The notes: a model not told the origin generated them from the letters alone. 64,000 bases of DNA from an uncultured Bacteroidota bacterium (GCA_963783855.1 CAWAPE010000001.1:88985-152984), one strand, 5' to 3'; shown: positions 1 through 64,000, numbered from the stretch's first letter. Made by a program: numbers and translations.

Positions 1-502
1 CAAAAAGAACTGTTGGAATAACCAGGAAAAGGATTAACGGGTTGCGGTATAAACGGTATTTGAATCTTTCCCATTTTGATTTCTTCAGATATTCCTGTAC
101 TGTCATCGTATAAATGTCACCTATTCCGCGGTGTTCAAGATTGCCGGCATTGGCGTGATGAATCGCGTGGCTTTTTCTCCAATAATGATATGGAGTAAGA
201 GTAAACACGCTTATTAACATTCCGGTGTAATCGTTTGCCTTTTTAGAATTGAAGAACGAGCCGTGCCCGCAATCGTGTTGAATTATAAACAACCTTGCTA
301 TAAATCCGGCTGCAGGAAATGCAAGAGCAAGTGTGATCCAGTAACTTACATCCAGACTAATGAACATAAGATACCAGAGAATTACAAAAGGTAAAAAGGA
401 ATTTGCAAGTTGCCAGATACTTTTAATATTGCTCGGCATCTGGTATTTAGAGACCAGTTGCAGCCAGGTAGGTTTTGGGTTACCTGAATTATTAACAGAC
501 AT
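1..502 (-). CDS. Membrane fatty-acid desaturase, N-terminal part only (gene runs off the window edge)
   Basis: Not in ORF track. My reverse-strand translation from ATG (502-500) reads MSVNNSGNPKPTWLQLVSKYQMPSNIKSIWQLANSFLPFVILWYLMF...ARLFIIQHDCGHGSFF...WRKSHAIHHANAGNLEHRG... and stays open to position 1. The HDCGH and HAIHH histidine boxes are the desaturase hallmark. Confidence 0.8.
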   Translation of the reverse strand, partial: MSVNNSGNPKPTWLQLVSKYQMPSNIKSIWQLANSFLPFVILWYLMFISLDVSYWITLALAFPAAGFIARLFIIQHDCGHGSFFNSKKANDYTGMLISVFTLTPYHYWRKSHAIHHANAGNLEHRGIGDIYTMTVQEYLKKSKWERFKYRLYRNPLILFLVIPTVLF

Positions 503-631
503 ACAAATCGTAAAATTTTATAATTTATAATTTATAATGCTGAATATAACCATAATCCACCGCGTAAAAAACATTTTTATCATTAGCTGGTATTTTAGAA
601 TAATTCAATTACTGTCTGCCATCTAATTTTT

Positions 632-1105
632 TTACAATTTCGATGGATAAGTGAATTCCAATATTTTAGGTTCCACCAGTCTCTGGAAATCCTTAAAACC
701 CATTTTTATCAGGTTATTGTGATTGCATGCGTTAAAGGCTATTTCATAATCTTCAGCAAGACTTTTTGATATATACACTTCCATGTTATAAAGATTTCCA
801 AACGGAGGCATTGCTCCTACTTCGCAATCAGGAAATTTATCTTTAAACTCCTGCTCGTAAGCAAGACGAACTTCTTTTGCACCGAGTGCTTTTTTTAATG
901 CTGCAAATTTAATTTTATATGAAGCCGGAAGAACTGCCATTATTAATTTTCCATCAGCTTTAATTAAAACTGTCTTTGCCAGTGATTTGCCCGGAATGTG
1001 AACTGATGCCGCAATCTCCTGGGAAGTGTACGCGGGTGAGTGAGTCAGTGTCAGATATTTTACCAGGTTGCTGTCCAGGTAGTAAGTTAATTTATTCGGT
1101 AACAT
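632..1105 (-). CDS. YbaK/EbsC-type aminoacyl-tRNA editing (deacylase) domain protein
   Basis: Track ORF 632..1117 starts at GTG. An ATG four codons in (1105) is preceded by GGGGGA. Overall YbaK-like sequence (KTVLIKADGKLIMAVLPA, GAMPPFGN). Confidence 0.65.
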   Translation of the reverse strand: MLPNKLTYYLDSNLVKYLTLTHSPAYTSQEIAASVHIPGKSLAKTVLIKADGKLIMAVLPASYKIKFAALKKALGAKEVRLAYEQEFKDKFPDCEVGAMPPFGNLYNMEVYISKSLAEDYEIAFNACNHNNLIKMGFKDFQRLVEPKILEFTYPSKL

Positions 1106-1132
1106 TTTATCCCCCACAGATAATAACTGAAA

Positions 1133-1429
1133 TTAAATTTCCTTTGTTAGTTCAACAAATCTTTTATAAGGAATCGCCAAAAGGCTTTCGGCCTGAAATG
1201 CTCCGTTTGAAAGACTGATCATTGAAACTTTTGCTGCGGTTTCCTCGTCGGGTGCCTCGTAGACATCAAGAAAATCATATTTGCCAAGCAAAGCATAATG
1301 CTCTAGAAATTTTACATCAGGGCATTTCTTCTTTACCTGGAACAACCAGTCACGACCGACTTCTCCCCTGTTCTTAAGCTGCTTCATAATATCGGGAGTA
1401 AGCTTTGTAAGCAGTATAAATGTTTTCAT
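1133..1429 (-). CDS. GYD domain protein
   Basis: 98 aa; LLGKYDFLDVYEAPDEETAAKVS matches the G-x-YD core of the GYD family. Confidence 0.65.
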   Translation of the reverse strand: MKTFILLTKLTPDIMKQLKNRGEVGRDWLFQVKKKCPDVKFLEHYALLGKYDFLDVYEAPDEETAAKVSMISLSNGAFQAESLLAIPYKRFVELTKEI

Positions 1430-1607
1430 GGCTTCCCCTGTTTGTATGGTTTGGATGATTTTCCATACATCTTAAGCCTGAAAATTTGCAAGATGAGGTT
1501 TAAGGTGTCAACAATTACATAGACAATATATATTTCAGAAGGATAAAGTCAATTGAAATCATTTAACATTTTATTGCGGTGCTGTAACTTATTATTAAAG
1601 GAGGAGT

Positions 1608-2213
1608 TTACGGACGGTTCCCGATTGGACTAAATTCAAACTGATCCAGTTTAACACCGTTATTTTCTGCATATCTTCCTATTGATGAACCGTGAGCAAA
1701 CAAAACGGAAATTGTAATATCATCCTCAAATTTTTGTGAAATCAAAGCAATAAACCCATCTGAAAAAATCCAGTAATAAGAAGGTCCCGAATAACTTCCA
1801 TAATCATTTTCTTTTACCCAGATCTTATCCGCAATATATAGCGGGCCAGATCTGAATCCTGGTTTTCCAAATTCGTCGCTTAGATATTTCAATATGTATA
1901 ACAAATCAGATTTAAATGATTCATCGGGTTTTATAATATAAGCGCCTTCGGTAAGTTTATTATTTTTGAAAGTATAGTCGACACGAGAATTAATTCCAGC
2001 AAGATTATCTTTATAAGAAAGCGTCTCTACTCCAAAACCAATAAATTTTTGTAGATAAAATGAAGATTCAATTTCTTTAACATTCTCAATTGAGCTTCCC
2101 CAAGGAATGTTTCTGAATTGAGGCATAGGAGATGTAGAATCTGGTAGGGAAGTTGCAGAATTAATCTCACTAAAAGAGAGAAAAACTATTATGGAATAAA
2201 TTATTACTTTCAT
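1608..2213 (-). CDS. Hypothetical secreted protein
   Basis: 201-aa ORF with hydrophobic N-terminal signal-like segment (MKVIIYSIIVFLSFSEINSA); no motif recognised. Confidence 0.5.
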   Translation of the reverse strand: MKVIIYSIIVFLSFSEINSATSLPDSTSPMPQFRNIPWGSSIENVKEIESSFYLQKFIGFGVETLSYKDNLAGINSRVDYTFKNNKLTEGAYIIKPDESFKSDLLYILKYLSDEFGKPGFRSGPLYIADKIWVKENDYGSYSGPSYYWIFSDGFIALISQKFEDDITISVLFAHGSSIGRYAENNGVKLDQFEFSPIGNRP

Positions 2214-2249
2214 ATTTACAGTAACTCTTATTATAATTTTTCTAAATTA

Positions 2250-2912
2250 TTAAAACAGTATTCCTAACGAGGCTGAAATTTCAGGACTGCTGTAATTCTT
2301 TTCAAATCCAACTCGTTCTTTAAAATCAGTTACAAAGTAATAACCTCCCCGCATTCCAAGCATAAACAACCTGCTAATGCTGATATCAACTCCCACCCCT
2401 AAAAAACTTCCGAATGCCGTTTCAGAAATTGATTGTGTCGTTACACTATTATTTATAATTACGTTCGTCGCATCGCCGAAAACCGGTCCGATAAGCATAG
2501 TAATATATGTTCTTACTTTATCCGAAGAATTTAATTCAAACGGCTCATATTTTACTCCAAATAAAAACGGAATAATTGTCGCTGATTGAGTTCTAACTGA
2601 TCCAACAGCTACCAACACGTCTGCGTTAACATTTAAGACTCCGCAGAAAATAGTTAATGCTAGATCATTCTTCAACCATCTTGTATAAGAGACAGCTCCC
2701 AGTAAACCTTTGTTGCTACTTCTTACCGCAACTCCTCTCAAGCTAATATTATTTTCGGTCGTGAATTTAGTCATCAGTCCTATCCTTACTTCGATATTGT
2801 TATTTGCTCTGAGTTGGTTGGAATTATTTAGAGTTTCATCAGGTGAAATTTGTGCAGTTGACGTGAGGGATAGAAGTAGAAGAAGCGTTATTATTAAATT
2901 ACCCTTTAACAT
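2250..2912 (-). CDS. Hypothetical outer-membrane beta-barrel-like protein
   Basis: 220 aa. Signal peptide (LLLLLSLTSTAQ), alternating hydrophobic pattern and C-terminal aromatic residue (..LGILF) typical of small OM barrels. Confidence 0.5.
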   Translation of the reverse strand: MLKGNLIITLLLLLSLTSTAQISPDETLNNSNQLRANNNIEVRIGLMTKFTTENNISLRGVAVRSSNKGLLGAVSYTRWLKNDLALTIFCGVLNVNADVLVAVGSVRTQSATIIPFLFGVKYEPFELNSSDKVRTYITMLIGPVFGDATNVIINNSVTTQSISETAFGSFLGVGVDISISRLFMLGMRGGYYFVTDFKERVGFEKNYSSPEISASLGILF

Positions 2913-2971
2913 AATGCCCCCTGTTTAATATGGGATTCACCCTGGAGGTAAATCCCATCATTAATGTAATT

Positions 2972-3904
2972 TTACATAACCAGCGCCATAATTGCTTTCT
3001 GAACGTGTAGCCTGTTTTCAGCTTCATCAAATATTACAGAGTTAGGAGAATCAGCAACTTCATTTACCACTTCATCACCACGGTGAGCAGGAAGACAATG
3101 CATAAATAAATAATCGTCCTTTGCATTTTTTACCATAGCAGGATTCACCTGGTAAGCTGCAAATTGCTTTTTCCTTTCATCTGATTCTTTTTCCTGTCCC
3201 ATACTTGCCCAAACATCTGTATAAATAATATCAGCGTCCTTCACAGCCTCAACAGGATTATCCAGTATTTCAATTTTACTTCCCATATACTTTGCGTTTG
3301 CCTCTGAATTTTTCACGATTTCAGAATCCGGCTTGTAGCCAGAGGGAGTGGCGATTGCGATATCCATTCCAACTTTTGAACAACCGTGCAGAAGACTGTG
3401 GGCCATATTATTTCCATCACCCACATAAGCAAGTTTTAATCCGCGAAGTTCTCTTTTCTTTTCGAGAATTGTAAAAAGATCGGTCAATACCTGGCATGGA
3501 TGCAACAGGTCAGTAAGCCCGTTAATAATAGGAATACTTCCATATTTTGCAAGATCAACTACATCCTGATGGTCGAAAGTTCTGATCATAATTCCACTTA
3601 AATATCTCGATAAAACTTTTGCCGTATCTGAAATATTTTCACTCTTTTTTAACTGGAGATCATTCTGATTAAAATAAAGTCCAATTCCACCAAGCTGATA
3701 AATTCCTACTTCAAAAGATATTCTGGTTCTTGTTGAAGGTTTGGCAAAAATCATCCCGAGTGTTTTACCTTCCAATACTCTGTGAGGCTGGCCTGTAATC
3801 ACTTTTTCTTTTAGATTTTTACTAAGCTCAAATACCTGGTAAATTTCTTCCAATGACAGATCATTAATTGAAATTAAACTTTTTCCTTTCATGTTTACTG
3901 ACAT
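2972..3904 (-). CDS. argF: Ornithine carbamoyltransferase
   Basis: 310 aa with STRTR, HPCQ, DVWASMG and HCLP motifs of OTCase. Whether it acts catabolically (arcB) or anabolically is unresolved. It lies next to carbamate kinase. Confidence 0.9.
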   Translation of the reverse strand: MSVNMKGKSLISINDLSLEEIYQVFELSKNLKEKVITGQPHRVLEGKTLGMIFAKPSTRTRISFEVGIYQLGGIGLYFNQNDLQLKKSENISDTAKVLSRYLSGIMIRTFDHQDVVDLAKYGSIPIINGLTDLLHPCQVLTDLFTILEKKRELRGLKLAYVGDGNNMAHSLLHGCSKVGMDIAIATPSGYKPDSEIVKNSEANAKYMGSKIEILDNPVEAVKDADIIYTDVWASMGQEKESDERKKQFAAYQVNPAMVKNAKDDYLFMHCLPAHRGDEVVNEVADSPNSVIFDEAENRLHVQKAIMALVM

Positions 3905-3921
3905 ATATTTTCCCTTATTTT

Positions 3922-4866
3922 TCAGTTTATAATAATTCTGGTTCCACTTTCCGGATCATTCAATTTTGCGGAATCCGTAATAATAGTTTCCTTTCCGCCT
4001 CGTTTTAAAAATCCTATTGCCGCTTGAATTTTTGGTTTCATACTTCCTTCACCAAACTCTCCTGCCTCCAGGTACTTTTCCGCTTCTTCTACAGTAATTT
4101 TATCGAGCGCCTTTTGCCCTGGTTTATTAAAATTAATATATACTTTGGAGACATCTGTAAGCATATAAAAAGCATCTGCCCCAATCTCAGAAGCGAGCAA
4201 TGCTGAAGCTGAATCTTTATCTATCACGGCTTCAATACCCTGCAACAATTTATTTTCGTCCTTGTAAACCGGGATACCGCCGCCGCCGCTGGCAATTACA
4301 ATGTTTCCTTTAGTAACAAGATTTTTTATTGTTTTCTTATTCAGAATGTCTAACGGATAAGGTGAAGCAACAACTCTGCGCCATCCACGTTTACCAGCAT
4401 CTTCTTTAAATATCCAGTTGTGATTTCTCATCAACAATTCCGCTTCTTCTTTCAGGAAGTATGCCCCAACAGGTTTCGTCGGGTTCTGAAAAGCGGGATC
4501 ATCTTTCTCAACGAGTACCTGGGTAACAACTGTAACAACATTTTTCCTGATCTTATTTTCAGTCAAAACGTTTCTCATTTCCCGCTCAACCATGTAACCA
4601 ATTCCACCCTGCGAATCTGCAACGCAAATATCGAGAGGCATTTTAGGAATTTTATAAATTTTATATCCCGCATCATTGCGTAAGAATATATTTCCTACCT
4701 GCGGCCCGTTGCCATGTGTTATTACAAGGTTGTAATCATTCTTTAATAAGTTTACCAGATTCTCACAACTGTCATGTGAATTTTTATCCTGTTGTTGAAT
4801 TGTACCAATTTCGCTCCCTCTTAAAAGAGCATTTCCACCCAGAGCGACTACTGCAAGTTTTTTCAT
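3922..4866 (-). CDS. arcC: Carbamate kinase
   Basis: 314 aa; VVALGGNAL and ITHGNGPQVG motifs and length typical of carbamate kinase. Confidence 0.9.
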   Translation of the reverse strand: MKKLAVVALGGNALLRGSEIGTIQQQDKNSHDSCENLVNLLKNDYNLVITHGNGPQVGNIFLRNDAGYKIYKIPKMPLDICVADSQGGIGYMVEREMRNVLTENKIRKNVVTVVTQVLVEKDDPAFQNPTKPVGAYFLKEEAELLMRNHNWIFKEDAGKRGWRRVVASPYPLDILNKKTIKNLVTKGNIVIASGGGGIPVYKDENKLLQGIEAVIDKDSASALLASEIGADAFYMLTDVSKVYINFNKPGQKALDKITVEEAEKYLEAGEFGEGSMKPKIQAAIGFLKRGGKETIITDSAKLNDPESGTRIIIN

Positions 4867-5128
4867 AATATCCCGATAGAGTCTGTAATTTATTTTCCGT
4901 AAATAATAAAAAAATGGGAAGTAAAAATGATGATATGTTTAGCAATTCGTTAAATTTCTCCATTTTTTCCCCGTTGAAGAATCCAAACTGTTTAATTCTC
5001 CGACTTTAAATTTACTGACATTTGGCTTCAAAATAAATCAAAAATTGTATTCTATTATATACCTGTTAAAATTTGGACTATTTTTATATCTTCAATTATT
5101 ACTTTTAAAAGCCATTTTACTTTATTTT

Positions 5129-5725
5129 ATGCAAAACAAAACTAACCTGAACGATTGGCTGCAGCCTGAAAATATGATTCGCCTTTATTCACGAGGTGCT
5201 TTTCCGATGGCTGATGAAATTACCGGCGAAATTAACTGGTACCTGCCGGAAATTCGTACGATAATTCCCCTCAATAATTATAACTACCCGCGCTCATTAA
5301 GAAAATCAATTAAAGAACAAAACTTCGAATTTCGTTACGATCATAATTTTCTTCCCGTAGTAAAGGCCTGCGCAAACAGGGATAAAACATGGATATCGGA
5401 TAAACTTATTTCTTCATATTTAAAATTGCAGGAGCTTGGCCACACCCATACAGTTGAGACATGGCAGGATGGTGAACTTGTAGGAGGGCTTTACGGAATT
5501 TCTTACGCAGGAGCATTTTTTGGTGAATCTATGTTCTCAATAGTTTCACAGGCATCAAAAGCGGCACTAATAAAATTGATAGAGCATTTAAATGAAAAGA
5601 ATTTTGTTATGCTGGACGTCCAATACATAACTCCGCACCTGGAAATGTTTGGAGCTGTGGAAATTTCTTTCGAAGAATACAACCGGCTTTTGCAAATGGC
5701 CTATCGGAGAGAATCTATATTTTAA
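5129..5725 (+). CDS. aat: Leucyl/phenylalanyl-tRNA--protein transferase
   Basis: Track ORF starts at 5045 with a low-complexity extension. Homology begins at ATG 5129 (MQNKTNLNDWLQPENMIRLYSRGAFPM; GGLYGISYAGAFFGESMFS). Confidence 0.85.
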   Translation: MQNKTNLNDWLQPENMIRLYSRGAFPMADEITGEINWYLPEIRTIIPLNNYNYPRSLRKSIKEQNFEFRYDHNFLPVVKACANRDKTWISDKLISSYLKLQELGHTHTVETWQDGELVGGLYGISYAGAFFGESMFSIVSQASKAALIKLIEHLNEKNFVMLDVQYITPHLEMFGAVEISFEEYNRLLQMAYRRESIF

Positions 5726-5735
5726 TAATATTGAA

Positions 5736-5766
5736 AAAATCCCTCCTATTTGAGAGAGGGATTTTC
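5736..5766. terminator. Bidirectional intrinsic terminator hairpin between aat and the M24 peptidase gene
   Basis: ATCCCTC (5739-5745) pairs with GAGGGAT (5756-5762), flanked by an A-run and a T-run, between convergent genes. Confidence 0.7.
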
Positions 5767-5840
5767 CCGAAAGGATGCCTTTGGCAAGGAAGAGTTTTTA
5801 CTTTACAAGTATTATTTCCTTCTGCGGATCGGAAATAAAT

Positions 5841-6989
5841 TCACATCCGTCTTTTGTGAACTACTACCATTTCCTCCAATGTTGAAACACCGTAACCTTT
5901 AACTGGCAGTCTGGGTTCAATTGTAAACACCTGGTTTTCTTCGACTTTCATATAGGGAGTTTGTCCGTACCTTTCCCATCTCGGAAGTAATCCGCAGCCA
6001 CCGTCGTGAACTTTTCTGCCAACCTGGTGACCAAGACCGTGTGCATATTCTTCGTAACCTTTTCCTGTTATATAATTGCGCGCTATGTCATCCATGTCGC
6101 AACCAGCAACGCCCGGCTTTAGTGCATCAGCTACTTTTTGAATTGCGTCCCTGATTATTTCAAATCCCTTTTGAACATCAGCCGGTTCTTTATCTTCCCC
6201 ATCCTTCAAAACATACCAGGTTCTCTGTAAATCGGAACAATATTCTTTATACTTAATTCCGAAATCCATATTTACCATGTGGCCTCTTTCAACCTTTCTG
6301 TTAGTTGATCCGGAGTGTGGGCCGTGTGGGTCCGGTCCTGTAAAAACCGCAGGGCAATGATCCTCTTCCCAGGCAAGTTCGAAACCTTTTGCTTTGGCTG
6401 ATGCTTTAACAAAATCTGATATCTCATTTTCACTTACTCCCGGCCTGATGAAATTCGTTACTCCATCAAAAATTATTAGAGTTTCTTTTATCGCTTCTTT
6501 CATTATTTCAAGTTCGGTAGAGGATTTTCTTCCTTTCAGTGCTGAAATAATTTCTTCTGCCGAAACAAGTTTATTCTCAAAACCTGTTCCTTTTAAATGT
6601 TCAATCAGATTTAGATAAAGTCCGTAAGTCAGTCCGTCGGACAGAACAGAACTTTGGGAATAATTGATTGCAATTGTTTTGGGATTTTTTTTCTCCAGGT
6701 ATTCCCGTAATGGCTCCCTCACAGATTTCAGGTAACCAATTACATTTTTGAAGCCACTAATATTTTCAAAATTTTCCTGTTCCATTGAACCAACTATAGC
6801 AGTTGTTTCTCCGTCTCTATTAATAATAAAAGCAGATTCCCAGGTACTGTTTCTTCCCAAAATTATTTCAAGCACCGGATCAGTAATGATTGAACTTTCT
6901 CTTACAAAAGTCATCCACATATCTATGTTTTTTTCATTCAGAATTTCTACAGCCTGGTCTATTTTTTCCTGCATTATTTTCTGATTCAT
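5841..6989 (-). CDS. M24 family Xaa-Pro aminopeptidase/dipeptidase
   Basis: 382 aa; metal-ligand pattern NMDFG..CSDLQRT, HGLGHQVG, FTIEP, LEEMVVV; creatinase-like N-terminal domain. Confidence 0.8.
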   Translation of the reverse strand: MNQKIMQEKIDQAVEILNEKNIDMWMTFVRESSIITDPVLEIILGRNSTWESAFIINRDGETTAIVGSMEQENFENISGFKNVIGYLKSVREPLREYLEKKNPKTIAINYSQSSVLSDGLTYGLYLNLIEHLKGTGFENKLVSAEEIISALKGRKSSTELEIMKEAIKETLIIFDGVTNFIRPGVSENEISDFVKASAKAKGFELAWEEDHCPAVFTGPDPHGPHSGSTNRKVERGHMVNMDFGIKYKEYCSDLQRTWYVLKDGEDKEPADVQKGFEIIRDAIQKVADALKPGVAGCDMDDIARNYITGKGYEEYAHGLGHQVGRKVHDGGCGLLPRWERYGQTPYMKVEENQVFTIEPRLPVKGYGVSTLEEMVVVHKRRM

Positions 6990-7296
6990 ATTATTTCCTC
7001 CATAAAATTCCAGAAATTGACAAAACTAAATTATAATCTATCAAATAACGTTAAAACTTACCAGAAACCCGAAATTGCCGGACACAATAATGTAAAAATT
7101 TCGCCTTAAGCAGTTAGTTTTTCATTAAAAAATCGCTAATTTTCATGCAGCAAATACGGAGATTTTTGAATTTATCTCAGCGACTAAATTTTCATGAATT
7201 ATTACAACATATTTTCCGCGAATAAAACATCACAAATCTCAATTATAATTAAGGGGAATATCACTTAAAAACATTTAATGTTAAGAGGTTATTATT

Positions 7297-8637
7297 ATGT
7301 CCGAGTATACACAAAATCTGGTGGCAAGAGTAAAAATGCAGAATCAAAATGAACCTGAATTCCACCAGGCAGTTGAAGAGGTTGTTGAATCATTAGACTT
7401 AGTTCTGGAAAGACATCCGGAATATAGATCATCAAAAATTTTAGAAAGAATGGTAGAACCTGAAAGAGTAATTATTTTCAGAGTTCCATGGATGGACGAT
7501 CAGGGAGAAATTCACATCAACCGTGGTTACAGAATTGAAATGAACAGCGCAATCGGGCCTTACAAAGGCGGATTAAGATTTCACCCTTCTGTGACTATTG
7601 GAATATTAAAATTTTTAGCATTCGAACAAGTATTTAAAAATAGTTTAACTACTCTGCCTATGGGCGGCGGTAAGGGTGGATCTGATTTTGATCCAAAAGG
7701 AAAAAGTGATAATGAAGTAATGAGATTCTGCCAGAGTTTTATGACTGAATTATTCAGACACATTGGACCTAATACTGACGTTCCTGCCGGCGATATCGGC
7801 GTGGGCGGAAGAGAAATAGGTTATTTGTTTGGTCAGTATAAAAGATTAAGAAACGAATTTACAGGTGTTCTTACCGGTAAAGGATTAAATTGGGGTGGTT
7901 CACTAATCAGACCTGAAGCAACCGGATACGGAGCAGTTTATTTTGCACATGAAATGTTGAAAACAAAAGGACACGATATTGAAGGTAAGACTTTTGCAGT
8001 TTCCGGTTTCGGAAATGTTGCCTGGGGAGCTGTTCAGAAAATTACACAACTCGGCGGAAAAGTTGTTACAATTTCAGGTCCCGATGGTTTTGTTTATGAC
8101 AAAGAAGGAATATCAGGTGAAAAAATAGACTATATGTTAAAGCTTCGTGCAAGCGCTAATGACAGAGTTAAAGATTACGCTGATAAATTTAAGGTCGAGT
8201 TTTTTGAGGGTAAAAAACCATGGGGTGTTAAAGTTGACGTTGCTATGCCCTGCGCCACTCAAAATGAAATTGACGGGAATGATGCAAAAGAACTCGTTAA
8301 AAACGGTTGTATTTGTGTTTGTGAAGGAGCAAATATGCCAACAACTATTGAGGGTTATAAAGTATTCACCGCGTCAAATATTCTTTACGCACCGGGCAAA
8401 GCTTCAAATGCAGGTGGAGTAGCTACTTCAGGACTTGAAATGTCACAGAACAGTATGCGTCTTCCCTGGCCAAGAGAAGAAGTTGACAGAAGATTACACG
8501 AAATAATGAAAAGAATTCATGACACTTGCATCACAACTGCGGAAAAATACGGTACGCCCGGTAACTATGTTAACGGTGCCAACATTGCCGGATTCCTGAA
8601 AGTTGCAGATGCAATGTTGGACCAGGGTCTGGTATAA
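7297..8637 (+). CDS. gdhA: Glutamate dehydrogenase, hexameric GdhA type (copy 1)
   Basis: 446 aa; KGGLRFHPS, LPMGGGKGGSDFDPKGKSD, GPNTDVPAGDIGVGGREIGYLFGQYK. Confidence 0.95.
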   Translation: MSEYTQNLVARVKMQNQNEPEFHQAVEEVVESLDLVLERHPEYRSSKILERMVEPERVIIFRVPWMDDQGEIHINRGYRIEMNSAIGPYKGGLRFHPSVTIGILKFLAFEQVFKNSLTTLPMGGGKGGSDFDPKGKSDNEVMRFCQSFMTELFRHIGPNTDVPAGDIGVGGREIGYLFGQYKRLRNEFTGVLTGKGLNWGGSLIRPEATGYGAVYFAHEMLKTKGHDIEGKTFAVSGFGNVAWGAVQKITQLGGKVVTISGPDGFVYDKEGISGEKIDYMLKLRASANDRVKDYADKFKVEFFEGKKPWGVKVDVAMPCATQNEIDGNDAKELVKNGCICVCEGANMPTTIEGYKVFTASNILYAPGKASNAGGVATSGLEMSQNSMRLPWPREEVDRRLHEIMKRIHDTCITTAEKYGTPGNYVNGANIAGFLKVADAMLDQGLV

Positions 8638-8680
8638 TTTATTTTATTTCAGACAAATTTATTTTATCTTGTTCATTGAA

Positions 8681-8721
8681 AAGCGAAATTTCCTTAGCCG
8701 GTTATTTCGCTTTATTTTTTT
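8681..8721 (+). terminator. Intrinsic terminator after gdhA copy 1
   Basis: AAGCGAAAT (8681-8689) pairs with ATTTCGCTT (8704-8712), followed by a T-run. Confidence 0.7.
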
Positions 8722-8771
8722 CAAAAGCCGGATAATATATTTTGAATAATAAAGTTTCCAGTTCGTATAAA

Positions 8772-11753
8772 ATGGATGAGACCCGCCAGAATGAGCTCGA
8801 TGATTTCTTCGGCAACAGGATAAAAAAATTCCAGAGATTAATGCACTTCAAAATCCGGGAAATCCTCCTGGTATCAAGCATTTACGATAATTATTTATTC
8901 GAAGAAGACGGACGATTATATGAACTTATCAGGCAGGAATATCAGAATTTAAATCTCAGCCACTCCCCAGAAATTACACACGTAACCAGCGGCAAAGAAG
9001 CGATAGAACTACTAACAAATGAAGATAATTTTGATCTTATAATAACAACTCTCCACATTGAGGACATACACGTAATAAGATTTGCACAGATGGTTCGTGA
9101 AGCAGGAATCAATACTCCTATTATTTTACTTGCCTATGATAACAGGGAAAGGAAAGAACTTGTTACACATTACGACACTTCAATTTTCGAGCGGATATTT
9201 ATATGGCAAGGTGATTATCACCTTCTTATTGGAATTATAAAATATATGGAAGACCGGCTGAATGTTGAAAATGATACAAAAACCGCAGGCGTTCAGACAA
9301 TTATACTGGTAGAAGATAATGTAAAATTTTATTCCTCTTATCTCCCTCTTATTTATACTGAAATATTTAAGCAATCCCAGAGACTGATTTCAGAAGGAGT
9401 AAATTTAACTCACCGATTTTTGAGAATGCGCGCACGTCCTAAAATTTTACTCTGCACTACTTATGAAGAAGCCTGGGATTATTTTGAAAAGTACGAAGAA
9501 TATATTCTTGGTTTAATTCTGGATATAAATTTTAAGCACAATGGCGAGAAAGATCCCGAAGCCGGAATAAAATTTGCCAGAGATGTAAAAGCCCGCCACA
9601 AAGATATTCCCATACTTCTGCAATCGAGTAATGCTGATTTTCTGGCGAAAGCTCATGAAGCCGGTGCTTCATTCCTTCTTAAAGGTTCGCCTACTTTGTT
9701 GCACGATCTGCGCGACTTTATGATGAATAACTTTGGCTTTGGTGATTTTGTATTCCTAATGCCGGATGGCTCAGAGGTAGGAAGAGCAAGAAATTTGAAA
9801 GAAATGGTCGAACTTCTTCAAACTGTGCCCGAAGAAAGTATACTTTATCATGGTGAAGGAAATCATTTTTCAAAATGGCTGAAGGCAAGAACAGAATTCT
9901 GGCTTGCACACAAATTACGCCCAAGAGAAGTTTCCGAATTTGAAACAATCGTAGAATTAAAGGCCCTTATTATTAGCTCAATTAAGGAGTATATAGACGC
10001 AAGGCAAAGAGGTGTAATTACAGACTTTGACAAGGAAAATTTTGATCCGAACAATAGTTTTGCCCGGATTGGATGGGGTTCACTTGGAGGGAAAGCACGC
10101 GGACTGGGATTTATTAATACTCTGATTATGAACTATCATATGCGGAATAAATTTAAGAATATTGAAATCTTTGTTCCCTCTGCAATTGTTATTTCAACTG
10201 ATGTTTTTGATTATTTCATTGAAAAGAACGATCTTGAAAACTTTGCTCTTAATGAAGATGATGACCTTAAAATTACACAAAGATTTATTGAAGCTAAGGA
10301 TTTTCCGCAAGACATAACTAATAAGCTTTCAGATTTTCTGGACATAACGCAGGGACCTTTAGCGATAAGGTCTTCAAGTTTGCTGGAAGATTCACAGTTT
10401 CAGCCTTTTGCAGGTGTATATGAAACTTATATGATTCCAAACAGCAATCCGAAAAAGAATGTTAGATTAAAAGAATTACTTCAGTGTATTAAAAGTGTTT
10501 ACTCTTCAACCTTCCACAAAAAAGCCAAAGATTATATGAAGGCAACTTCATACAGGCTTGAAGAAGAAAAAATGGCCGTAATAATTCAGCGGCTGATAGG
10601 TTCAGAAAAGAACGGAAGATTTTATCCTGATTTTGCCGGTGTCGCTAAATCTTTTAACTTTTATCCCGTTCCTCCGCAAAAAGCCACCGATGGGATTTCA
10701 CAGGTTGCTTTGGGCCTCGGAAAAACAGTTGTTGAAGGTGGAAATACTGTCAGATTCTGTCCGAAGTATCCCAAGCATTTATTACAATTCTTTTCTACCA
10801 AGGAAACTATTAAGAATGCTCAGCAGGATTTTTTCGCACTTGATATAAAAGATCATCTTTTGCAAAAAATTAAAGATGTGGAAGACGTTCTTGTTAAAAA
10901 ATATGATCTGCATAAAGCAGAAGAAGACAATACATTGTATTCTGTAGGCTCTACTTATTCCCCGGAAAATGAAGCAGTTTATGATGGGATCTCAAGAGAT
11001 GGAATGCGGGTAGTAACATTTGCCCCGATTTTGAAACACAATATTTTTCCCTTACCTGAAATTCTTGATATGCTTCTCGAAATAGGAACCTGGGGAATGG
11101 GAACTCCTGTAGAAATTGAGTTTGCTGTAAACCTGGATGTGCCACGGGATAAACCCAAAGAATTTGCAATGTTGCAAATGAGACCGCTTGTAATTCATAG
11201 GGAAAGTGAAGAACTTAATATTGAAGAAGAAGCGCATGACAAAATTATCTGCCAGAGTACCCAGGTACTTGGCAATGGAGTCATTAACGATATTCACGAT
11301 ATTGTATTTGTTGATATTAATAAATTTGAACGTTCAAAGAGTAAAGAAGTCGCTCAGGAAGTCAGCCAGATTAATTCAAAACTACTGAATGAAAAAAGAC
11401 AATATATATTATTTGGTATGGGACGCTGGGGCTCGCTTGATCCATGGCTCGGAATTCCTGTAACCTGGGATCAAATTTCAGGAGCTATTACAATTGTTGA
11501 GGGCGGCTTTAAAGATTTAAATGTAACCCCATCACAAGGTTCTCACTTTTTCCAGAATATTACTTCATTCAGAATCGGTTATTTCACTGTTAATACTTTT
11601 ACTCAAAATGGATTCATAAACTGGGACTGGCTCCTTGAGCAAAAACCAGCAAATGAAACAACTTATGTAAAACATTTGTATTTTAAAGAGTCGCTAACCG
11701 TAAAAATTAGCGGGCATCAAAATAAGGGAATCATACTTAAACCCGGCATTTAA
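8772..11753 (+). CDS. X-1: receiver-like + receiver + PPDK_N-type ATP-grasp protein (PEP synthase-like phosphotransferase of unknown substrate)
   Basis: Track ORF starts at TTG 8742; first ATG is 8772. Domain order: degenerate REC (ILLVSS, FDLIITTLHIED), canonical REC (IILVEDN, LILDINF, LLQSS, FLLKG), then PPDK_N motifs (LGGKARGLGF, AIRSSSLLEDS, PFAGVYETY, MAVIIQRL, LGLGKTVVEGG, EIEFAV..LQMRPL), then a His-containing tail (PSQGSHFFQN). Confidence 0.8.
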   Translation: MDETRQNELDDFFGNRIKKFQRLMHFKIREILLVSSIYDNYLFEEDGRLYELIRQEYQNLNLSHSPEITHVTSGKEAIELLTNEDNFDLIITTLHIEDIHVIRFAQMVREAGINTPIILLAYDNRERKELVTHYDTSIFERIFIWQGDYHLLIGIIKYMEDRLNVENDTKTAGVQTIILVEDNVKFYSSYLPLIYTEIFKQSQRLISEGVNLTHRFLRMRARPKILLCTTYEEAWDYFEKYEEYILGLILDINFKHNGEKDPEAGIKFARDVKARHKDIPILLQSSNADFLAKAHEAGASFLLKGSPTLLHDLRDFMMNNFGFGDFVFLMPDGSEVGRARNLKEMVELLQTVPEESILYHGEGNHFSKWLKARTEFWLAHKLRPREVSEFETIVELKALIISSIKEYIDARQRGVITDFDKENFDPNNSFARIGWGSLGGKARGLGFINTLIMNYHMRNKFKNIEIFVPSAIVISTDVFDYFIEKNDLENFALNEDDDLKITQRFIEAKDFPQDITNKLSDFLDITQGPLAIRSSSLLEDSQFQPFAGVYETYMIPNSNPKKNVRLKELLQCIKSVYSSTFHKKAKDYMKATSYRLEEEKMAVIIQRLIGSEKNGRFYPDFAGVAKSFNFYPVPPQKATDGISQVALGLGKTVVEGGNTVRFCPKYPKHLLQFFSTKETIKNAQQDFFALDIKDHLLQKIKDVEDVLVKKYDLHKAEEDNTLYSVGSTYSPENEAVYDGISRDGMRVVTFAPILKHNIFPLPEILDMLLEIGTWGMGTPVEIEFAVNLDVPRDKPKEFAMLQMRPLVIHRESEELNIEEEAHDKIICQSTQVLGNGVINDIHDIVFVDINKFERSKSKEVAQEVSQINSKLLNEKRQYILFGMGRWGSLDPWLGIPVTWDQISGAITIVEGGFKDLNVTPSQGSHFFQNITSFRIGYFTVNTFTQNGFINWDWLLEQKPANETTYVKHLYFKESLTVKISGHQNKGIILKPGI

Positions 11754-11866
11754 TCTTACAAATTTAGGGGAGAATTTTTACTACAGACAAGCGTAAAACA
11801 TTCTTGCTCATCCTGCGCTTAATTCTACATACCACATACAATACATATAAACTCAAGGAGGCAGTC

Positions 11867-13228
11867 ATGTCGAGCTACGTTTCTGATTTGTTAGCCGAAG
11901 TGAAAGCTAAGAACCCTGCTGAACCTGAATTCCATCAGGCAGTAGAAGAGGTTGCTGAATCTCTATCTCTTGTGTTCGAAAAGCATCCTGAGTACCGCGC
12001 AGCAAAAGTTCTGGAGCGCATTATTGAACCGGAAAGAGTGATCACTTTCCGCGTGCCATGGGTTGATGAACAGGGAGAAGTAAACATCAATCGCGGATTC
12101 AGAATAGAAATGAACAGTGCAATAGGGCCTTATAAAGGCGGCTTACGTTTTCACCCATCTGTAAATCTTGGAATATTAAAATTCCTCGCATTTGAACAAG
12201 TATTTAAAAACAGTCTTACAACTTTGCCAATGGGCGGCGGAAAAGGTGGATCGGATTTTGACCCTAAGGGCAAAAGTGATCTGAAAATAATGCGTTTCTG
12301 CCAGGCATTTATGGGTGAACTCTTCAGACATATTGGTCCTAATACTGATGTGCCTGCGGGTGATATAGGAGTTGGTGGAAGAGAAATCGGATATTTATTC
12401 GGGCAGTATAAAAAACTCAGAAACGAATTTACAGGCGTATTGACCGGTAAAGGATTAAACTGGGGAGGCTCTCTGATCAGACCAGAAGCTACAGGATATG
12501 GAGCTGTTTATTTTGCTGCAGAAATGCTCGGTACAAAAAATGAAACTCTTGAAGGAAAAGTGTGCCTCGTTTCAGGAAGCGGAAATGTTGCACAATATAC
12601 AGTCGAAAAGATACTGAGTCTCGGTGGGAAAGTTGTTACTTTATCTGATTCTAATGGATATATCTATGATGAAGAGGGAATCAATACAGAGAAACTCCAC
12701 TTCGTTATGGAATTAAAAAATGTTCGCCGCGGAAGAATGAAAGAATATGTTGCAAAATATAAAAATGCAGTTTATACAGAAATAAATCCAAAAGATGATT
12801 TCAATCAACTCTGGAATCATAAAGCGCAATGCGCATTCCCGAGTGCAACACAAAATGAAATAAACGGAAAAGATGCACAAAACTTATTAAAGAATGGCGT
12901 GTATGTTGTAAGTGAAGGCGCCAATATGCCTACAACTATAGACGGAGTAAAATTATTCCTTGATAAGAAAATTCTTTACGGTCCGGGAAAAGCTGCAAAT
13001 GCAGGTGGCGTCGCTGTATCAGGTCTGGAAATGACACAAAACAGCATGCGTTTGCCATGGACAAGAGAAGAAGTTGATGAAAGACTAAGAATGATAATGA
13101 AAGATATTCATACAACCTGTATGACTATGGCTGATAGATTCGGCACACCGGGCAACTACGTTAACGGTGCCAACATTGGCGGATTCCTGAAAGTTGCCGA
13201 TGCAATGATGGATCAGGGTGTTGTTTAG
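11867..13228 (+). CDS. gdhA: Glutamate dehydrogenase, hexameric GdhA type (copy 2)
   Basis: Track ORF starts at 11804. ATG 11867 is preceded by AAGGAGG (11855-11861) and aligns with the copy 1 N-terminus (MSSYVSDLLAEVKAKNPAEPEFHQAVEEV). Same catalytic motifs as copy 1. Confidence 0.95.
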   Translation: MSSYVSDLLAEVKAKNPAEPEFHQAVEEVAESLSLVFEKHPEYRAAKVLERIIEPERVITFRVPWVDEQGEVNINRGFRIEMNSAIGPYKGGLRFHPSVNLGILKFLAFEQVFKNSLTTLPMGGGKGGSDFDPKGKSDLKIMRFCQAFMGELFRHIGPNTDVPAGDIGVGGREIGYLFGQYKKLRNEFTGVLTGKGLNWGGSLIRPEATGYGAVYFAAEMLGTKNETLEGKVCLVSGSGNVAQYTVEKILSLGGKVVTLSDSNGYIYDEEGINTEKLHFVMELKNVRRGRMKEYVAKYKNAVYTEINPKDDFNQLWNHKAQCAFPSATQNEINGKDAQNLLKNGVYVVSEGANMPTTIDGVKLFLDKKILYGPGKAANAGGVAVSGLEMTQNSMRLPWTREEVDERLRMIMKDIHTTCMTMADRFGTPGNYVNGANIGGFLKVADAMMDQGVV

Positions 13229-13322
13229 ATTTATTTATTAAATTAATTATGCTGGGACTGCACAGCTGTTTTATACGTGTAGTTCCCGGCTGAATTTAAT
13301 TCATAATTTTCTGCAGGATAAA

Positions 13323-16300
13323 ATGCCCGATCAAGATGAGTCCATAAAAACAAATTTTGACGATTACTGGGTCGAACACGGTTACGGTACCAGGTTCCAG
13401 GGTTTCCAGAACCTAATGCGTCTGCGCGTCCGTGATATACTCCTCGTATCAAGCCTTTACGATCTTTACCTTTTTGAAGAAGACGGGCGGCTCTATGAAC
13501 TTATCAGGAATGAATACCAGGGACTAAATCTCAGTCACTCTCCCGAACTTACAAGAGTTTCCAGCGGGAAAGATGCGATTGCACTTGCCAAAGAAGAAAA
13601 AAGATTCGACCTGATAATTACAACACTTCACATCGAAGACATGCATCCGATAAATTTTGCTACGATGGTAAAAGAATCAGGATTAAATATTCCTGTAGTT
13701 TTACTTGCCCATGATAATAAAGAATTTAAATATTTGTTACTTAAACCTGAAATTGCCGCGTTCGATAAAATATTTATCTGGCAGGGCGATTTCAGAATCA
13801 TTATAGCAATAGTTAAATATCTCGAAGACAAAATGAACATCGATCACGATAGCAGGATCGTCGGTGTTCAAAACATAATTTTTATTGAAGACAACGTAAA
13901 ATATTATTCTTCTTTCCTTCCTGTAATTTATACAGAGATTTTAAACCAATCACAGAGATTAATTTCCGAGGGAATAAATCTAACACACCGATTTTTAAGA
14001 ATGAGGGCCAGGCCCAAAATATTGCTTTGTACAAACTATGAAGAAGCCTGGGATTATTATCAAAAGTACAAAGACCTTGTACTTGGTGTAATTTCTGATG
14101 TAGATTTCCCAAAAGATGGTGAACAAAATCCAACAGCGGGATTAGAGATTGCAAAAGAAATTAAAAAGGAACATCCTGATATTCCCGTCTTGCTTGCTTC
14201 AAATAATTCCGAATATTCTGACACAGCAAAAGAAATAGGAGCATCTTTCGTATTAAAAGATTCAAGTCTTTTATTTAACGACCTTCGCCAATTTATGGTT
14301 CAGAATTTTAGTTTTGGTGATTTTATTTTTAGAACACCGGAAGGTGTTGAAGTTGGTCGTGCTCATGATCTTAAAACTCTTGAAGAACAATTAAAGGTTG
14401 TTCCTGAAAATAGCCTTAATTATCATGGTGAAAAAAATCACTTTTCAAACTGGCTGAAAGCAAGAACAGAGTTCTGGCTGGCACATCAATTAAGACCTCG
14501 TAAAGTTTCTGATTACAATACAGTTGAAGATCTCAGACAGGATCTAATCAATTCACTTCATAATTACAGAAATCTCAGACAAAGAGGGATAATTGCAGAT
14601 TTTCTTAAAGAATCTTTCGATCCTAACAGCAGCTTTGCACGTATCGGCGGAGGATCACTTGGAGGGAAAGCACGCGGACTTGGTTTCGTAAATACACTTA
14701 TTAATAATTATAATGTCCGTGACCAATTTAAAGGTGTACAAATATCAGTCCCATCTGCGGTAGTGCTGGGCACTAACGTTTTCGATCAGTTCCTTGAGGA
14801 AAACAATCTCAGAAAATTTGCTTTAAGTTGCAATGATGATGAAGAAATTACCCGCCGCTTTTTAGAAGCAGAGAGGTTTCCCGAAGATATTCTTGGCGAG
14901 CTTGCTGCATTCCTGGATATTATTCACTCCCCTCTCGCAGTTCGATCATCCAGTCTGCTCGAAGATTCGCAGTATCACCCATTTGCCGGTGTTTATGAAA
15001 CATATATGATCCCGAATAATCATCCCAATCCGCTTATTAAATTAAATGATCTTCTTAATACGATTAAAAGAGTTTACGCTTCCACCTTTTATCAGGGATC
15101 TAAGAATTATATAAAAGTTACAAACTACCGCCTCGAAGAAGAAAAGATGGCAGTAATAATTCAAAAGATGATCGGGGCAAAACACGATCATAAATTTTAT
15201 CCCGAATTTTCGGGTGTGGCAAAGTCCTTTAATTTTTACCCGATGGCACCACAAAAACCCACAGATGGAATTGTTTCAGTTGCTCTCGGTCTTGGCAAAA
15301 CTGTAGTTGATGGTGGAAACACTGTAAGATTTTGTCCGAAATATCCCACGGATTTAATTCAGTTCTATTCAACAACAGAATCACTCGACAGCAGTCAAAA
15401 AGATTTTTACGCATTAAATCTGGAAGGAAATTCAAACTTTGGCTTTGTTACATACGATATGCTCACAGAAAAATTTGGTTTGAATGTTGCCGAAAAAGAA
15501 GGAACATTAAATTTAATTGGAGCAACATACTCGCCTGAAAATGATTCAATTTCGGATGGCATATCCCGACCGGGAATCAGAATTGTAACATTCGGACCAA
15601 TTCTAAAACATAAACTTTTCCCGCTGCCAGGAATTATTGAACTTCTTCTTGATATGGGAACCTGGGGAATGGGGACCCCTATTGAAATCGAGTTTGCCGT
15701 GAATATGTCAGTAAAAAAAGATGAACCAATTCAATTTGGTTTACTGCAAATGAGGCCGCTGGTAATTAACCGTGAACACGAGGAAATTACAATAGATAAA
15801 TTTGAGCCTGAAAAATTATTATGCTACAGTGAACAGGTTCTGGGTGATGGTATTATGAATAATATTTACGACATCATATATGTTGATTATCATTTATATG
15901 ACAGAGCGAAGAGCAGAGATGTTGCAAAGGAAGTAAGTATGTTTAACAGCCAGTTGATGGATGAGGACAGGCCTTATTTATTGATAGGTGTCGGAAGATG
16001 GGGCTCGCTGGATCCGTGGCTGGGAATTCCGGTAACCTGGGAACAAATTGCCGGCGCCCACACAATCATTGAATCTGGATTTAAAGACTTTGCGGTTGAG
16101 CCTTCACAAGGTTCGCATTTCTTTCAGAATTTAACTTCATTTATGATAGGTTATTTTCACGTAAACAGTCATAAAAACCAGGGGCTGGTTAACTGGGATT
16201 GGTTATTAAAACAGAAGCCGGTTGAATCAAAAGTATTTACTAAACATCTTCGTTTTAAATCACCAATAGTAATTAAAATGAGCGGCTATCAGAATAAAGG

Positions 16301-16325
16301 GGTTATTTATAAACCGGAGGAATAA
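13323..16325 (+). CDS. X-2: paralogue of X-1 (receiver-like + receiver + PPDK_N-type ATP-grasp protein)
   Basis: 1000 aa, collinear with X-1 over its full length. Same motifs: ILLVSS, FDLIITTLHIED, IIFIEDN, VISDVDF, LGGKARGLGF, AVRSSSLLEDS, PFAGVYETYMIPN, GRWGSLDPWLGIPVTW, PSQGSHFFQN. Confidence 0.8.
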   Translation: MPDQDESIKTNFDDYWVEHGYGTRFQGFQNLMRLRVRDILLVSSLYDLYLFEEDGRLYELIRNEYQGLNLSHSPELTRVSSGKDAIALAKEEKRFDLIITTLHIEDMHPINFATMVKESGLNIPVVLLAHDNKEFKYLLLKPEIAAFDKIFIWQGDFRIIIAIVKYLEDKMNIDHDSRIVGVQNIIFIEDNVKYYSSFLPVIYTEILNQSQRLISEGINLTHRFLRMRARPKILLCTNYEEAWDYYQKYKDLVLGVISDVDFPKDGEQNPTAGLEIAKEIKKEHPDIPVLLASNNSEYSDTAKEIGASFVLKDSSLLFNDLRQFMVQNFSFGDFIFRTPEGVEVGRAHDLKTLEEQLKVVPENSLNYHGEKNHFSNWLKARTEFWLAHQLRPRKVSDYNTVEDLRQDLINSLHNYRNLRQRGIIADFLKESFDPNSSFARIGGGSLGGKARGLGFVNTLINNYNVRDQFKGVQISVPSAVVLGTNVFDQFLEENNLRKFALSCNDDEEITRRFLEAERFPEDILGELAAFLDIIHSPLAVRSSSLLEDSQYHPFAGVYETYMIPNNHPNPLIKLNDLLNTIKRVYASTFYQGSKNYIKVTNYRLEEEKMAVIIQKMIGAKHDHKFYPEFSGVAKSFNFYPMAPQKPTDGIVSVALGLGKTVVDGGNTVRFCPKYPTDLIQFYSTTESLDSSQKDFYALNLEGNSNFGFVTYDMLTEKFGLNVAEKEGTLNLIGATYSPENDSISDGISRPGIRIVTFGPILKHKLFPLPGIIELLLDMGTWGMGTPIEIEFAVNMSVKKDEPIQFGLLQMRPLVINREHEEITIDKFEPEKLLCYSEQVLGDGIMNNIYDIIYVDYHLYDRAKSRDVAKEVSMFNSQLMDEDRPYLLIGVGRWGSLDPWLGIPVTWEQIAGAHTIIESGFKDFAVEPSQGSHFFQNLTSFMIGYFHVNSHKNQGLVNWDWLLKQKPVESKVFTKHLRFKSPIVIKMSGYQNKGVIYKPEE

Positions 16326-16326
16326 T

Positions 16327-16536
16327 TTGGAAACGGGTAAATCCACGGAGCAATCTGATTCATTAGAATTTTGTCCACATTGCGGGCACAGGTTAAGTCC
16401 CTGGCAACAGGTATTATTGCGGGTAGATCGTGCATTAACCTGTAAGAATTGCTGGTACAGGATAATTCTTGATGTTCCCGGTAAAGACGAAAATGAGAGC
16501 GACACTTCTAAAGAAAAAATTAAGCCTAAAGGATAA
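16327..16536 (+). CDS. Small zinc-ribbon protein (hypothetical)
   Basis: 69 aa; TTG start 6 nt after GGAGG (16316-16320) and 1 nt after the X-2 stop. Two Cys pairs (CPHC...CKNC). Its stop lies 4 nt before the gdh-3 ATG. No ATG start, so uncertain. Confidence 0.45.
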   Translation: METGKSTEQSDSLEFCPHCGHRLSPWQQVLLRVDRALTCKNCWYRIILDVPGKDENESDTSKEKIKPKG

Positions 16537-16540
16537 GAAA

Positions 16541-17788
16541 ATGGAATCATACAATTCATTCAGTGTAGCCAGGCAGCAAATACTCGAAGCAGCAAAAATT
16601 TTAAATCTTGATGATTCAACAACTGAATTACTCAGCCAGCCACAAAGAGAATTTAATTTTACTCTTCACGTCAGGATGGATGACGGAAAGGTTAAGATTT
16701 TCCAGGGTTACAGAATCCAATATAATTTTGCACGCGGTCCTTCAAAAGGTGGAATCAGATTTCATCCCGATGAAACAGTTGATACAATAAGAGCTCTCGG
16801 GTGTTGGATGACGTGGAAAACTGCAGTAGTCGATCTCCCTCTCGGCGGTGGTAAAGGCGGAGTTTGTTGTGATCCTAAAAATATGTCAACCCGTGAGCTT
16901 GAAAAATTATCACGTGAATATATCCGTGCAATTGCGCCTTTGATTGGTGCAAAGAAAGATATTCCAGCGCCGGATGTTTACACAAATCCCCAAACAATGT
17001 CCTGGATGATGGATGAATTTGAAACCATAAAGAACAGGCATGAACCCGGAGTTCTAACTGATAAGCCTCAACAGATCGGCGGAACCGAAGGAAGACGTGA
17101 TGCAACAGCGCGCGGAGGTGTTTATACAGTTCGCGAAGCTTGTAATTCATTTGGATATGATCCGACAAAAACATTTGCAATACAAGGATTTGGGAATGCA
17201 GGTCAGAGAGCAGCTCTTCTTCATCATGAAATTCTGGGAGGAGGAAAGCTCGTTGCAGTTAGTGACTCAAGAGGAGCAATTTATAATCCCGATGGTTTTA
17301 ATTCTACTGAGCTGGTTTCCCATAAATTGAAAACTGGCTCCGTACTTGGGTTCCCGGGTGCAAAAGAAATTGCGCACGAACAATTACTTGAACTTGATGT
17401 TGAAATACTTTACCCGGCAGCACTTGAGAATGCAATCACTTCTCAAAATGCTCCGAATATTAAAGCCAAAGTAATTTGTGAACTTGCTAACGGTCCTACA
17501 ACTCCTGAAGCTGATATTATTCTAAATAAAAAAGGCATCCACGTTATTCCCGATATTCTTGCAAGTGCAGGCGGAGTTACAGTTTCCTACTTTGAAATGG
17601 TGCAGGATAATTACTCATATTTCTGGGATGAACCATTGGTCCATAAAAGATTGGATGAAAAACTCACGCGTGCTTACCATACCGTTATGGAAGCAGTAAA
17701 GGAAAAGAAAGTTCACCCGCGATTAGGCGCAATGGTTGTTGGAGTTGCAAGAGTAGCAGAGGCGTGTAAATTAAGAGGATGGGTGTAA
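16541..17788 (+). CDS. Glutamate dehydrogenase, short (~415 aa) Glu/Leu/Phe/Val dehydrogenase type (gdh-3)
   Basis: Track ORF starts at 16469. Homology starts at ATG 16541, which has an AAGGA upstream. Motifs [38 protein letters not shown]. Confidence 0.9.
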   Translation: MESYNSFSVARQQILEAAKILNLDDSTTELLSQPQREFNFTLHVRMDDGKVKIFQGYRIQYNFARGPSKGGIRFHPDETVDTIRALGCWMTWKTAVVDLPLGGGKGGVCCDPKNMSTRELEKLSREYIRAIAPLIGAKKDIPAPDVYTNPQTMSWMMDEFETIKNRHEPGVLTDKPQQIGGTEGRRDATARGGVYTVREACNSFGYDPTKTFAIQGFGNAGQRAALLHHEILGGGKLVAVSDSRGAIYNPDGFNSTELVSHKLKTGSVLGFPGAKEIAHEQLLELDVEILYPAALENAITSQNAPNIKAKVICELANGPTTPEADIILNKKGIHVIPDILASAGGVTVSYFEMVQDNYSYFWDEPLVHKRLDEKLTRAYHTVMEAVKEKKVHPRLGAMVVGVARVAEACKLRGWV

Positions 17789-17816
17789 AGACCCGGAATT
17801 TTAATCCAGGTCTTTA
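17789..17816. terminator. Hairpin between convergent gdh-3 and gdh-4
   Basis: AGACCCGGA (17789-17797) pairs with TCCAGGTCT (17805-17813) with 1 mismatch, then TTTATT. Confidence 0.55.
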
Positions 17817-17832
17817 TTAAACAAATTAATTT

Positions 17833-19276
17833 TTAAGGGAAAATACCAAGTGCATAATAAGAATCTGCTATCTTATTTATTGCAGTTACAAATGCCGCAG
17901 TTCTTAAATCCGGAATTTTCTTATTCGATTTCCAGGTTTCTCTAATTTCATTATACGCAGTAACCATTGTCTCTTCCAGCCCGGAATTAACAAGGTCTTC
18001 TTCATCTGCTCCGTGAGTAATGATTTCTTTTGATGATTGATCCAGTTTTTTACCAATTGCAGATTCAATAGAATTAACCAGTGTGTGATAAATTAATTCA
18101 TCGTATCTCTTCCCCATTCTTCCAAATCTTACGTGCGAAAGATTTTTTAACCATTCAAAATAAGAGACGGTGACACCCCCTGCATTTAGATACAGGTCAG
18201 GAATAATAAGGATATTTTTTTTCAGTAAAAGTTTTTCAGCTAATGGTGTAACCGGGCCATTGGCTGCCTCTGCAACAATTTTGGCTTTTATTTTATCGGC
18301 ATTTTTGCTATTGATTTGATTTTCCAGAGCAGCCGGTATTAAAATATCGCATTCCAGTTCAAGCGCATCACTTCTATCTTTTAAATTTTTTGATCCCGGG
18401 AAATCAAGAATAGATCCTTTTTCTTTTCTGTATTGTATTAATTTTTTAACATCAATTCCTTTTGGATCAAAAATGGACCCCTCATATTCTGCTATGCCTA
18501 TAATTTTTGCCCCTGCTTCGCTGAAAAATTTTGCAGTGTGATATCCAACGTTACCAAGACCTTGTATAACAACTTTTTTTCCTTCAACACCGGGGGTGAG
18601 GCCCAACTTTTTTAGATCATCCTTGTTATTTAGTGCTTCGCGCACACCAAAGAAAACTCCTCTACCCGTAGCGGCTGTTCGCCCTCTAATTCCTCCCTGG
18701 CTAATTGGCTTACCAGTTACACAGCCTTGTGAATCTATTGAGCCTGAGTTAAATGCAGCATAAGTATCTGCAATCCAGGCCATTTCCCTTCCACTTGTAC
18801 CGTAATCAGGTGCTGGTACATCAATCCCCGGACCAATAAAATTCTTTTTAATTAATTCCGAGGTGTACCTTCTTGTAATATGTTCCAATTCTACCTCATC
18901 ATAAGCTCTTGGATCTATACAAACCCCGCCTTTAGCTCCACCGAATGGTACATTTACAACAGCACACTTATATGTCATCAAGAGCTGCCAATGCCATAAC
19001 CTCATCCTGATTTACTGAAAGACTATACCTGATCCCACCTTTAACTGGCAATTTATGCTGACTGTGTTCTACCCTGTATGCTGTAATAACTTTTATTTTA
19101 TTTTTTATCCTTACCGGGAATTTCATTTCGTAAACGCTGTTGCAATCTTTTATCTGATCAAGCAATCCGGGAGGGTATTTAGTGAATTGTGCTGCACGAC
19201 TAAAATAATCGAGTACATCCCCATAAAAACTATGTTCTCTTTTTGCTTTCAGATTATTATTATTTGAACTTTGCAT
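17833..19276 (-). pseudogene. Vertebrate GLUD-like glutamate dehydrogenase (gdh-4), interrupted by a 1-nt frameshift near 18979
   Basis: Track ORFs 18968..19276 and 17833..19005 are the N- and C-terminal parts of one GDH. ...[21 protein letters not shown] reads into D-D-I-stop, while the next frame reads [18 protein letters not shown]. Removing one base (18979) restores [10 protein letters not shown] and gives about 480 aa. Confidence 0.8.
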
Positions 19277-19386
19277 ATATATATCTCCTGCTAATTCAAT
19301 ATAGGAATTGGATTTAAAACTAAGGCTGAATAAAGTTAGGCATTAAAATTATTTCTGGCAAGCAATAATTATACATATATTAATAA

Positions 19387-21021
19387 TTATTCAGATTTCA
19401 ATATTAAACCCTCAGGATCGATTTCATATTTCATTCCGGATGGAATATTAACTTCAGCATTTCCATCCTTCATTTCTATTCTTTCAGTCTTATCTCCTAT
19501 TTTTACTTCTACCGTTAAATAAAAAGGAAGATCATTCGGAGTTTCCCATTTTAATGTTAAAGTTTCTCCTGTGAAGGAGGAGTTAAGTTTTGGCAATTTG
19601 GGTTGCCTGAGATAAACTTCAAAAAACCAGTCCAATTTCATTCCCGAATATTTTTCCGCAGTTTTTAGTAAATCATCTGTTGTCGCAAAACGGCATTGAC
19701 TTCCGTCTGTTACTTTTTCCATCCTAGGATCGGGATACGCAAATCTTCTAAGAATGGTAAAAAAATCTTTATCACCAACAAGGTAGCGTAAAGTCTGCAA
19801 AATCCACGCTCCTTTTGCGTAAATATCACCATCGGTATACATTGCCTGAATTGTTTTTGATTCCCTGGGTGCAACCGGATGATTATTTTTTATATTTTTT
19901 CCAATTTCCTGCAGATATTTAAAATATTCATCTTTACCTTTTAGCTTTTCTGCATAAAGAGGTTGCATAAATGCACACAACCCTTCGTGCAGCCAGAAAT
20001 CTTTCCAGTCTAATGCGGTTACAAGATTTCCCCACCACTCATGTCCGAGCTCGTGGTGATGAAGCCAGTCAAATCCATGTGCACCCTTTCTAAATTGATT
20101 TCCATAGGCAATAATTGTTTGATGTTCCATTCCAAGGTGAGGAGTTTCAACTACACCGTATTTTTCGGCACGAAAAGGATAAGGGCCTAAAGTTTCTTCA
20201 TAGAATCTCAGGTGTTGAAGAAATTCCGGGAATATTTTTACACCTTTTTCATAGTCTTCCGGCAAAACCCAGAACATAGTTTCTATTGTATCCCCCGCCG
20301 TGCTCACATATTTTTTTGAAATGGTTTTGTAAGGAGCGGCATTTAATGTAATATCGTAATTATTGATGGGTTCCGAAACAAACCAGTTGAAGGTGCTGGT
20401 TTGGTTATTATTTTCAACTATGCTTTGTAATTTTCCGTTAGATGCTACAACCAGTGGATCAGGTACTGTAAAATGAAGGGCGACAGAATCAGCCTCATCA
20501 GACGGATGATCTTTACATGGCCACCATAGATCGGCACCGTTTAACTGACAGGTAGTTGCAATCCAGGGCGAACCATCTTTGGTTTTCGCCCAAGTAAATC
20601 CGCCATCCCACGGTGGACGAGGCGCTATTCGAGGCTTACCGCTGTATTTAATCTGAACTACAACCCGGTCATTTATTTCTTTCTTTTCATTCAAATGAAT
20701 CCATATTTTCCCGACTTTCCTTTCAAATTTAATGGGCACATTTTTCCCATCGGAATTTTTCTCTTCAATTGAAATGATTTTATAGACAGTATCAAGATCA
20801 ACAACAAAACATTCCAGCGGTGACAATACTTCAGCAAAAACAGAAACATCTCCAATTATCATGCTGTCTGTCGGATTAACAACAATTCCAATATCATAAA
20901 ATTTTACATTGTAGGCAGCTTGTTCAGGCATAAGTGGGCCGCCGCTGTTGTTTATCGGAGTTTGAGCCGAAATAGTCCCTATGAAAATAAAAACGGCAAT
21001 AAATATATTTTTGAATTTCAT
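19387..21021 (-). CDS. M1 family aminopeptidase, secreted
   Basis: 544 aa; signal peptide; HELGHEWWGN zinc motif plus the downstream WLHEG glutamate. Confidence 0.85.
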   Translation of the reverse strand: MKFKNIFIAVFIFIGTISAQTPINNSGGPLMPEQAAYNVKFYDIGIVVNPTDSMIIGDVSVFAEVLSPLECFVVDLDTVYKIISIEEKNSDGKNVPIKFERKVGKIWIHLNEKKEINDRVVVQIKYSGKPRIAPRPPWDGGFTWAKTKDGSPWIATTCQLNGADLWWPCKDHPSDEADSVALHFTVPDPLVVASNGKLQSIVENNNQTSTFNWFVSEPINNYDITLNAAPYKTISKKYVSTAGDTIETMFWVLPEDYEKGVKIFPEFLQHLRFYEETLGPYPFRAEKYGVVETPHLGMEHQTIIAYGNQFRKGAHGFDWLHHHELGHEWWGNLVTALDWKDFWLHEGLCAFMQPLYAEKLKGKDEYFKYLQEIGKNIKNNHPVAPRESKTIQAMYTDGDIYAKGAWILQTLRYLVGDKDFFTILRRFAYPDPRMEKVTDGSQCRFATTDDLLKTAEKYSGMKLDWFFEVYLRQPKLPKLNSSFTGETLTLKWETPNDLPFYLTVEVKIGDKTERIEMKDGNAEVNIPSGMKYEIDPEGLILKSE

Positions 21022-21046
21022 AATTATAAAATTATCTGATTGAATT

Positions 21047-21718
21047 TTACTTACAATAAGTAATTATCTCACTGACTGATTTCTTTTTAATATCCGGTAC
21101 TTTTGCATTTTCTGCAGGATGCCCCACTACAAGAATAAGATAAGGTTTTTCATTTACCGGCCTGTCCAATATTTCGTTTAAGAAATTCATAGGACTTGGT
21201 GTGTGTGTTAACGAAACAAGTCCGACATTATGAATTGCTGTGATCAACATCCCGGTCGCGATACCAACTGATTCCGATGTATAATAATTTTTTACCTGTC
21301 TGCCGTCAGGAAGGATGTCATACTTCTTTGAAAATATTACAATTAAATAAGGTGCAGTTTCAAGAAAAGGTTTTGATTCATCAGTACCAAGCGGGGCTAG
21401 AGCATCACGCCACTCCTGCGGCGCCCTTTGTGTATAAAATATTTTTTCCTCTTCCTCAGCCGCTTCACGTATTTTCTTTTTTATATTTTTATCCCCAACA
21501 ACAACAAATTGCCACGGCTGCATGTTTGCCCCGTTCGGCGCAGAACCTGCCGTCAAAATACAATTTTCAATAATTTCCCTTGGTACGGGCTTGTCAGAAA
21601 ACTCACGGATTGTTCTTCTCTTTTTCATTAATTCCAAAAATTTCTCAGATCGTTCGATCATTTCATTTTCAGATATTTCTAAAGTTTTTTCAAATGGAAT
21701 AAATTTAGGTTCAGTCAT
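21047..21718 (-). CDS. Nitroreductase family protein (possibly iodotyrosine-deiodinase-like subgroup)
   Basis: 223 aa; RRTIREFSDKPVP...LTAGSAPNGANMQPWQFVVV is a nitroreductase-fold signature. Confidence 0.75.
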   Translation of the reverse strand: MTEPKFIPFEKTLEISENEMIERSEKFLELMKKRRTIREFSDKPVPREIIENCILTAGSAPNGANMQPWQFVVVGDKNIKKKIREAAEEEEKIFYTQRAPQEWRDALAPLGTDESKPFLETAPYLIVIFSKKYDILPDGRQVKNYYTSESVGIATGMLITAIHNVGLVSLTHTPSPMNFLNEILDRPVNEKPYLILVVGHPAENAKVPDIKKKSVSEIITYCK

Positions 21719-21729
21719 AATCTTAATTA

Positions 21730-23826
21730 TTAATTTATTTTTTCGAAAAATTTCTTTCGCAGACTTTTCAAACTCTCCTGTTCACCAATAATGGTCAGGA
21801 TATCACCTTCACAAAGTATTGTACTACCCTGTGCTATAATTACCTGTTCTTCCCTTCTCAGCCAGGTAACAAGGCAACCTTTTGGCAGTTTTATTTCCGC
21901 TATGCTCCGTCCGATCAAAGTTTGAGTTAATTCATCGTATGAAATCCTGAGCGATAAATATCTTTCATCATGCAAGAGAGCTTCCTTCAGTCCCTGTTCA
22001 TCCTTTGCAGCCAGCCAGTCTTTTGAAAAACTATCTTCATCTACCCTGCTTGCAATTTGTGCCAGCATTCTCAAATGCTGTGCGGGATTGCTTTCCGGAC
22101 TTATTAAAAAGAATATTGCATTGACTACCTCTTCCTGTTCCTCAAAATCAGTAAGAGGATTATTAAGAATTATATGCACTCCTTTTTTACATCGGACAAG
22201 TACCATCTCGGGTTGTTGAAATCCTTTAATGCGCAGATGCGGGAGGGCAATTCCATGTGTAACCGGAGTAGCACCAACCCTTGTACCTTCCAGAATATCA
22301 TCTCTTATTTCCTGGAAAGTATGTGTCCCAAATTGTGAAAACCATACTGAAGCTTTTTCAACCACGTCTTCAAATTTTGTTTCCTCTTCAAGATCAATTA
22401 CAAAACTCCTTGCAACAATCAGATCGAAAGGATCCTCTTCGCGCAATCCTTTTTCTTTTAATATACCACGCAGTTCCCTGTCGAGTCCCTGGTAGCGAGC
22501 GTGCCCGAGTCTTTCAAATATGTGATAAATCGCACCGTTCCTAACAACCCTGTCCTTTGCGTAGAACCAGTACCATGCAGAACCAATAAGTACAAGACCA
22601 ACTGTAAATACTATCGGTAAAAATCCCATTTCAATAATTAACCATATGGGCGAAAGAATTCCTACTATTTGTAAATATGGATACAACGGTGATTTATAAC
22701 CGGGATCGTACGAATCAATTCTGCTTTCCCGCATTATAATTACTGCCAGCGAAACAAACCCAAACATTAATAATTGAAAAGCACTCGCAAGTTTAGCAAT
22801 CTTTGCCGGATCAAAAATTAATAAGATCATTACAATGACTAAAACAGTGAGAATAATTGCTACGAATGGAGTTCCCTTCAAACCAATTTTCTGAAACAAT
22901 TTTGGGATCATATGATCACGGCTCATTGCAAGCGGATAACGTGACGCACTTAGTGTCCCGGCGTTTGCAACTGAAATAAAAGCCATTAGTGCTGCTATCG
23001 TTACAAAAATAGTTCCTGCCTTACCAAATATTATTTCTGCTGCGGTAGCAACCGGGGTTAAATCACCAGCTAGTTTTTCGATTGGAATTACTCCAACCAT
23101 CACACTTGTTCCAAGGATATAAATTATAAATGCCGAACCAAGTGCCAGGAAGATTCCTCTCGGGATTGTTTTTTCGGGATCCTTTATTTCCTCCGAAAGA
23201 CTGGCAACTTTTGTAACCCCGACATAACTTATATAAACAAGTCCGGCAGTTGAAAAAATTGATTTAAGATCATTTGTGAAAATGTCTTTAAAATGGACTG
23301 TTTGAATTGAATTTAATCCTCCCCCAATAAATACCGTAAGAATAATCAGCAACACAGCAACCAGAATTATCTGGAATTTCCCGCTCTTTTTGGTACCAAA
23401 TAGATTTAAAGCACCGATAGCAATTGCAAATATTATTGCAATGGTTATAATTGGTAATTGTGGGAAAAATAATTCAAGGTAGGCACCCATTCCTATTAAA
23501 GCGAAGGCCACTTTAAGAATTAAAGCAAGCCAGGTTCCTATTCCGCCAACAGTCCCGAATAACGGACCGAGAGAACGATCCAGGAAATAATAAACCCCAC
23601 CGGCTCTTGGCATTGCGGTTGCCAGTTCGGCCACGCTGAACATTGCGGGAACAAGAGGAATAGCCGCAATTATATAAGAAAAGATCATTGCAGTTCCTGC
23701 CTGCTGAGCCGCAATCCCCGGCAATAAAAAGAATCCGGCGCTCAGTGTTGTACCGGCAGCAATAGCATAAACATCCAAAAGGCGAAGTTCTTTTTTTAAT
23801 CTTTTACCCTTTTTTAGTTCCGGCAT
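21730..23826 (-). CDS. APC-superfamily amino-acid permease fused to PTS EIIA(type 2/Ntr)-like and TrkA-C (RCK_C) domains
   Basis: 698 aa. About 430 aa of multi-TM permease, then VGATPVTHGIALPHLRI (EIIA-2 active-site His context), then IAEIKLPKGCLVTWLRREEQVIIAQGSTILCEGDILTIIG (TrkA-C pattern). Confidence 0.8.
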   Translation of the reverse strand: MPELKKGKRLKKELRLLDVYAIAAGTTLSAGFFLLPGIAAQQAGTAMIFSYIIAAIPLVPAMFSVAELATAMPRAGGVYYFLDRSLGPLFGTVGGIGTWLALILKVAFALIGMGAYLELFFPQLPIITIAIIFAIAIGALNLFGTKKSGKFQIILVAVLLIILTVFIGGGLNSIQTVHFKDIFTNDLKSIFSTAGLVYISYVGVTKVASLSEEIKDPEKTIPRGIFLALGSAFIIYILGTSVMVGVIPIEKLAGDLTPVATAAEIIFGKAGTIFVTIAALMAFISVANAGTLSASRYPLAMSRDHMIPKLFQKIGLKGTPFVAIILTVLVIVMILLIFDPAKIAKLASAFQLLMFGFVSLAVIIMRESRIDSYDPGYKSPLYPYLQIVGILSPIWLIIEMGFLPIVFTVGLVLIGSAWYWFYAKDRVVRNGAIYHIFERLGHARYQGLDRELRGILKEKGLREEDPFDLIVARSFVIDLEEETKFEDVVEKASVWFSQFGTHTFQEIRDDILEGTRVGATPVTHGIALPHLRIKGFQQPEMVLVRCKKGVHIILNNPLTDFEEQEEVVNAIFFLISPESNPAQHLRMLAQIASRVDEDSFSKDWLAAKDEQGLKEALLHDERYLSLRISYDELTQTLIGRSIAEIKLPKGCLVTWLRREEQVIIAQGSTILCEGDILTIIGEQESLKSLRKKFFEKIN

Positions 23827-24002
23827 AACCCCCGCCTGAAATTGTGTAAGGATTAATATTTACCGGTAATATGCAAAAAAAATTACAAAGAAATCTTTTA
23901 ATTTATTCAGTTTAGCACCTGTCGGATAAATTGATTTTCTACCCCTATTTTTCATAAATCAAATTTATTGCCTTGGGAATAAATGCCGGGAACTTATTTC
24001 TG

Positions 24003-24033
24003 AATTCGACTGTTTTAGTAATTTAGTCGAATT
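24003..24033. promoter_or_regulatory. Candidate TetR operator (perfect 9-bp inverted repeat)
   Basis: AATTCGACT (24003-24011) and AGTCGAATT (24025-24033), ending 18 nt upstream of the tetR ATG. Confidence 0.45.
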
Positions 24034-24051
24034 TGGGGAAATGGAGTTATT

Positions 24052-24666
24052 ATGGTTACAGAAAAATTAAAAGAAAAGGAATTGGCTATTCTAAAAGCAG
24101 CAAGGCAACGATTTGCACATTATGGCTATTCAAAAGTTACAATGGATGAAATTGCTGCAGATGTGGAAATGGGCAAGGCATCGCTATACTATTACTTTCC
24201 TACCAAGGAAAACCTTTTCCAGGTGGTTATCTTTCAGGAACAGGATGAGTTTGCGAATGAAATTGAAAAAATGCTTAAAAACGAGACCTGTGCTGAAGAC
24301 AAGCTTTTGCAATATGTGGATCTGCGCCTGAAATACTTTCATAAACTGTTAAATCTGGGAGCGCTTTCTTTTTATTCATTCATAGAAAAAAAGTCGCAAT
24401 TCAAGCAATATTATCAACTTTTTGAAGAGCGCGAACTACAGTTATTGACTAAAATTTTTGAAGAAGGGAAAAAGAAGAATGAGTTTAAAAGAAATGTAGA
24501 TGAAAAACTGATTACAGTTCTTCTTCATATACTTCAGGGATTAAGGCTCAGGACATTAAAGTCAATCCAGGGACAAAAAATTGAAACTAAGATTTACAAA
24601 GAACTAAAAGAAGAAATGTTAACAACTGTAGAAATATTTCTAAAAGGAATTAAATGCAGTAGTTAA
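24052..24666 (+). CDS. TetR/AcrR family transcriptional regulator
   Basis: 204 aa; N-terminal HTH TMDEIAADVEMGKASLYYYFPTKENLF. Confidence 0.85.
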   Translation: MVTEKLKEKELAILKAARQRFAHYGYSKVTMDEIAADVEMGKASLYYYFPTKENLFQVVIFQEQDEFANEIEKMLKNETCAEDKLLQYVDLRLKYFHKLLNLGALSFYSFIEKKSQFKQYYQLFEERELQLLTKIFEEGKKKNEFKRNVDEKLITVLLHILQGLRLRTLKSIQGQKIETKIYKELKEEMLTTVEIFLKGIKCSS

Positions 24667-24721
24667 ACTTTCCTATTGCAAATAAAAGAATTTAAAAATA
24701 ATTAAAGACAGGATACACTTT

Positions 24722-25660
24722 ATGAGCGAAAACGATAAGACAGAAAACTCAAAACCATTGTACAGGAAAAAGAAAGTTTTTATCCCTGCAATTCTATTAA
24801 TTGCCGGCATAGTCGGATTCTGGTACTGGTACCAGATACAACTCGGTCATATTTCAACTGATGACGCATACATCGATGGCGATAGAGTAAATATCAGCGC
24901 AAAAATGCTGGGAAGAATAACCGATCTTTATTTTGACGAAGGTGACACAATCAGGCAGGGCGATCTGATTACAGTGCTGGATTCTTCAAATATTTATGCT
25001 CAAATGAGGGAAGCCGAAGCACAACTGGACCTGACAAAAGAAAATGTAAAACTCGCTGAAGTTAAGTTAGAAAAGGCGCAGGAAGATTTTGACCGTGCTG
25101 AACTTCAATTCAAGAATAAACTTATCCCCAAAATGCAATACGATCATGCTTTGAAAGGATTACAGGAAACGAAAGCACAACTTGCAATTACAAAAAGCCG
25201 GATTAACACGGTAACTGCAAAATTGAATGTACTTTCAACAGAACTGCAAAACACAAAAATATTCTGCCCTATCAATGGAATTGTAGCAAAGAAATGGTTG
25301 CTGAAAGGCGATGTGGTACAGCCGGGTCAGCCAATTTTTACAGTTTACAACAATAAGGATCTCTGGGTTACAGCAAATTATGAAGAGACAAAAATTTCAG
25401 CTATTGCGCTTGGCGATTCAGTAAGTATATCTGTTGATGCTTATCCAGACCAGCAGTTTAAAGGAACTGTATTACAGTTGGGAACTAACACAGCATCTCA
25501 ATTTTCACTTATTCCACCAAACAATGCTTCCGGAAATTTTACAAAAGTAACACAGAGAGTGCCGGTTAAAATTTCAATCTATCAGGTTAAGGATAATTCT
25601 AAAAAAGCAAGCTTGTTACCTGGAATGTCCGTAGAAGTAGATGTAAAGGAAGGTAAATAG
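24722..25660 (+). CDS. HlyD/EmrA-type membrane fusion protein
   Basis: 312 aa; one N-terminal TM, coiled-coil middle, barrel-sandwich ends; sits upstream of a DHA2 MFS pump. Confidence 0.85.
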   Translation: MSENDKTENSKPLYRKKKVFIPAILLIAGIVGFWYWYQIQLGHISTDDAYIDGDRVNISAKMLGRITDLYFDEGDTIRQGDLITVLDSSNIYAQMREAEAQLDLTKENVKLAEVKLEKAQEDFDRAELQFKNKLIPKMQYDHALKGLQETKAQLAITKSRINTVTAKLNVLSTELQNTKIFCPINGIVAKKWLLKGDVVQPGQPIFTVYNNKDLWVTANYEETKISAIALGDSVSISVDAYPDQQFKGTVLQLGTNTASQFSLIPPNNASGNFTKVTQRVPVKISIYQVKDNSKKASLLPGMSVEVDVKEGK

Positions 25661-25661
25661 G

Positions 25662-27287
25662 GTGCTGAATTTTCTAAACGTTCATTTAAGAGAAAAAATT
25701 GTCGGGCTGTTTCCTTCGATGAAACCCGACCATAAAGCTTACAGCTGGTGGGTTTTGTGGAGTGTTATGATTGGTACATTCATGGCAGTGCTCGATGTTA
25801 CAATTGTAAACGTTGCTTTACCCAAAATCATTGCTACATTCGGTACCAGCATCGATAAAGCAGAATGGGTACTCACCGGTTATTTATTAATTTTTGCGGT
25901 AATGCTTCCCTCTTCAGGATGGATTGCAGATCATCTTGGTTACAAACGAACATATTTTGCCGGACTACTTCTATTTACAGTAGGGTCATTTCTATGCAGT
26001 CTTTCGTGGGATGAAAATTCATTGATATTTTTCCGGTTAATCCAGGGAGCTGGTGCGGGACTGGTAATGCCAGTTGGTATGGCGATAATTACACGGGAGT
26101 TTCCTCCTGAAAAAAGAGGAATGGCACTTGGTTTCTGGGGAATTGCTGCAGCGGCCTCCGTCTCTCTTGGTCCATTGATTGGGGGCTATTTAGTAGACAG
26201 CTACAGCTGGTCAGCAATATTTGATGTAAATGTTCCCGTAGGAATAATCGGCCTGATTTCAATTTATATAATTCAACGTGAATACAAGACAGAACATATA
26301 AGAGCTTTTGATTTTCTCGGCCTTATTTCTATGACACTGTTTTTAACTTCGCTGCTGCTTGCATTTGCAGATGGTAATGCTTCGTGGAATACCGGAGGGT
26401 GGACTTCAAATTTTATAGTTACCTGTTTTACTATATCTGCAATTAGTTTTATAGTATTTATCATAACGGAATTTTCTGTTAAACACCCGTTAATAGAATT
26501 AAGACTTTTAAAGAACAGGAATTTTTCAATTGCAACACTGATGATGTTTATTTTCGGTGCTGCGCTTTTTGGTAATTCATTTCTTCTACCACTATACCTG
26601 CAGAATTCACTTGGTTACACGGCGTTCCAGGCCGGACTCGTTTTCTTCCCGGTTGGAATTATACAGGCTTTTATGTCACCAATTGCGGGAAGATTATCGG
26701 ACAAAGCAAATCCTAAAATTCCGGTTTTTATCGGAATTACATTATTAACATTGAGCATGTACTATTCCTCATTCTTTTCTGAGTACTCAATGCACTCACA
26801 AATAATGCTTCCACTTTATTTAAGAGGATTCGCGCTGGGATTTATTTTTATTCCCCTTACAAACATCGCTTTGTTAGATGTCCCACGGAATGAACTTGCA
26901 CAGGCAAGCGGGCTATTCAACACTATCCGGCAAATAGGAGGAAGCTTTGGTGTTGCCGTACTCGGAACGATTTTAACTCAGAGAGTTATTTATCACACAA
27001 CAGCTTTCAGCGATGCGGCAAATCAATACTCTGCTCAATTTAAACACGTAGCATACGGTGTTGGGAGATTTGTACAGCATAATACAGGAAGCGTGGGAAG
27101 TGAAATGATAATGAGAACTAAAGCTCTTCTTGCCCAACACCTGGTAGCACAGGCTTTTATTGAAGGAATAAATGATGATTTTCTTATCAGTGCAATTATG
27201 ACAGTTATACTAATACTGCCCATATTTTTTATTTCCACTAAAAACAGGAAAAAGAAAAAAGGTGAAAGAATTGAAATTATGGAATAG
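25662..27287 (+). CDS. MFS transporter, DHA2 (EmrB/QacA) family
   Basis: 541 aa, about 14 TM segments. GTG start 1 nt after the upstream stop; the true start may lie further in. Confidence 0.85.
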   Translation: MLNFLNVHLREKIVGLFPSMKPDHKAYSWWVLWSVMIGTFMAVLDVTIVNVALPKIIATFGTSIDKAEWVLTGYLLIFAVMLPSSGWIADHLGYKRTYFAGLLLFTVGSFLCSLSWDENSLIFFRLIQGAGAGLVMPVGMAIITREFPPEKRGMALGFWGIAAAASVSLGPLIGGYLVDSYSWSAIFDVNVPVGIIGLISIYIIQREYKTEHIRAFDFLGLISMTLFLTSLLLAFADGNASWNTGGWTSNFIVTCFTISAISFIVFIITEFSVKHPLIELRLLKNRNFSIATLMMFIFGAALFGNSFLLPLYLQNSLGYTAFQAGLVFFPVGIIQAFMSPIAGRLSDKANPKIPVFIGITLLTLSMYYSSFFSEYSMHSQIMLPLYLRGFALGFIFIPLTNIALLDVPRNELAQASGLFNTIRQIGGSFGVAVLGTILTQRVIYHTTAFSDAANQYSAQFKHVAYGVGRFVQHNTGSVGSEMIMRTKALLAQHLVAQAFIEGINDDFLISAIMTVILILPIFFISTKNRKKKKGERIEIME

Positions 27288-27309
27288 AATTCCGGGAGAA
27301 ATATTCAGA

Positions 27310-28614
27310 ATGAAAAAAATATTTTGTCTTTTAATCATTTTTAGTTTTGCGGCTATTAATCTTTACCCTCAGCAAAAGGATAAAGAAGCATTAACATTAA
27401 ATGAGATTATTTCTTTAACAATTAAGAATTACCCGCTTATAAAACAAGCTGAACAAAATGTAGAAGTAGCAAACGCAAAAGTTAAAGTACAGGAAAGTTT
27501 TGATTACCCGGTTGTAAGCGGTGAAGCATCCTATACACGCATTGGACCGATTCCGGCTATAGGTTTTCCGGGAGCCGGCTCATTTGAACTTGCACCGGCG
27601 AATAACTATGATGCCCACATAAACGCATTTTACAATATATACGATTTCGGTAAAAAAGAAGCTCAGCTAGATTTTGTTAAATCGTACAAAAAATCTGCAA
27701 CCGATAACATTGAACTTGTAAAATCGGACCTTGCTTTTGCAGCTGCTCAAACTTATTACTCAATATTATTTATCGAACAGGGTATTTCAATTACTGACAC
27801 TGATGTTGCTACTTTAAATGAACACATAAATATTACCAACAAAAAAATTGAGAGCGGAACAGCAACTGATTACGATCTGCTAAGCACAAAGGTTAGATTG
27901 GCAGATTATAATAACAGTAAACTAAAGCTGCAAAATCAGCTAAGCAATCAAAAAATTGCTCTGATGCATCTAACAGGACTGTTAAAGAAAGATGAAATCA
28001 GCACTTCAGGAAAATTAAAATTGCTAACTAAAACTGTAAATACAGATTCACTAATCGATGTTGCATTTAATCAGCGTCCTGAAATTAAGCTGGCACTTGA
28101 TAATGAAAACACGGCAAAATTAAAAGAAAATATCGTAAAACACGGTGATTTACCTGATTTAAACATCAATTTAAGATACGGACTGAAAAACGGTTTTGAA
28201 CCAAACCTGGACGCAATACGTGGAAACTGGGCTGCCAGCGTGGGTGTATCTGTACCGATATTTAACGGCTTCAGAACAAAAAGACAGGAAGAAGAAACAA
28301 AGGCGAGTCTGAATGTAACAAAAATTAGTACGTTAAATATCAAGCAAAATATTGCTGCCGAGGTAGAAAAAGCCGCGGAGAATATTCAATCTAATCTTGA
28401 GCAGATTAAAACAGCACAATTAAAAATTGATCTTGCTGAACAGGCTCTTAAAAGAGCCAGGGCACAATATGCAAGCGGAGTAGGAACGAATTTAGACCTC
28501 CTTGATGCGGAAACCAGGCTTGCAGATGCCAGGTTTCAATACCTGAGAACGACCTATGAAAATATTATGCAAACTTATGAATTAAAAAAAGCAGTCGGTG
28601 ACATTATCTGGTAA
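27310..28614 (+). CDS. TolC family outer-membrane efflux protein
   Basis: Track ORF starts at 27262. ATG 27310 begins a signal peptide (MKKIFCLLIIFSFAAINLYPQ). Repeated TolC-like coiled-coil/barrel halves. Confidence 0.85.
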   Translation: MKKIFCLLIIFSFAAINLYPQQKDKEALTLNEIISLTIKNYPLIKQAEQNVEVANAKVKVQESFDYPVVSGEASYTRIGPIPAIGFPGAGSFELAPANNYDAHINAFYNIYDFGKKEAQLDFVKSYKKSATDNIELVKSDLAFAAAQTYYSILFIEQGISITDTDVATLNEHINITNKKIESGTATDYDLLSTKVRLADYNNSKLKLQNQLSNQKIALMHLTGLLKKDEISTSGKLKLLTKTVNTDSLIDVAFNQRPEIKLALDNENTAKLKENIVKHGDLPDLNINLRYGLKNGFEPNLDAIRGNWAASVGVSVPIFNGFRTKRQEEETKASLNVTKISTLNIKQNIAAEVEKAAENIQSNLEQIKTAQLKIDLAEQALKRARAQYASGVGTNLDLLDAETRLADARFQYLRTTYENIMQTYELKKAVGDIIW

Positions 28615-28617
28615 CAG

Positions 28618-28655
28618 AAAAGCCCAATCACAAATATGATTGGGCTTTACTTTTT
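28618..28655. terminator. Bidirectional terminator after the efflux operon
   Basis: AAAGCCCAATC (28618-28629) pairs with GATTGGGCTTT (28638-28648), then ACTTTTT. Confidence 0.75.
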
Positions 28656-28672
28656 ATAGTTATTTATAAATT

Positions 28673-29077
28673 TTATTTCTTCAAATAAGCCTTCATTCCG
28701 CCCAATACATTTTCCACGTTATAATTATGCCCTTTTAATATTCCATATGCAATACTCGACCTGTGTCCCGATCTGCAAATAACTGCTATCTTTTTATCCT
28801 TATAGGGCTTTAGCTCATTTATTCTCTCTTGCAGTTCCTTTAAAGGAATATTAATTGCCGATTCAATTTTAGGAAGTTTACCGGTTAGTTCTTCTTTTGT
28901 TCGGACATCCAGAATTACAAGATCAGGATTTGATTCCATCTGTTCCTTCAATTGAAGAACAGTAATGTCATTATTATTAGTACTGTCAGCTGATGCTTTT
29001 TTATCCTGCGCGTTACAACCCGCAAGAATAAACAAAGTTAATGTCACAACAAGTAACACTGATTTGTAGCTTTTCAT
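28673..29077 (-). CDS. Rhodanese-domain lipoprotein
   Basis: Likely start at ATG 29077 (MKSYKSVLLVVTLTLFILAGC lipobox); active-site loop CRSGHRS. Confidence 0.8.
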   Translation of the reverse strand: MKSYKSVLLVVTLTLFILAGCNAQDKKASADSTNNNDITVLQLKEQMESNPDLVILDVRTKEELTGKLPKIESAINIPLKELQERINELKPYKDKKIAVICRSGHRSSIAYGILKGHNYNVENVLGGMKAYLKK

Positions 29078-29105
29078 TTGAACAATCCTGTTTAATATTA
29101 AATAA

Positions 29106-29915
29106 TTAACTTGACTGGAATAAATGAACATCTCTTTGCGGATAAGGAATATTTATTCCCTCTTTATCAAATGTATCTTTAACAGTTTCAGTCATTCCAA
29201 AATAGACATCCCAATAATCAGCTTGATTAATATAACCTCTTACAGCAAAATTCACACTATTATCGCCTAATTCTTTTACTATTATTTGCGGCGCCGGATC
29301 TTTTAAAATTCTGTTTTCACTTTCAATTAATGAGGTAAGAATTTTCCTTACCTTTTTCATATCGTCATTATATCCTACCCCAAAAATCCATTCTGCTCTG
29401 CGGGATTCATGGGCCGAAAAATTAACAATAATGTCCCCCATCAATTTACCGTTAGGAATAACAACCTTTATATTATCCGGGGTTTTTAAAATAGTATAAA
29501 GCATTTGTATTTCCTGTATTGATCCCGCAGTACCCGCAGCCTGTATAAAATCACCGGATTTAAATGGCCTGAATAAGATCAGGAGAAATCCTGCTGCAAA
29601 ATTAGCAAGAGCACCCTGCAGTGCCAGACCAACTGCCAGGCCGGCGGCACCTATTATCGCCACAAAAGAAGTAGTTTCAATTCCAACCTTTGAAAGTGTG
29701 GCAATAACAACGAAAGCCACTATTATAGTGTATGCAAGATTAGCAAGAAATGAACTTATAGTATCATCCATTTCCCTTTTTTTCATAATTTTATGCAGCA
29801 TTTTTTTAATAAATTTTGCCGTCCACATTCCTATTACCAATATGAGAATAGCGGAAATTATATCGAGCCCGTAAAGTGTTATAACATTTCGCATAGATAA
29901 GAAAAAATCTTCCAT
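29106..29915 (-). CDS. Small-conductance mechanosensitive channel (MscS family)
   Basis: 269 aa; three N-terminal TM helices followed by an MscS beta domain (LFRPFKSGDFIQ). Confidence 0.85.
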   Translation of the reverse strand: MEDFFLSMRNVITLYGLDIISAILILVIGMWTAKFIKKMLHKIMKKREMDDTISSFLANLAYTIIVAFVVIATLSKVGIETTSFVAIIGAAGLAVGLALQGALANFAAGFLLILFRPFKSGDFIQAAGTAGSIQEIQMLYTILKTPDNIKVVIPNGKLMGDIIVNFSAHESRRAEWIFGVGYNDDMKKVRKILTSLIESENRILKDPAPQIIVKELGDNSVNFAVRGYINQADYWDVYFGMTETVKDTFDKEGINIPYPQRDVHLFQSS

Positions 29916-30142
29916 TTTGTCAGCTCCTGTTTATTTGTTTTAATTGAACTTAAGGTAAAATAATGAAATGATTTTCAGGGATCGAATTTCACGGGATAAT
30001 ATATTCCAGCTGAAATTAACTATGGATAGAATATTGCGGAGAAAATATGAAATCTGCGCCCAATTCATTAATCAAAGTAAAAAATATTATATGAATAGCA
30101 AAAAGATTAATTATGAGGCAATTTAAGGAATTAAATGTTGGC

Positions 30143-30176
30143 AAAAAAAATGGTGCAGCCGGTTAAGCCTGCACCA
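30143..30176 (-). terminator. Intrinsic terminator after the NTF2-like gene
   Basis: On the minus strand: TGGTGCAG-gcttaaccgg-CTGCACCA followed by T9. Confidence 0.75.
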
Positions 30177-30201
30177 TAAAGAACAGAATAAATTGAACTT
30201 A

Positions 30202-30648
30202 TTATTTATTCTTATCAAGATAAAAAGCACCGCTAATGATCTTCCAGTCATTACCTTCTTTCATTAAAGTAACGAACCCGGTTGAGGTCATTCTTGGATC
30301 TTTACAGGCAACTTTTGCAATTGCTGTATTGCCGTGTGAATCAATGTTTAAAATCTCAAGCTGTCTTTCCCAGCCGCCGACTTTTCCATTTCTTATAGCA
30401 GAAAGATATTCATCATAATTATATTCTGATGTTTTGTTTGTAATAGCGTTAGTATTTACAAACGTAGATCTTTCGCTGATAGTTTTTTCAAGGCCTTTAA
30501 CATTTCTTGTATCAGTATTTTTTACAAATTCCTGAACAGCTTTTTTTACTGAGGCCATATCCTTATCCGACAATTTATTCATTGCCATGGATGACATTGT
30601 AAAAACGAATCCTAAAAACAGGATTGACATTATTTTTATTGTTTTCAT
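30202..30648 (-). CDS. Secreted NTF2-like (SnoaL/lumazine-binding-like) protein
   Basis: 148 aa; signal peptide. Size and pattern fit an NTF2-like fold; weak call. Confidence 0.45.
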   Translation of the reverse strand: MKTIKIMSILFLGFVFTMSSMAMNKLSDKDMASVKKAVQEFVKNTDTRNVKGLEKTISERSTFVNTNAITNKTSEYNYDEYLSAIRNGKVGGWERQLEILNIDSHGNTAIAKVACKDPRMTSTGFVTLMKEGNDWKIISGAFYLDKNK

Positions 30649-30959
30649 TTTTCTCCCGGGAAAAATTTGTGTAATTAAGTTTATTAATGATGTTTAGGAG
30701 AATCATTCCCCACAAATATGCTTATACATCTCACATATTATCACTTCAAGAATAATGATTTTGAGCCAAAAAAGCAGTTTAATTACATGAACGGATTTTA
30801 GCATAGATGTGTGGTATGAAAAAGGAATAATGATATTAAGAGAAAAATTTTTCCCATAATTTTATCACAATTTAATGTAAAGTCACCTGTATTAATCTTA
30901 TATTTAAAAACTTTTGAAGTTTTTCAAAAACTTTTTAATTCTAAAATAAAGGAGTAGTA

Positions 30960-33005
30960 ATGTTAAAGAATTGTTCCTGTTTTTTGCTGGCTGCAGTTAT
31001 TACCTTAATAATTGCATACCCGGTAAAAACATTTTCGCAGGATAAGGGAGTAAAAGGATTCGACAGGGCGCAGATGGATACAAGTGTGGACCCAACAGCT
31101 GATTTTTATGATTACGCAGTTGGTGGATGGCTGAAAAATAATCCTATACCAGATGAATACAGCCGATGGGGAAGTTTCGAGGTGCTTGCCGAACGAAATT
31201 ATAAAATATTAAGAAAAATTCTTGAAGATGCTGCAAATGATACAAATGCAAAACAAGGGAGCATCGAACAAAAAGTCGGGGATTTTTATTATACGGGAAT
31301 GGACACAGTTCAGATAGAAAAAGACGGTTACAATCCAATTAAACCGGAAATAAAATCTATATCTGAAATTAAAACATTGCCCGATGTTTATAAAGAAGTT
31401 GCGGCGCTTTACCTTGGAGGAACATCTTCAATGTTTCGCTTTTATGGTTCAGCTGATGAAAAAAACAGCGAAATGGTAATTGCGCAACTTTCACAGGGCG
31501 GACTTGGACTACCTGACAGAGATTATTACACTAAAGAAGATAAACACTCCAAAGAAATCAGGGAAAAATATGTTGAGCACGTGGCAAAAATGTTCACACT
31601 TATAGGCCAGGATAAAGCAACTGCTGAAAAAAATGCTCACACAGTAATGAACATCGAAACAAGACTGGCAAAGTCTTCGATGACAAGAGTGGAAAGAAGA
31701 GACCCTGATAAAACTTATAATAAAATGTCTCTTGCCAAACTTAAAGAGATGACTCCCGGTTTTGACTGGAATGCTTTCTTTACAGGAATCGGACTTTCAA
31801 ATCCCGGTGATATAAACGTGGCACAACCGGCTTTCTTCAAAGAAGTTGCTGTAATGATGAAAGACGTTCCGGTTAATGACTGGAAGGTTTACCTGACCTG
31901 GAAACTGGTTGATGACTCAGCTCCTTACCTGAGTTCAGATTTTGAAAATGAAAACTTTGCATTCAATGGTAAATTCCTGAACGGTGCAAAAGTACTCTCT
32001 GAAAGATGGAAAAGAGTTATGCGCACAACAAGTGGAGTGCTTGGTGAAGACCTTGGACAACTTTTTGTGAAAGAAACCTTTCCGCCTGAAGCAAAAGCAA
32101 GAGCACACAAAATTGTTATGAATCTGCTCGAGGCAATGGGTGAAAGAATAAAAGCCCTGGAATGGATGAGTCCCGAAACAAAAGAAAAGGCTCTCTATAA
32201 GCTGAAACATTATACAGTAAAAATTGGTTACCCTGATAAATGGAAAGATTATTCCAAACTGGATATTAAAAGAGACTCTTATGCAGCAAATCTTCTCAGG
32301 GGAAGTGAATTTTCTGTACAAAGAAACCTTAATAAAATTGGGAAGCCTGTAGATAAAACAGAATGGGGAATGACTCCGCAAACAGTTAACGCATATTACA
32401 ATCCTACAAGGAATGAAATTGTTTTCCCTGCAGCAATTCTCCAGCCTCCGTTCTTCAACCAGGACGCCGATGACGCAATTAATTACGGCGCAATGGGTGC
32501 TGTAATTGGACACGAAGTTACTCACGGTTTTGATGACGAAGGAAGAAAATACGATGCCGAAGGTAATTTAAAAGACTGGTGGACACAGTCAGACAATGAT
32601 AAATTTAAAGTGAGAGAGCAGAGAATTATCGACCAGTTTGATTCTTTTGTACCTGTTGACACAATGCACGTAAACGGTTCATTGACGACCGGCGAAAACA
32701 TTGCCGACCTCGGCGGACTTACAGTGGCTTTCACCGCTTTCGAGAAAACGAAAGAATATAAAGAAGGTAAAAAGATTGACGGCTTTACACCGGCACAGAG
32801 ATTTTTCCTTTCATGGGCACAAGTATGGAAAAATAATGTACGTGACAAAGCTGCAATTTACAGGTTAAAAGTAGATCCGCACTCACCCGGTAAATACAGG
32901 GTTAACGGACCTTTCAGCAATATGCCTGAATTCTGGAAAGCATTTAATGTAAAACAAGGCGACCCGATGAGAAACCCTCCGGATAAAGTTGTAAAAATAT
33001 GGTAA
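30960..33005 (+). CDS. pepO: M13 family metalloendopeptidase (PepO/neprilysin-like)
   Basis: 681 aa; signal peptide; VIGHEVTHGFDD zinc motif and ENIADLGG. Confidence 0.9.
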   Translation: MLKNCSCFLLAAVITLIIAYPVKTFSQDKGVKGFDRAQMDTSVDPTADFYDYAVGGWLKNNPIPDEYSRWGSFEVLAERNYKILRKILEDAANDTNAKQGSIEQKVGDFYYTGMDTVQIEKDGYNPIKPEIKSISEIKTLPDVYKEVAALYLGGTSSMFRFYGSADEKNSEMVIAQLSQGGLGLPDRDYYTKEDKHSKEIREKYVEHVAKMFTLIGQDKATAEKNAHTVMNIETRLAKSSMTRVERRDPDKTYNKMSLAKLKEMTPGFDWNAFFTGIGLSNPGDINVAQPAFFKEVAVMMKDVPVNDWKVYLTWKLVDDSAPYLSSDFENENFAFNGKFLNGAKVLSERWKRVMRTTSGVLGEDLGQLFVKETFPPEAKARAHKIVMNLLEAMGERIKALEWMSPETKEKALYKLKHYTVKIGYPDKWKDYSKLDIKRDSYAANLLRGSEFSVQRNLNKIGKPVDKTEWGMTPQTVNAYYNPTRNEIVFPAAILQPPFFNQDADDAINYGAMGAVIGHEVTHGFDDEGRKYDAEGNLKDWWTQSDNDKFKVREQRIIDQFDSFVPVDTMHVNGSLTTGENIADLGGLTVAFTAFEKTKEYKEGKKIDGFTPAQRFFLSWAQVWKNNVRDKAAIYRLKVDPHSPGKYRVNGPFSNMPEFWKAFNVKQGDPMRNPPDKVVKIW

Positions 33006-33023
33006 GATAATTCTTAATTTTAT

Positions 33024-33055
33024 AAAAGCCCCGATCAAATAACCGGGGCTTTTTA
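33024..33055 (+). terminator. Intrinsic terminator after pepO-like gene
   Basis: GCCCCG (33028-33033) pairs with CGGGGC (33044-33049), followed by TTTTT. Confidence 0.75.
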
Positions 33056-33303
33056 TGGTTTAAAATACAGAGAACAGCAGAACTAATGGAAATTATTACA
33101 GAAGGTAATTAATTACTTCAACTTTTTTTGTTTTCTTCAACTTGTCTATCTCTTTCCGGAGACCTTATTCAAGACCAAGTTTATATTTTATTGAATATAT
33201 AATAACTGTATCATAACACACTATGGCTTTACCCATCCGGTTTGCCTTTTTTATATAACTTCGCAAGTTCATTCCAGATAGAGACATAAAAAGGTAAAAT
33301 GCT

Positions 33304-33335
33304 AAAAAAACTCCCTCTCCTTTGTAAGAAGAGGG
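33304..33335 (-). terminator. Intrinsic terminator after membrane protein gene
   Basis: On the minus strand: CCCTCT-tcttacaaagg-AGAGGG, then AGTTTTTTT. Confidence 0.65.
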
Positions 33336-33353
33336 ACAAAGTGTGAGGTCATG

Positions 33354-33917
33354 TTACATTCCTGCAGGCCAGAGCCAGCCAAAGACTCCTGCCGTTAGCA
33401 ATGCATAAACCAGGCCGTCAAATACATTCTTAAAAGTAGTAACCCAGCTTGTCTTATACCAGATAGGCTGTGAGAATATCGCAAGAGAATAGGCTGCGAA
33501 TGCTATACAGCCGGCAAAACGGAAAACAGAAAGATAATGAGCGCCGGCCGGCAATGCGTGCCCGGCAATGTAGGCCGCGAAAATGCCCACCACTATACAA
33601 AAAATAAACCACTGTACAAGGCTGCTTCCCATTTTAAATTCTTCGTTCGGGTAAACTGTCATTAATGCAACCGGGCCGCTTTTTAACTTTTCCTTAAAGG
33701 CATCGCTTCCCCTCTCCTTCGGATCACAGTTCGGAACCATATAATCGCCGGGAGGAATATTCAGCGGGCGAACCGCATCACGGAATTTATCCTGGTCCGG
33801 TAATTTTTTAAAATCCGAATTATGGTATCCCAGCACTGTATGCATCAGTGCGCTGGCAATAAAAACAACCGCAGCGGAAATAAGGATCGGCAGCCATAGT
33901 GCAGTTAAAGAGACCAT
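33354..33917 (-). CDS. Hypothetical integral membrane protein
   Basis: 187 aa with four hydrophobic segments; no motif recognised. Confidence 0.5.
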   Translation of the reverse strand: MVSLTALWLPILISAAVVFIASALMHTVLGYHNSDFKKLPDQDKFRDAVRPLNIPPGDYMVPNCDPKERGSDAFKEKLKSGPVALMTVYPNEEFKMGSSLVQWFIFCIVVGIFAAYIAGHALPAGAHYLSVFRFAGCIAFAAYSLAIFSQPIWYKTSWVTTFKNVFDGLVYALLTAGVFGWLWPAGM

Positions 33918-34058
33918 TTATACCTCCTGGTTTTGTTTATTGAAATGGACAAAATCATTAAGAGTATATTTATTTGAATTATTGCAATTTTAAACGGGAT
34001 GTAAGGCTGTGAGCAATTTGGCGAACGGGGGAATTAAAGTCAACTGGAAATAAAAATG

Positions 34059-34186
34059 AAAAGCGGTTTAATTGCACAATTTGTCATCCCGAACTTGTTT
34101 CGAGATCTAATAAATTAAACGATTCTGAAACAAGTTCAGAATGACATTGATTTTGTATCCTGAATATATGCAATTAACCCGCTTTT
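34059..34186. repeat. Nested palindromic intergenic element, copy 1
   Basis: Outer 18-nt inverted repeat (34059-34076 / 34169-34186, 1 mismatch). It encloses TTGTCATCCCGAACTTGTTTCGAGATC (34081-34107) and GATTCTGAAACAAGTTCAGAATGACA (34121-34146). Confidence 0.8.
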
Positions 34187-34200
34187 AAGGAAATTTAAAT

Positions 34201-34938
34201 TTATTTTTTCTCTTCGAGCTCTTCAATTTTCCTGTTAACGAACCTGGCCGCACGCGGCATAAGGTCTATAGCTTTCTTGTAATTTTTTATGGCGTTTTCT
34301 TTATCGCCTTTCGCAGCATAAACTATTCCAATTCCATAATATGCAACACCCGATTTCGGGTACATATCGATATTAAGCTGCGCCATCTTTAAGGCATCGT
34401 CGTACTTCTTGTCCTTGTTCAGCATCTGCACAAGTTCAACCAAAGTATGATCCTTGAAATCATAAGTAAACCCGCCATAGTATTCATCGTGCAGTTTGTG
34501 GTAAGTCGAAATGGCCTCATCAATTCCCTTTTTGTTGATGGTTCTGTATAAAACATCCTGCAGCATTTTGGGTTCTTTGTTTCCGCGGTGGCAGGTCACG
34601 CATTTTACCTGCATTATATTATCACTGTATTCCGAAAGTTTGGACAGGTAGTTTTTATTAATAGCCATCGTCATTTTAAGCATTACCCTAGCTTTGTTCT
34701 TAGCTGTCTTCGTGTCTTTGGAAAACTCCATTTTATCCGTCACTTCATTCCTCACATGGCAGAATTCACAGTTAACTCCCAGTCCATCTGTGAAACTGTG
34801 CATAATATCATCAAGCTTTTCTTTTGTGATATTCTTCGGCAGGATTTTAAGGTTTTCAAACTTTTCCGACTTCTGTGCGTTTGCAGTAATAACAAATGCA
34901 AAAACAGATATAAACAGAACAAACATAATGTTTTTCAT
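34201..34938 (-). CDS. Secreted di-haem c-type cytochrome (reaction-centre cytochrome-c-subunit-like) with C-terminal TPR
   Basis: 245 aa; signal peptide; two CxxCH motifs (CEFCH, CVTCH); TPR-like tail (AYYGIGIVYAAKGDKENAIKNYKKAIDL). Confidence 0.6.
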   Translation of the reverse strand: MKNIMFVLFISVFAFVITANAQKSEKFENLKILPKNITKEKLDDIMHSFTDGLGVNCEFCHVRNEVTDKMEFSKDTKTAKNKARVMLKMTMAINKNYLSKLSEYSDNIMQVKCVTCHRGNKEPKMLQDVLYRTINKKGIDEAISTYHKLHDEYYGGFTYDFKDHTLVELVQMLNKDKKYDDALKMAQLNIDMYPKSGVAYYGIGIVYAAKGDKENAIKNYKKAIDLMPRAARFVNRKIEELEEKK

Positions 34939-35081
34939 ATAAGGCTACCTCCGGGAGAGATTTGTATGAATATATTTTAATACTAAGAAATTAAGGCTGT
35001 ATTTAACTTTGAACTTAAGAGGGGCAAGTTCAACCTATTTTTGATAAATGGCATTCCTGCAAAAAATACTTTGAAATACCT

Positions 35082-35990
35082 CTAAAATTTATCCATTATT
35101 TTACTTCTTTTCACTCTCTTTAGTTTCAATTGAACCATCACCGCACCACAGGCCGCAATTAATAACCCGACACCTTCTTTCACTGAGAGAGATTCACCAA
35201 GAAATATATATGCTAAAACAGCAATTTGTATCAACATAGTTCCGTTAATAATGCTCGATTCCATTGCAGTGAGTGAGCGAAGTGTAAGATTCCATATTGT
35301 AAAAGCCATAGCAGTGTTAATAATTGCAAGCCAGAGAAGATAAATAATATTTATAAAACTCAGTGAAGGAAGTCCCTGGAAAAGTAAACCTGTTGCAAGT
35401 AAAATTATTCCTCCAACTCCCATACTTATTACTGTAACAACAAGCGGAGATATTTTTCCGGTACGATTTATATCTCTCCCCAGCACAGCAGATAAAGCAT
35501 TTGCTCCCACCCCGATGGACATAACAATCAACCCTGTAATTTCAGATGGGCTAAAATAAATTGGTGAAAAATAGATAATAATACCGACAACAAAGAGAAA
35601 AACTCCAAGCCACTGGACAATTGTCGGGAATTCGGAAATCATAAAAATTGCGAGCACAGCAACAATTACTGGAGTAAAATTCAAGAGAAGGCTAACAGTA
35701 ACCGCAGGCAAAAGAGAAAGTCCTAAAAACTGTGCTCCCTGAGTCAAAGCATAAAATAAAACACCAAGCAGAAAAAGTTTTATTAATATTTTCCTGTCAA
35801 GATTTTTTACTATCTCCAGATTTTTCTTGCGGATTGCAAAGGGCAGTAAACATAAAAAAGCAATAAAATAACGAAGGCCCGCAAATGTAATCGGGGGAAT
35901 ATCTGCGAGCCCCCATTTAATTATAATAAATGAAGTCGACCACAGAAAAGTTACAAGCAATGCTTGCAGAATCGCTTTCAGATTGCTCAT
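35082..35990 (-). CDS. EamA/DMT family transporter
   Basis: 302 aa, 10 TM segments in two repeated halves. Confidence 0.85.
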   Translation of the reverse strand: MSNLKAILQALLVTFLWSTSFIIIKWGLADIPPITFAGLRYFIAFLCLLPFAIRKKNLEIVKNLDRKILIKLFLLGVLFYALTQGAQFLGLSLLPAVTVSLLLNFTPVIVAVLAIFMISEFPTIVQWLGVFLFVVGIIIYFSPIYFSPSEITGLIVMSIGVGANALSAVLGRDINRTGKISPLVVTVISMGVGGIILLATGLLFQGLPSLSFINIIYLLWLAIINTAMAFTIWNLTLRSLTAMESSIINGTMLIQIAVLAYIFLGESLSVKEGVGLLIAACGAVMVQLKLKRVKRSKIMDKF

Positions 35991-36382
35991 TATTTATTAA
36001 TGGAATATGGTAGATGGATTATGGAATACATATAATCAATAGCGGTTTATAATTTTAATTTTTCATTTCCCATCTCTATTCTGATTCAAGTACAAATCTA
36101 TAATTCAATGGCATTACCGGTCGATTATTTTTGTGCAGAATTTTTGCAAATTTTTCAATTTCATAAAAATCTTCTAGATACATATAATTAAGGGTATTTA
36201 GGCAGAAATGTAATTTTAACAAAAGGAATTTAACCTAATTAGAGTTATATCCAAAAATTTATTTGGCCTTAACAGGTTATTAATTCATAAGCATAGAATT
36301 TTTCAATAATTAACCTCAATTAACAATGTAACCTTTTTATTATTATTTCAGTCTAAAATAGTAGATAAATTAAAGGTAAATT

Positions 36383-37318
36383 ATGCGAACTCATAAAGTA
36401 CAACTAAGCTTAATTATTATAATTTCTGTATTCCTGGTTACACTGCTTTCCTCCTGCAGAGGAAATCTACAATTTAGATCGGACAGTCATCTTAAGGTCT
36501 TCCAGGAAAAGACTTTTAATATAGAACAGGGTAAATTATTAAAGATGAAGGTTTCATCAGCCGATGTTGTAATAAAATCTTGGGACAAGCCGGAAATATA
36601 CGTTAAAGTTTCCGGTAACAAGAAGGCCATAAAGAGAGCCGATATTGAATACAACAAAGATGAAAATATGTTAGAAATCCGGAGCGATAATGAAGACCAC
36701 TTTAACTTCTTTTCCGAAGGATTGTTCATGAAATTTGAAATTTTTGTTCCTGAAAACTTTAATACAGATATCCGAACCAGCGGCGGAATAATTTCTGTCA
36801 CCAAACTTGCCGGTGATTTTGAACTCAAAACAAGCAGCGGTGATATTATACTTAAAGATTTAAATGGGCCAATTAGGACGCGAACATCGGGAGGAACTAT
36901 TTCGGGAAATAATATTAACGGCGATACAAGAATTTCCACATCCGGCGGCGATATCAATTATGAAAACTTTAATGGTGACCTGATTGCATCCACATCCGGC
37001 GGTACAATAAATCTAAACGGCAAAGATTCAAAAATTAATGCAAGCACATCAGGGGGAGATATAAATCTAGTTTATTCAGGAATCAACAAAGGAATAAAAC
37101 TTAATACATCCGGCGGTACAATTACAATAAAAGTACCGGCAGATTTTAATGCGAGCTTGAAACTCCGGACATCAGGCGGTACAATAGACTGCGGTCTGAA
37201 AATAAATAATCTGGGAAAAGTTACTTCACGCAAGCTCGAGGGCGATTTAAATAACGGCGGGAATACCCTGCTGGCAACAAGCTCCGGCGGTGATATCAGA
37301 GTTTCTGAAAAGAAATAA
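36383..37318 (+). CDS. DUF4097-like beta-repeat protein (putative adhesin)
   Basis: 311 aa; lipoprotein-like signal (LLSSC); about eight repeats of the TSGG(D/T)I motif. Confidence 0.7.
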   Translation: MRTHKVQLSLIIIISVFLVTLLSSCRGNLQFRSDSHLKVFQEKTFNIEQGKLLKMKVSSADVVIKSWDKPEIYVKVSGNKKAIKRADIEYNKDENMLEIRSDNEDHFNFFSEGLFMKFEIFVPENFNTDIRTSGGIISVTKLAGDFELKTSSGDIILKDLNGPIRTRTSGGTISGNNINGDTRISTSGGDINYENFNGDLIASTSGGTINLNGKDSKINASTSGGDINLVYSGINKGIKLNTSGGTITIKVPADFNASLKLRTSGGTIDCGLKINNLGKVTSRKLEGDLNNGGNTLLATSSGGDIRVSEKK

Positions 37319-37327
37319 CCCTTTTAT

Positions 37328-37353
37328 AGCCCGGTTTTAAGCGGGGCTTTTTA
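37328..37353 (+). terminator. Intrinsic terminator
   Basis: AGCCCGG...GCGGGGCT hairpin with one bulge, followed by TTTTT. Confidence 0.55.
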
Positions 37354-37431
37354 TTAGGATCCTGTTAGCTTTAACATTTCCTTCCGAATTTCTTATATTT
37401 AGCTATAATATTTACTTAATTACCTGCAATA

Positions 37432-37890
37432 ATGGAAAAACAATTAATATATAATTTTGTTGATGACGACGACCTTTTGAGAATTTCCAATAAAATTAAG
37501 GAAATGGAAAAGCTGACCGCCGGAGAAATCTGTGTGAGCATAAAAGAGAAAAGAAAATTTAAGGAAAAGAAAAAATCACTTCGTGAACTAGCTGAAATTG
37601 AATTTTACAAGCTCGGAGTTGCAAACACGCGCGATAAAACAGGAATACTTATTTTTCTTCTGCTGAAAGACCGTAAATTTTATATTCTTGCTGACAGCGG
37701 AATTAATGAAAAAGTAAATCAGAAAACCTGGGACAAAATAAAAGATGAAATTCAAAAGATGTTTCAAAAAGGCGAATTCAGCAAAGGATTACTCTACGGT
37801 GTGGATGAAGTTGGCAAAATATTAAGCTCTCACTTCCCTATCAAACCAGATGACACAAACGAACTCTCAAATAAAGTTGCCCTGGATTAA
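37432..37890 (+). CDS. TPM (TLP18.3/Psb32/MOLO-1) domain protein
   Basis: 152 aa; TRDKTGILIFLLLKDRKFYILADSGI is typical of the TPM/DUF477 family. Confidence 0.65.
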   Translation: MEKQLIYNFVDDDDLLRISNKIKEMEKLTAGEICVSIKEKRKFKEKKKSLRELAEIEFYKLGVANTRDKTGILIFLLLKDRKFYILADSGINEKVNQKTWDKIKDEIQKMFQKGEFSKGLLYGVDEVGKILSSHFPIKPDDTNELSNKVALD

Positions 37891-37931
37891 TCATTTTGTA
37901 GTGTCCTGATTATATTTATAATATTTAAAAC

Positions 37932-37966
37932 AAAAAAGGCAGGCCCCCTACAGACCTGCCTTTAAT
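37932..37966. terminator. Bidirectional terminator between the TPM gene and the RND operon
   Basis: AAAGGCAGG (37935-37943) pairs with CCTGCCTTT (37955-37963). Confidence 0.75.
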
Positions 37967-37995
37967 TATACTTCATCGTATCTTATTGTCTTCAA

Positions 37996-40900
37996 CTAAT
38001 TCAGAGCATTCTCCATCTTATCTTTTTTATGCATCCTTTTTTCCAGGAACGCCATAAACTTTTCTTTCCACTGATCTACTTTTACATACATTACAGGTAC
38101 AAGTACAAGAGTAAGAAACATTGAGCTTATCAATCCACCGATTATAGCCCATGCAAGTCCTGATTTCCATTCTGAACCTGAATCTGTTGAAATAGCAAGC
38201 GGTAGCATACCAAAAACCATTGCCGTGGTAGTCATTACAATCGGTCTTATCCTGCTTTCCCCAGCTTCAATAAGAGCATCAAACACACTAAGTCCCTGTT
38301 CTTTTCTCATCTGGTTTGCCCTGTCCACAAGCAAGATAGCGTTCTTGCCAACCAGCCCTATCAACATTATTACGCCGAGAATCGTAAAAAGACTTAACGA
38401 TTTCATAGTAAGCGCGAGAGCTAAAAACGCGCCTACCATCGCAACAGGAATTGAGAAAAGTACGACTAACGGGTAAATGAACGAATCGTATAATGCGACC
38501 ATTACCATATACACAAATATTATCGCTGCAATCATGGCCAACCCAAGACTTCCGAATGAATCGGCCTGGTTTTTTAGGTCGCCCTCGTACTGAACTTCAA
38601 CACCCGCCGGCATTATGCCCTTTGCTACCGCGCTTTTAATATCGGCACCTATGCTTCCCGTCGGCCGACCGATTACCTGTGAATAAACTGTAACCGCGCC
38701 AATCCTGTTTCTTCTCTGGAGTTTTGTTGGACCGGTTGTCTGGTAAACATTCGCGAACTGCTGGAGCTCGATTAACTGACCGCGCGGGTTTTTGAAAGTC
38801 AGATGTTTAATGTCTGAAATTTCAGATTTATCAAAATCATCCAGCGCGATTAATATTGTGTAGTCATTTTCACCGTCCCTAAATTTCGAATCATCGTCAC
38901 CCGTAAGCGCGATTCTGAGCGATGCGCCCACCTCGGCAATATTAAGCCCGAAGTTGGCCAGTTTGCCCCTCTCGATGTCGATCCTTGTCTCTGGTTTTCC
39001 TTCCTCGGTAGACAGCCTTACATCGGCTGTACCCGGAATTTTCTTCACTACATCGGCGAGTATTTTGGCACCTTTTTCAACATCGGTTCTGTTCGAACCG
39101 GAAACAATAAGCTGGATCGGGGTCTGATTTGCCGTTCCGAAAATACCGATCGGGTTTACACGCACTTTGATTCCCGGTACCTTATTAACGAACCTTTTTA
39201 TTTCCTCGCCGATCTGGTCGGTTGATTTATTCCTGTCCTCTTTCGATACGAGAGTAACATCAATTTCAGAGGAGTTATTGGATGTCTGCCCGATTAGTCC
39301 TTCATTTGAAGCCCCTACCGTGACGAACGCTTTTTTAACTTCCGGGATCGTGTAGATAAACTGCTCCACTTTTTGAGTAAGCTGGTTTGTATTATATATA
39401 GATGATCCCGACGGCATTTCAAGTATAACCGCGAACTCCCCGCGATCAGTCTGTGTCATAAACTCTGCGCCTATGAATCCCAATGGAGCAAGACTTAATG
39501 AAGCAATAAACAGCAGAAGTACGGCAACAAGAACCTTCCACCTGTTCACCAGGCTCCACTTCAAAAGCAGTAAATATTTTTGAACCAGTGCTTTAAATTC
39601 TTTTTCAAACCATATTGAAAATCTTCCTATCAACGTTTTTTTTGAAAGTTGTTCCAGCTTTCCTATTCTCGAAGCAAGAAGAGGAGTAAGTGTAAAAGAA
39701 ACAAATAAGCTTAATAGTGTTGCGGTTACAACAACTATCGAATATTCTCTTACAATGTTACCGACAAGTCCGCCGGTCAGCGCCAGCGGCACGAACACTG
39801 AAACATCCACCAGCGTAATAGCGAGAGCCGCGAAACCGATTTCGTTTCTTCCATTAAGCGCCGCAACTTTCCTGGGCTCACCCTTCTCAAGGTGATGGTG
39901 TATATTCTCCAGCACAACTATTGAATCATCCACCAGGATTCCGACTATCAGTGAAAGTCCAAGCAAAGTCATCAGGTTGAGCGTAAAGCCGAACACGAGC
40001 ATCATCGTAAAAGATGAAATCATGGACGCCGGGATCGCCATCATAACGATGAATGAGTTGCGTATGCTGTGCAGGAACAAAAGCATAACGATACCAACGA
40101 GTATAACCGCGAGCATAAGATCATATTTTACCCCGTTCGCGGCGTCAATTGTAAACTGCGCGCCATCCTGCGCTATATCAAACCTTACATTTTCAGACTT
40201 ATAATCATTCTGCATTTTAGCTATTTCGTCACGAACAAGTTTACTTACGTCGACCGAATTGGCATCGGTTTGTTTCTGAACGATTACACCCACCGATGTA
40301 ACACCGTTAATACGGTTTATAGTTGAGTAATCTTTCCGCCCGTCTTCTACCTCGGCAACGTCTGACAGCCTTATGTCACCGCCCGACCTCGATTTGCCAA
40401 CAATCAGGTTACGCAGATCATTGATCGATTTAAATTTACCGGCAATTCTTACGATGAACTGGTCGGTATTATTTTTAATTTTTCCTGTAGGGTAATCCAG
40501 ATTTGATGCCTTTACCATCTGTACAATCTGCATTATGGAAAAACCGTAAGCCTCAATTTTTTCCCTGTTCAGGTTTACCCTTATTTCTCTTTCGTCGCCG
40601 CCCACAAGGGTAATCTGCCCTACGCCAGGAAGTTTGGACAGCCTGGGCTGGATCCTGTCTTTTATGAACTGGTAAAACTTCGTCGACGGCATATTGCTTG
40701 TCGCCCCCATCCTTATTACCGGAAGTTCATCGAGAGCAAATTTTGAAAGTACCGGTGTTTTTACATCCGTCGGCAGTGTCGAAACAATCTCGTTTACTTT
40801 TCTCTGGGCGTTCTGCAGCTGCACGTCAACATCCGCCGCCTGGTTAAACTGTATCACAACAAAGGATACTCCTTCGGCCGAGGTTGCGGTAACGTTATCT

Positions 40901-41130
40901 ATTTCATCCAGCGATGAGATAGCATCCTCAACCGGTTTGGTTACAGAAGTTTCAACTTCTTTAGGCGCGGCACCGGGATAAACTGTTGTAACAGTAATAA
41001 TCGGCGGAGTAATTTTCGGCAGCAGTTCATAATTCAACTGCGTGTAGCTGTATACCCCCACAAGCGTAAGCAACGAAAAAATCACAACGATAAGCGTCGG
41101 TCTTTTTATTGATAGCTCTGTAATTGTCAT
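37996..41130 (-). CDS. RND efflux pump, AcrB/HAE1 family
   Basis: 1044 aa; 12-TM/two-large-loop organisation; operon with MFP and TolC genes. Confidence 0.95.
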   Translation of the reverse strand: MTITELSIKRPTLIVVIFSLLTLVGVYSYTQLNYELLPKITPPIITVTTVYPGAAPKEVETSVTKPVEDAISSLDEIDNVTATSAEGVSFVVIQFNQAADVDVQLQNAQRKVNEIVSTLPTDVKTPVLSKFALDELPVIRMGATSNMPSTKFYQFIKDRIQPRLSKLPGVGQITLVGGDEREIRVNLNREKIEAYGFSIMQIVQMVKASNLDYPTGKIKNNTDQFIVRIAGKFKSINDLRNLIVGKSRSGGDIRLSDVAEVEDGRKDYSTINRINGVTSVGVIVQKQTDANSVDVSKLVRDEIAKMQNDYKSENVRFDIAQDGAQFTIDAANGVKYDLMLAVILVGIVMLLFLHSIRNSFIVMMAIPASMISSFTMMLVFGFTLNLMTLLGLSLIVGILVDDSIVVLENIHHHLEKGEPRKVAALNGRNEIGFAALAITLVDVSVFVPLALTGGLVGNIVREYSIVVVTATLLSLFVSFTLTPLLASRIGKLEQLSKKTLIGRFSIWFEKEFKALVQKYLLLLKWSLVNRWKVLVAVLLLFIASLSLAPLGFIGAEFMTQTDRGEFAVILEMPSGSSIYNTNQLTQKVEQFIYTIPEVKKAFVTVGASNEGLIGQTSNNSSEIDVTLVSKEDRNKSTDQIGEEIKRFVNKVPGIKVRVNPIGIFGTANQTPIQLIVSGSNRTDVEKGAKILADVVKKIPGTADVRLSTEEGKPETRIDIERGKLANFGLNIAEVGASLRIALTGDDDSKFRDGENDYTILIALDDFDKSEISDIKHLTFKNPRGQLIELQQFANVYQTTGPTKLQRRNRIGAVTVYSQVIGRPTGSIGADIKSAVAKGIMPAGVEVQYEGDLKNQADSFGSLGLAMIAAIIFVYMVMVALYDSFIYPLVVLFSIPVAMVGAFLALALTMKSLSLFTILGVIMLIGLVGKNAILLVDRANQMRKEQGLSVFDALIEAGESRIRPIVMTTTAMVFGMLPLAISTDSGSEWKSGLAWAIIGGLISSMFLTLVLVPVMYVKVDQWKEKFMAFLEKRMHKKDKMENALN

Positions 41131-41186
41131 TTTAAATTCCTTTTAATTCAATTTTCTATAAGCAAAGGCTCTTCATCAACCGGTTA

Positions 41187-42239
41187 TTATTTATTAATAA
41201 CTGTAACCTTGCCATTATCCTCGATATTATTCTGACCATTTACAACTATATCCTGACCTTCCTTCAGGCCGCTGATAACTTCAAGATAATTATCATATGT
41301 ATTACCGATTACCAGCTTCACGAGTTTAGCGGTATTGTTTTCAACAACAAAGACTTCCGGATCTTTGATGCTTCCGACCAATGCTTCCCTGGGAATTAGC
41401 AGAGCATCGCCTTTTGTAAGAGAGACAAAATTTGCTTTCCCGAACATTCCCGCTTTCAGCGGATGCTGTTTTGAATTCGGAAGATCAACTTCCACAGGAT
41501 ATGTATGTGCTTCATCTGCTTTAGAGCTAATCGTTGCAATTTTACCGTTGAATACTACACCCGGATAAACTTCCGTGGTTATTTCAACTTTATCTCCCAC
41601 TCTCATCTTAAATACATCGCTCTCAGAAACATTCACATATACTTTCAATTTAGAGATATCCACAACGTTAGCGACCGGTGTATTCATTTTCACATAATTA
41701 CCTATATCAACAAGCCGGGAAGTTACAACGCCTGAAATCGGTGTTGTTACTTTTGTATCCTCGTATTGTCGTTTTGCTACAATATATTGTGTCTCTGCTG
41801 ATTGATAAGCAAGTTTTGCGGCTTCAAGTTGTGAATCGGTTACAGAGTTTCCTTTGTACAAAGCCTGAAATCTTTCATAATCTTTTTTAGATTTTTCATA
41901 ACTAACCCTGGCTGCCTTCATAGAAGCAAGTTTTAATTCATCATCAATCTGGATTAAAACAGATCCCGCAGTTTTATAATCACCGACTTCTGCATTAACC
42001 TTTACCACCCTGCCCTGTGCTTCTGCAATAATTGCAACATCGTTGTTTGCCTGGATTGTACCCACCAGCTCAAGATTCTTGGTTACCTGTTTCTTTTCAA
42101 CTTTTGATATAGTAACAGGATAAGAATCAAATTTCAGGTTTGCCGTATCGGCCTTCATTTTAGCTTTATTGTAAAATAAAACTGCTATTATTACAGCAAG
42201 CACTAAAACTGTTATTGAAATATATTTTGTTTTTTTCAC
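41187..42239 (-). CDS. RND periplasmic adaptor (membrane fusion protein)
   Basis: 350 aa; N-terminal anchor, lipoyl/hairpin/barrel pattern. Confidence 0.9.
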   Translation of the reverse strand: MKKTKYISITVLVLAVIIAVLFYNKAKMKADTANLKFDSYPVTISKVEKKQVTKNLELVGTIQANNDVAIIAEAQGRVVKVNAEVGDYKTAGSVLIQIDDELKLASMKAARVSYEKSKKDYERFQALYKGNSVTDSQLEAAKLAYQSAETQYIVAKRQYEDTKVTTPISGVVTSRLVDIGNYVKMNTPVANVVDISKLKVYVNVSESDVFKMRVGDKVEITTEVYPGVVFNGKIATISSKADEAHTYPVEVDLPNSKQHPLKAGMFGKANFVSLTKGDALLIPREALVGSIKDPEVFVVENNTAKLVKLVIGNTYDNYLEVISGLKEGQDIVVNGQNNIEDNGKVTVINK

Positions 42240-42259
42240 TTTCTTTCCACCTTTATTAC

Positions 42260-43582
42260 TTATTCCCCAATTGATTTTTTTAATTGTGCGAGTGCCAGCT
42301 CATAGTCCACTACAGACTGAATGTAATTTGTTTTAGCCTGCAATAATGCAACTTCTGCATCAAGAAGATCTGAATTCAGCGCAAGGCCGTTTTTAAATTT
42401 TTCGTCTGTTACTTTATAATTTTCCTCAGCCTGATCTACACTTTGTTTTGAAACAGTCATTTTTTCTTCTGACTTATTAATGTTCAGGTAATTCCGGGTG
42501 ACTTCAAGAGTAACCCTGTCCTTCAAAATTTTATATCCGTCTTTAGCCTGCTCAAATTGTGCTTCAGCCTGATCTGTTCTGTCTGAAGTTGCTCCCCAAT
42601 TCCACAGATTAAAAGACATAGAAACGCTTACGTCCCATGTGCCGTTAAATTTATCCTGAGTCGGGAGAATTCGCTGGTTAGGGCGTGAATAATAATAGTT
42701 TCCGGTCAGGTAAAACTGAGGCCACCAGTCGGATTTTGCAGCTGTAATTCCCGACTCACTTGCTTTAACTCTATAGTCCATTGATTTCAATTCCGGGCGT
42801 ACGCTATAAGCTTTATCAAGCAGGTTGCCCAGATCACTTACATCTTTCGATCTTTTTTCAATATTATTAACCGGTTCAATTTCGGTCGAAAGAGAAATAC
42901 CTAGTATGTTATCGAGATTAATATTTGCAATTTTTACTGCATTTTTAGAATCGATTAATCTTAACTGCGCCTCTCCAAGCTGAACCTGGACTTTTAACAC
43001 ATCATTTTTTGTTGCAAGTCCCTGGTCAAATAAATTCTTTACATCAGTTAAATGAGCCTGAATCTGGGCAACGTTTTCTTCCGTGACTTTTTTTATCTGG
43101 TTCGCCTGAAATAATCCCCAGTATGCATTTTTAATATTATAGATCAGCTCATTTTTATCACTGTTAAAATCTTCCTTAGATGCTTTATAACTCAAGTCCG
43201 CCATTTTAGAGTTACTCTCAAGCTTAAAGCCCGTAAATAAAGGCTGCTGAAGAGCCACTTTAAAATTATAATTATTAAAAATTGCGGGTGAAATATTAAA
43301 ATTTCCGAATGGAGTACTTACTGAAAACGGGTCAACTTCGCTTAACCTTGTATAAGATGCTCCAAAAGTAAGTGACGGTAAACGAAACGTATTTACCTCT
43401 TTTGATTTTGCCTCTGCATATTTCATATTCATTTTTGAACTATGCAGAAAATTGCTGTTCTCAAGACCTACCTTTACACTTTCCTCCACAGTCATTTTCT
43501 TTTTATCCTGGGCGTATATAGAAAGAGAAACTGATAATCCCAGGATCATCAGCATTACCAATCTTATTTTATTTACACGCAT
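42260..43582 (-). CDS. TolC family outer-membrane efflux protein
   Basis: 440 aa; signal peptide; duplicated TolC halves. Confidence 0.9.
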   Translation of the reverse strand: MRVNKIRLVMLMILGLSVSLSIYAQDKKKMTVEESVKVGLENSNFLHSSKMNMKYAEAKSKEVNTFRLPSLTFGASYTRLSEVDPFSVSTPFGNFNISPAIFNNYNFKVALQQPLFTGFKLESNSKMADLSYKASKEDFNSDKNELIYNIKNAYWGLFQANQIKKVTEENVAQIQAHLTDVKNLFDQGLATKNDVLKVQVQLGEAQLRLIDSKNAVKIANINLDNILGISLSTEIEPVNNIEKRSKDVSDLGNLLDKAYSVRPELKSMDYRVKASESGITAAKSDWWPQFYLTGNYYYSRPNQRILPTQDKFNGTWDVSVSMSFNLWNWGATSDRTDQAEAQFEQAKDGYKILKDRVTLEVTRNYLNINKSEEKMTVSKQSVDQAEENYKVTDEKFKNGLALNSDLLDAEVALLQAKTNYIQSVVDYELALAQLKKSIGE

Positions 43583-43596
43583 ATTATCATATCTCC

Positions 43597-44223
43597 TTAA
43601 TCTTTTTTGTCAATATTATAGGATGACAGGTATTTTGTTCTGCCTTCATCCGTAAAAATTCCTTCAAACATTATTTTAATTATTGTTTCAAAAACCTGGT
43701 CACCTGTATAAGGCAGATTGACCAAAACATCAGGCCTTACTAATTCGGAAATTGCGTTCACATACATCAGTACAATAATTTGCTGATCAATATCTTTCCT
43801 GAATGCTCCTTTTCTTACTCCTTCTTCGATAAGGTCTTTAAATTTTGTAAACGCTTCTTTTTTCCTGTATTCATTAATTCCGTCCCAGATATCAGGATGA
43901 TTTTTCTGTAGATCTTCGGGTAAAACACCACGCAGTTTTGATGATTGTTTGGCTATATAATTCATAAGTTTTTTCAACTTATGAATAAAATCCATTTCCT
44001 GGTCATCACAAATAATATGGCAGTTGGTTTTAATTCTCAATTTCATACGTTCAACAATTTCTCTCAGCAATTGTTCTTTACCGTCAAAATACTTGTAAAG
44101 AGTTTTCTTGCTTATTCCCAAACTATCTGATATCTCATCCATTCTTACGCGAGTGTAACCATAATGAAAAAATATTTCTTCAGCCTTTACCAGAATTCTT
44201 TCTTTTACTCCATTTTCTTCCAA
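43597..44223 (-). CDS. TetR/AcrR family transcriptional regulator
   Basis: 208 aa; HTH RMDEISDSLGISKKTLYKYFDGKEQLL; first gene of the RND operon. Confidence 0.85.
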   Translation of the reverse strand: MEENGVKERILVKAEEIFFHYGYTRVRMDEISDSLGISKKTLYKYFDGKEQLLREIVERMKLRIKTNCHIICDDQEMDFIHKLKKLMNYIAKQSSKLRGVLPEDLQKNHPDIWDGINEYRKKEAFTKFKDLIEEGVRKGAFRKDIDQQIIVLMYVNAISELVRPDVLVNLPYTGDQVFETIIKIMFEGIFTDEGRTKYLSSYNIDKKD

Positions 44224-44245
44224 TTTCTCAACTTCCTTTCAATTT

Positions 44246-44273
44246 GGAAACCTGTATCGTTTATCTGGTTTCC
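44246..44273. promoter_or_regulatory. Candidate TetR operator, palindrome 1
   Basis: GGAAACCTGTATCGTTTATCTGGTTTCC: 7-bp arms GGAAACC/GGTTTCC, starting 23 nt upstream of the tetR start. Confidence 0.5.
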
Positions 44274-44328
44274 CTGTGAATCTAAAAAAAACGGTTAATA
44301 CCGTCTGTTTTCAAATAATATAAGCATA

Positions 44329-44356
44329 GGAAACTTATATCGTTTATTTGGTTTCC
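44329..44356. promoter_or_regulatory. Candidate TetR operator, palindrome 2
   Basis: GGAAACTTATATCGTTTATTTGGTTTCC: near-identical 28-mer, start-to-start offset 83 nt from palindrome 1. Confidence 0.45.
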
Positions 44357-44469
44357 AAAACTACAAAAATCTGACTATACGTGTCAAGTAAAATTTTCAA
44401 TAAATTATGGGTGGTAATAAATAATTAGAAATGGATTGAAAAAAGGAGGTATGGAACAAATAATAAAAG

Positions 44470-46008
44470 CTAATTGGAATTAAGGCTTCTTTCGTATTGA
44501 GTTTTAAATCTTTTAACCGCTTCATATATAGATTTGGCAATTTTCTCCTGCCCATTTTTAGTTTTTAATATAGCCGCATCGTGGTAATTGGAAAGAAATC
44601 CTGTCTCAATCAGAACACTTGGCATCGACGCACCAACAAGCACATAAAACCCGGCCTGCTTTATACCTTTGGAATCAATATTTAATTCACTTCCCATTTG
44701 CTTGTTCAGAATATCCGAAAATTCTTCCGAATATTTCATGTATGCTGATTGCGCCATACTAACAAGTATAAAATTTTCATCCGTAAGTTTCTGGTAGCGC
44801 GCCGGGTTATCCTCGTACTGAATTACGCTGTTCTCTCTTTCTGCAATTGCGATTGCCTCTTTTGTTCTGCCCGGACGCAGCAGGTAAACTTCAAACCCTT
44901 CCACGTTACTCGGTTTGTGAGGAGTGGAATTACAGTGGATGGAAATAAAAAGTTTTCCACCTTTTTCATTTGCAATTTTCCCTCGTTTATAAAGATCAAC
45001 TGCTACATCGCGTTTTCTGGTGTAAACTACTTTTACATCCTTAATATTTCTTTCTATTAAACGTCCAAGTTTTAAAGCAATACCAAGAGTAATATCTTTT
45101 TCCTTTAATCCACCAACGCCAATAGTTCCGGGATCAACACCACCGTGGCCTGCATCAATTACAATTACATCAAAATTCCACTTCGATTTATTTTTATCGT
45201 TGTCATCATTATTATCAAAAACTTTATTGTGCAAAGTAATAAGGATGTCATCACCTTTATCAGCATTCAGAACTTCGCTGGTAGTATATTCTTTCCCTAC
45301 TTTGAATTGAAACTCAGTATCATTCCCCACATTGCTAACCTTTATCTTTTTAACGAGTCCGCCCGGACCTTCTTCAGAGATATTACCAACATCAGCGTGA
45401 ACATCTCTGAAAATAATAGAAAGAACGCCGTCCTTAAAGTCAGTCGTATAACTTGGAATCCTTTTAGAAGATTTCACTCTGATTAAAGTACCGTTAGCCT
45501 TTTCATCTATAGAAATTCCGGGAATATCATAACTGCTATACCTGTTGTCGCTTACTGTCTGTGTATCCTCTGTCCTGGTTGTAAGAACAAGATGTCTGTT
45601 TTTATCTAAAATAAGATTTTTATCGAGTGCTATCTGCAATGGTTCTATAGAATATTTCAGGGGAACAAATATCTGGTTATAAATAAAATAAGTGGAAGTA
45701 GGCAACTGATAAACTTTTACTTTATTGTCACTGTTTGAAGTTAATACTACGAATGGATTCCTTGCAGTGAATTTCAGATTATAATCATCAAACTTTAATT
45801 CAATCTTTTCAGAAGCTGAGTTATAATAAGAATTTAACGACAGAGCTTTTGCAAAAGATTCCAGTGAGAAATAAATTGTACCTGATCTTTCATAAACTGG
45901 AATTTTGTTACTTTTTAAGCCATTGATTAATTCAAGCGTAGAAGATTTTTGCGCAAAAGCTGTGAGTGTAAAAAGCGATATGAAAAGAAATAAAATTTTG
46001 TTTTTCAT
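44470..46008 (-). CDS. N-acetylmuramoyl-L-alanine amidase (Amidase_3, AmiC-like)
   Basis: Track ORF starts at TTG 46038; ATG 46008 begins a signal peptide (MKNKILFLFISLFTLTAFAQ). Motifs VIDAGHGGVDPG and SIHCNS. Confidence 0.85.
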   Translation of the reverse strand: MKNKILFLFISLFTLTAFAQKSSTLELINGLKSNKIPVYERSGTIYFSLESFAKALSLNSYYNSASEKIELKFDDYNLKFTARNPFVVLTSNSDNKVKVYQLPTSTYFIYNQIFVPLKYSIEPLQIALDKNLILDKNRHLVLTTRTEDTQTVSDNRYSSYDIPGISIDEKANGTLIRVKSSKRIPSYTTDFKDGVLSIIFRDVHADVGNISEEGPGGLVKKIKVSNVGNDTEFQFKVGKEYTTSEVLNADKGDDILITLHNKVFDNNDDNDKNKSKWNFDVIVIDAGHGGVDPGTIGVGGLKEKDITLGIALKLGRLIERNIKDVKVVYTRKRDVAVDLYKRGKIANEKGGKLFISIHCNSTPHKPSNVEGFEVYLLRPGRTKEAIAIAERENSVIQYEDNPARYQKLTDENFILVSMAQSAYMKYSEEFSDILNKQMGSELNIDSKGIKQAGFYVLVGASMPSVLIETGFLSNYHDAAILKTKNGQEKIAKSIYEAVKRFKTQYERSLNSN

Positions 46009-46030
46009 TAATCTATAAAATAAAGAATTT

Positions 46031-46609
46031 TTACCCAATAAATGGAATCATAAACCCGCTTTTTGACTTATAATTCCTGAATTCCTCTTTGAAATATTTC
46101 CCGAGTATTTTGTCTTCCAGTGAAGCACGCATAATTAAAATCGGGATTTCAACCAATGCCAGCGGAATTACCAGGTAACTAAGAACTACAATTCCGGCAC
46201 CAAGATCCATTAGAATTTGTGATAAATACTGCGGATGCCTGATAATTTTAAACACCCCTTTCGTAACCAGTTTATGATGTTTGTGAATCAGGACTTCCTG
46301 AGAATAATTATCACCAAGTGTTTTGTAAGCATTAATCTGAACCCAGGAAAAAATAAGATAGACTATTAATCCAGCTAGCCTTAATGTCTGATAGTTGTCA
46401 TAGTAAGAAAATGTTCCAACCTGGAATATGCCGAATATGAATAAAATCAGAGTTAGAATAGAAAGAACAAGTGGAATTTTCTGAAGGAATGTATCCGGTT
46501 TTTCCCTGGTAACTGATACAGTTGATTTTAGCCCTTTCTTTGCACCGGTAAGGTTAGCTCCAAATGTTGCAATTAAATTTAGTCCTGCAATAATATTAAT
46601 TGGATCCAT
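46031..46609 (-). CDS. Isoprenylcysteine carboxyl methyltransferase (ICMT/PEMT-like) family membrane protein
   Basis: 192 aa, multi-TM; GVFKIIRHPQYLS motif. Confidence 0.7.
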   Translation of the reverse strand: MDPINIIAGLNLIATFGANLTGAKKGLKSTVSVTREKPDTFLQKIPLVLSILTLILFIFGIFQVGTFSYYDNYQTLRLAGLIVYLIFSWVQINAYKTLGDNYSQEVLIHKHHKLVTKGVFKIIRHPQYLSQILMDLGAGIVVLSYLVIPLALVEIPILIMRASLEDKILGKYFKEEFRNYKSKSGFMIPFIG

Positions 46610-46611
46610 AT

Positions 46612-46827
46612 TTAGCCTGTAGTTTTACCGTGCTTTTTCATGATAGCTTTCCATTCTTCAACAGAGAGCTCTTCGGATTCATCAATAAGCATTATAGGAA
46701 TATCTTCTTCAATCCTGTAACGCCTTCTTGTGTCCTTATCTGTTGAGACAAGTGTGTTGCCATCAAGTACGAGTTCTGCTTTAGTTTCAGGGCAACAGAG
46801 TATGTTAAGTAGTTCTTTGCTAATCAT
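46612..46827 (-). CDS. Trm112/UPF0434 family small protein
   Basis: 71 aa; LLNILCCPETKAEL N-terminus is typical of Trm112-like proteins. Confidence 0.75.
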   Translation of the reverse strand: MISKELLNILCCPETKAELVLDGNTLVSTDKDTRRRYRIEEDIPIMLIDESEELSVEEWKAIMKKHGKTTG

Positions 46828-46885
46828 ATTACTTCCAGATATATACTTTAAAATATGCTTTGATTATAAAAATAACCAGTCCAAT

Positions 46886-47452
46886 TTATTTCAATTCCGT
46901 GTACCTGAAACATTCTTTTACATGATCGTTTACCATTCCGGTCGCCTGCATAAATGCATAACAGATAGTTGATCCAACAAATTTGAATCCGCGTTTTTTC
47001 AAATCTTTACTCATCGCATCACTTTCAACAGTTTTTGCAGGAACCTGTTTCAGTGTCTTAAATTTATTGATTTTGAGTTCCCCGTTTACAAATTGCCATA
47101 TATATTTATCAAAACTTCCGAATTCTTTCTTCACTTCAAAAAAACATATTGCATTAATTTTAGCGGCATTTATTTTCAACTTATTACGAATAATGCCTTC
47201 ATCCTTCATAAGTCGATTTATTTTCCTTGAATCGTATTTTATGATTTTCTTCGGATCGAAATTATCGAACGCTTTCTTGAAATTCTTTCTCTTCTTTAGA
47301 ATAGTAATCCAGCTTAGTCCTGCCTGGAATCCTTCAAGTATCAGCATTTCAAATAATTTTCTGTCGTTATGACACGGAACTCCCCATTCTTCATCGTGGT
47401 ATTTTATATAAAGCGGATCATTTGTTGACCATCCGCAACGGGTTTTATCCAT
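46886..47452 (-). CDS. tag: DNA-3-methyladenine glycosylase I
   Basis: 188 aa; YHDEEWGVP, LILEGFQAGLSWITILKKR. Confidence 0.9.
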   Translation of the reverse strand: MDKTRCGWSTNDPLYIKYHDEEWGVPCHNDRKLFEMLILEGFQAGLSWITILKKRKNFKKAFDNFDPKKIIKYDSRKINRLMKDEGIIRNKLKINAAKINAICFFEVKKEFGSFDKYIWQFVNGELKINKFKTLKQVPAKTVESDAMSKDLKKRGFKFVGSTICYAFMQATGMVNDHVKECFRYTELK

Positions 47453-47464
47453 TTTCAGATTAAT

Positions 47465-47785
47465 TTAATTAGTAGAATAAATCTTCAATCCAACAAGACC
47501 AACTATTATCAGAAACATAAAAAATATGCGCATAAATTCTTTCGATTCCCCGAAAAGTATTATTCCAAGTATTGCTGTTCCTACCGCTCCAATTCCTGTC
47601 CATACAGCATATGCAGTACCTACCGGTAACCATTTTAAAGAATATGCCAACAGTCCCATGCTTATAAAAATGCAGACTACAGTAAAAACGCTGGGCCAGA
47701 ATTTTGTGAATCCTTCGGAATATTTCATCCCGATTGCCCAGGCTGTCTCAAAAATTCCTGCTATAAAAAGTATTAACCAGGCCAT
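47465..47785 (-). CDS. sugE: SMR family exporter (SugE/Gdx-like)
   Basis: 106 aa, 4 TM; [23 protein letters not shown]. Confidence 0.85.
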
Positions 47786-47875
47786 TATTAATTTAGAATG
47801 TATAATGAATAATGTAGAATTGGTCTTGCTTAAAATATGAATTTTTTGCCAGAGAAGGCAGTTGTAGAATTAAAA

Positions 47876-50650
47876 TTACTTTAAATATTCCTTCAGGTAT
47901 TTGCCCGTCCAGGAATTCTTATTTTGTGCTATTTCTTCCGGCGTACCTGTAGCCACAATTTCCCCGCCTTTTTCACCTGCATCCGGTCCAAGATCAATTA
48001 TGTAATCCGCACATTTAATAATATCGAGATTATGCTCAATTATGACTATAGAATTATTTCTTTCGAGCAGCAGCCTGAAACAACTCAGCAATTTAGAAAT
48101 ATCATCAAAATGCAAACCGGTTGTAGGTTCATCAAATATAAAGAATGAGTGTTTTCTTTCGCGCTGTTTTGTTAAATGAGACGCAAGTTTAATCCTTTGT
48201 GCTTCACCGCCGGAAAGAGTATTTGATGGCTGACCAAGTTTTATATATCCAAGCCCAACATCAGCGAGCAAATTAATGTATCTCACTATTTTTTCTTCAT
48301 CCTTAAAGAAATCAACTGCCTCATCAACTGTCATATCAAGAACATTGACCAGGTTTTTTCCCCTGTATGTAATCTCACGAATTTCTTTTTTAAATCTCGT
48401 TCCGCCGCAATCATCACAAATCAGGTATAGGTCTGCAAGGAACTGCATTTCCACTTTTATAAATCCATCACCGGAACAGGTTTCACATCTTCCGCCGGGA
48501 ACATTAAATGAAAAATATCCCGGTTTATATCCCCGCGCCCGCGCCTGGTGAGTTGATGCAAACAACTCGCGGATTAATTCGTATGCTTTAATATAGCTTA
48601 TGGGATTTGAACGGGGAGTTTTTCCAATTGGTGATTGATCAACAATTTCTACATTATCAAGATAGGCAGATCCGGTGATCTCAATAACTTTTCCAACTTC
48701 AGAAATAGCCGCGCCCATTTTTTTTGATAATCCTGAATAAATTACATCATGGATTAAGGTGCTTTTACCCGATCCGCTAACTCCCGTGATTACTACAAAT
48801 TTGTTCAGCGGGATTGTAACATCTATATTTTTTAAATTATTTTCGCTCGCTCCCGTAATTACAATTTCTTTCGATTTGCTTTTGTCTCTTTCAGAAGGGA
48901 CAGGGATTTTCTTCTTTCCTGACAAATATTTTCCGGTGAGTGAATTCTTATTTTTCATTACTTCATCATAGGTTCCCATTGCAATAATTTCACCACCACC
49001 AATTCCGGCTTTTGGTCCCATATCAATAAGTATGTCAGCTTCTCTCATCATTTCGGGATCGTGTTCTACAACCAGTACTGTATTGCCGATATCGCGAAGG
49101 TTTTTCAAAATATTTATCAGGCGTGCATTATCTCTCGGATGTAAACCTATACTCGGTTCATCAAGAACGTATAATGTTCCTACTAATGAAGAACCCAGGG
49201 AAGTTGCAAGATTTATCCTTTGTGTTTCTCCCCCGGAAAGCGTGCTGCTTAATCTCTCCAGTGTTAAATAGCCAATCCCTACGTTGTCGAGAAAAGTCAG
49301 GCGCTTTATTATTTCCTTCAGCACTCTTTCCCCGACTTTCATATCATAATCTGAAAGCTCGAGTTTATTAAAAAATTCCAGAGAGTGTTCAATTGGCAGT
49401 TTTACAACATCATAAATTGATTTTCCGCCAACCAAAACCTGTAGGGCTTCTCTTCTTAAACGTGTACCTTTACAGGCTTTACAAAGAGTATAACCTCTGT
49501 ACCGGCTCAAAAGCACACGGACGTGCATTTTGTAGGTCTTTTTTTCCAGTTTTTCAAAAAACTTATCTATCCCGATATAATCCCCGAAACCTTTCATGAT
49601 AAGAGTAAGCTGTTCACTGGTAAGATCCTGAAACGGAATATTCAGCGGGAGATTAAAAGCCTTTGCATTTTGAACAAGGTCCCGCAAATGAGTGCTGTAT
49701 TTTGCGGAACGAAATGGCGCGATAGCTCCCTCCGAAATTGTCAGTTCGGGTTTGGGAACAACAAGATTCATATCGATTCCTACTGTCTTGCTAAATCCCT
49801 GGCAGACAGGGCAGGCACCAAAAGGATTATTGAATGAAAAAAATCTCGGCTCCGGTTCTTCATACCTTATACCACAGCATTCATAAAACTTGTTAAATTC
49901 TTTTTCTTCACCTGAATCAGCATTAATCAGGACGAGCCTGTTTTCCCCTTCTTTAAAAGTTACTTCGATTGAATCGGATAATTTTTCTCTTACTTTTCCT
50001 TTAGCAACTTTAAAACGTTCAACAATAACCCTTACACTTTTTTTCTTTTTAGGCAGAGAGTTTACTTCGTTCAGATCAATCATTTTGCCATTGTTGTAGA
50101 TTCTGAAGAAACCTCTTTTTTTGATAAGTTCAATCTCTTCTTTTAAAGTTCTGCCTTTGTGTTCGTGCAACGGGAATGTAAGATAAAATTTTGCTCCGTC
50201 TTCCTGTTGTTCCAGCCAGTTAGAAACAGAAGAAGTTGTATCTTTTTTAACTTCTTTTCCACACTGGAAACAAATTGTTTTTCCAACTCTTGCAAAAAGC
50301 AGGCGCAGGTAATCGTAAATTTCTGTGCTGGTTCCAACAGTGGAACGCGAATTTCTTGAGCCGGTTTTTTGTTCTATCGCCACAGCGGGACTTATTCCCT
50401 GGATATAATCAACGTCGGGCTTGTTCATTCTTTCTAGGAATTGGCGCGCATATGCTGAAAGACTTTCAACATACCTGCGTTGTCCTTCGGCATAAATTGT
50501 ATCGAAAACAAGAGATGATTTTCCGCTTCCGCTAACGCCGGTAAATACAACAAGCTTATTTCGCGGAATTTCGAAAGTAAGGTTTTTGAGATTGTGCTCT
50601 CTCGCACCGCGAATAACTATCTTTTTTTCTTTTTTATTCGTCGCAGCCAT
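47876..50650 (-). CDS. uvrA: Excinuclease ABC subunit A
   Basis: 924 aa; two ABC modules ([18 protein letters not shown]; LSGGE signatures) with CxxC zinc modules. Confidence 0.97.
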
Positions 50651-50814
50651 TAAATTTTAAATACGAGTTTTGGGGGTTCAAATTAATCAAGTGTTTAATT
50701 TACAAAAAAAATTGAAACAAAAGAGGTAAAAACAGGTGTTATGATCCTGTCTTTTATCTTAGGAATGAATCAGCCGTAAGGTGTTAATTTTTAATAAATT
50801 ACAAGAAGATTTGG

Positions 50815-50938
50815 TAGTGTCCTAATTTCATTTATTGTCATCCCGAACTAGATTCGGGATCGGCTTTTATATAGATTCTGAAATAAATTCAGAATGACAA
50901 CCAGGTTCTTGTTTGCAAATGATGAAATCAGGACACTA
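50815..50938. repeat. Nested palindromic intergenic element, copy 2
   Basis: Outer 17-nt inverted repeat (50815-50831 / 50922-50938, 1 mismatch). It encloses TTGTCATCCCGAACTAGATTCGGGATC (50835-50861) and GATTCTGAAATAAATTCAGAATGACAA (50874-50900). Confidence 0.8.
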
Positions 50939-50948
50939 TAAGAAATTG

Positions 50949-51977
50949 TTATTTTTCACTCTGAAGACTTTTTAGTTCCTCAATTCTGTCATTAATTTCT
51001 TTCATCTTCAGTTTTAATTCATCCAGGCTTTTATTTATATCATCTTCATACTCAGCTTTATCCCAGTAGCCCCTGTTTTCAAAATAATTCTTGAACAGCC
51101 AGTTATGTTTTAAGGCTTCCATATTTTCTGCAAGGCGTGAAGCTGCCAGTCTTGCAGCTTCTGAAGTACTCTGGATATTCTGCATAGTAACCGAGAATGT
51201 TGAGTCGTATTTGCTTCCGTCAACCAGCATTTGCCCCAGCATACCTTTACCATGCTGAACGCCGGCCATAATAGTATCCAGCCTTACAATCGATCGGTTA
51301 ACATTATTAACTACGTCCTGTACACCTACTCCAAGTTTATCAAAGAGACCGGTTACTTTTTGTAATTCCTGGGTGATTCCTTTTAGACTAACATTAGCCT
51401 GCTCTGTAAGATCCGCAGCATTCTTATATAACCTATCGTCATTCAAAAGTTTACCTATTGAACCTTTACCGGTATTAACTTTTTCAGTTATTTCTGCCAG
51501 GCTTTTGGTCATATCTTTTGTGTATTTTATTACGCCCTGCGTCTCGGCAATTATTGCAGTAAATGTTGGCTGTTCTTCTGTCTGTATAATTCCGCCATCA
51601 CTCACTTCTTCGCTGGTGCTGCCTCCTATTTTCAAAACAACCACTTTATTCCCGACCAGTCCTTCTGTTTCTATTGAGGCCTTGGTATCAGTTCTGATAA
51701 ATCTATGAATATCCTGTGAAAGTGACATTTTAACCTGGACGCGTCCGGTAGTATCGGGAACAATCTGAATTGATTTTACACTTCCGACATCTATACCATT
51801 TAAACGCACAACCGCACCGTTTCTTAATCCCTGGACATTAGAGAAATAGGCACTAACATTGAAACTACTTCCAAAGATTGCACCTTTTTTTCCGACCATA
51901 AAAATTCCAACTGCAAAGAGTACAAAACCTAAAACAATAAATATCCCAAGTCTTACCGGGGCAGCGTTCTTTGCCAT
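50949..51977 (-). CDS. MlaD/MCE-domain protein of ABC lipid-transport system
   Basis: 342 aa; N-terminal TM, MCE domain, coiled-coil tail; in an operon with the ABC ATPase and permease. Confidence 0.8.
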   Translation of the reverse strand: MAKNAAPVRLGIFIVLGFVLFAVGIFMVGKKGAIFGSSFNVSAYFSNVQGLRNGAVVRLNGIDVGSVKSIQIVPDTTGRVQVKMSLSQDIHRFIRTDTKASIETEGLVGNKVVVLKIGGSTSEEVSDGGIIQTEEQPTFTAIIAETQGVIKYTKDMTKSLAEITEKVNTGKGSIGKLLNDDRLYKNAADLTEQANVSLKGITQELQKVTGLFDKLGVGVQDVVNNVNRSIVRLDTIMAGVQHGKGMLGQMLVDGSKYDSTFSVTMQNIQSTSEAARLAASRLAENMEALKHNWLFKNYFENRGYWDKAEYEDDINKSLDELKLKMKEINDRIEELKSLQSEK

Positions 51978-52738
51978 TATTTACTCCCTTTTTGTTCTTC
52001 AAAAAATTCCCTGTCGAAAAAATCGATAAGGAATTCATCGTCGGTAGCAGTTAGCTTATCTAAATCACCTTCGTATCTTATTTTGCCGTCTTTCAACACA
52101 ACAGCGTGGTCAGCAATTATATGTGCACAAATTAGATCGTGAGTAACTACTACTGCTGTAACATTTAAGTCTTCCTGCAGATCCACAATCAGGCGGCTGA
52201 TTTCTTTTGTTGTAATCGGATCAAGGCCTGTAGTTGGCTCGTCGTACAATATTAATTGTGGTTCAGTTATAATTGTCCTGGCAAGTCCAATCCTTTTTTT
52301 CATTCCACCCGAAAGTTCTGCGGGCATTTTATCAATCGCCTCAAGCAGGTCAACCTTTTCAAGAACTTTTATTATTTTTTCATTTATTTCATCCGCTGTA
52401 AAATCGAAATTCCTTATCAGCGGGAATTCCAGGTTCTCTCTAACTGTCATTGAATCGTAAAGTGCAGAACCCTGGAACAGGAAACCTATCTGTTTTCTAA
52501 TTTTATTTAATTCCTTTTCTTTCATCGATAATATATTATTACCATCAATAAAAATTTCACCCGCATCCGGAACCAGCAGCCCGACAATACATTTCAGAAG
52601 AACGCTTTTCCCGGTCCCGCTTCTGCCAAAAACCACAAAATTTTGTCCTTCTCTTATACTTAAAGAAACATCATCAAGAACGACGTGATCATCAAATGCT
52701 TTTGAAAGATTTTTTATATCTACTATCATATAGGCCAA
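51977..52738 (-). CDS. ABC transporter ATP-binding protein (MlaF-like)
   Basis: 253 aa; Walker A GRSGTGKS, signature LSGGMKKR, Walker B LILYDEP. Confidence 0.9.
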   Translation of the reverse strand: MAYMIVDIKNLSKAFDDHVVLDDVSLSIREGQNFVVFGRSGTGKSVLLKCIVGLLVPDAGEIFIDGNNILSMKEKELNKIRKQIGFLFQGSALYDSMTVRENLEFPLIRNFDFTADEINEKIIKVLEKVDLLEAIDKMPAELSGGMKKRIGLARTIITEPQLILYDEPTTGLDPITTKEISRLIVDLQEDLNVTAVVVTHDLICAHIIADHAVVLKDGKIRYEGDLDKLTATDDEFLIDFFDREFFEEQKGSK

Positions 52739-53538
52739 AAGAATAATGTAATTTTTACAAGTATCGTATCAAATACTAAAATCAAAAGTGAAGCCATCAC
52801 AACTGAGCTGGTAGAGGCTTTACCAACTCCAACAGTACCATTATCGGCAGTATAGCCCTTGTACGAACCAACCATACCAACAATAAATCCGAAAACAAAT
52901 GTCTTTGCAATTCCCGGCAGTACATCCGAAAACAGAAGTGAGGGAAGTAATGAATTCACGTATAGTTGAAAGTTCATATTCAGTAAAAGTGCTACTGCGA
53001 TATATCCGCCGAAAATGGCTATAAAATCCACAAACACGGTCAGCATCGGTAAAATGAATGTACAGGCCAGTACCCTGGTTACAACAAGAAACTTAAAAGG
53101 ATTTATTGCTGAAACTTCCATCGCGTCAATCTGCTCTGTAACTCTCATTGATCCAAGTTCAGCACCAATACCTGAACTAACCCGCCCTGCAAAAATAAGT
53201 GCCGTTAGAACAGGGCCAAGTTCCCTTGTTACAGAAAGGGCAACCATACTTGGTAAAAAAGATTCCGCCCCAAATCTTGCCATAATTGGCTGGCTCTGCA
53301 TAGCGAGCACAAAACCGATGATAAACCCGGTAACCCCCACAATCGGAAGAGTTTTTACTCCAAGTTCATCCATATGTTTTCTTATCTCGCTAAATTCATA
53401 AGGAGGCAAAAAAACATTTTTAAAAAACAGAACGGTAAAAGCAGCCATTCCCCCGACGGTTATAAAAAAATCAGTTAGTCTTAACTCAACCGTAGTGTAA
53501 TGCTTACTTTGTTTTATTTTGGATTTTAATTTTGACAA
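52726..53538 (-). CDS. ABC transporter permease (MlaE-like)
   Basis: 270 aa, multi-TM. A TTG start is needed to keep the conserved N-terminal region. Confidence 0.8.
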   Translation of the reverse strand: MSKLKSKIKQSKHYTTVELRLTDFFITVGGMAAFTVLFFKNVFLPPYEFSEIRKHMDELGVKTLPIVGVTGFIIGFVLAMQSQPIMARFGAESFLPSMVALSVTRELGPVLTALIFAGRVSSGIGAELGSMRVTEQIDAMEVSAINPFKFLVVTRVLACTFILPMLTVFVDFIAIFGGYIAVALLLNMNFQLYVNSLLPSLLFSDVLPGIAKTFVFGFIVGMVGSYKGYTADNGTVGVGKASTSSVVMASLLILVFDTILVKITLFFWPI

Positions 53539-53739
53539 GTTCTATAAATGTTTTTTGTAATTTTTATTATTACCGGACCGAAATAAAAAATGAAGTCCCC
53601 CGCCAAATGAAATATAATTTATTTCACACCTAAAATTAACTTTTTTAAGAAATATTATGCAAAAATTACCAATTTTAATTTTTAATAAACCGAATATTTG
53701 AATAATTTATGCATCATCGCCAAACCTAATGAGGATAAA

Positions 53740-54858
53740 ATGAAGAAAATTCAAAGAAGGGAGTTCTTAAAGTCTGCATCTGTTGCTGCAATAGCCGCCG
53801 GAAGCGGTGCCACATTTCTTGCGGGATGCAGTACAGAAGAAAAAGGAAAAAATGTTTCCATAAATACCGGCAAAACTTATGAATGGAAAATGGTCACAAC
53901 CTGGCCTCCTCATTTCCCTTTGCTTGGCGAGTATGCTGAGAAATTCGCCGAGTGGGTTGGCAAAATGTCTGACGGAAGACTAAAAATACACGTTTACGGC
54001 GGCGGCGAACTTGTACCTGCTCTTGAGACTTTTGATGCAGTTTCGCAGGGCGTTGCAGAAATGGGACACGGTGCGGCGTATTACTGGGCGGGCAAATCTC
54101 CTGCGGCACAGTTCTTTGGAAGTGTTCCGTTTGGAATGAACGCACAGGAAATAAATTCATGGTTTTATGAAGGCGATGGAATAAAATTGTGGCAGGAACT
54201 TTACGCACCTTACGGATTAGTACCAATGCCCTGCGGAAACACAGGAGCACAAATGGGAGGCTGGTACAACAAAGAAATTAATTCTGTCTCTGATTTAAAA
54301 GGATTAAAAATAAGAATGCCCGGACTGGGAGGCAAAGTGATCTCAAAAGCCGGTGCAACTTCAATACTTTCACCTGCCGGAGAACTTTACACAGATCTTG
54401 AACGGGGTGTGATTGATGCCCTCGAGTGGGTTGGCCCTTACCACGATTACCTGATGGGATTCAATAAAATTGCAAAGTACTATTATTACCCCGGATGGCA
54501 CGAGCCTGGCTCTGTACTGGAATTAATAATTAATAAAAGCGCCTATGATGAACTACCGGATGATTTAAAAGAAATAATTAAAACTGCAGCGGCGGCTTCA
54601 AATGTTATGATGCTTTCCGGTTTTGAAGCAAAAAACACTGAATATTATTTTAAAATGAAATCGGAGGGCGTGCAGTTCAGGAAATTTCCGGACGAAGTAA
54701 TGGACGTATTTAAAAAGACGACGAAAGAAGTTATTACAGACATTATCAATTCAGATCCGAAGAGTAAAAAGATTTTTGATTCTTACAGCAAATTCCAGAA
54801 AACTATTTCTCAGTGGAGTGATATAGCTGAAAGAAATTACCCGGGCGCATTCAGCTGA
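53740..54858 (+). CDS. TRAP transporter substrate-binding protein (DctP family) with Tat signal
   Basis: Track ORF starts at 53698; ATG 53740 follows GAGGA. The signal MKKIQRREFLKSASVAAIAAG is twin-arginine type. Confidence 0.85.
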   Translation: MKKIQRREFLKSASVAAIAAGSGATFLAGCSTEEKGKNVSINTGKTYEWKMVTTWPPHFPLLGEYAEKFAEWVGKMSDGRLKIHVYGGGELVPALETFDAVSQGVAEMGHGAAYYWAGKSPAAQFFGSVPFGMNAQEINSWFYEGDGIKLWQELYAPYGLVPMPCGNTGAQMGGWYNKEINSVSDLKGLKIRMPGLGGKVISKAGATSILSPAGELYTDLERGVIDALEWVGPYHDYLMGFNKIAKYYYYPGWHEPGSVLELIINKSAYDELPDDLKEIIKTAAAASNVMMLSGFEAKNTEYYFKMKSEGVQFRKFPDEVMDVFKKTTKEVITDIINSDPKSKKIFDSYSKFQKTISQWSDIAERNYPGAFS

Positions 54859-55687
54859 AATTGATTTTCATTAAGTCCGGGTAGTTAAATTCGTAGTTTA
54901 AAAGTCTTTTAACTTTTTGGTTGCTGATGATTTTATATTGTTCAACTGGAGACTCTTCAAAGTTTGGAACCGCGGCACCAATGTTTTTTGCGGCCTGAGT
55001 GTAAAAGTCCCTTTTTGTGGGATGAGTATCCGCACAGCAATTAAAGACATCGCCCCATACTGATTGTTTGATAATTTGATCAATTATTTGTACACAATCA
55101 TCAAGATGAATCATATTTATATTTGCTTCCGGGTTCGCAACCGGCCTTCCATTTGCAAAAAACTTGCCGGGATTCCTGCTATAACCAATTAAACCTCCGA
55201 ACCTGACTATAGTGGTTCTGAATTTCCCGCTGTCACGCAGCAGGTTCTCAATTATGAATAATGGACTTGTTGAAGATTCTTCACCATCATCTTCATAAAT
55301 AATTTTGTTATTGTCTTCATAAATAGAAGTGGACCCGACAAATATTACTTTTTCTATCCCTGATTTTTCTATTTCCTTTACCAGGCTTTTGAATCCATTT
55401 ATGTTCTTCGATGGAATGCTAATTATTAAAATATCTGATTGAAGAAAAGCGTAAATATTACCCGGCAACTTTTCAAGTTCGATAATGTACGGCTCTATTT
55501 TTTGTTCCGATAATTCGGGCAGACGATTTTCCGATGTCGTTGATGCTTTAACATGATAACCCCTGTTAATAAAATTTACTGCCAGGGGAAGTCCCAGCCA
55601 TCCACATCCTAATATGCTGATTGTATTAATCTTTATGCCTCTTTTTAAAATATGAAAGTTTACATTCTTCCGGGTAAACCAGCACAA
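54851..55687 (-). CDS. NAD(P)-binding Rossmann-fold oxidoreductase/epimerase-like protein
   Basis: 278 aa; ISILGCGWLGLPLA glycine-rich loop. The start codon is uncertain because the Rossmann strand begins about 20 codons in. Confidence 0.6.
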   Translation of the reverse strand: MCWFTRKNVNFHILKRGIKINTISILGCGWLGLPLAVNFINRGYHVKASTTSENRLPELSEQKIEPYIIELEKLPGNIYAFLQSDILIISIPSKNINGFKSLVKEIEKSGIEKVIFVGSTSIYEDNNKIIYEDDGEESSTSPLFIIENLLRDSGKFRTTIVRFGGLIGYSRNPGKFFANGRPVANPEANINMIHLDDCVQIIDQIIKQSVWGDVFNCCADTHPTKRDFYTQAAKNIGAAVPNFEESPVEQYKIISNQKVKRLLNYEFNYPDLMKINFS

Positions 55688-55815
55688 TGAATTTACCGGT
55701 CATTTAGTTCTTTTCTGTCCATAATCTTTCCCATACATTTTTCAATCCTTGATATCCTGGTTTTGGATTGTTCAAGTAAAGGGGGTCTCCTTTTTGCCGT
55801 CCCGGCGTGAGAGCG

Positions 55816-56052
55816 TCAAATGCTTTTTTCAGGGGAAAAAGGATCCATTGTTCTCGCGGCAGGACTACCGGTTGTATCTAATGTAATAAGAGTACAATAC
55901 GATGTTGCTTCGATCATATTCTTTGCTGCGGTTAAAAGGGTGTCCCGGTTAAATTGTGTATTTATATTTTCCTGAGCAATAACTGTAATAGGTAATTGAA
56001 GGGTTAGGAATAAGTACAAAGCTGTTTTAAATTGATTAAATCTGGTTTCCAT
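55816..56052 (-). CDS. Hypothetical; probable truncated pyridoxamine-5'-phosphate-oxidase-like gene fragment
   Basis: 78 aa: signal-like N-terminus, then ATSYCTLITLDTTGSPAARTMDPFSPE, which resembles the first strands of PNPOx-fold proteins. It then stops, leaving 128 nt of non-coding DNA. Confidence 0.35.
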   Translation of the reverse strand: METRFNQFKTALYLFLTLQLPITVIAQENINTQFNRDTLLTAAKNMIEATSYCTLITLDTTGSPAARTMDPFSPEKSI

Positions 56053-56214
56053 TTAATTTTACCTCATACTAATTTATTAATGTATAGCTGTACTGCACCT
56101 GCCTATATTTAGTGAGGCTGTCGCGGATGACAAATACCCCGCTTTGCGGAAACGGACTTTTGATTTACTGGTTCAGTAGTTTCTATTCAATTTAGAAAAA
56201 TTGAATTTCATTTT

Positions 56215-56793
56215 TTATAAAACCACCGGAATAAGCATTCTTGTACTCTTTTGATATTTTGCGTATTGGTCACCAAAATGTTCAGTTAACCATTGTTCTT
56301 CTTTTTTAGATTTGAAATAAAAGGAGGCAAAAACAATTGCAACTGCAATAAGCCCTCTCCAATCTCCAACCATAATAGCATTTCCTAAAAACAATAATGT
56401 AAACCCACTATAAATCGGATGACGAACTTTGCTATAAGGACCTTTTTGAATAAGTTCGTGATCTTGTTTTAGTTGAATTGCCAGACTCCAATTTTTGCCA
56501 AGAAGCAGCCTTGACCAAATAGAAATTAATGCCCCCCAAATGCAAATTGATAGCCCAACCGATTCAACTAAATATGAATGTGGAACAAATTGTTCACGGA
56601 TTATATTATGATCAAACCATTCGCCGGGACCAAGTAAAAGTGCTCCAATTACTAATGGGAGCCAGTATTGAATGGCTCGTTTTAATATTGATTCAATTTT
56701 TGCGGATGATTTAATTTTACGTGAGCTCCATACCCAGTAAATTAAAACTACAGCCCAAACAACTTTGATTGCTATACTAAACTCATGAGACAT
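56215..56793 (-). CDS. ICMT/PEMT-like membrane methyltransferase (second paralogue in window)
   Basis: 192 aa, multi-TM; GPYSKVRHPIYSG motif; RBS GGAAGG before the ATG. Confidence 0.7.
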   Translation of the reverse strand: MSHEFSIAIKVVWAVVLIYWVWSSRKIKSSAKIESILKRAIQYWLPLVIGALLLGPGEWFDHNIIREQFVPHSYLVESVGLSICIWGALISIWSRLLLGKNWSLAIQLKQDHELIQKGPYSKVRHPIYSGFTLLFLGNAIMVGDWRGLIAVAIVFASFYFKSKKEEQWLTEHFGDQYAKYQKSTRMLIPVVL

Positions 56794-56882
56794 AATCCTT
56801 CCTTTTTTATTACCCCGTTAACGGACTTGTAAATACCCCGCCTGACTACCGGAGACAGGACCACCAAAAAAAAATTATACGG

Positions 56883-56928
56883 GCTGCCGCAGCTTGTCCC
56901 GATAGTTCGGGAAACAATTACATGACAG
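56883..56928. repeat. 46-nt intergenic repeat, copy A
   Basis: GCTGCCGCAGCTTGTCCCGATAGTTCGGGAAACAATTACATGACAG. 41 of 46 positions match copy B in my manual alignment. Contains the hairpin CCCGA-tagt-TCGGG. Confidence 0.8.
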
Positions 56929-56937
56929 TTTTTTTTA

Positions 56938-57114
56938 TTATTTCCAGAAACTAAATGCATTCCCACCTTTGAATAGTAAACCTAAACCTATACCCAGAAC
57001 CATACCAGTGGCTATTGTGGCAATTTTTGAAATATCCGGGAAAAGAAGCAAAATGAGTATTGCTGTAATTATGAGTACAACACCAATAAGTCTGTATTTT
57101 CTATCTTTACTCAT
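56938..57114 (-). CDS. Small hydrophobic membrane protein (58 aa), not in ORF track
   Basis: My translation: MSKDRKYRLIGVVLIITAILILLLFPDISKIATIATGMVLGIGLGLLFKGGNAFSFWK. GAAAGG lies before the ATG. Two predicted TM helices. Confidence 0.45.
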   Translation of the reverse strand: MSKDRKYRLIGVVLIITAILILLLFPDISKIATIATGMVLGIGLGLLFKGGNAFSFWK

Positions 57115-57193
57115 ACCTTTCTTCTATTTTTTTTATTTGAATACTAAGAGATAGTTGAACATAATCTTAAACACCCAACTGCCCGCTATCTGA

Positions 57194-57239
57194 GCTGCCG
57201 CAGCTTGTCCCGATATTTCGGGAGACGATTCCGTGACAG
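57194..57239. repeat. 46-nt intergenic repeat, copy B
   Basis: GCTGCCGCAGCTTGTCCCGATATTTCGGGAGACGATTCCGTGACAG, lying after the stop of the GIY-YIG gene. Confidence 0.8.
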
Positions 57240-57321
57240 CTCTTTTTTATTATTTATTCCAGCCACGGTTCGACCATTACTGGTCAGGAAAAGCTTTCGG
57301 CTTGAGGCACTGGATATACAT

Positions 57322-58236
57322 TTAATTTTCTGACAAATATTTTGCAAGAGAAATTCCATTTTCAGTTTTCCACTCTGTCTTTCCATTAGTTGCACGATTT
57401 TTAACTATTGCAGCCGCAGCAGATGCCGATTTAAAATCGACATCTTTTAATAAAATTAAACAGCCTTCAAATTCACTTTTGGCAAAATAACTTTCTTTTT
57501 CTAACTTTTTTCTTAATGCGTAATAATTATGTCTTTTAAATGATTCTCTTTCTTCTATCTCTATATATGAATCTTTTAATAATCTAAATCCGTTTTCTGT
57601 TAAGACCATTTTACCTTGTAATTGATTTCCTTCATTGTCCTTTCTATTAGTTGTTAAATTGAGATAAAATATTTCATCTTCTGTTTTCGTGATCTCTGTC
57701 GAGGAAACTTTAGTAAAATCTATAATACCTAGATTATTTAAAATGAAAACTATATTCTCGTGGAATATTTCCATATCTGAAATATCTGATGGCGGTAATT
57801 TTGATCCGGTGGGAATTACATTATTAATCAAATCAATTGTGGTCGGATTATCAAGAACAAGGTTGTATGATACTTTCTCAAGATATCTAACGTGCGATTT
57901 AGTAAGATTTGCATCCTTACTTATAAAAACGACAAATAAATCCCACCAATCTTTTGAAGAGTGTTGCTTAATCCTTACTGATGCATCGTCAGCTTCACCT
58001 ATATAAAGTTTCTTTTGATTCGTTTCAATATTCGTTGAAATCAAGTAGTAAATAGCAGGAGATTTTAATTCATCAAATTCACTAAGAATTCTCAGATGTT
58101 TTCTTTCACCAATATAAGCTTTGCCAATCCAGTTGCTTAGTTCAACTGATTTAAAATCTTTGTAGTTATCTTCAGTTAGAATAAATATTTTAACGGATTT
58201 ACCTCTCACGATTTTTCCTTTGTTAGATTCGACCAA
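57322..58236 (-). CDS. GIY-YIG nuclease domain protein with DUF4357-like C-terminal domain
   Basis: 304 aa from TTG 58236; a GTG at 58209 preceded by AAAGGA is an alternative start. N-terminal AIYYLIS...KLYIGEADDASVRIKQH...YLE fits GIY-YIG. C-terminal DVDFKSASAAAAIVKNRATNGKTEWK fits DUF4357 as I recall it. Confidence 0.7.
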   Translation of the reverse strand: MVESNKGKIVRGKSVKIFILTEDNYKDFKSVELSNWIGKAYIGERKHLRILSEFDELKSPAIYYLISTNIETNQKKLYIGEADDASVRIKQHSSKDWWDLFVVFISKDANLTKSHVRYLEKVSYNLVLDNPTTIDLINNVIPTGSKLPPSDISDMEIFHENIVFILNNLGIIDFTKVSSTEITKTEDEIFYLNLTTNRKDNEGNQLQGKMVLTENGFRLLKDSYIEIEERESFKRHNYYALRKKLEKESYFAKSEFEGCLILLKDVDFKSASAAAAIVKNRATNGKTEWKTENGISLAKYLSEN

Positions 58237-58438
58237 TAATTCTTAAATGTATAACTATTACTTATTCTGCACTGGTTATTAATTTATTTGCATGTTATTT
58301 AGCAAAATATTCTGGCACAATACTCGTCTCTCATTTTTGCAAATTCAGCTAATTGAGGTTAAAAAGCAAGAAATTCAGGAAACTATTTATTTAAATGCCC
58401 CGCCGCTGGGGTTTAAATATCTTTCATTGAGTTAACGG

Positions 58439-59755
58439 TCACGGTTTTATGATTTTCGGCAGCCAGAGCACGATATCCGGCCAGTAGAGCAAAATTGAAA
58501 GTGCAATAATTTGTATTACAACGTAGGGCACAATTCCGCGGTACAAATGTGAAGTGGAAACACCTTCCGGCGCGACTCCTTTGAGATAAAAGATTGCAAA
58601 ACCAAATGGCGGAGTCAGGAATGAAGTCTGCAGGTTCATCGCAATTAATATTCCAATCCATAAAAGATCAAAGTGCAAATGTACAAATATGGGGGCAACA
58701 ACGGGAATTACGATAAATGTTATTTCTATAAAGTCTATAAAAAAACCGAGTACGAAAATAACCAGCATTACAATTGCCAGGAAATGATGCGGCTCAAGAT
58801 TGGAAGATAAAATCCAGTTCGATAAATAAATATCCCCGTGCATTCCTCTGAAAACCAAACTGAAAGCAGTTGCACCAACGAGAATCATAAAAGCCATACT
58901 TGTAATGGAAGTAGTTTTAAGCATTACCGCTTTCAGAATTTTCAAATTAAATCTTTTCCGAATAACTGTGAGTAAAGTGGCGCCAAAAGCTCCCAGCGCG
59001 GCGGCTTCGGTTGGTGAAGCAATGCCGGCAAATATAGAACCCAGCACAGCAACTACAAGAGAGAATGGCAGAATAAACGCTTTAAATATTCTTTTCCATT
59101 TAACCGCACCGGTAAATTTATCAAGCTCGGATTTAGGCATTGCGGGAACAGAATCAGGGCGGATAAAAGATAAAATTACAATCCAGACCAGGTAAAGAAA
59201 TACAAGCATAATTCCCGGGATAACTGCACCGATAAATAATTCACCGACAGGCACATTTAATACACTGCCGAGCAAAACAAGAATAATGCTTGGCGGAATT
59301 ATTTGTCCGAGTGTGCCCGATGCCATAATTACACCGGATGCGGCGCGTGGATGATATCCGCGCTTAAGCATAACCGGCAGACTGATTACTCCCATTGTTA
59401 CAACAGTTGCACCAACTATTCCGGTGGAGGCTCCGAGCAATGCACCGACAACAAGCACAGAAATTGCAAGACCGCCCCTCAACTTTCCGAAAAGCAAAGC
59501 CATAGTTTCGAGCAGCTCTTCGGCAATGCCCGATTTTTCTAACATTACCCCCATAAAAATAAATAGCGGAACAGCTATAAGGACATAATTGGACATTATG
59601 CCCCAGACACGCAGCGGCAGCAGATTGAAAAATTTAAGTCCGAAAGTAAATACACCGAAGATAAAAGAAACCCCGCCAAGCGTAAATGCTACGGGAAAAC
59701 CCATCAACAGGAAGATGAGCACAACTACGAAGAAAATAATCGGTAGATATTCCAT
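58439..59755 (-). CDS. dctM: TRAP transporter large permease (DctM)
   Basis: 438 aa, highly hydrophobic multi-TM; overlaps the dctQ stop by 1 nt. Confidence 0.9.
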   Translation of the reverse strand: MEYLPIIFFVVVLIFLLMGFPVAFTLGGVSFIFGVFTFGLKFFNLLPLRVWGIMSNYVLIAVPLFIFMGVMLEKSGIAEELLETMALLFGKLRGGLAISVLVVGALLGASTGIVGATVVTMGVISLPVMLKRGYHPRAASGVIMASGTLGQIIPPSIILVLLGSVLNVPVGELFIGAVIPGIMLVFLYLVWIVILSFIRPDSVPAMPKSELDKFTGAVKWKRIFKAFILPFSLVVAVLGSIFAGIASPTEAAALGAFGATLLTVIRKRFNLKILKAVMLKTTSITSMAFMILVGATAFSLVFRGMHGDIYLSNWILSSNLEPHHFLAIVMLVIFVLGFFIDFIEITFIVIPVVAPIFVHLHFDLLWIGILIAMNLQTSFLTPPFGFAIFYLKGVAPEGVSTSHLYRGIVPYVVIQIIALSILLYWPDIVLWLPKIIKP

Positions 59756-60288
59756 TAAGATTTTTTCTCCGCTGCTGTAGAATTACCGCTGAAAATTTTC
59801 AAGTATGATTTTAATGCAAGAGAAATGCCCTGGAGCAGTATGAAGAAAAAAGATATCGGGATAAATGCTTTAAGAATATACCTTGCGGGCAGGCCGCCGG
59901 CATCGGGTGAAGTTTCTCCCATTATAAAGGAAGTTTTTACAAATCCGAAAGAAGTTACAATCAGCAAAACACAAAACGGAATTAAAAATAATATTGCTCC
60001 AAGAAAATTCACCCACGCCTTATTTTTTTCGGAAAATTTTGTGTATAAAACATCTACACGGACGTGGTCATCGACTTTAAGGGTATAAGCACCGCCCATT
60101 AAAAATATCAAAGCAAAAATATGCCATTCCATTTCCTGCAAGCCTACGCTGCTAATGTTTAAAACATAGCGTGTAAAAACATCGTAACAGATTATTAAAA
60201 CAAGAATAAATGTAAGCCACGAAGTAAAGTAGCCTGTTCTTTCGCTTAACCTGTCAATTTTTTCGGAAATACTTTTTAGATATTCCAT
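59755..60288 (-). CDS. dctQ: TRAP transporter small permease (DctQ)
   Basis: 177 aa, 4 TM, immediately upstream of dctM. Confidence 0.8.
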   Translation of the reverse strand: MEYLKSISEKIDRLSERTGYFTSWLTFILVLIICYDVFTRYVLNISSVGLQEMEWHIFALIFLMGGAYTLKVDDHVRVDVLYTKFSEKNKAWVNFLGAILFLIPFCVLLIVTSFGFVKTSFIMGETSPDAGGLPARYILKAFIPISFFFILLQGISLALKSYLKIFSGNSTAAEKKS

Positions 60289-60299
60289 AAATACTTCTG

Positions 60300-60674
60300 T
60301 TAATAATCAAACGCGTTAATATAATGATTTATATCAGGCTCGCCTTTTTCAGGCAATACAACTGTTACTACATCGAACCTGATATTAATACCAGTAATTT
60401 CCTTTTCGAAAAGATAACCCGACGCAACTTTTTTAACCTGTTTTACTTTATTTGTTGTTACCGCATAAATCGGGTCGCCGTAAAAAAGAGATTTTCGGCT
60501 TTTCACTTCCACAAAGACAAGAGAGTTTGCTTCTTTATCTTTGGCGATAATATCCACTTCACCGTATTTCCTGAAGTGGTAATTCCTTTCTACAATTTCG
60601 TAACCTTTAGACCGCAGTAATTTTTCCGCAAGGTCTTCACCTTTCTTCCCGTGTTCATTGGAAGAAGAACCCAT
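60300..60674 (-). CDS. yraN: YraN family (UPF0102) endonuclease-like protein
   Basis: 124 aa; GEVDIIAKD...LVFVEVKSR motif; classic position after rnhB. Confidence 0.8.
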   Translation of the reverse strand: MGSSSNEHGKKGEDLAEKLLRSKGYEIVERNYHFRKYGEVDIIAKDKEANSLVFVEVKSRKSLFYGDPIYAVTTNKVKQVKKVASGYLFEKEITGINIRFDVVTVVLPEKGEPDINHYINAFDY

Positions 60675-60675
60675 A

Positions 60676-61308
60676 TTATTCCCCGATTATTTCATACTCC
60701 TTAATAATGTTTTGTTCGCCGAGAATTTTCCTTAAAAAAGTTTTCCTGTGCAATGGTGTTGGCCCGTATAATTTCACGGCTGCAATATGTTCTTTGGTAG
60801 GATAGCCCTTATTTTTTGCCCAGAGGTATTCCGGGTAATATGCATCAAGTCTTTTCATTAACCTGTCGCGTGCAACTTTTGCAATAATTGAAGCGGCAGC
60901 AATAGAGAATGATTTTGAATCGCCTTTCACAACAGGTATTACAGGTGAACTGAAATTAAATTTTTTATTACCGTCAGCCAGGACGAGATCGGGCGTAACC
61001 TTTAGCCTGGAAACTGCCGTAAACATAGCAAGTAAAGATGCCTGTAGAATATTTATCTTATCAATTTGCCCGTGAGATATCACAGAGATAGAATAAGCAA
61101 GAGCATTTTCCATAATTAAAGGAAGTACTTTTTCGCGCTGTTTTTCACTTAATTTTTTGGAATCATTTACTCCTTCAATGAAAGTATCAGTCGAAAAAAT
61201 AGCGGAAGCTGCCACTACAGGACCGGCCAACGGTCCCCTGCCCACTTCATCAACGCCGGCGATAAGCTTAATATTTTCAGTTAAAAAAGAATTGTCGAAA
61301 TTTTTCAT
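60676..61308 (-). CDS. rnhB: Ribonuclease HII
   Basis: 210 aa; GVDEVGRGPLAGPVV, and DSKKLS downstream. Confidence 0.92.
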   Translation of the reverse strand: MKNFDNSFLTENIKLIAGVDEVGRGPLAGPVVAASAIFSTDTFIEGVNDSKKLSEKQREKVLPLIMENALAYSISVISHGQIDKINILQASLLAMFTAVSRLKVTPDLVLADGNKKFNFSSPVIPVVKGDSKSFSIAAASIIAKVARDRLMKRLDAYYPEYLWAKNKGYPTKEHIAAVKLYGPTPLHRKTFLRKILGEQNIIKEYEIIGE

Positions 61309-62150
61309 TTGCCCATGTAGATTGCGATTAGACCAAAAATCATATTTAATTTCAGGATAAAACTTAATTTATTCAAGTTTTTCTTTGAGTCATCAGAAAA
61401 TAATGATTTTAAAAAATATACCAGCACTGGGTTTACAATAGCCATTACTACAATAAAATATTCTATCCGGTATAATCTGAATACAAACGGATATAAGGTG
61501 GCGAGTATTAATATGAAAGTTAAAACAAAAATTATTTTCTTAGTGTTCAGAAATCCGTATTTACCCGGAAAAGTAATTGCTCCTTTTGCTGAATCACCTT
61601 CAAGGTCTTCCATATCTTTTATAAGCTCTCGTAATAAATTTATAAGGAATGCAAATACGGCAGGAATAATGGCCAGTCCCCAATTACCAACTGCAACTCC
61701 GCCGTAAATAAATGCAAGTCCGGTTAAAAATGAGATTAATAAATTTCCCGCAAGAGGTTTTTTCTTTAGAAGAATTGAATAGAGGAATAAAAATACTGTT
61801 GTTATTATTTCAATTATTAATGCAGGCAGATTTATAAGCGAAGAGATAAAAACAGAAAAAATTACCAGTCCGACATATAACCCCAGCGCTTCGGAAAGTT
61901 TTATTTTCCCTGAAGGAAGCGGACGGTCGGGACGATTGATCTTGTCGATTTCGAGATCAAAAATATCATTTATTACATTCCCCGCAGCGGCTGTAATACC
62001 GGCAGAAAGAGCAGCAAAAAATATTTTTGTAAGCGGGTAATTTCCAATACTGCAAATTATTGCGGCAACAATTATCGTAGTAAATGTAATTAATACATTT
62101 ACCGGCCGTGTAATTTTAATAAATGAGGAAATTCTGGAAGTCAATTGCAT
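61305..62150 (-). CDS. UbiA-family prenyltransferase (archaeal DGGGP-synthase-like subgroup)
   Basis: 281 aa, about 8 TM; NDIFDLEIDKINRPDRPLPSG first Asp-rich motif; 4-nt overlap with rnhB. Confidence 0.8.
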   Translation of the reverse strand: MQLTSRISSFIKITRPVNVLITFTTIIVAAIICSIGNYPLTKIFFAALSAGITAAAGNVINDIFDLEIDKINRPDRPLPSGKIKLSEALGLYVGLVIFSVFISSLINLPALIIEIITTVFLFLYSILLKKKPLAGNLLISFLTGLAFIYGGVAVGNWGLAIIPAVFAFLINLLRELIKDMEDLEGDSAKGAITFPGKYGFLNTKKIIFVLTFILILATLYPFVFRLYRIEYFIVVMAIVNPVLVYFLKSLFSDDSKKNLNKLSFILKLNMIFGLIAIYMGK

Positions 62151-62216
62151 AGAGAATAATTATTTAATTCTCTATGAATTTAATAAAATTTAGAATGGAT
62201 TTGTTAAGAAATTTAC

Positions 62217-62684
62217 TCAACTCCTTAATTTATCGAGAAGCCTGTTAAGTTCGGTAACCTCTTTGGTATTCAGACTGGAAAGATGACTCTCAACCTGGTC
62301 GTTGTACTTATCCAGTTTTGAAAGCACCTTAAGGCCTTTATCCGTGATCATAACATCCACATGGCGCCTGTCGGTTTCGCAGGTAGTTCTTTCAATAAGG
62401 CCCTTAACCCGTAACTTTTCAACAATCCGGGAGCAATCGGACATTTTATCCAGCATTCTTTCCCTGATAAGTTTTATGTTTGCCGGGTTCGGGTGCTGAC
62501 CTCTTAATATTCTTAGAATATTAAACTGCTGCATTGTAATATCAAAAGGCTTCAGAGTGTTTACCTGGAAATCTCTCATCCAGTTGTATGTAAAAATTAA
62601 ATTTACAACGGCCTTATGATATTCGCTCTTAAATTTTTTCTGAAATATTTCGTCTTCTAATTTCATTTTACTTTCTAATAACAT
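62217..62684 (-). CDS. MarR family transcriptional regulator
   Basis: 155 aa; winged-helix pattern (QQFNILRIL..., DRRHVDVMITDKG). Confidence 0.85.
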   Translation of the reverse strand: MLLESKMKLEDEIFQKKFKSEYHKAVVNLIFTYNWMRDFQVNTLKPFDITMQQFNILRILRGQHPNPANIKLIRERMLDKMSDCSRIVEKLRVKGLIERTTCETDRRHVDVMITDKGLKVLSKLDKYNDQVESHLSSLNTKEVTELNRLLDKLRS

Positions 62685-63395
62685 TTAATTCATCGGGACT
62701 TCAATTATCACAAACTGGCTTTCTTCATCAGCTTTAATAGAAAACTGTTCCACTTCTCTGATGCCGATTGCGTCCCGTTCGTTCAATTCTTTGTCCAACA
62801 AATTAATCTTTCCACTTATCACAAACAAATAATAACCGTTCCCGGGTTTAATATTTTTATAATTTATTTCTTTCCCTGCCTCAGCGTGTCCTAATGTAAT
62901 AGCAGCATCCTGATGTATATACAACGAATCTTTTAGATTAAACCCGGAGGCTACGGTTTTTAATTGATTCTTTCTTTCTTCCAGTGGGAATTTTTTCTGA
63001 TCATATCTCGGGGTAATATTTCTTTCTTTAGGAAATATCCAGAGTTGTAGAAGACTTACTTTATCTTTACTTGATGGGTTTATTTCTGAATGTGTTATTC
63101 CTGTTCCGGCAGACATAACCTGAACTTCGCCCTTTTCTATTATAGAGCCGGAGCCCATACTATCCTTGTGCTCTAGAGCACCATCAATAATGATTGTGAT
63201 TATTTCCATATTATCATGCGGGTGCGTACCAAAGCCTGTTTCAGGTTCAACAGTATCATCGTTCAAGACACGGAGCAAACCAAATCCCATATTTTCAGGA
63301 TTATAATAATTAGCAAAACTAAAACTGAATCTGCTGTGCAGCCAACCTAATTCTGATTTACCCCTGGAATCTTTTGGGAATATTTCTGTCTTCAT
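62685..63395 (-). CDS. Pirin family protein
   Basis: 236 aa; GFGTHPHDNMEIITIIIDGALEHKDSMG cupin metal motif. Confidence 0.85.
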   Translation of the reverse strand: MKTEIFPKDSRGKSELGWLHSRFSFSFANYYNPENMGFGLLRVLNDDTVEPETGFGTHPHDNMEIITIIIDGALEHKDSMGSGSIIEKGEVQVMSAGTGITHSEINPSSKDKVSLLQLWIFPKERNITPRYDQKKFPLEERKNQLKTVASGFNLKDSLYIHQDAAITLGHAEAGKEINYKNIKPGNGYYLFVISGKINLLDKELNERDAIGIREVEQFSIKADEESQFVIIEVPMN

Positions 63396-63407
63396 TATAA
63401 CTCCTGT

Positions 63408-64000
63408 TTAACTCTTTAGTGTGCTTTCACTTTGTACTAAATCACTTTTGTTGCCAAAATAATCCTGAAATACAATTTCTTCAAGTTCCTTTCTTTTTCT
63501 TTTCGATTTATCCGCCGGCCTGACTTTTTCAGGTAAGTCTTCTGAGTTACCCAAATGTCCTATCGCTACAACACTCATAGGAGTGAATCCCTCAGGAATA
63601 TCAAATAGTTCTTTTGCTTTTTGTGCACTGAATCCGCCCATCTGATGAACGTATAACTCCTGTGCAGAAGCCTGGAATGTTAAATTAGCAATCGCCTGGC
63701 CAAGATCGTAGCCGGCATGTTTATTAGGTTCACCATTCCTCTGGTAGAAGTTAGAAGCAATCGTAAGAATTAAAACCGGTGCATTCTTAGCCCATAGTTT
63801 ATTTCCATCAGCAAGAGTATCATAAATTTTGTCATGAGTTTCATCTTCGTTTTTTACACCTACAATAAATCTCCAGGGCTGTTCATTCATTGAAGATGGT
63901 GACCATCTAGCAGCTTCCAGGAGCTTTATCAAGTCTTCTCGTTCTATGTTTTTATCATCAAATGCTTTTGGGCTATACCTTTTTTCAAGCAATTCATGTA
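63408..64000 (-). CDS. Nitroreductase family protein (start probably just beyond the window edge)
   Basis: The track ORF begins at TTG 63992, but the frame stays open to position 64000. Motifs LLEKRYSPKAF, ARWSPSSMNEQPWRFIV. Confidence 0.8.
   Translation of the reverse strand, partial: HELLEKRYSPKAFDDKNIEREDLIKLLEAARWSPSSMNEQPWRFIVGVKNEDETHDKIYDTLADGNKLWAKNAPVLILTIASNFYQRNGEPNKHAGYDLGQAIANLTFQASAQELYVHQMGGFSAQKAKELFDIPEGFTPMSVVAIGHLGNSEDLPEKVRPADKSKRKRKELEEIVFQDYFGNKSDLVQSESTLKS

Follow-up and report, generated by a model that had tools for sequence, protein, structure and literature searches.

Receiver-bearing PPDK-type ATP-grasp proteins genetically linked to GDH: candidates for a signal-controlled regulation of nitrogen metabolism

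Introduction

Carbon and nitrogen metabolism meet at GDH and, in most bacteria, no covalent or signal-transduction control dedicated to this enzyme is known. According to a report from the 1980s, the GDH of Bacteroides fragilis is said to be reversibly inactivated in vivo; this report is not used here as evidence. A stretch of 64,000 nt from an uncultured Bacteroidota bacterium (GCA_963783855.1 CAWAPE010000001.1:88985-152984; hereafter, the window) carries three GDH genes interspersed with two long genes, here termed X-1 and X-2, whose homologues are named "phosphoenolpyruvate synthase" or "PEP/pyruvate-binding domain-containing protein" in the databases. The question raised by this locus is what such proteins do beside GDH. 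Literature searches turned up no paper dealing with the X family, a GDH-linked dikinase or DUF5752.

Results

Gene Organization and Domain Architecture

Both X genes were found in the ORF list as described in a first-pass annotation of this DNA, and they encode paralogues with 60% identity and 81% similarity over their full length (Table 1). The start of X-1 is placed at the ATG at 8772, the ORF itself opening at TTG 8742, and the resulting 993 aa are also the length of most of its close homologues. GDH-1 lies 135 nt upstream of X-1, and GDH-2, which is 71% identical to GDH-1, lies 95 nt upstream of X-2. GDH-3 is found 216 nt downstream of X-2 and scores 562 bits with its NCBIfam model, under the cut-off of 750. 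In the gdh-X intergenic gaps, scanning for promoters and terminators gave sites no more numerous than in shuffled sequence. No Rfam match was obtained anywhere in the 64,000-nt window, and a role as anti-phage defence component was rejected, PADLOC giving no hit.

Table 1. Coordinates of the GDH and X genes in the window and of the domains of the X proteins.
Feature	Position (nt)	Strand	Description	Basis
GDH-1	7297..8637	+	gdhA-type (NADP-specific family)	NCBIfam NF006929, 759 bits vs cut-off 536
X-1 gene	8772..11753	+	993 aa	ORF list, translation, Pfam, same-length homologues
X-1 receiver-like domain 1	8844..9251	+	residues ~25-160	Pfam Response_reg stretch 58-125
X-1 receiver domain 2	9294..9716	+	residues ~175-315	second Pfam Response_reg stretch
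X-1 DUF5752-like segment	9783..10007	+	residues 338-412, between receiver and ATP-grasp	Pfam PF19027
X-1 PPDK_N ATP-grasp	10080..11234	+	residues 437-821	Pfam, Foldseek, residue conservation
X-1 C-terminal domain (tail)	11244..11750	+	residues 825-993, 169 aa	GxGRWGSxD from nt 11415, E910, H925
GDH-2	11864..13228	+	gdhA-type	NCBIfam NF006929, 751 bits
X-2 gene	13323..16325	+	1000 aa; X-1 paralogue, same architecture	ORF list, translation, Pfam
X-2 tail	15816-16322	+		motif shared with X-1
GDH-3	16541..17788	+	~415 aa, other (archaeal GdhA-like) class	NCBIfam NF040817

Pfam recognizes Response_reg twice, DUF5752 and PPDK_N in X, and the following order of domains is found in X-1: (i) a pseudo-receiver; (ii) a receiver; (iii) a DUF5752-like segment; (iv) a PPDK_N ATP-grasp; and (v) a His-bearing C-terminal domain. 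The N-terminal 420 residues, that is, the two receiver-type domains and the DUF5752-like segment, had been left out of the first-pass annotation. Other members of the family carry additional N-terminal repeat modules ahead of the common core, for which no family is named by Pfam; judging from these sequences, the input regions of the X family appear to vary as those of signalling proteins do. When X-1 and the Alistipes homologue P0264 were used as queries, each yielded at least 8,000 candidate 90%-identity clusters, and the tail alone matched in 1,528 clusters at 50% identity.

The Receiver Half

Receiver 1 of X-1 is regarded as a pseudo-receiver because it has no phospho-acceptor Asp (the sequence reads DLIITTLHIED) and no acidic pair either, and column counts over 82 homologues revealed no conserved Asp at the end of its beta3. 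Receiver 2 combines the receiver fold with the acidic pair, Asp, Thr/Ser and Lys by which membership of the response regulators is judged: in X-1, this canonical signature consists of E181-D182, D251 (codon 9522-9524), S285 and K304, and positions E181, D182, D251, S/T285 and K304 are kept in 79-82 of the 82 homologues. The corresponding Asp of X-2 is D259 (codon 14097-14099). As for the segment that follows, PF19027 matches X-1 with E=3e-6 in the whole protein and E=1.3e-7 in the excised segment. The presence of a pseudo-receiver, a canonical receiver and a DUF5752-like segment in the N-terminal half marks X as a predicted response regulator with an enzyme-like output, and with its receivers X is better read as an enzyme under signal control than as a metabolic dikinase. 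No histidine kinase is encoded near X, and none is conserved among the neighbours of X in 80 genome loci; X is an orphan regulator.

The ATP-Grasp Domain

The dikinase-type ATP-grasp proposed in the first-pass annotation was borne out by both sequence profiles and structure comparison. Pfam PPDK_N (PF01326) matches residues 437-821 of X-1 with E=9.7e-40 (137 bits vs a cut-off of 27) and residues 445-823 of X-2 (nt 14655-15791) with E=6.8e-35. K441, R533, E539, D540, E783, Q802 and R804, the positions for catalysis and nucleotide binding, are intact in X-1 and conserved in 82/82 homologues. An AlphaFold model of X-1 residues 420-993 (pLDDT 88, pTM 0.87) retrieved by Foldseek only dikinase ATP-grasp domains, namely those of RPH (E=1.7e-13), PEPS (E=5e-10), HpeI (E=2e-9) and PPDK (E=1e-7), with 2ols and 1kbl among the matches. 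In addition, BLASTP aligned X-1 438-657 to PpsA 23-234 (22% identity, E=2e-8), phmmer related X to RPH 5hv6 (E=3.6e-4), and the PpsA motifs cited in the first-pass annotation are indeed present in E. coli PpsA. The absence of a PEP/pyruvate TIM barrel, also claimed previously, holds as well: neither PEP-utilizers_C (PF02896) nor PEP-utilizers was detected by Pfam at E<=1 in the whole protein or at E<=10 in the tail.

The C-Terminal Domain

The tails of both paralogues share the motif GxGRWGSxDPWLGIPVxW...E...PSQGSHFFQN, whose His corresponds to H925 in X-1 (SQGSH925FF, codon 11544-11546) and to H932 in X-2 (codon 16116-16118). Both proteins end 68 residues beyond this His, a figure that replaces the earlier estimate of about 90 aa. 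Positions G884, R885, G887 and E910 are conserved in 82/82 homologues and H925 in 81/82; in another set of sequences, which includes receiver-less forms about 40% identical, H925 is invariant in 77/77. There is also a second, divergent type of tail with the same R-W-G-S...E...S-x-G-T-H-F-F core.

The first-pass annotation had likened this tail to the swivel phosphohistidine domain. The conservation of its His stood, whereas the relation to swivel domains is undetectable by Pfam, PDB profile search, hhalign and Foldseek. The swivel domain PF00391 has no Pfam match in the tail at E<=10; an HMM profile of 41 tails found no PEP-utilizer among all PDB sequences; and hhalign gave a probability of 0.5% against the PpsA swivel alone and of 0.3% against a 14-sequence swivel alignment (E. 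coli PpsA, PtsI and 12 plasmid-borne PEP-utilizers). A model of the tail (pLDDT 90) has no significant Foldseek neighbour in the PDB, the best match having E=0.15; PPDK 1kbl ranks only 30th, its E being 0.83 and its TMq 0.37, the highest TMq among the 50 matches listed. Likewise, the tail reads P-S-Q-G-S-H and does not satisfy the swivel signature G-[GA]-x-[TN]-x-H.

The predicted elements of the tail, when inspected by eye, recall a swivel-like beta/beta/alpha order: a hairpin at the N-terminus is followed by an alternation of three strands and helices, then by a short helix that begins with the His, and a hairpin at the C-terminus closes the domain. A swivel-like layout is not claimed because no resemblance reached significance. 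Having neither a Pfam family nor a neighbour in the PDB (Pfam, PDB profile search, Foldseek), the tail is a new conserved domain. Since it is not detectably related to swivel domains, what points to a phosphocarrier role for H925 is the invariance of this residue together with its position.

Genetic Linkage Between X and GDH

The link to GDH, a mere hypothesis in the first-pass annotation, is strongly backed by gene neighbourhood. A gdhA-type GDH lies at most 8 kb from the X homologue in 61 of the 80 genome loci, which span more than 10 phyla, and half of the loci (40/80) have GDH directly upstream of X, on the same strand and at a distance of at most 400 nt. The GDH-linked loci belong to Ignavibacteriales, Bacteroidota, Calditrichia, Acidobacteriota, Gemmatimonadota, Planctomycetota, Eisenbacteria, Zixiibacteriota, Fibrobacteraceae, Myxococcota (Kofleriaceae) and Bdellovibrionota. 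Clustering of all ORFs over the 80 loci identified GDH as the sole conserved neighbour of X and no other conserved partner gene. The surroundings are GDH-less, with enough flanking sequence, in 13/80 loci, and the Alistipes homologue stands alone.

In related genomes, GDH1-type genes precede X1-type genes, the GDH1-X1 and GDH2-X2 pairings are maintained wherever both occur, and the order X-then-GDH3 recurs (loci L001, L007, L009-L011, L018, L020, L024, L031, L035). GDH-1/X-1 and GDH-2/X-2 are co-duplicated pairs, and the maintenance of the pairing argues for pair-specific protein recognition over a shared metabolite. GDH-1 and GDH-2 are proposed as the partners or targets of X-1 and X-2, respectively.

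The unit formed by the ATP-grasp and the tail is also widespread without a receiver, and it is GDH-linked still. In 5/5 loci, a receiver-less short form of X comes directly after a different class of GDH and is followed by a PPDK_N+NTP_transf_2 protein and a metallophosphoesterase, a cassette whose predicted gene content resembles a set for adding and removing a modification. The linkage between X and GDH suggests an ATP-dependent control of GDH not described before.

Discussion

A Tentative Mechanism

The reading that we favour, tentatively, as its likelihood falls somewhat short of even, is that X modifies its cognate GDH in an ATP-dependent, signal-gated manner by means of the conserved His. 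The process would comprise the following steps: (i) the receiver Asp (D251 in X-1, D259 in X-2) would be phosphorylated by a histidine kinase, thereby gating the C-terminal enzyme; (ii) the ATP-grasp, joined to the His-bearing domain of ~170 residues via a short flexible linker, would bind Mg-ATP and transfer a phosphoryl or pyrophosphoryl group to H925/H932, as in PPDK-type dikinases; and (iii) this group would be passed to, or used to modify, the adjoining GDH (GDH-1 by X-1, GDH-2 by X-2), whose activity would be switched in this way with nitrogen or carbon status. The analysis establishes the architecture, the intactness of the catalytic residues, the invariance of the His, the canonical signature of the receiver and the conserved linkage of co-duplicated genes to GDH; we infer the autophosphorylation of the His, the role of GDH as acceptor and the direction of the regulation.

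A more specific version appears doubtful: X would be a two-component-controlled protein dikinase that covalently switches the neighbouring GDH, in a GlnE-like manner and in more than 10 phyla, a previously unseen phosphohistidine-carrier domain replacing the swivel and the receiver-less cassette representing a second version of the system.

Several observations count against X as a modifier of GDH: the GDH-less loci, the solitary Alistipes homologue, the absence of a nearby histidine kinase gene, the lack of swivel likeness in the tail, and the fact that characterized PPDK_N enzymes, VadK apart, act on small molecules or glucans. None of these characterized enzymes (PEPS, PPDK, RPH, GWD, PigC and HpeHI; PMC12167813) is known to phosphorylate a protein, and VadK is at most a candidate for transfer to its partner enzymes.

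Alternative Explanations

This last point is what an alternative reading builds on, according to which X acts as a dikinase on a small molecule of glutamate, 2-oxoglutarate or ammonia metabolism, namely one made or used by GDH, with a tail that doubles as substrate pocket and a receiver that only tunes the rate. PEPS, PPDK, RPH, PigC/RedH and HpeHI all use small molecules or glucans, an operon-like position beside a metabolic enzyme is what pathway partners typically show, and the dense invariant residues of the tail (R885, W886, D890, E910, S921, H925) could form a substrate site. Nevertheless, we consider it unlikely, since the co-duplication of GDH1-X1 and GDH2-X2 is hard to explain with one shared metabolite, variable N-terminal regions with receivers and extra repeat modules are unusual in pathway enzymes, Pfam recognizes no substrate-binding domain in X and, to our knowledge, the GDH reaction has no plausible phosphorylated product. 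Pair-specific linkage suits a protein-protein partner, and so X might also be a nucleotide or energy sensor that binds GDH with no chemistry on it: the ATP-grasp and the tail would bind ATP/AMP, and phosphorylation of the receiver would shift the affinity. VadK, for which autophosphorylation and binding to the target enzymes are all that has been shown so far, would be a parallel. What makes such a sensor rather improbable is that all the PPDK-type phosphoryl-transfer residues are strictly kept across phyla and that the His-bearing motif is invariant in two divergent types of tail, whereas simple ligand sensors usually drift more; furthermore, the short-form cassette encodes a metallophosphoesterase and a nucleotidyltransferase, which hints at covalent chemistry.

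A single polypeptide in which a canonical receiver accompanies an invariant His and a domain that uses ATP, with no separate histidine kinase gene nearby, would also suit a self-contained phosphorelay, in which the ATP-grasp and the His domain together serve as a histidine kinase of a non-canonical type for the receiver Asp of X itself (His925 to Asp251), with a conformational output; VadK has in fact been described as a PPDK-derived histidine kinase. This reading seems to us very improbable: the ATP-grasp plus tail without a receiver is common and still GDH-linked, the receiver Asp falls outside the invariant or at least 90% conserved columns of a 16-sequence alignment in which the His is invariant, and no role is left for GDH. 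Finally, the database names of the homologues would make X an ordinary PEP synthase or PPDK, but PpsA residues 23-234 alone align. This candidate was rejected and retains practically no probability, given that there is no TIM barrel and no PF00391 and that X scores 57 bits vs a cut-off of 740 with the NCBIfam equivalog TIGR01418 PEP_synth. Other equivalog scores of X are 50 bits vs 598 for PRK06464, at most 66 vs at least 850 for the PRK06241 models, and 31-36 bits vs a cut-off of 999 for RIF_Ptrans_rph (NF041857), with which the ATP-grasp part alone aligns.

Significance

The X family is very large, and its genetic tie to GDH extends over phyla dominant in soils, sediments and guts. If X modifies GDH, as in the reading favoured here, this would mean (i) a new regulatory layer of nitrogen metabolism; (ii) a second, independent recruitment of a PPDK-type domain for regulation, after VadK; (iii) a new output class of response regulators, with a conserved domain that has neither a Pfam family nor a solved structure; and (iv) the correction of a widespread "phosphoenolpyruvate synthase" annotation.

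Comparison with Known Systems

Large enzymes that covalently switch an enzyme at a branch point of carbon or nitrogen metabolism are exemplified by AceK (isocitrate dehydrogenase kinase/phosphatase), which is encoded within the operon under its control, and GlnE (glutamine synthetase adenylyltransferase). Their likeness to X is a functional analogy only, with no relationship in sequence or fold.

With PpsA and PPDK, X has in common the PPDK_N ATP-grasp and its Lys/Arg/Glu/Gln/Arg active-site motifs, but it is devoid of the swivel (PF00391) and the TIM barrel (PF02896) and adds two receiver-type domains and the new C-terminal domain. RPH (PDB 5hv1, 5fbs), a member of the dikinase family without a pyruvate domain, is the best structural match to the ATP-grasp of X; however, its large domain for rifampin binding and the canonical swivel His domain at its C-terminus are both missing from X. 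In HpeHI and other split dikinases of the phenylphosphate synthase type (PDB 9goj), the ATP-grasp unit is, as in X, apart from the substrate-binding part. But while X carries the His on the same chain, HpeHI-type enzymes, which act on phenolic small molecules, have it on another subunit that comprises a canonical swivel and a substrate domain (PMC12167813).

The closest precedent for X is mycobacterial VadK (Rv1127c, Mycobacterium tuberculosis), a truncated PPDK that undergoes autophosphorylation on His and is a binding partner of methylcitrate-cycle enzymes (bioRxiv 10.1101/2025.10.30.685616). As in X, a PPDK-type ATP-grasp is followed by a His-bearing domain without a PEP/pyruvate TIM barrel. 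VadK differs in that it is an actinobacterial protein of ~490 aa without receivers, its partners are methylcitrate-cycle enzymes and not GDH, and it keeps a canonical swivel domain with His422, overlaid on PPDK structures (bioRxiv 10.1101/2025.10.30.685616), whereas no swivel is detectable in the tail of X. In any case, VadK has been proposed to control central-metabolic enzymes by contact and not to make PEP (bioRxiv 10.1101/2025.10.30.685616).

Gene array and its surroundings

Five genes of the window lie in one same-strand array: GDH-1, X-1, GDH-2, X-2 and GDH-3 (see table). The glutamate dehydrogenases (GDHs) encoded by GDH-1 and GDH-2, both gdhA-type, are 71% identical, and the paralogous proteins X-1 and X-2 are 60% identical from end to end; GDH-3 is of another class.

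With a fourth, convergent member, the Glu/Leu/Phe/Val (ELFV) dehydrogenase family has four genes in 12 kb, and this fourth gene also adjoins the array in three loci (L011, L012, L018). Genes flanking the array indicate amino-acid breakdown: they encode two enzymes of the arginine deiminase pathway, ornithine carbamoyltransferase and carbamate kinase, as well as M24, M1 and M13 peptidases. An amino-acid permease, adjoined by peptidase and dehydrogenase genes, is fused to PTS EIIA-2 and TrkA_C domains, an unusual regulatory tail for a transporter. Two efflux systems are also present, and G+C locally reaches 0.41-0.44 at the RND efflux genes, against ~0.37 elsewhere.

Features of the window and of related loci (window positions unless a locus is named)
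Feature	Position	Strand	Remarks
GDH-1	7297-8637	+	
X-1	8772-11753	+	993 aa
X-1 H925 codon	11544-11546		
GDH-2	11864-13228	+	
X-2	13323-16325	+	1000 aa
X-2 H932 codon	16116-16118		
GDH-3	16541-17788	+	
ELFV dehydrogenase	17833-19005	-	390 aa; convergent to GDH array
ELFV dehydrogenase family	7297-19005		four genes
Catabolic flanking gene(s)	2972-4866	-	
Catabolic flanking gene(s)	5841-6989	-	
Catabolic flanking gene(s)	19387-21021	-	
Catabolic flanking gene(s)	30960-33005	+	
Amino-acid permease	21730-23826	-	698 aa
Efflux system 1	24052-28614	+	TetR regulator with HlyD, MFS, OEP
Efflux system 2	37996-43582	-	RND pump (AcrB-like, 1044 aa) with HlyD, OEP
Alistipes X homologue	8001-10979 (L083/L084)		~40% identical
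Short-form cassette (other phyla)	~4600-11900 (L099-L101)		L081, L082, L099, L100, L101

Domain architecture of X

X couples a dikinase-type ATP-grasp domain to a new conserved domain, in an architecture that is itself new. Pfam assigns PPDK_N to both proteins, at 437-821 in X-1 (E=9.7e-40) and at 445-823 in X-2 (E=6.8e-35), and the PpsA motifs that the first-pass annotation had quoted are found in the actual E. coli PpsA sequence (PpsA 23-234 versus X-1 438-657: 22% identity, E=2e-8, BLASTP). An AlphaFold2 model of X-1 residues 420-993, built from 77 sequences of 38-93% identity, is confident (pLDDT 88.4, pTM 0.87), with a less confident segment (pLDDT ~70) between ATP-grasp and tail (residues 825-993). 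Its significant Foldseek matches in the PDB are dikinase ATP-grasp domains only: rifampin phosphotransferase (RPH; 5hv3, E=1.7e-13), PEP synthase (PEPS; 2ols, E=5e-10), HpeI (9goj, E=2e-9) and PPDK (1kbl, E=1e-7). Residues K441, R533, E539, D540, E783, Q802 and R804, which align with the PpsA motifs GGK, RSS..ED, (I/V)E(W/F) and QxRP and which we take to be the counterparts of the PPDK catalytic residues, are kept in 82/82 sequences; the domain looks catalytically competent. Neither a PEP/pyruvate TIM barrel nor the swivel phosphohistidine domain PF00391 is detected in X by Pfam; this, together with scores below the curated cut-offs, excludes an ordinary PEP synthase.

The tails of X-1 and X-2 have in common the motif GxGRWGSxDPWLGIPVxW...E...PSQGSHFFQN, whose histidine (H925 in X-1, H932 in X-2) is followed by 68 residues in both proteins. 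H925 occurs without exception both in a set of 16 diverse full-length members and in 77 sequences including short forms, and is kept in 81/82 genomic homologues, as are S921 (81/82) and G884, R885, G887 and E910 (82/82). Used alone as query, the tail, which is a family of its own, matched 1,528 clusters at 50% identity. Most are proteins of ~1000 aa; others are of ~580 aa, and a further group of 1500-1650 aa has two tail copies. A second, divergent tail type, found in long proteins, retains the core GPGRWGS...E...SFGTHFFQD.

The loose resemblance of the tail to a swivel domain, as noted in the first-pass annotation, was not borne out. No swivel match was obtained (i) in Pfam at E<=10; (ii) when all PDB sequences were searched with a 41-tail profile; (iii) by hhalign against the PpsA swivel (probability 0.5%) or a 14-sequence swivel alignment of E. 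coli PpsA, PtsI and 12 plasmid-borne PEP-utilizers (0.3%); or (iv) by Foldseek with the tail-alone model (pLDDT 90, pTM 0.89), whose best E was 0.15, PPDK 1kbl ranking 30 (E=0.83, TMq 0.37). The tail is therefore treated as a new conserved domain with neither a Pfam family nor a solved relative. By eye, the predicted order of its elements resembles the beta/beta/alpha swivel layout, which is an impression and not a result. Of the earlier proposal, the ATP-grasp, the conserved histidine and the absent barrel stand, and a swivel identity is not supported.

Far from being a spacer, the first 420 residues, left undescribed there, hold a DUF5752-like segment and two stretches of the Response_reg family (Pfam). 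In the alignment of X-1, X-2 and 80 genomic homologues, the first receiver-like domain (DLIITTL...) lacks the acidic pair and the acceptor Asp and is for that reason a pseudo-receiver. The second has a complete, canonical signature (E181 82/82, D182 79/82, D251, S/T285 and K304 81/82 each), which makes X a response regulator whose output part resembles an enzyme. Extra N-terminal repeat modules precede the same core in P0224, P0234 and P0249, and some relatives (~586 aa) lack an N-terminal region altogether; variable N-terminal regions in front of an unchanging ATP-grasp+tail core are characteristic of a signalling output module. The repeat (~130 aa, ...WQYPE...EGPFL.EE..LL...) occurs in 1-4 copies, and the Pfam search named no family for it; a similar module joins the two halves of P0132.

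Genomic association with GDH

One genome per species was scanned, and the loci span, among others, Ignavibacteriales, Bacteroidota, Calditrichia, Acidobacteriota, Gemmatimonadota, Planctomycetota, Eisenbacteria, Zixiibacteriota, Fibrobacteraceae, Kofleriaceae (Myxococcota) and Bdellovibrionota. Among the best 80 of at least 600 matches, tblastn with the GDHs of the window located a gdhA-type GDH inside the 8-kb flanks in 61 loci, within 400 nt of X on either side in 49, and directly upstream on the same strand (<=400 nt) in 40; 13 loci with adequate upstream flank had no GDH. Chance adjacency is, by our own estimate, ~1%, given a few GDH genes per genome. Clustering of all 2,138 ORFs of the 80 loci gave no other conserved neighbour, histidine kinases included. 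GDH is a well-supported new genomic partner of X-type dikinase-like enzymes, and the connection first offered as a hypothesis is strongly backed at the level of gene neighbourhood.

In Ignavibacteriales, X1-type genes are always preceded by GDH1-type and X2-type by GDH2-type genes, also in genomes with both pairs (L001, L009, L020); therefore, the gdh-X module was duplicated as a unit whose partners stayed together. The link is not universal, since the homologue of Alistipes (gut Bacteroidales) adjoins no GDH gene, the linkage having been lost or never present in that lineage.

In other phyla, a receiver-less short form (ATP-grasp+tail, ~585 aa) is encoded immediately downstream of a GDH of another class (~380-428 aa) in 5/5 loci examined, followed by a PPDK_N+tail2+NTP_transf_2 protein of ~1060 aa and a convergent metallophosphoesterase; L082 departs from this, with an additional 228-aa ORF before the NTP_transf_2 protein, which there has 860 aa. 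These kinase-like, nucleotidyltransferase and phosphoesterase genes resemble a modification/demodification set. The two PPDK_N proteins are fused in some genomes (P0132, P0143, P0248; 1520-1650 aa).

Possible mode of action

For the architecture, catalytic and receiver signatures, invariant histidine and GDH linkage observed here, the best-supported reading, at somewhat below even chances, is a receiver-gated, ATP-charged histidine enzyme acting on its cognate GDH. As to autophosphorylation, acceptor and physiological direction, we infer that (i) receiver phosphorylation would gate the enzyme; (ii) the ATP-grasp domain would use Mg-ATP to charge the invariant histidine of the C-terminal domain; and (iii) the cognate GDH would be acceptor or target.

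X might instead be a small-molecule dikinase, which is unlikely: the co-duplicated GDH-X pairs, like the variability of the N-terminal regions, speak for a protein as target rather than a metabolite. Rather less probable is a non-catalytic, nucleotide-sensing partner of GDH, and an internal His-to-Asp relay between the invariant histidine and the receiver seems the most doubtful of the three.

Comparison with known systems

No paper on the X family was found in the literature searched, and databases name its members 'PEP/pyruvate-binding domain-containing protein', 'phosphoenolpyruvate synthase', 'CheY-like' or 'histidine kinase'. With RPH, PEPS, PPDK and HpeHI, X has only the ATP-grasp domain in common, and it falls outside all four by swivel domain, substrate domain and curated score cut-offs.

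The closest precedent is VadK (Rv1127c), a PPDK in which the TIM barrel has been lost; it undergoes autophosphorylation on His422 and binds enzymes of the methylcitrate cycle (bioRxiv 10.1101/2025.10.30.685616). Genes for ~506-548-aa 'pyruvate, phosphate dikinase' products on Diaphorobacter and Streptomyces plasmids (H16, H22; L093, L096), too short to contain a TIM barrel, may encode VadK-like truncated PPDKs. VadK and X are alike in the layout of ATP-grasp and His domain without a pyruvate domain, and in the idea that a metabolic enzyme is regulated. Three features set X apart: its non-canonical His domain, its receiver inputs and its partner, GDH.
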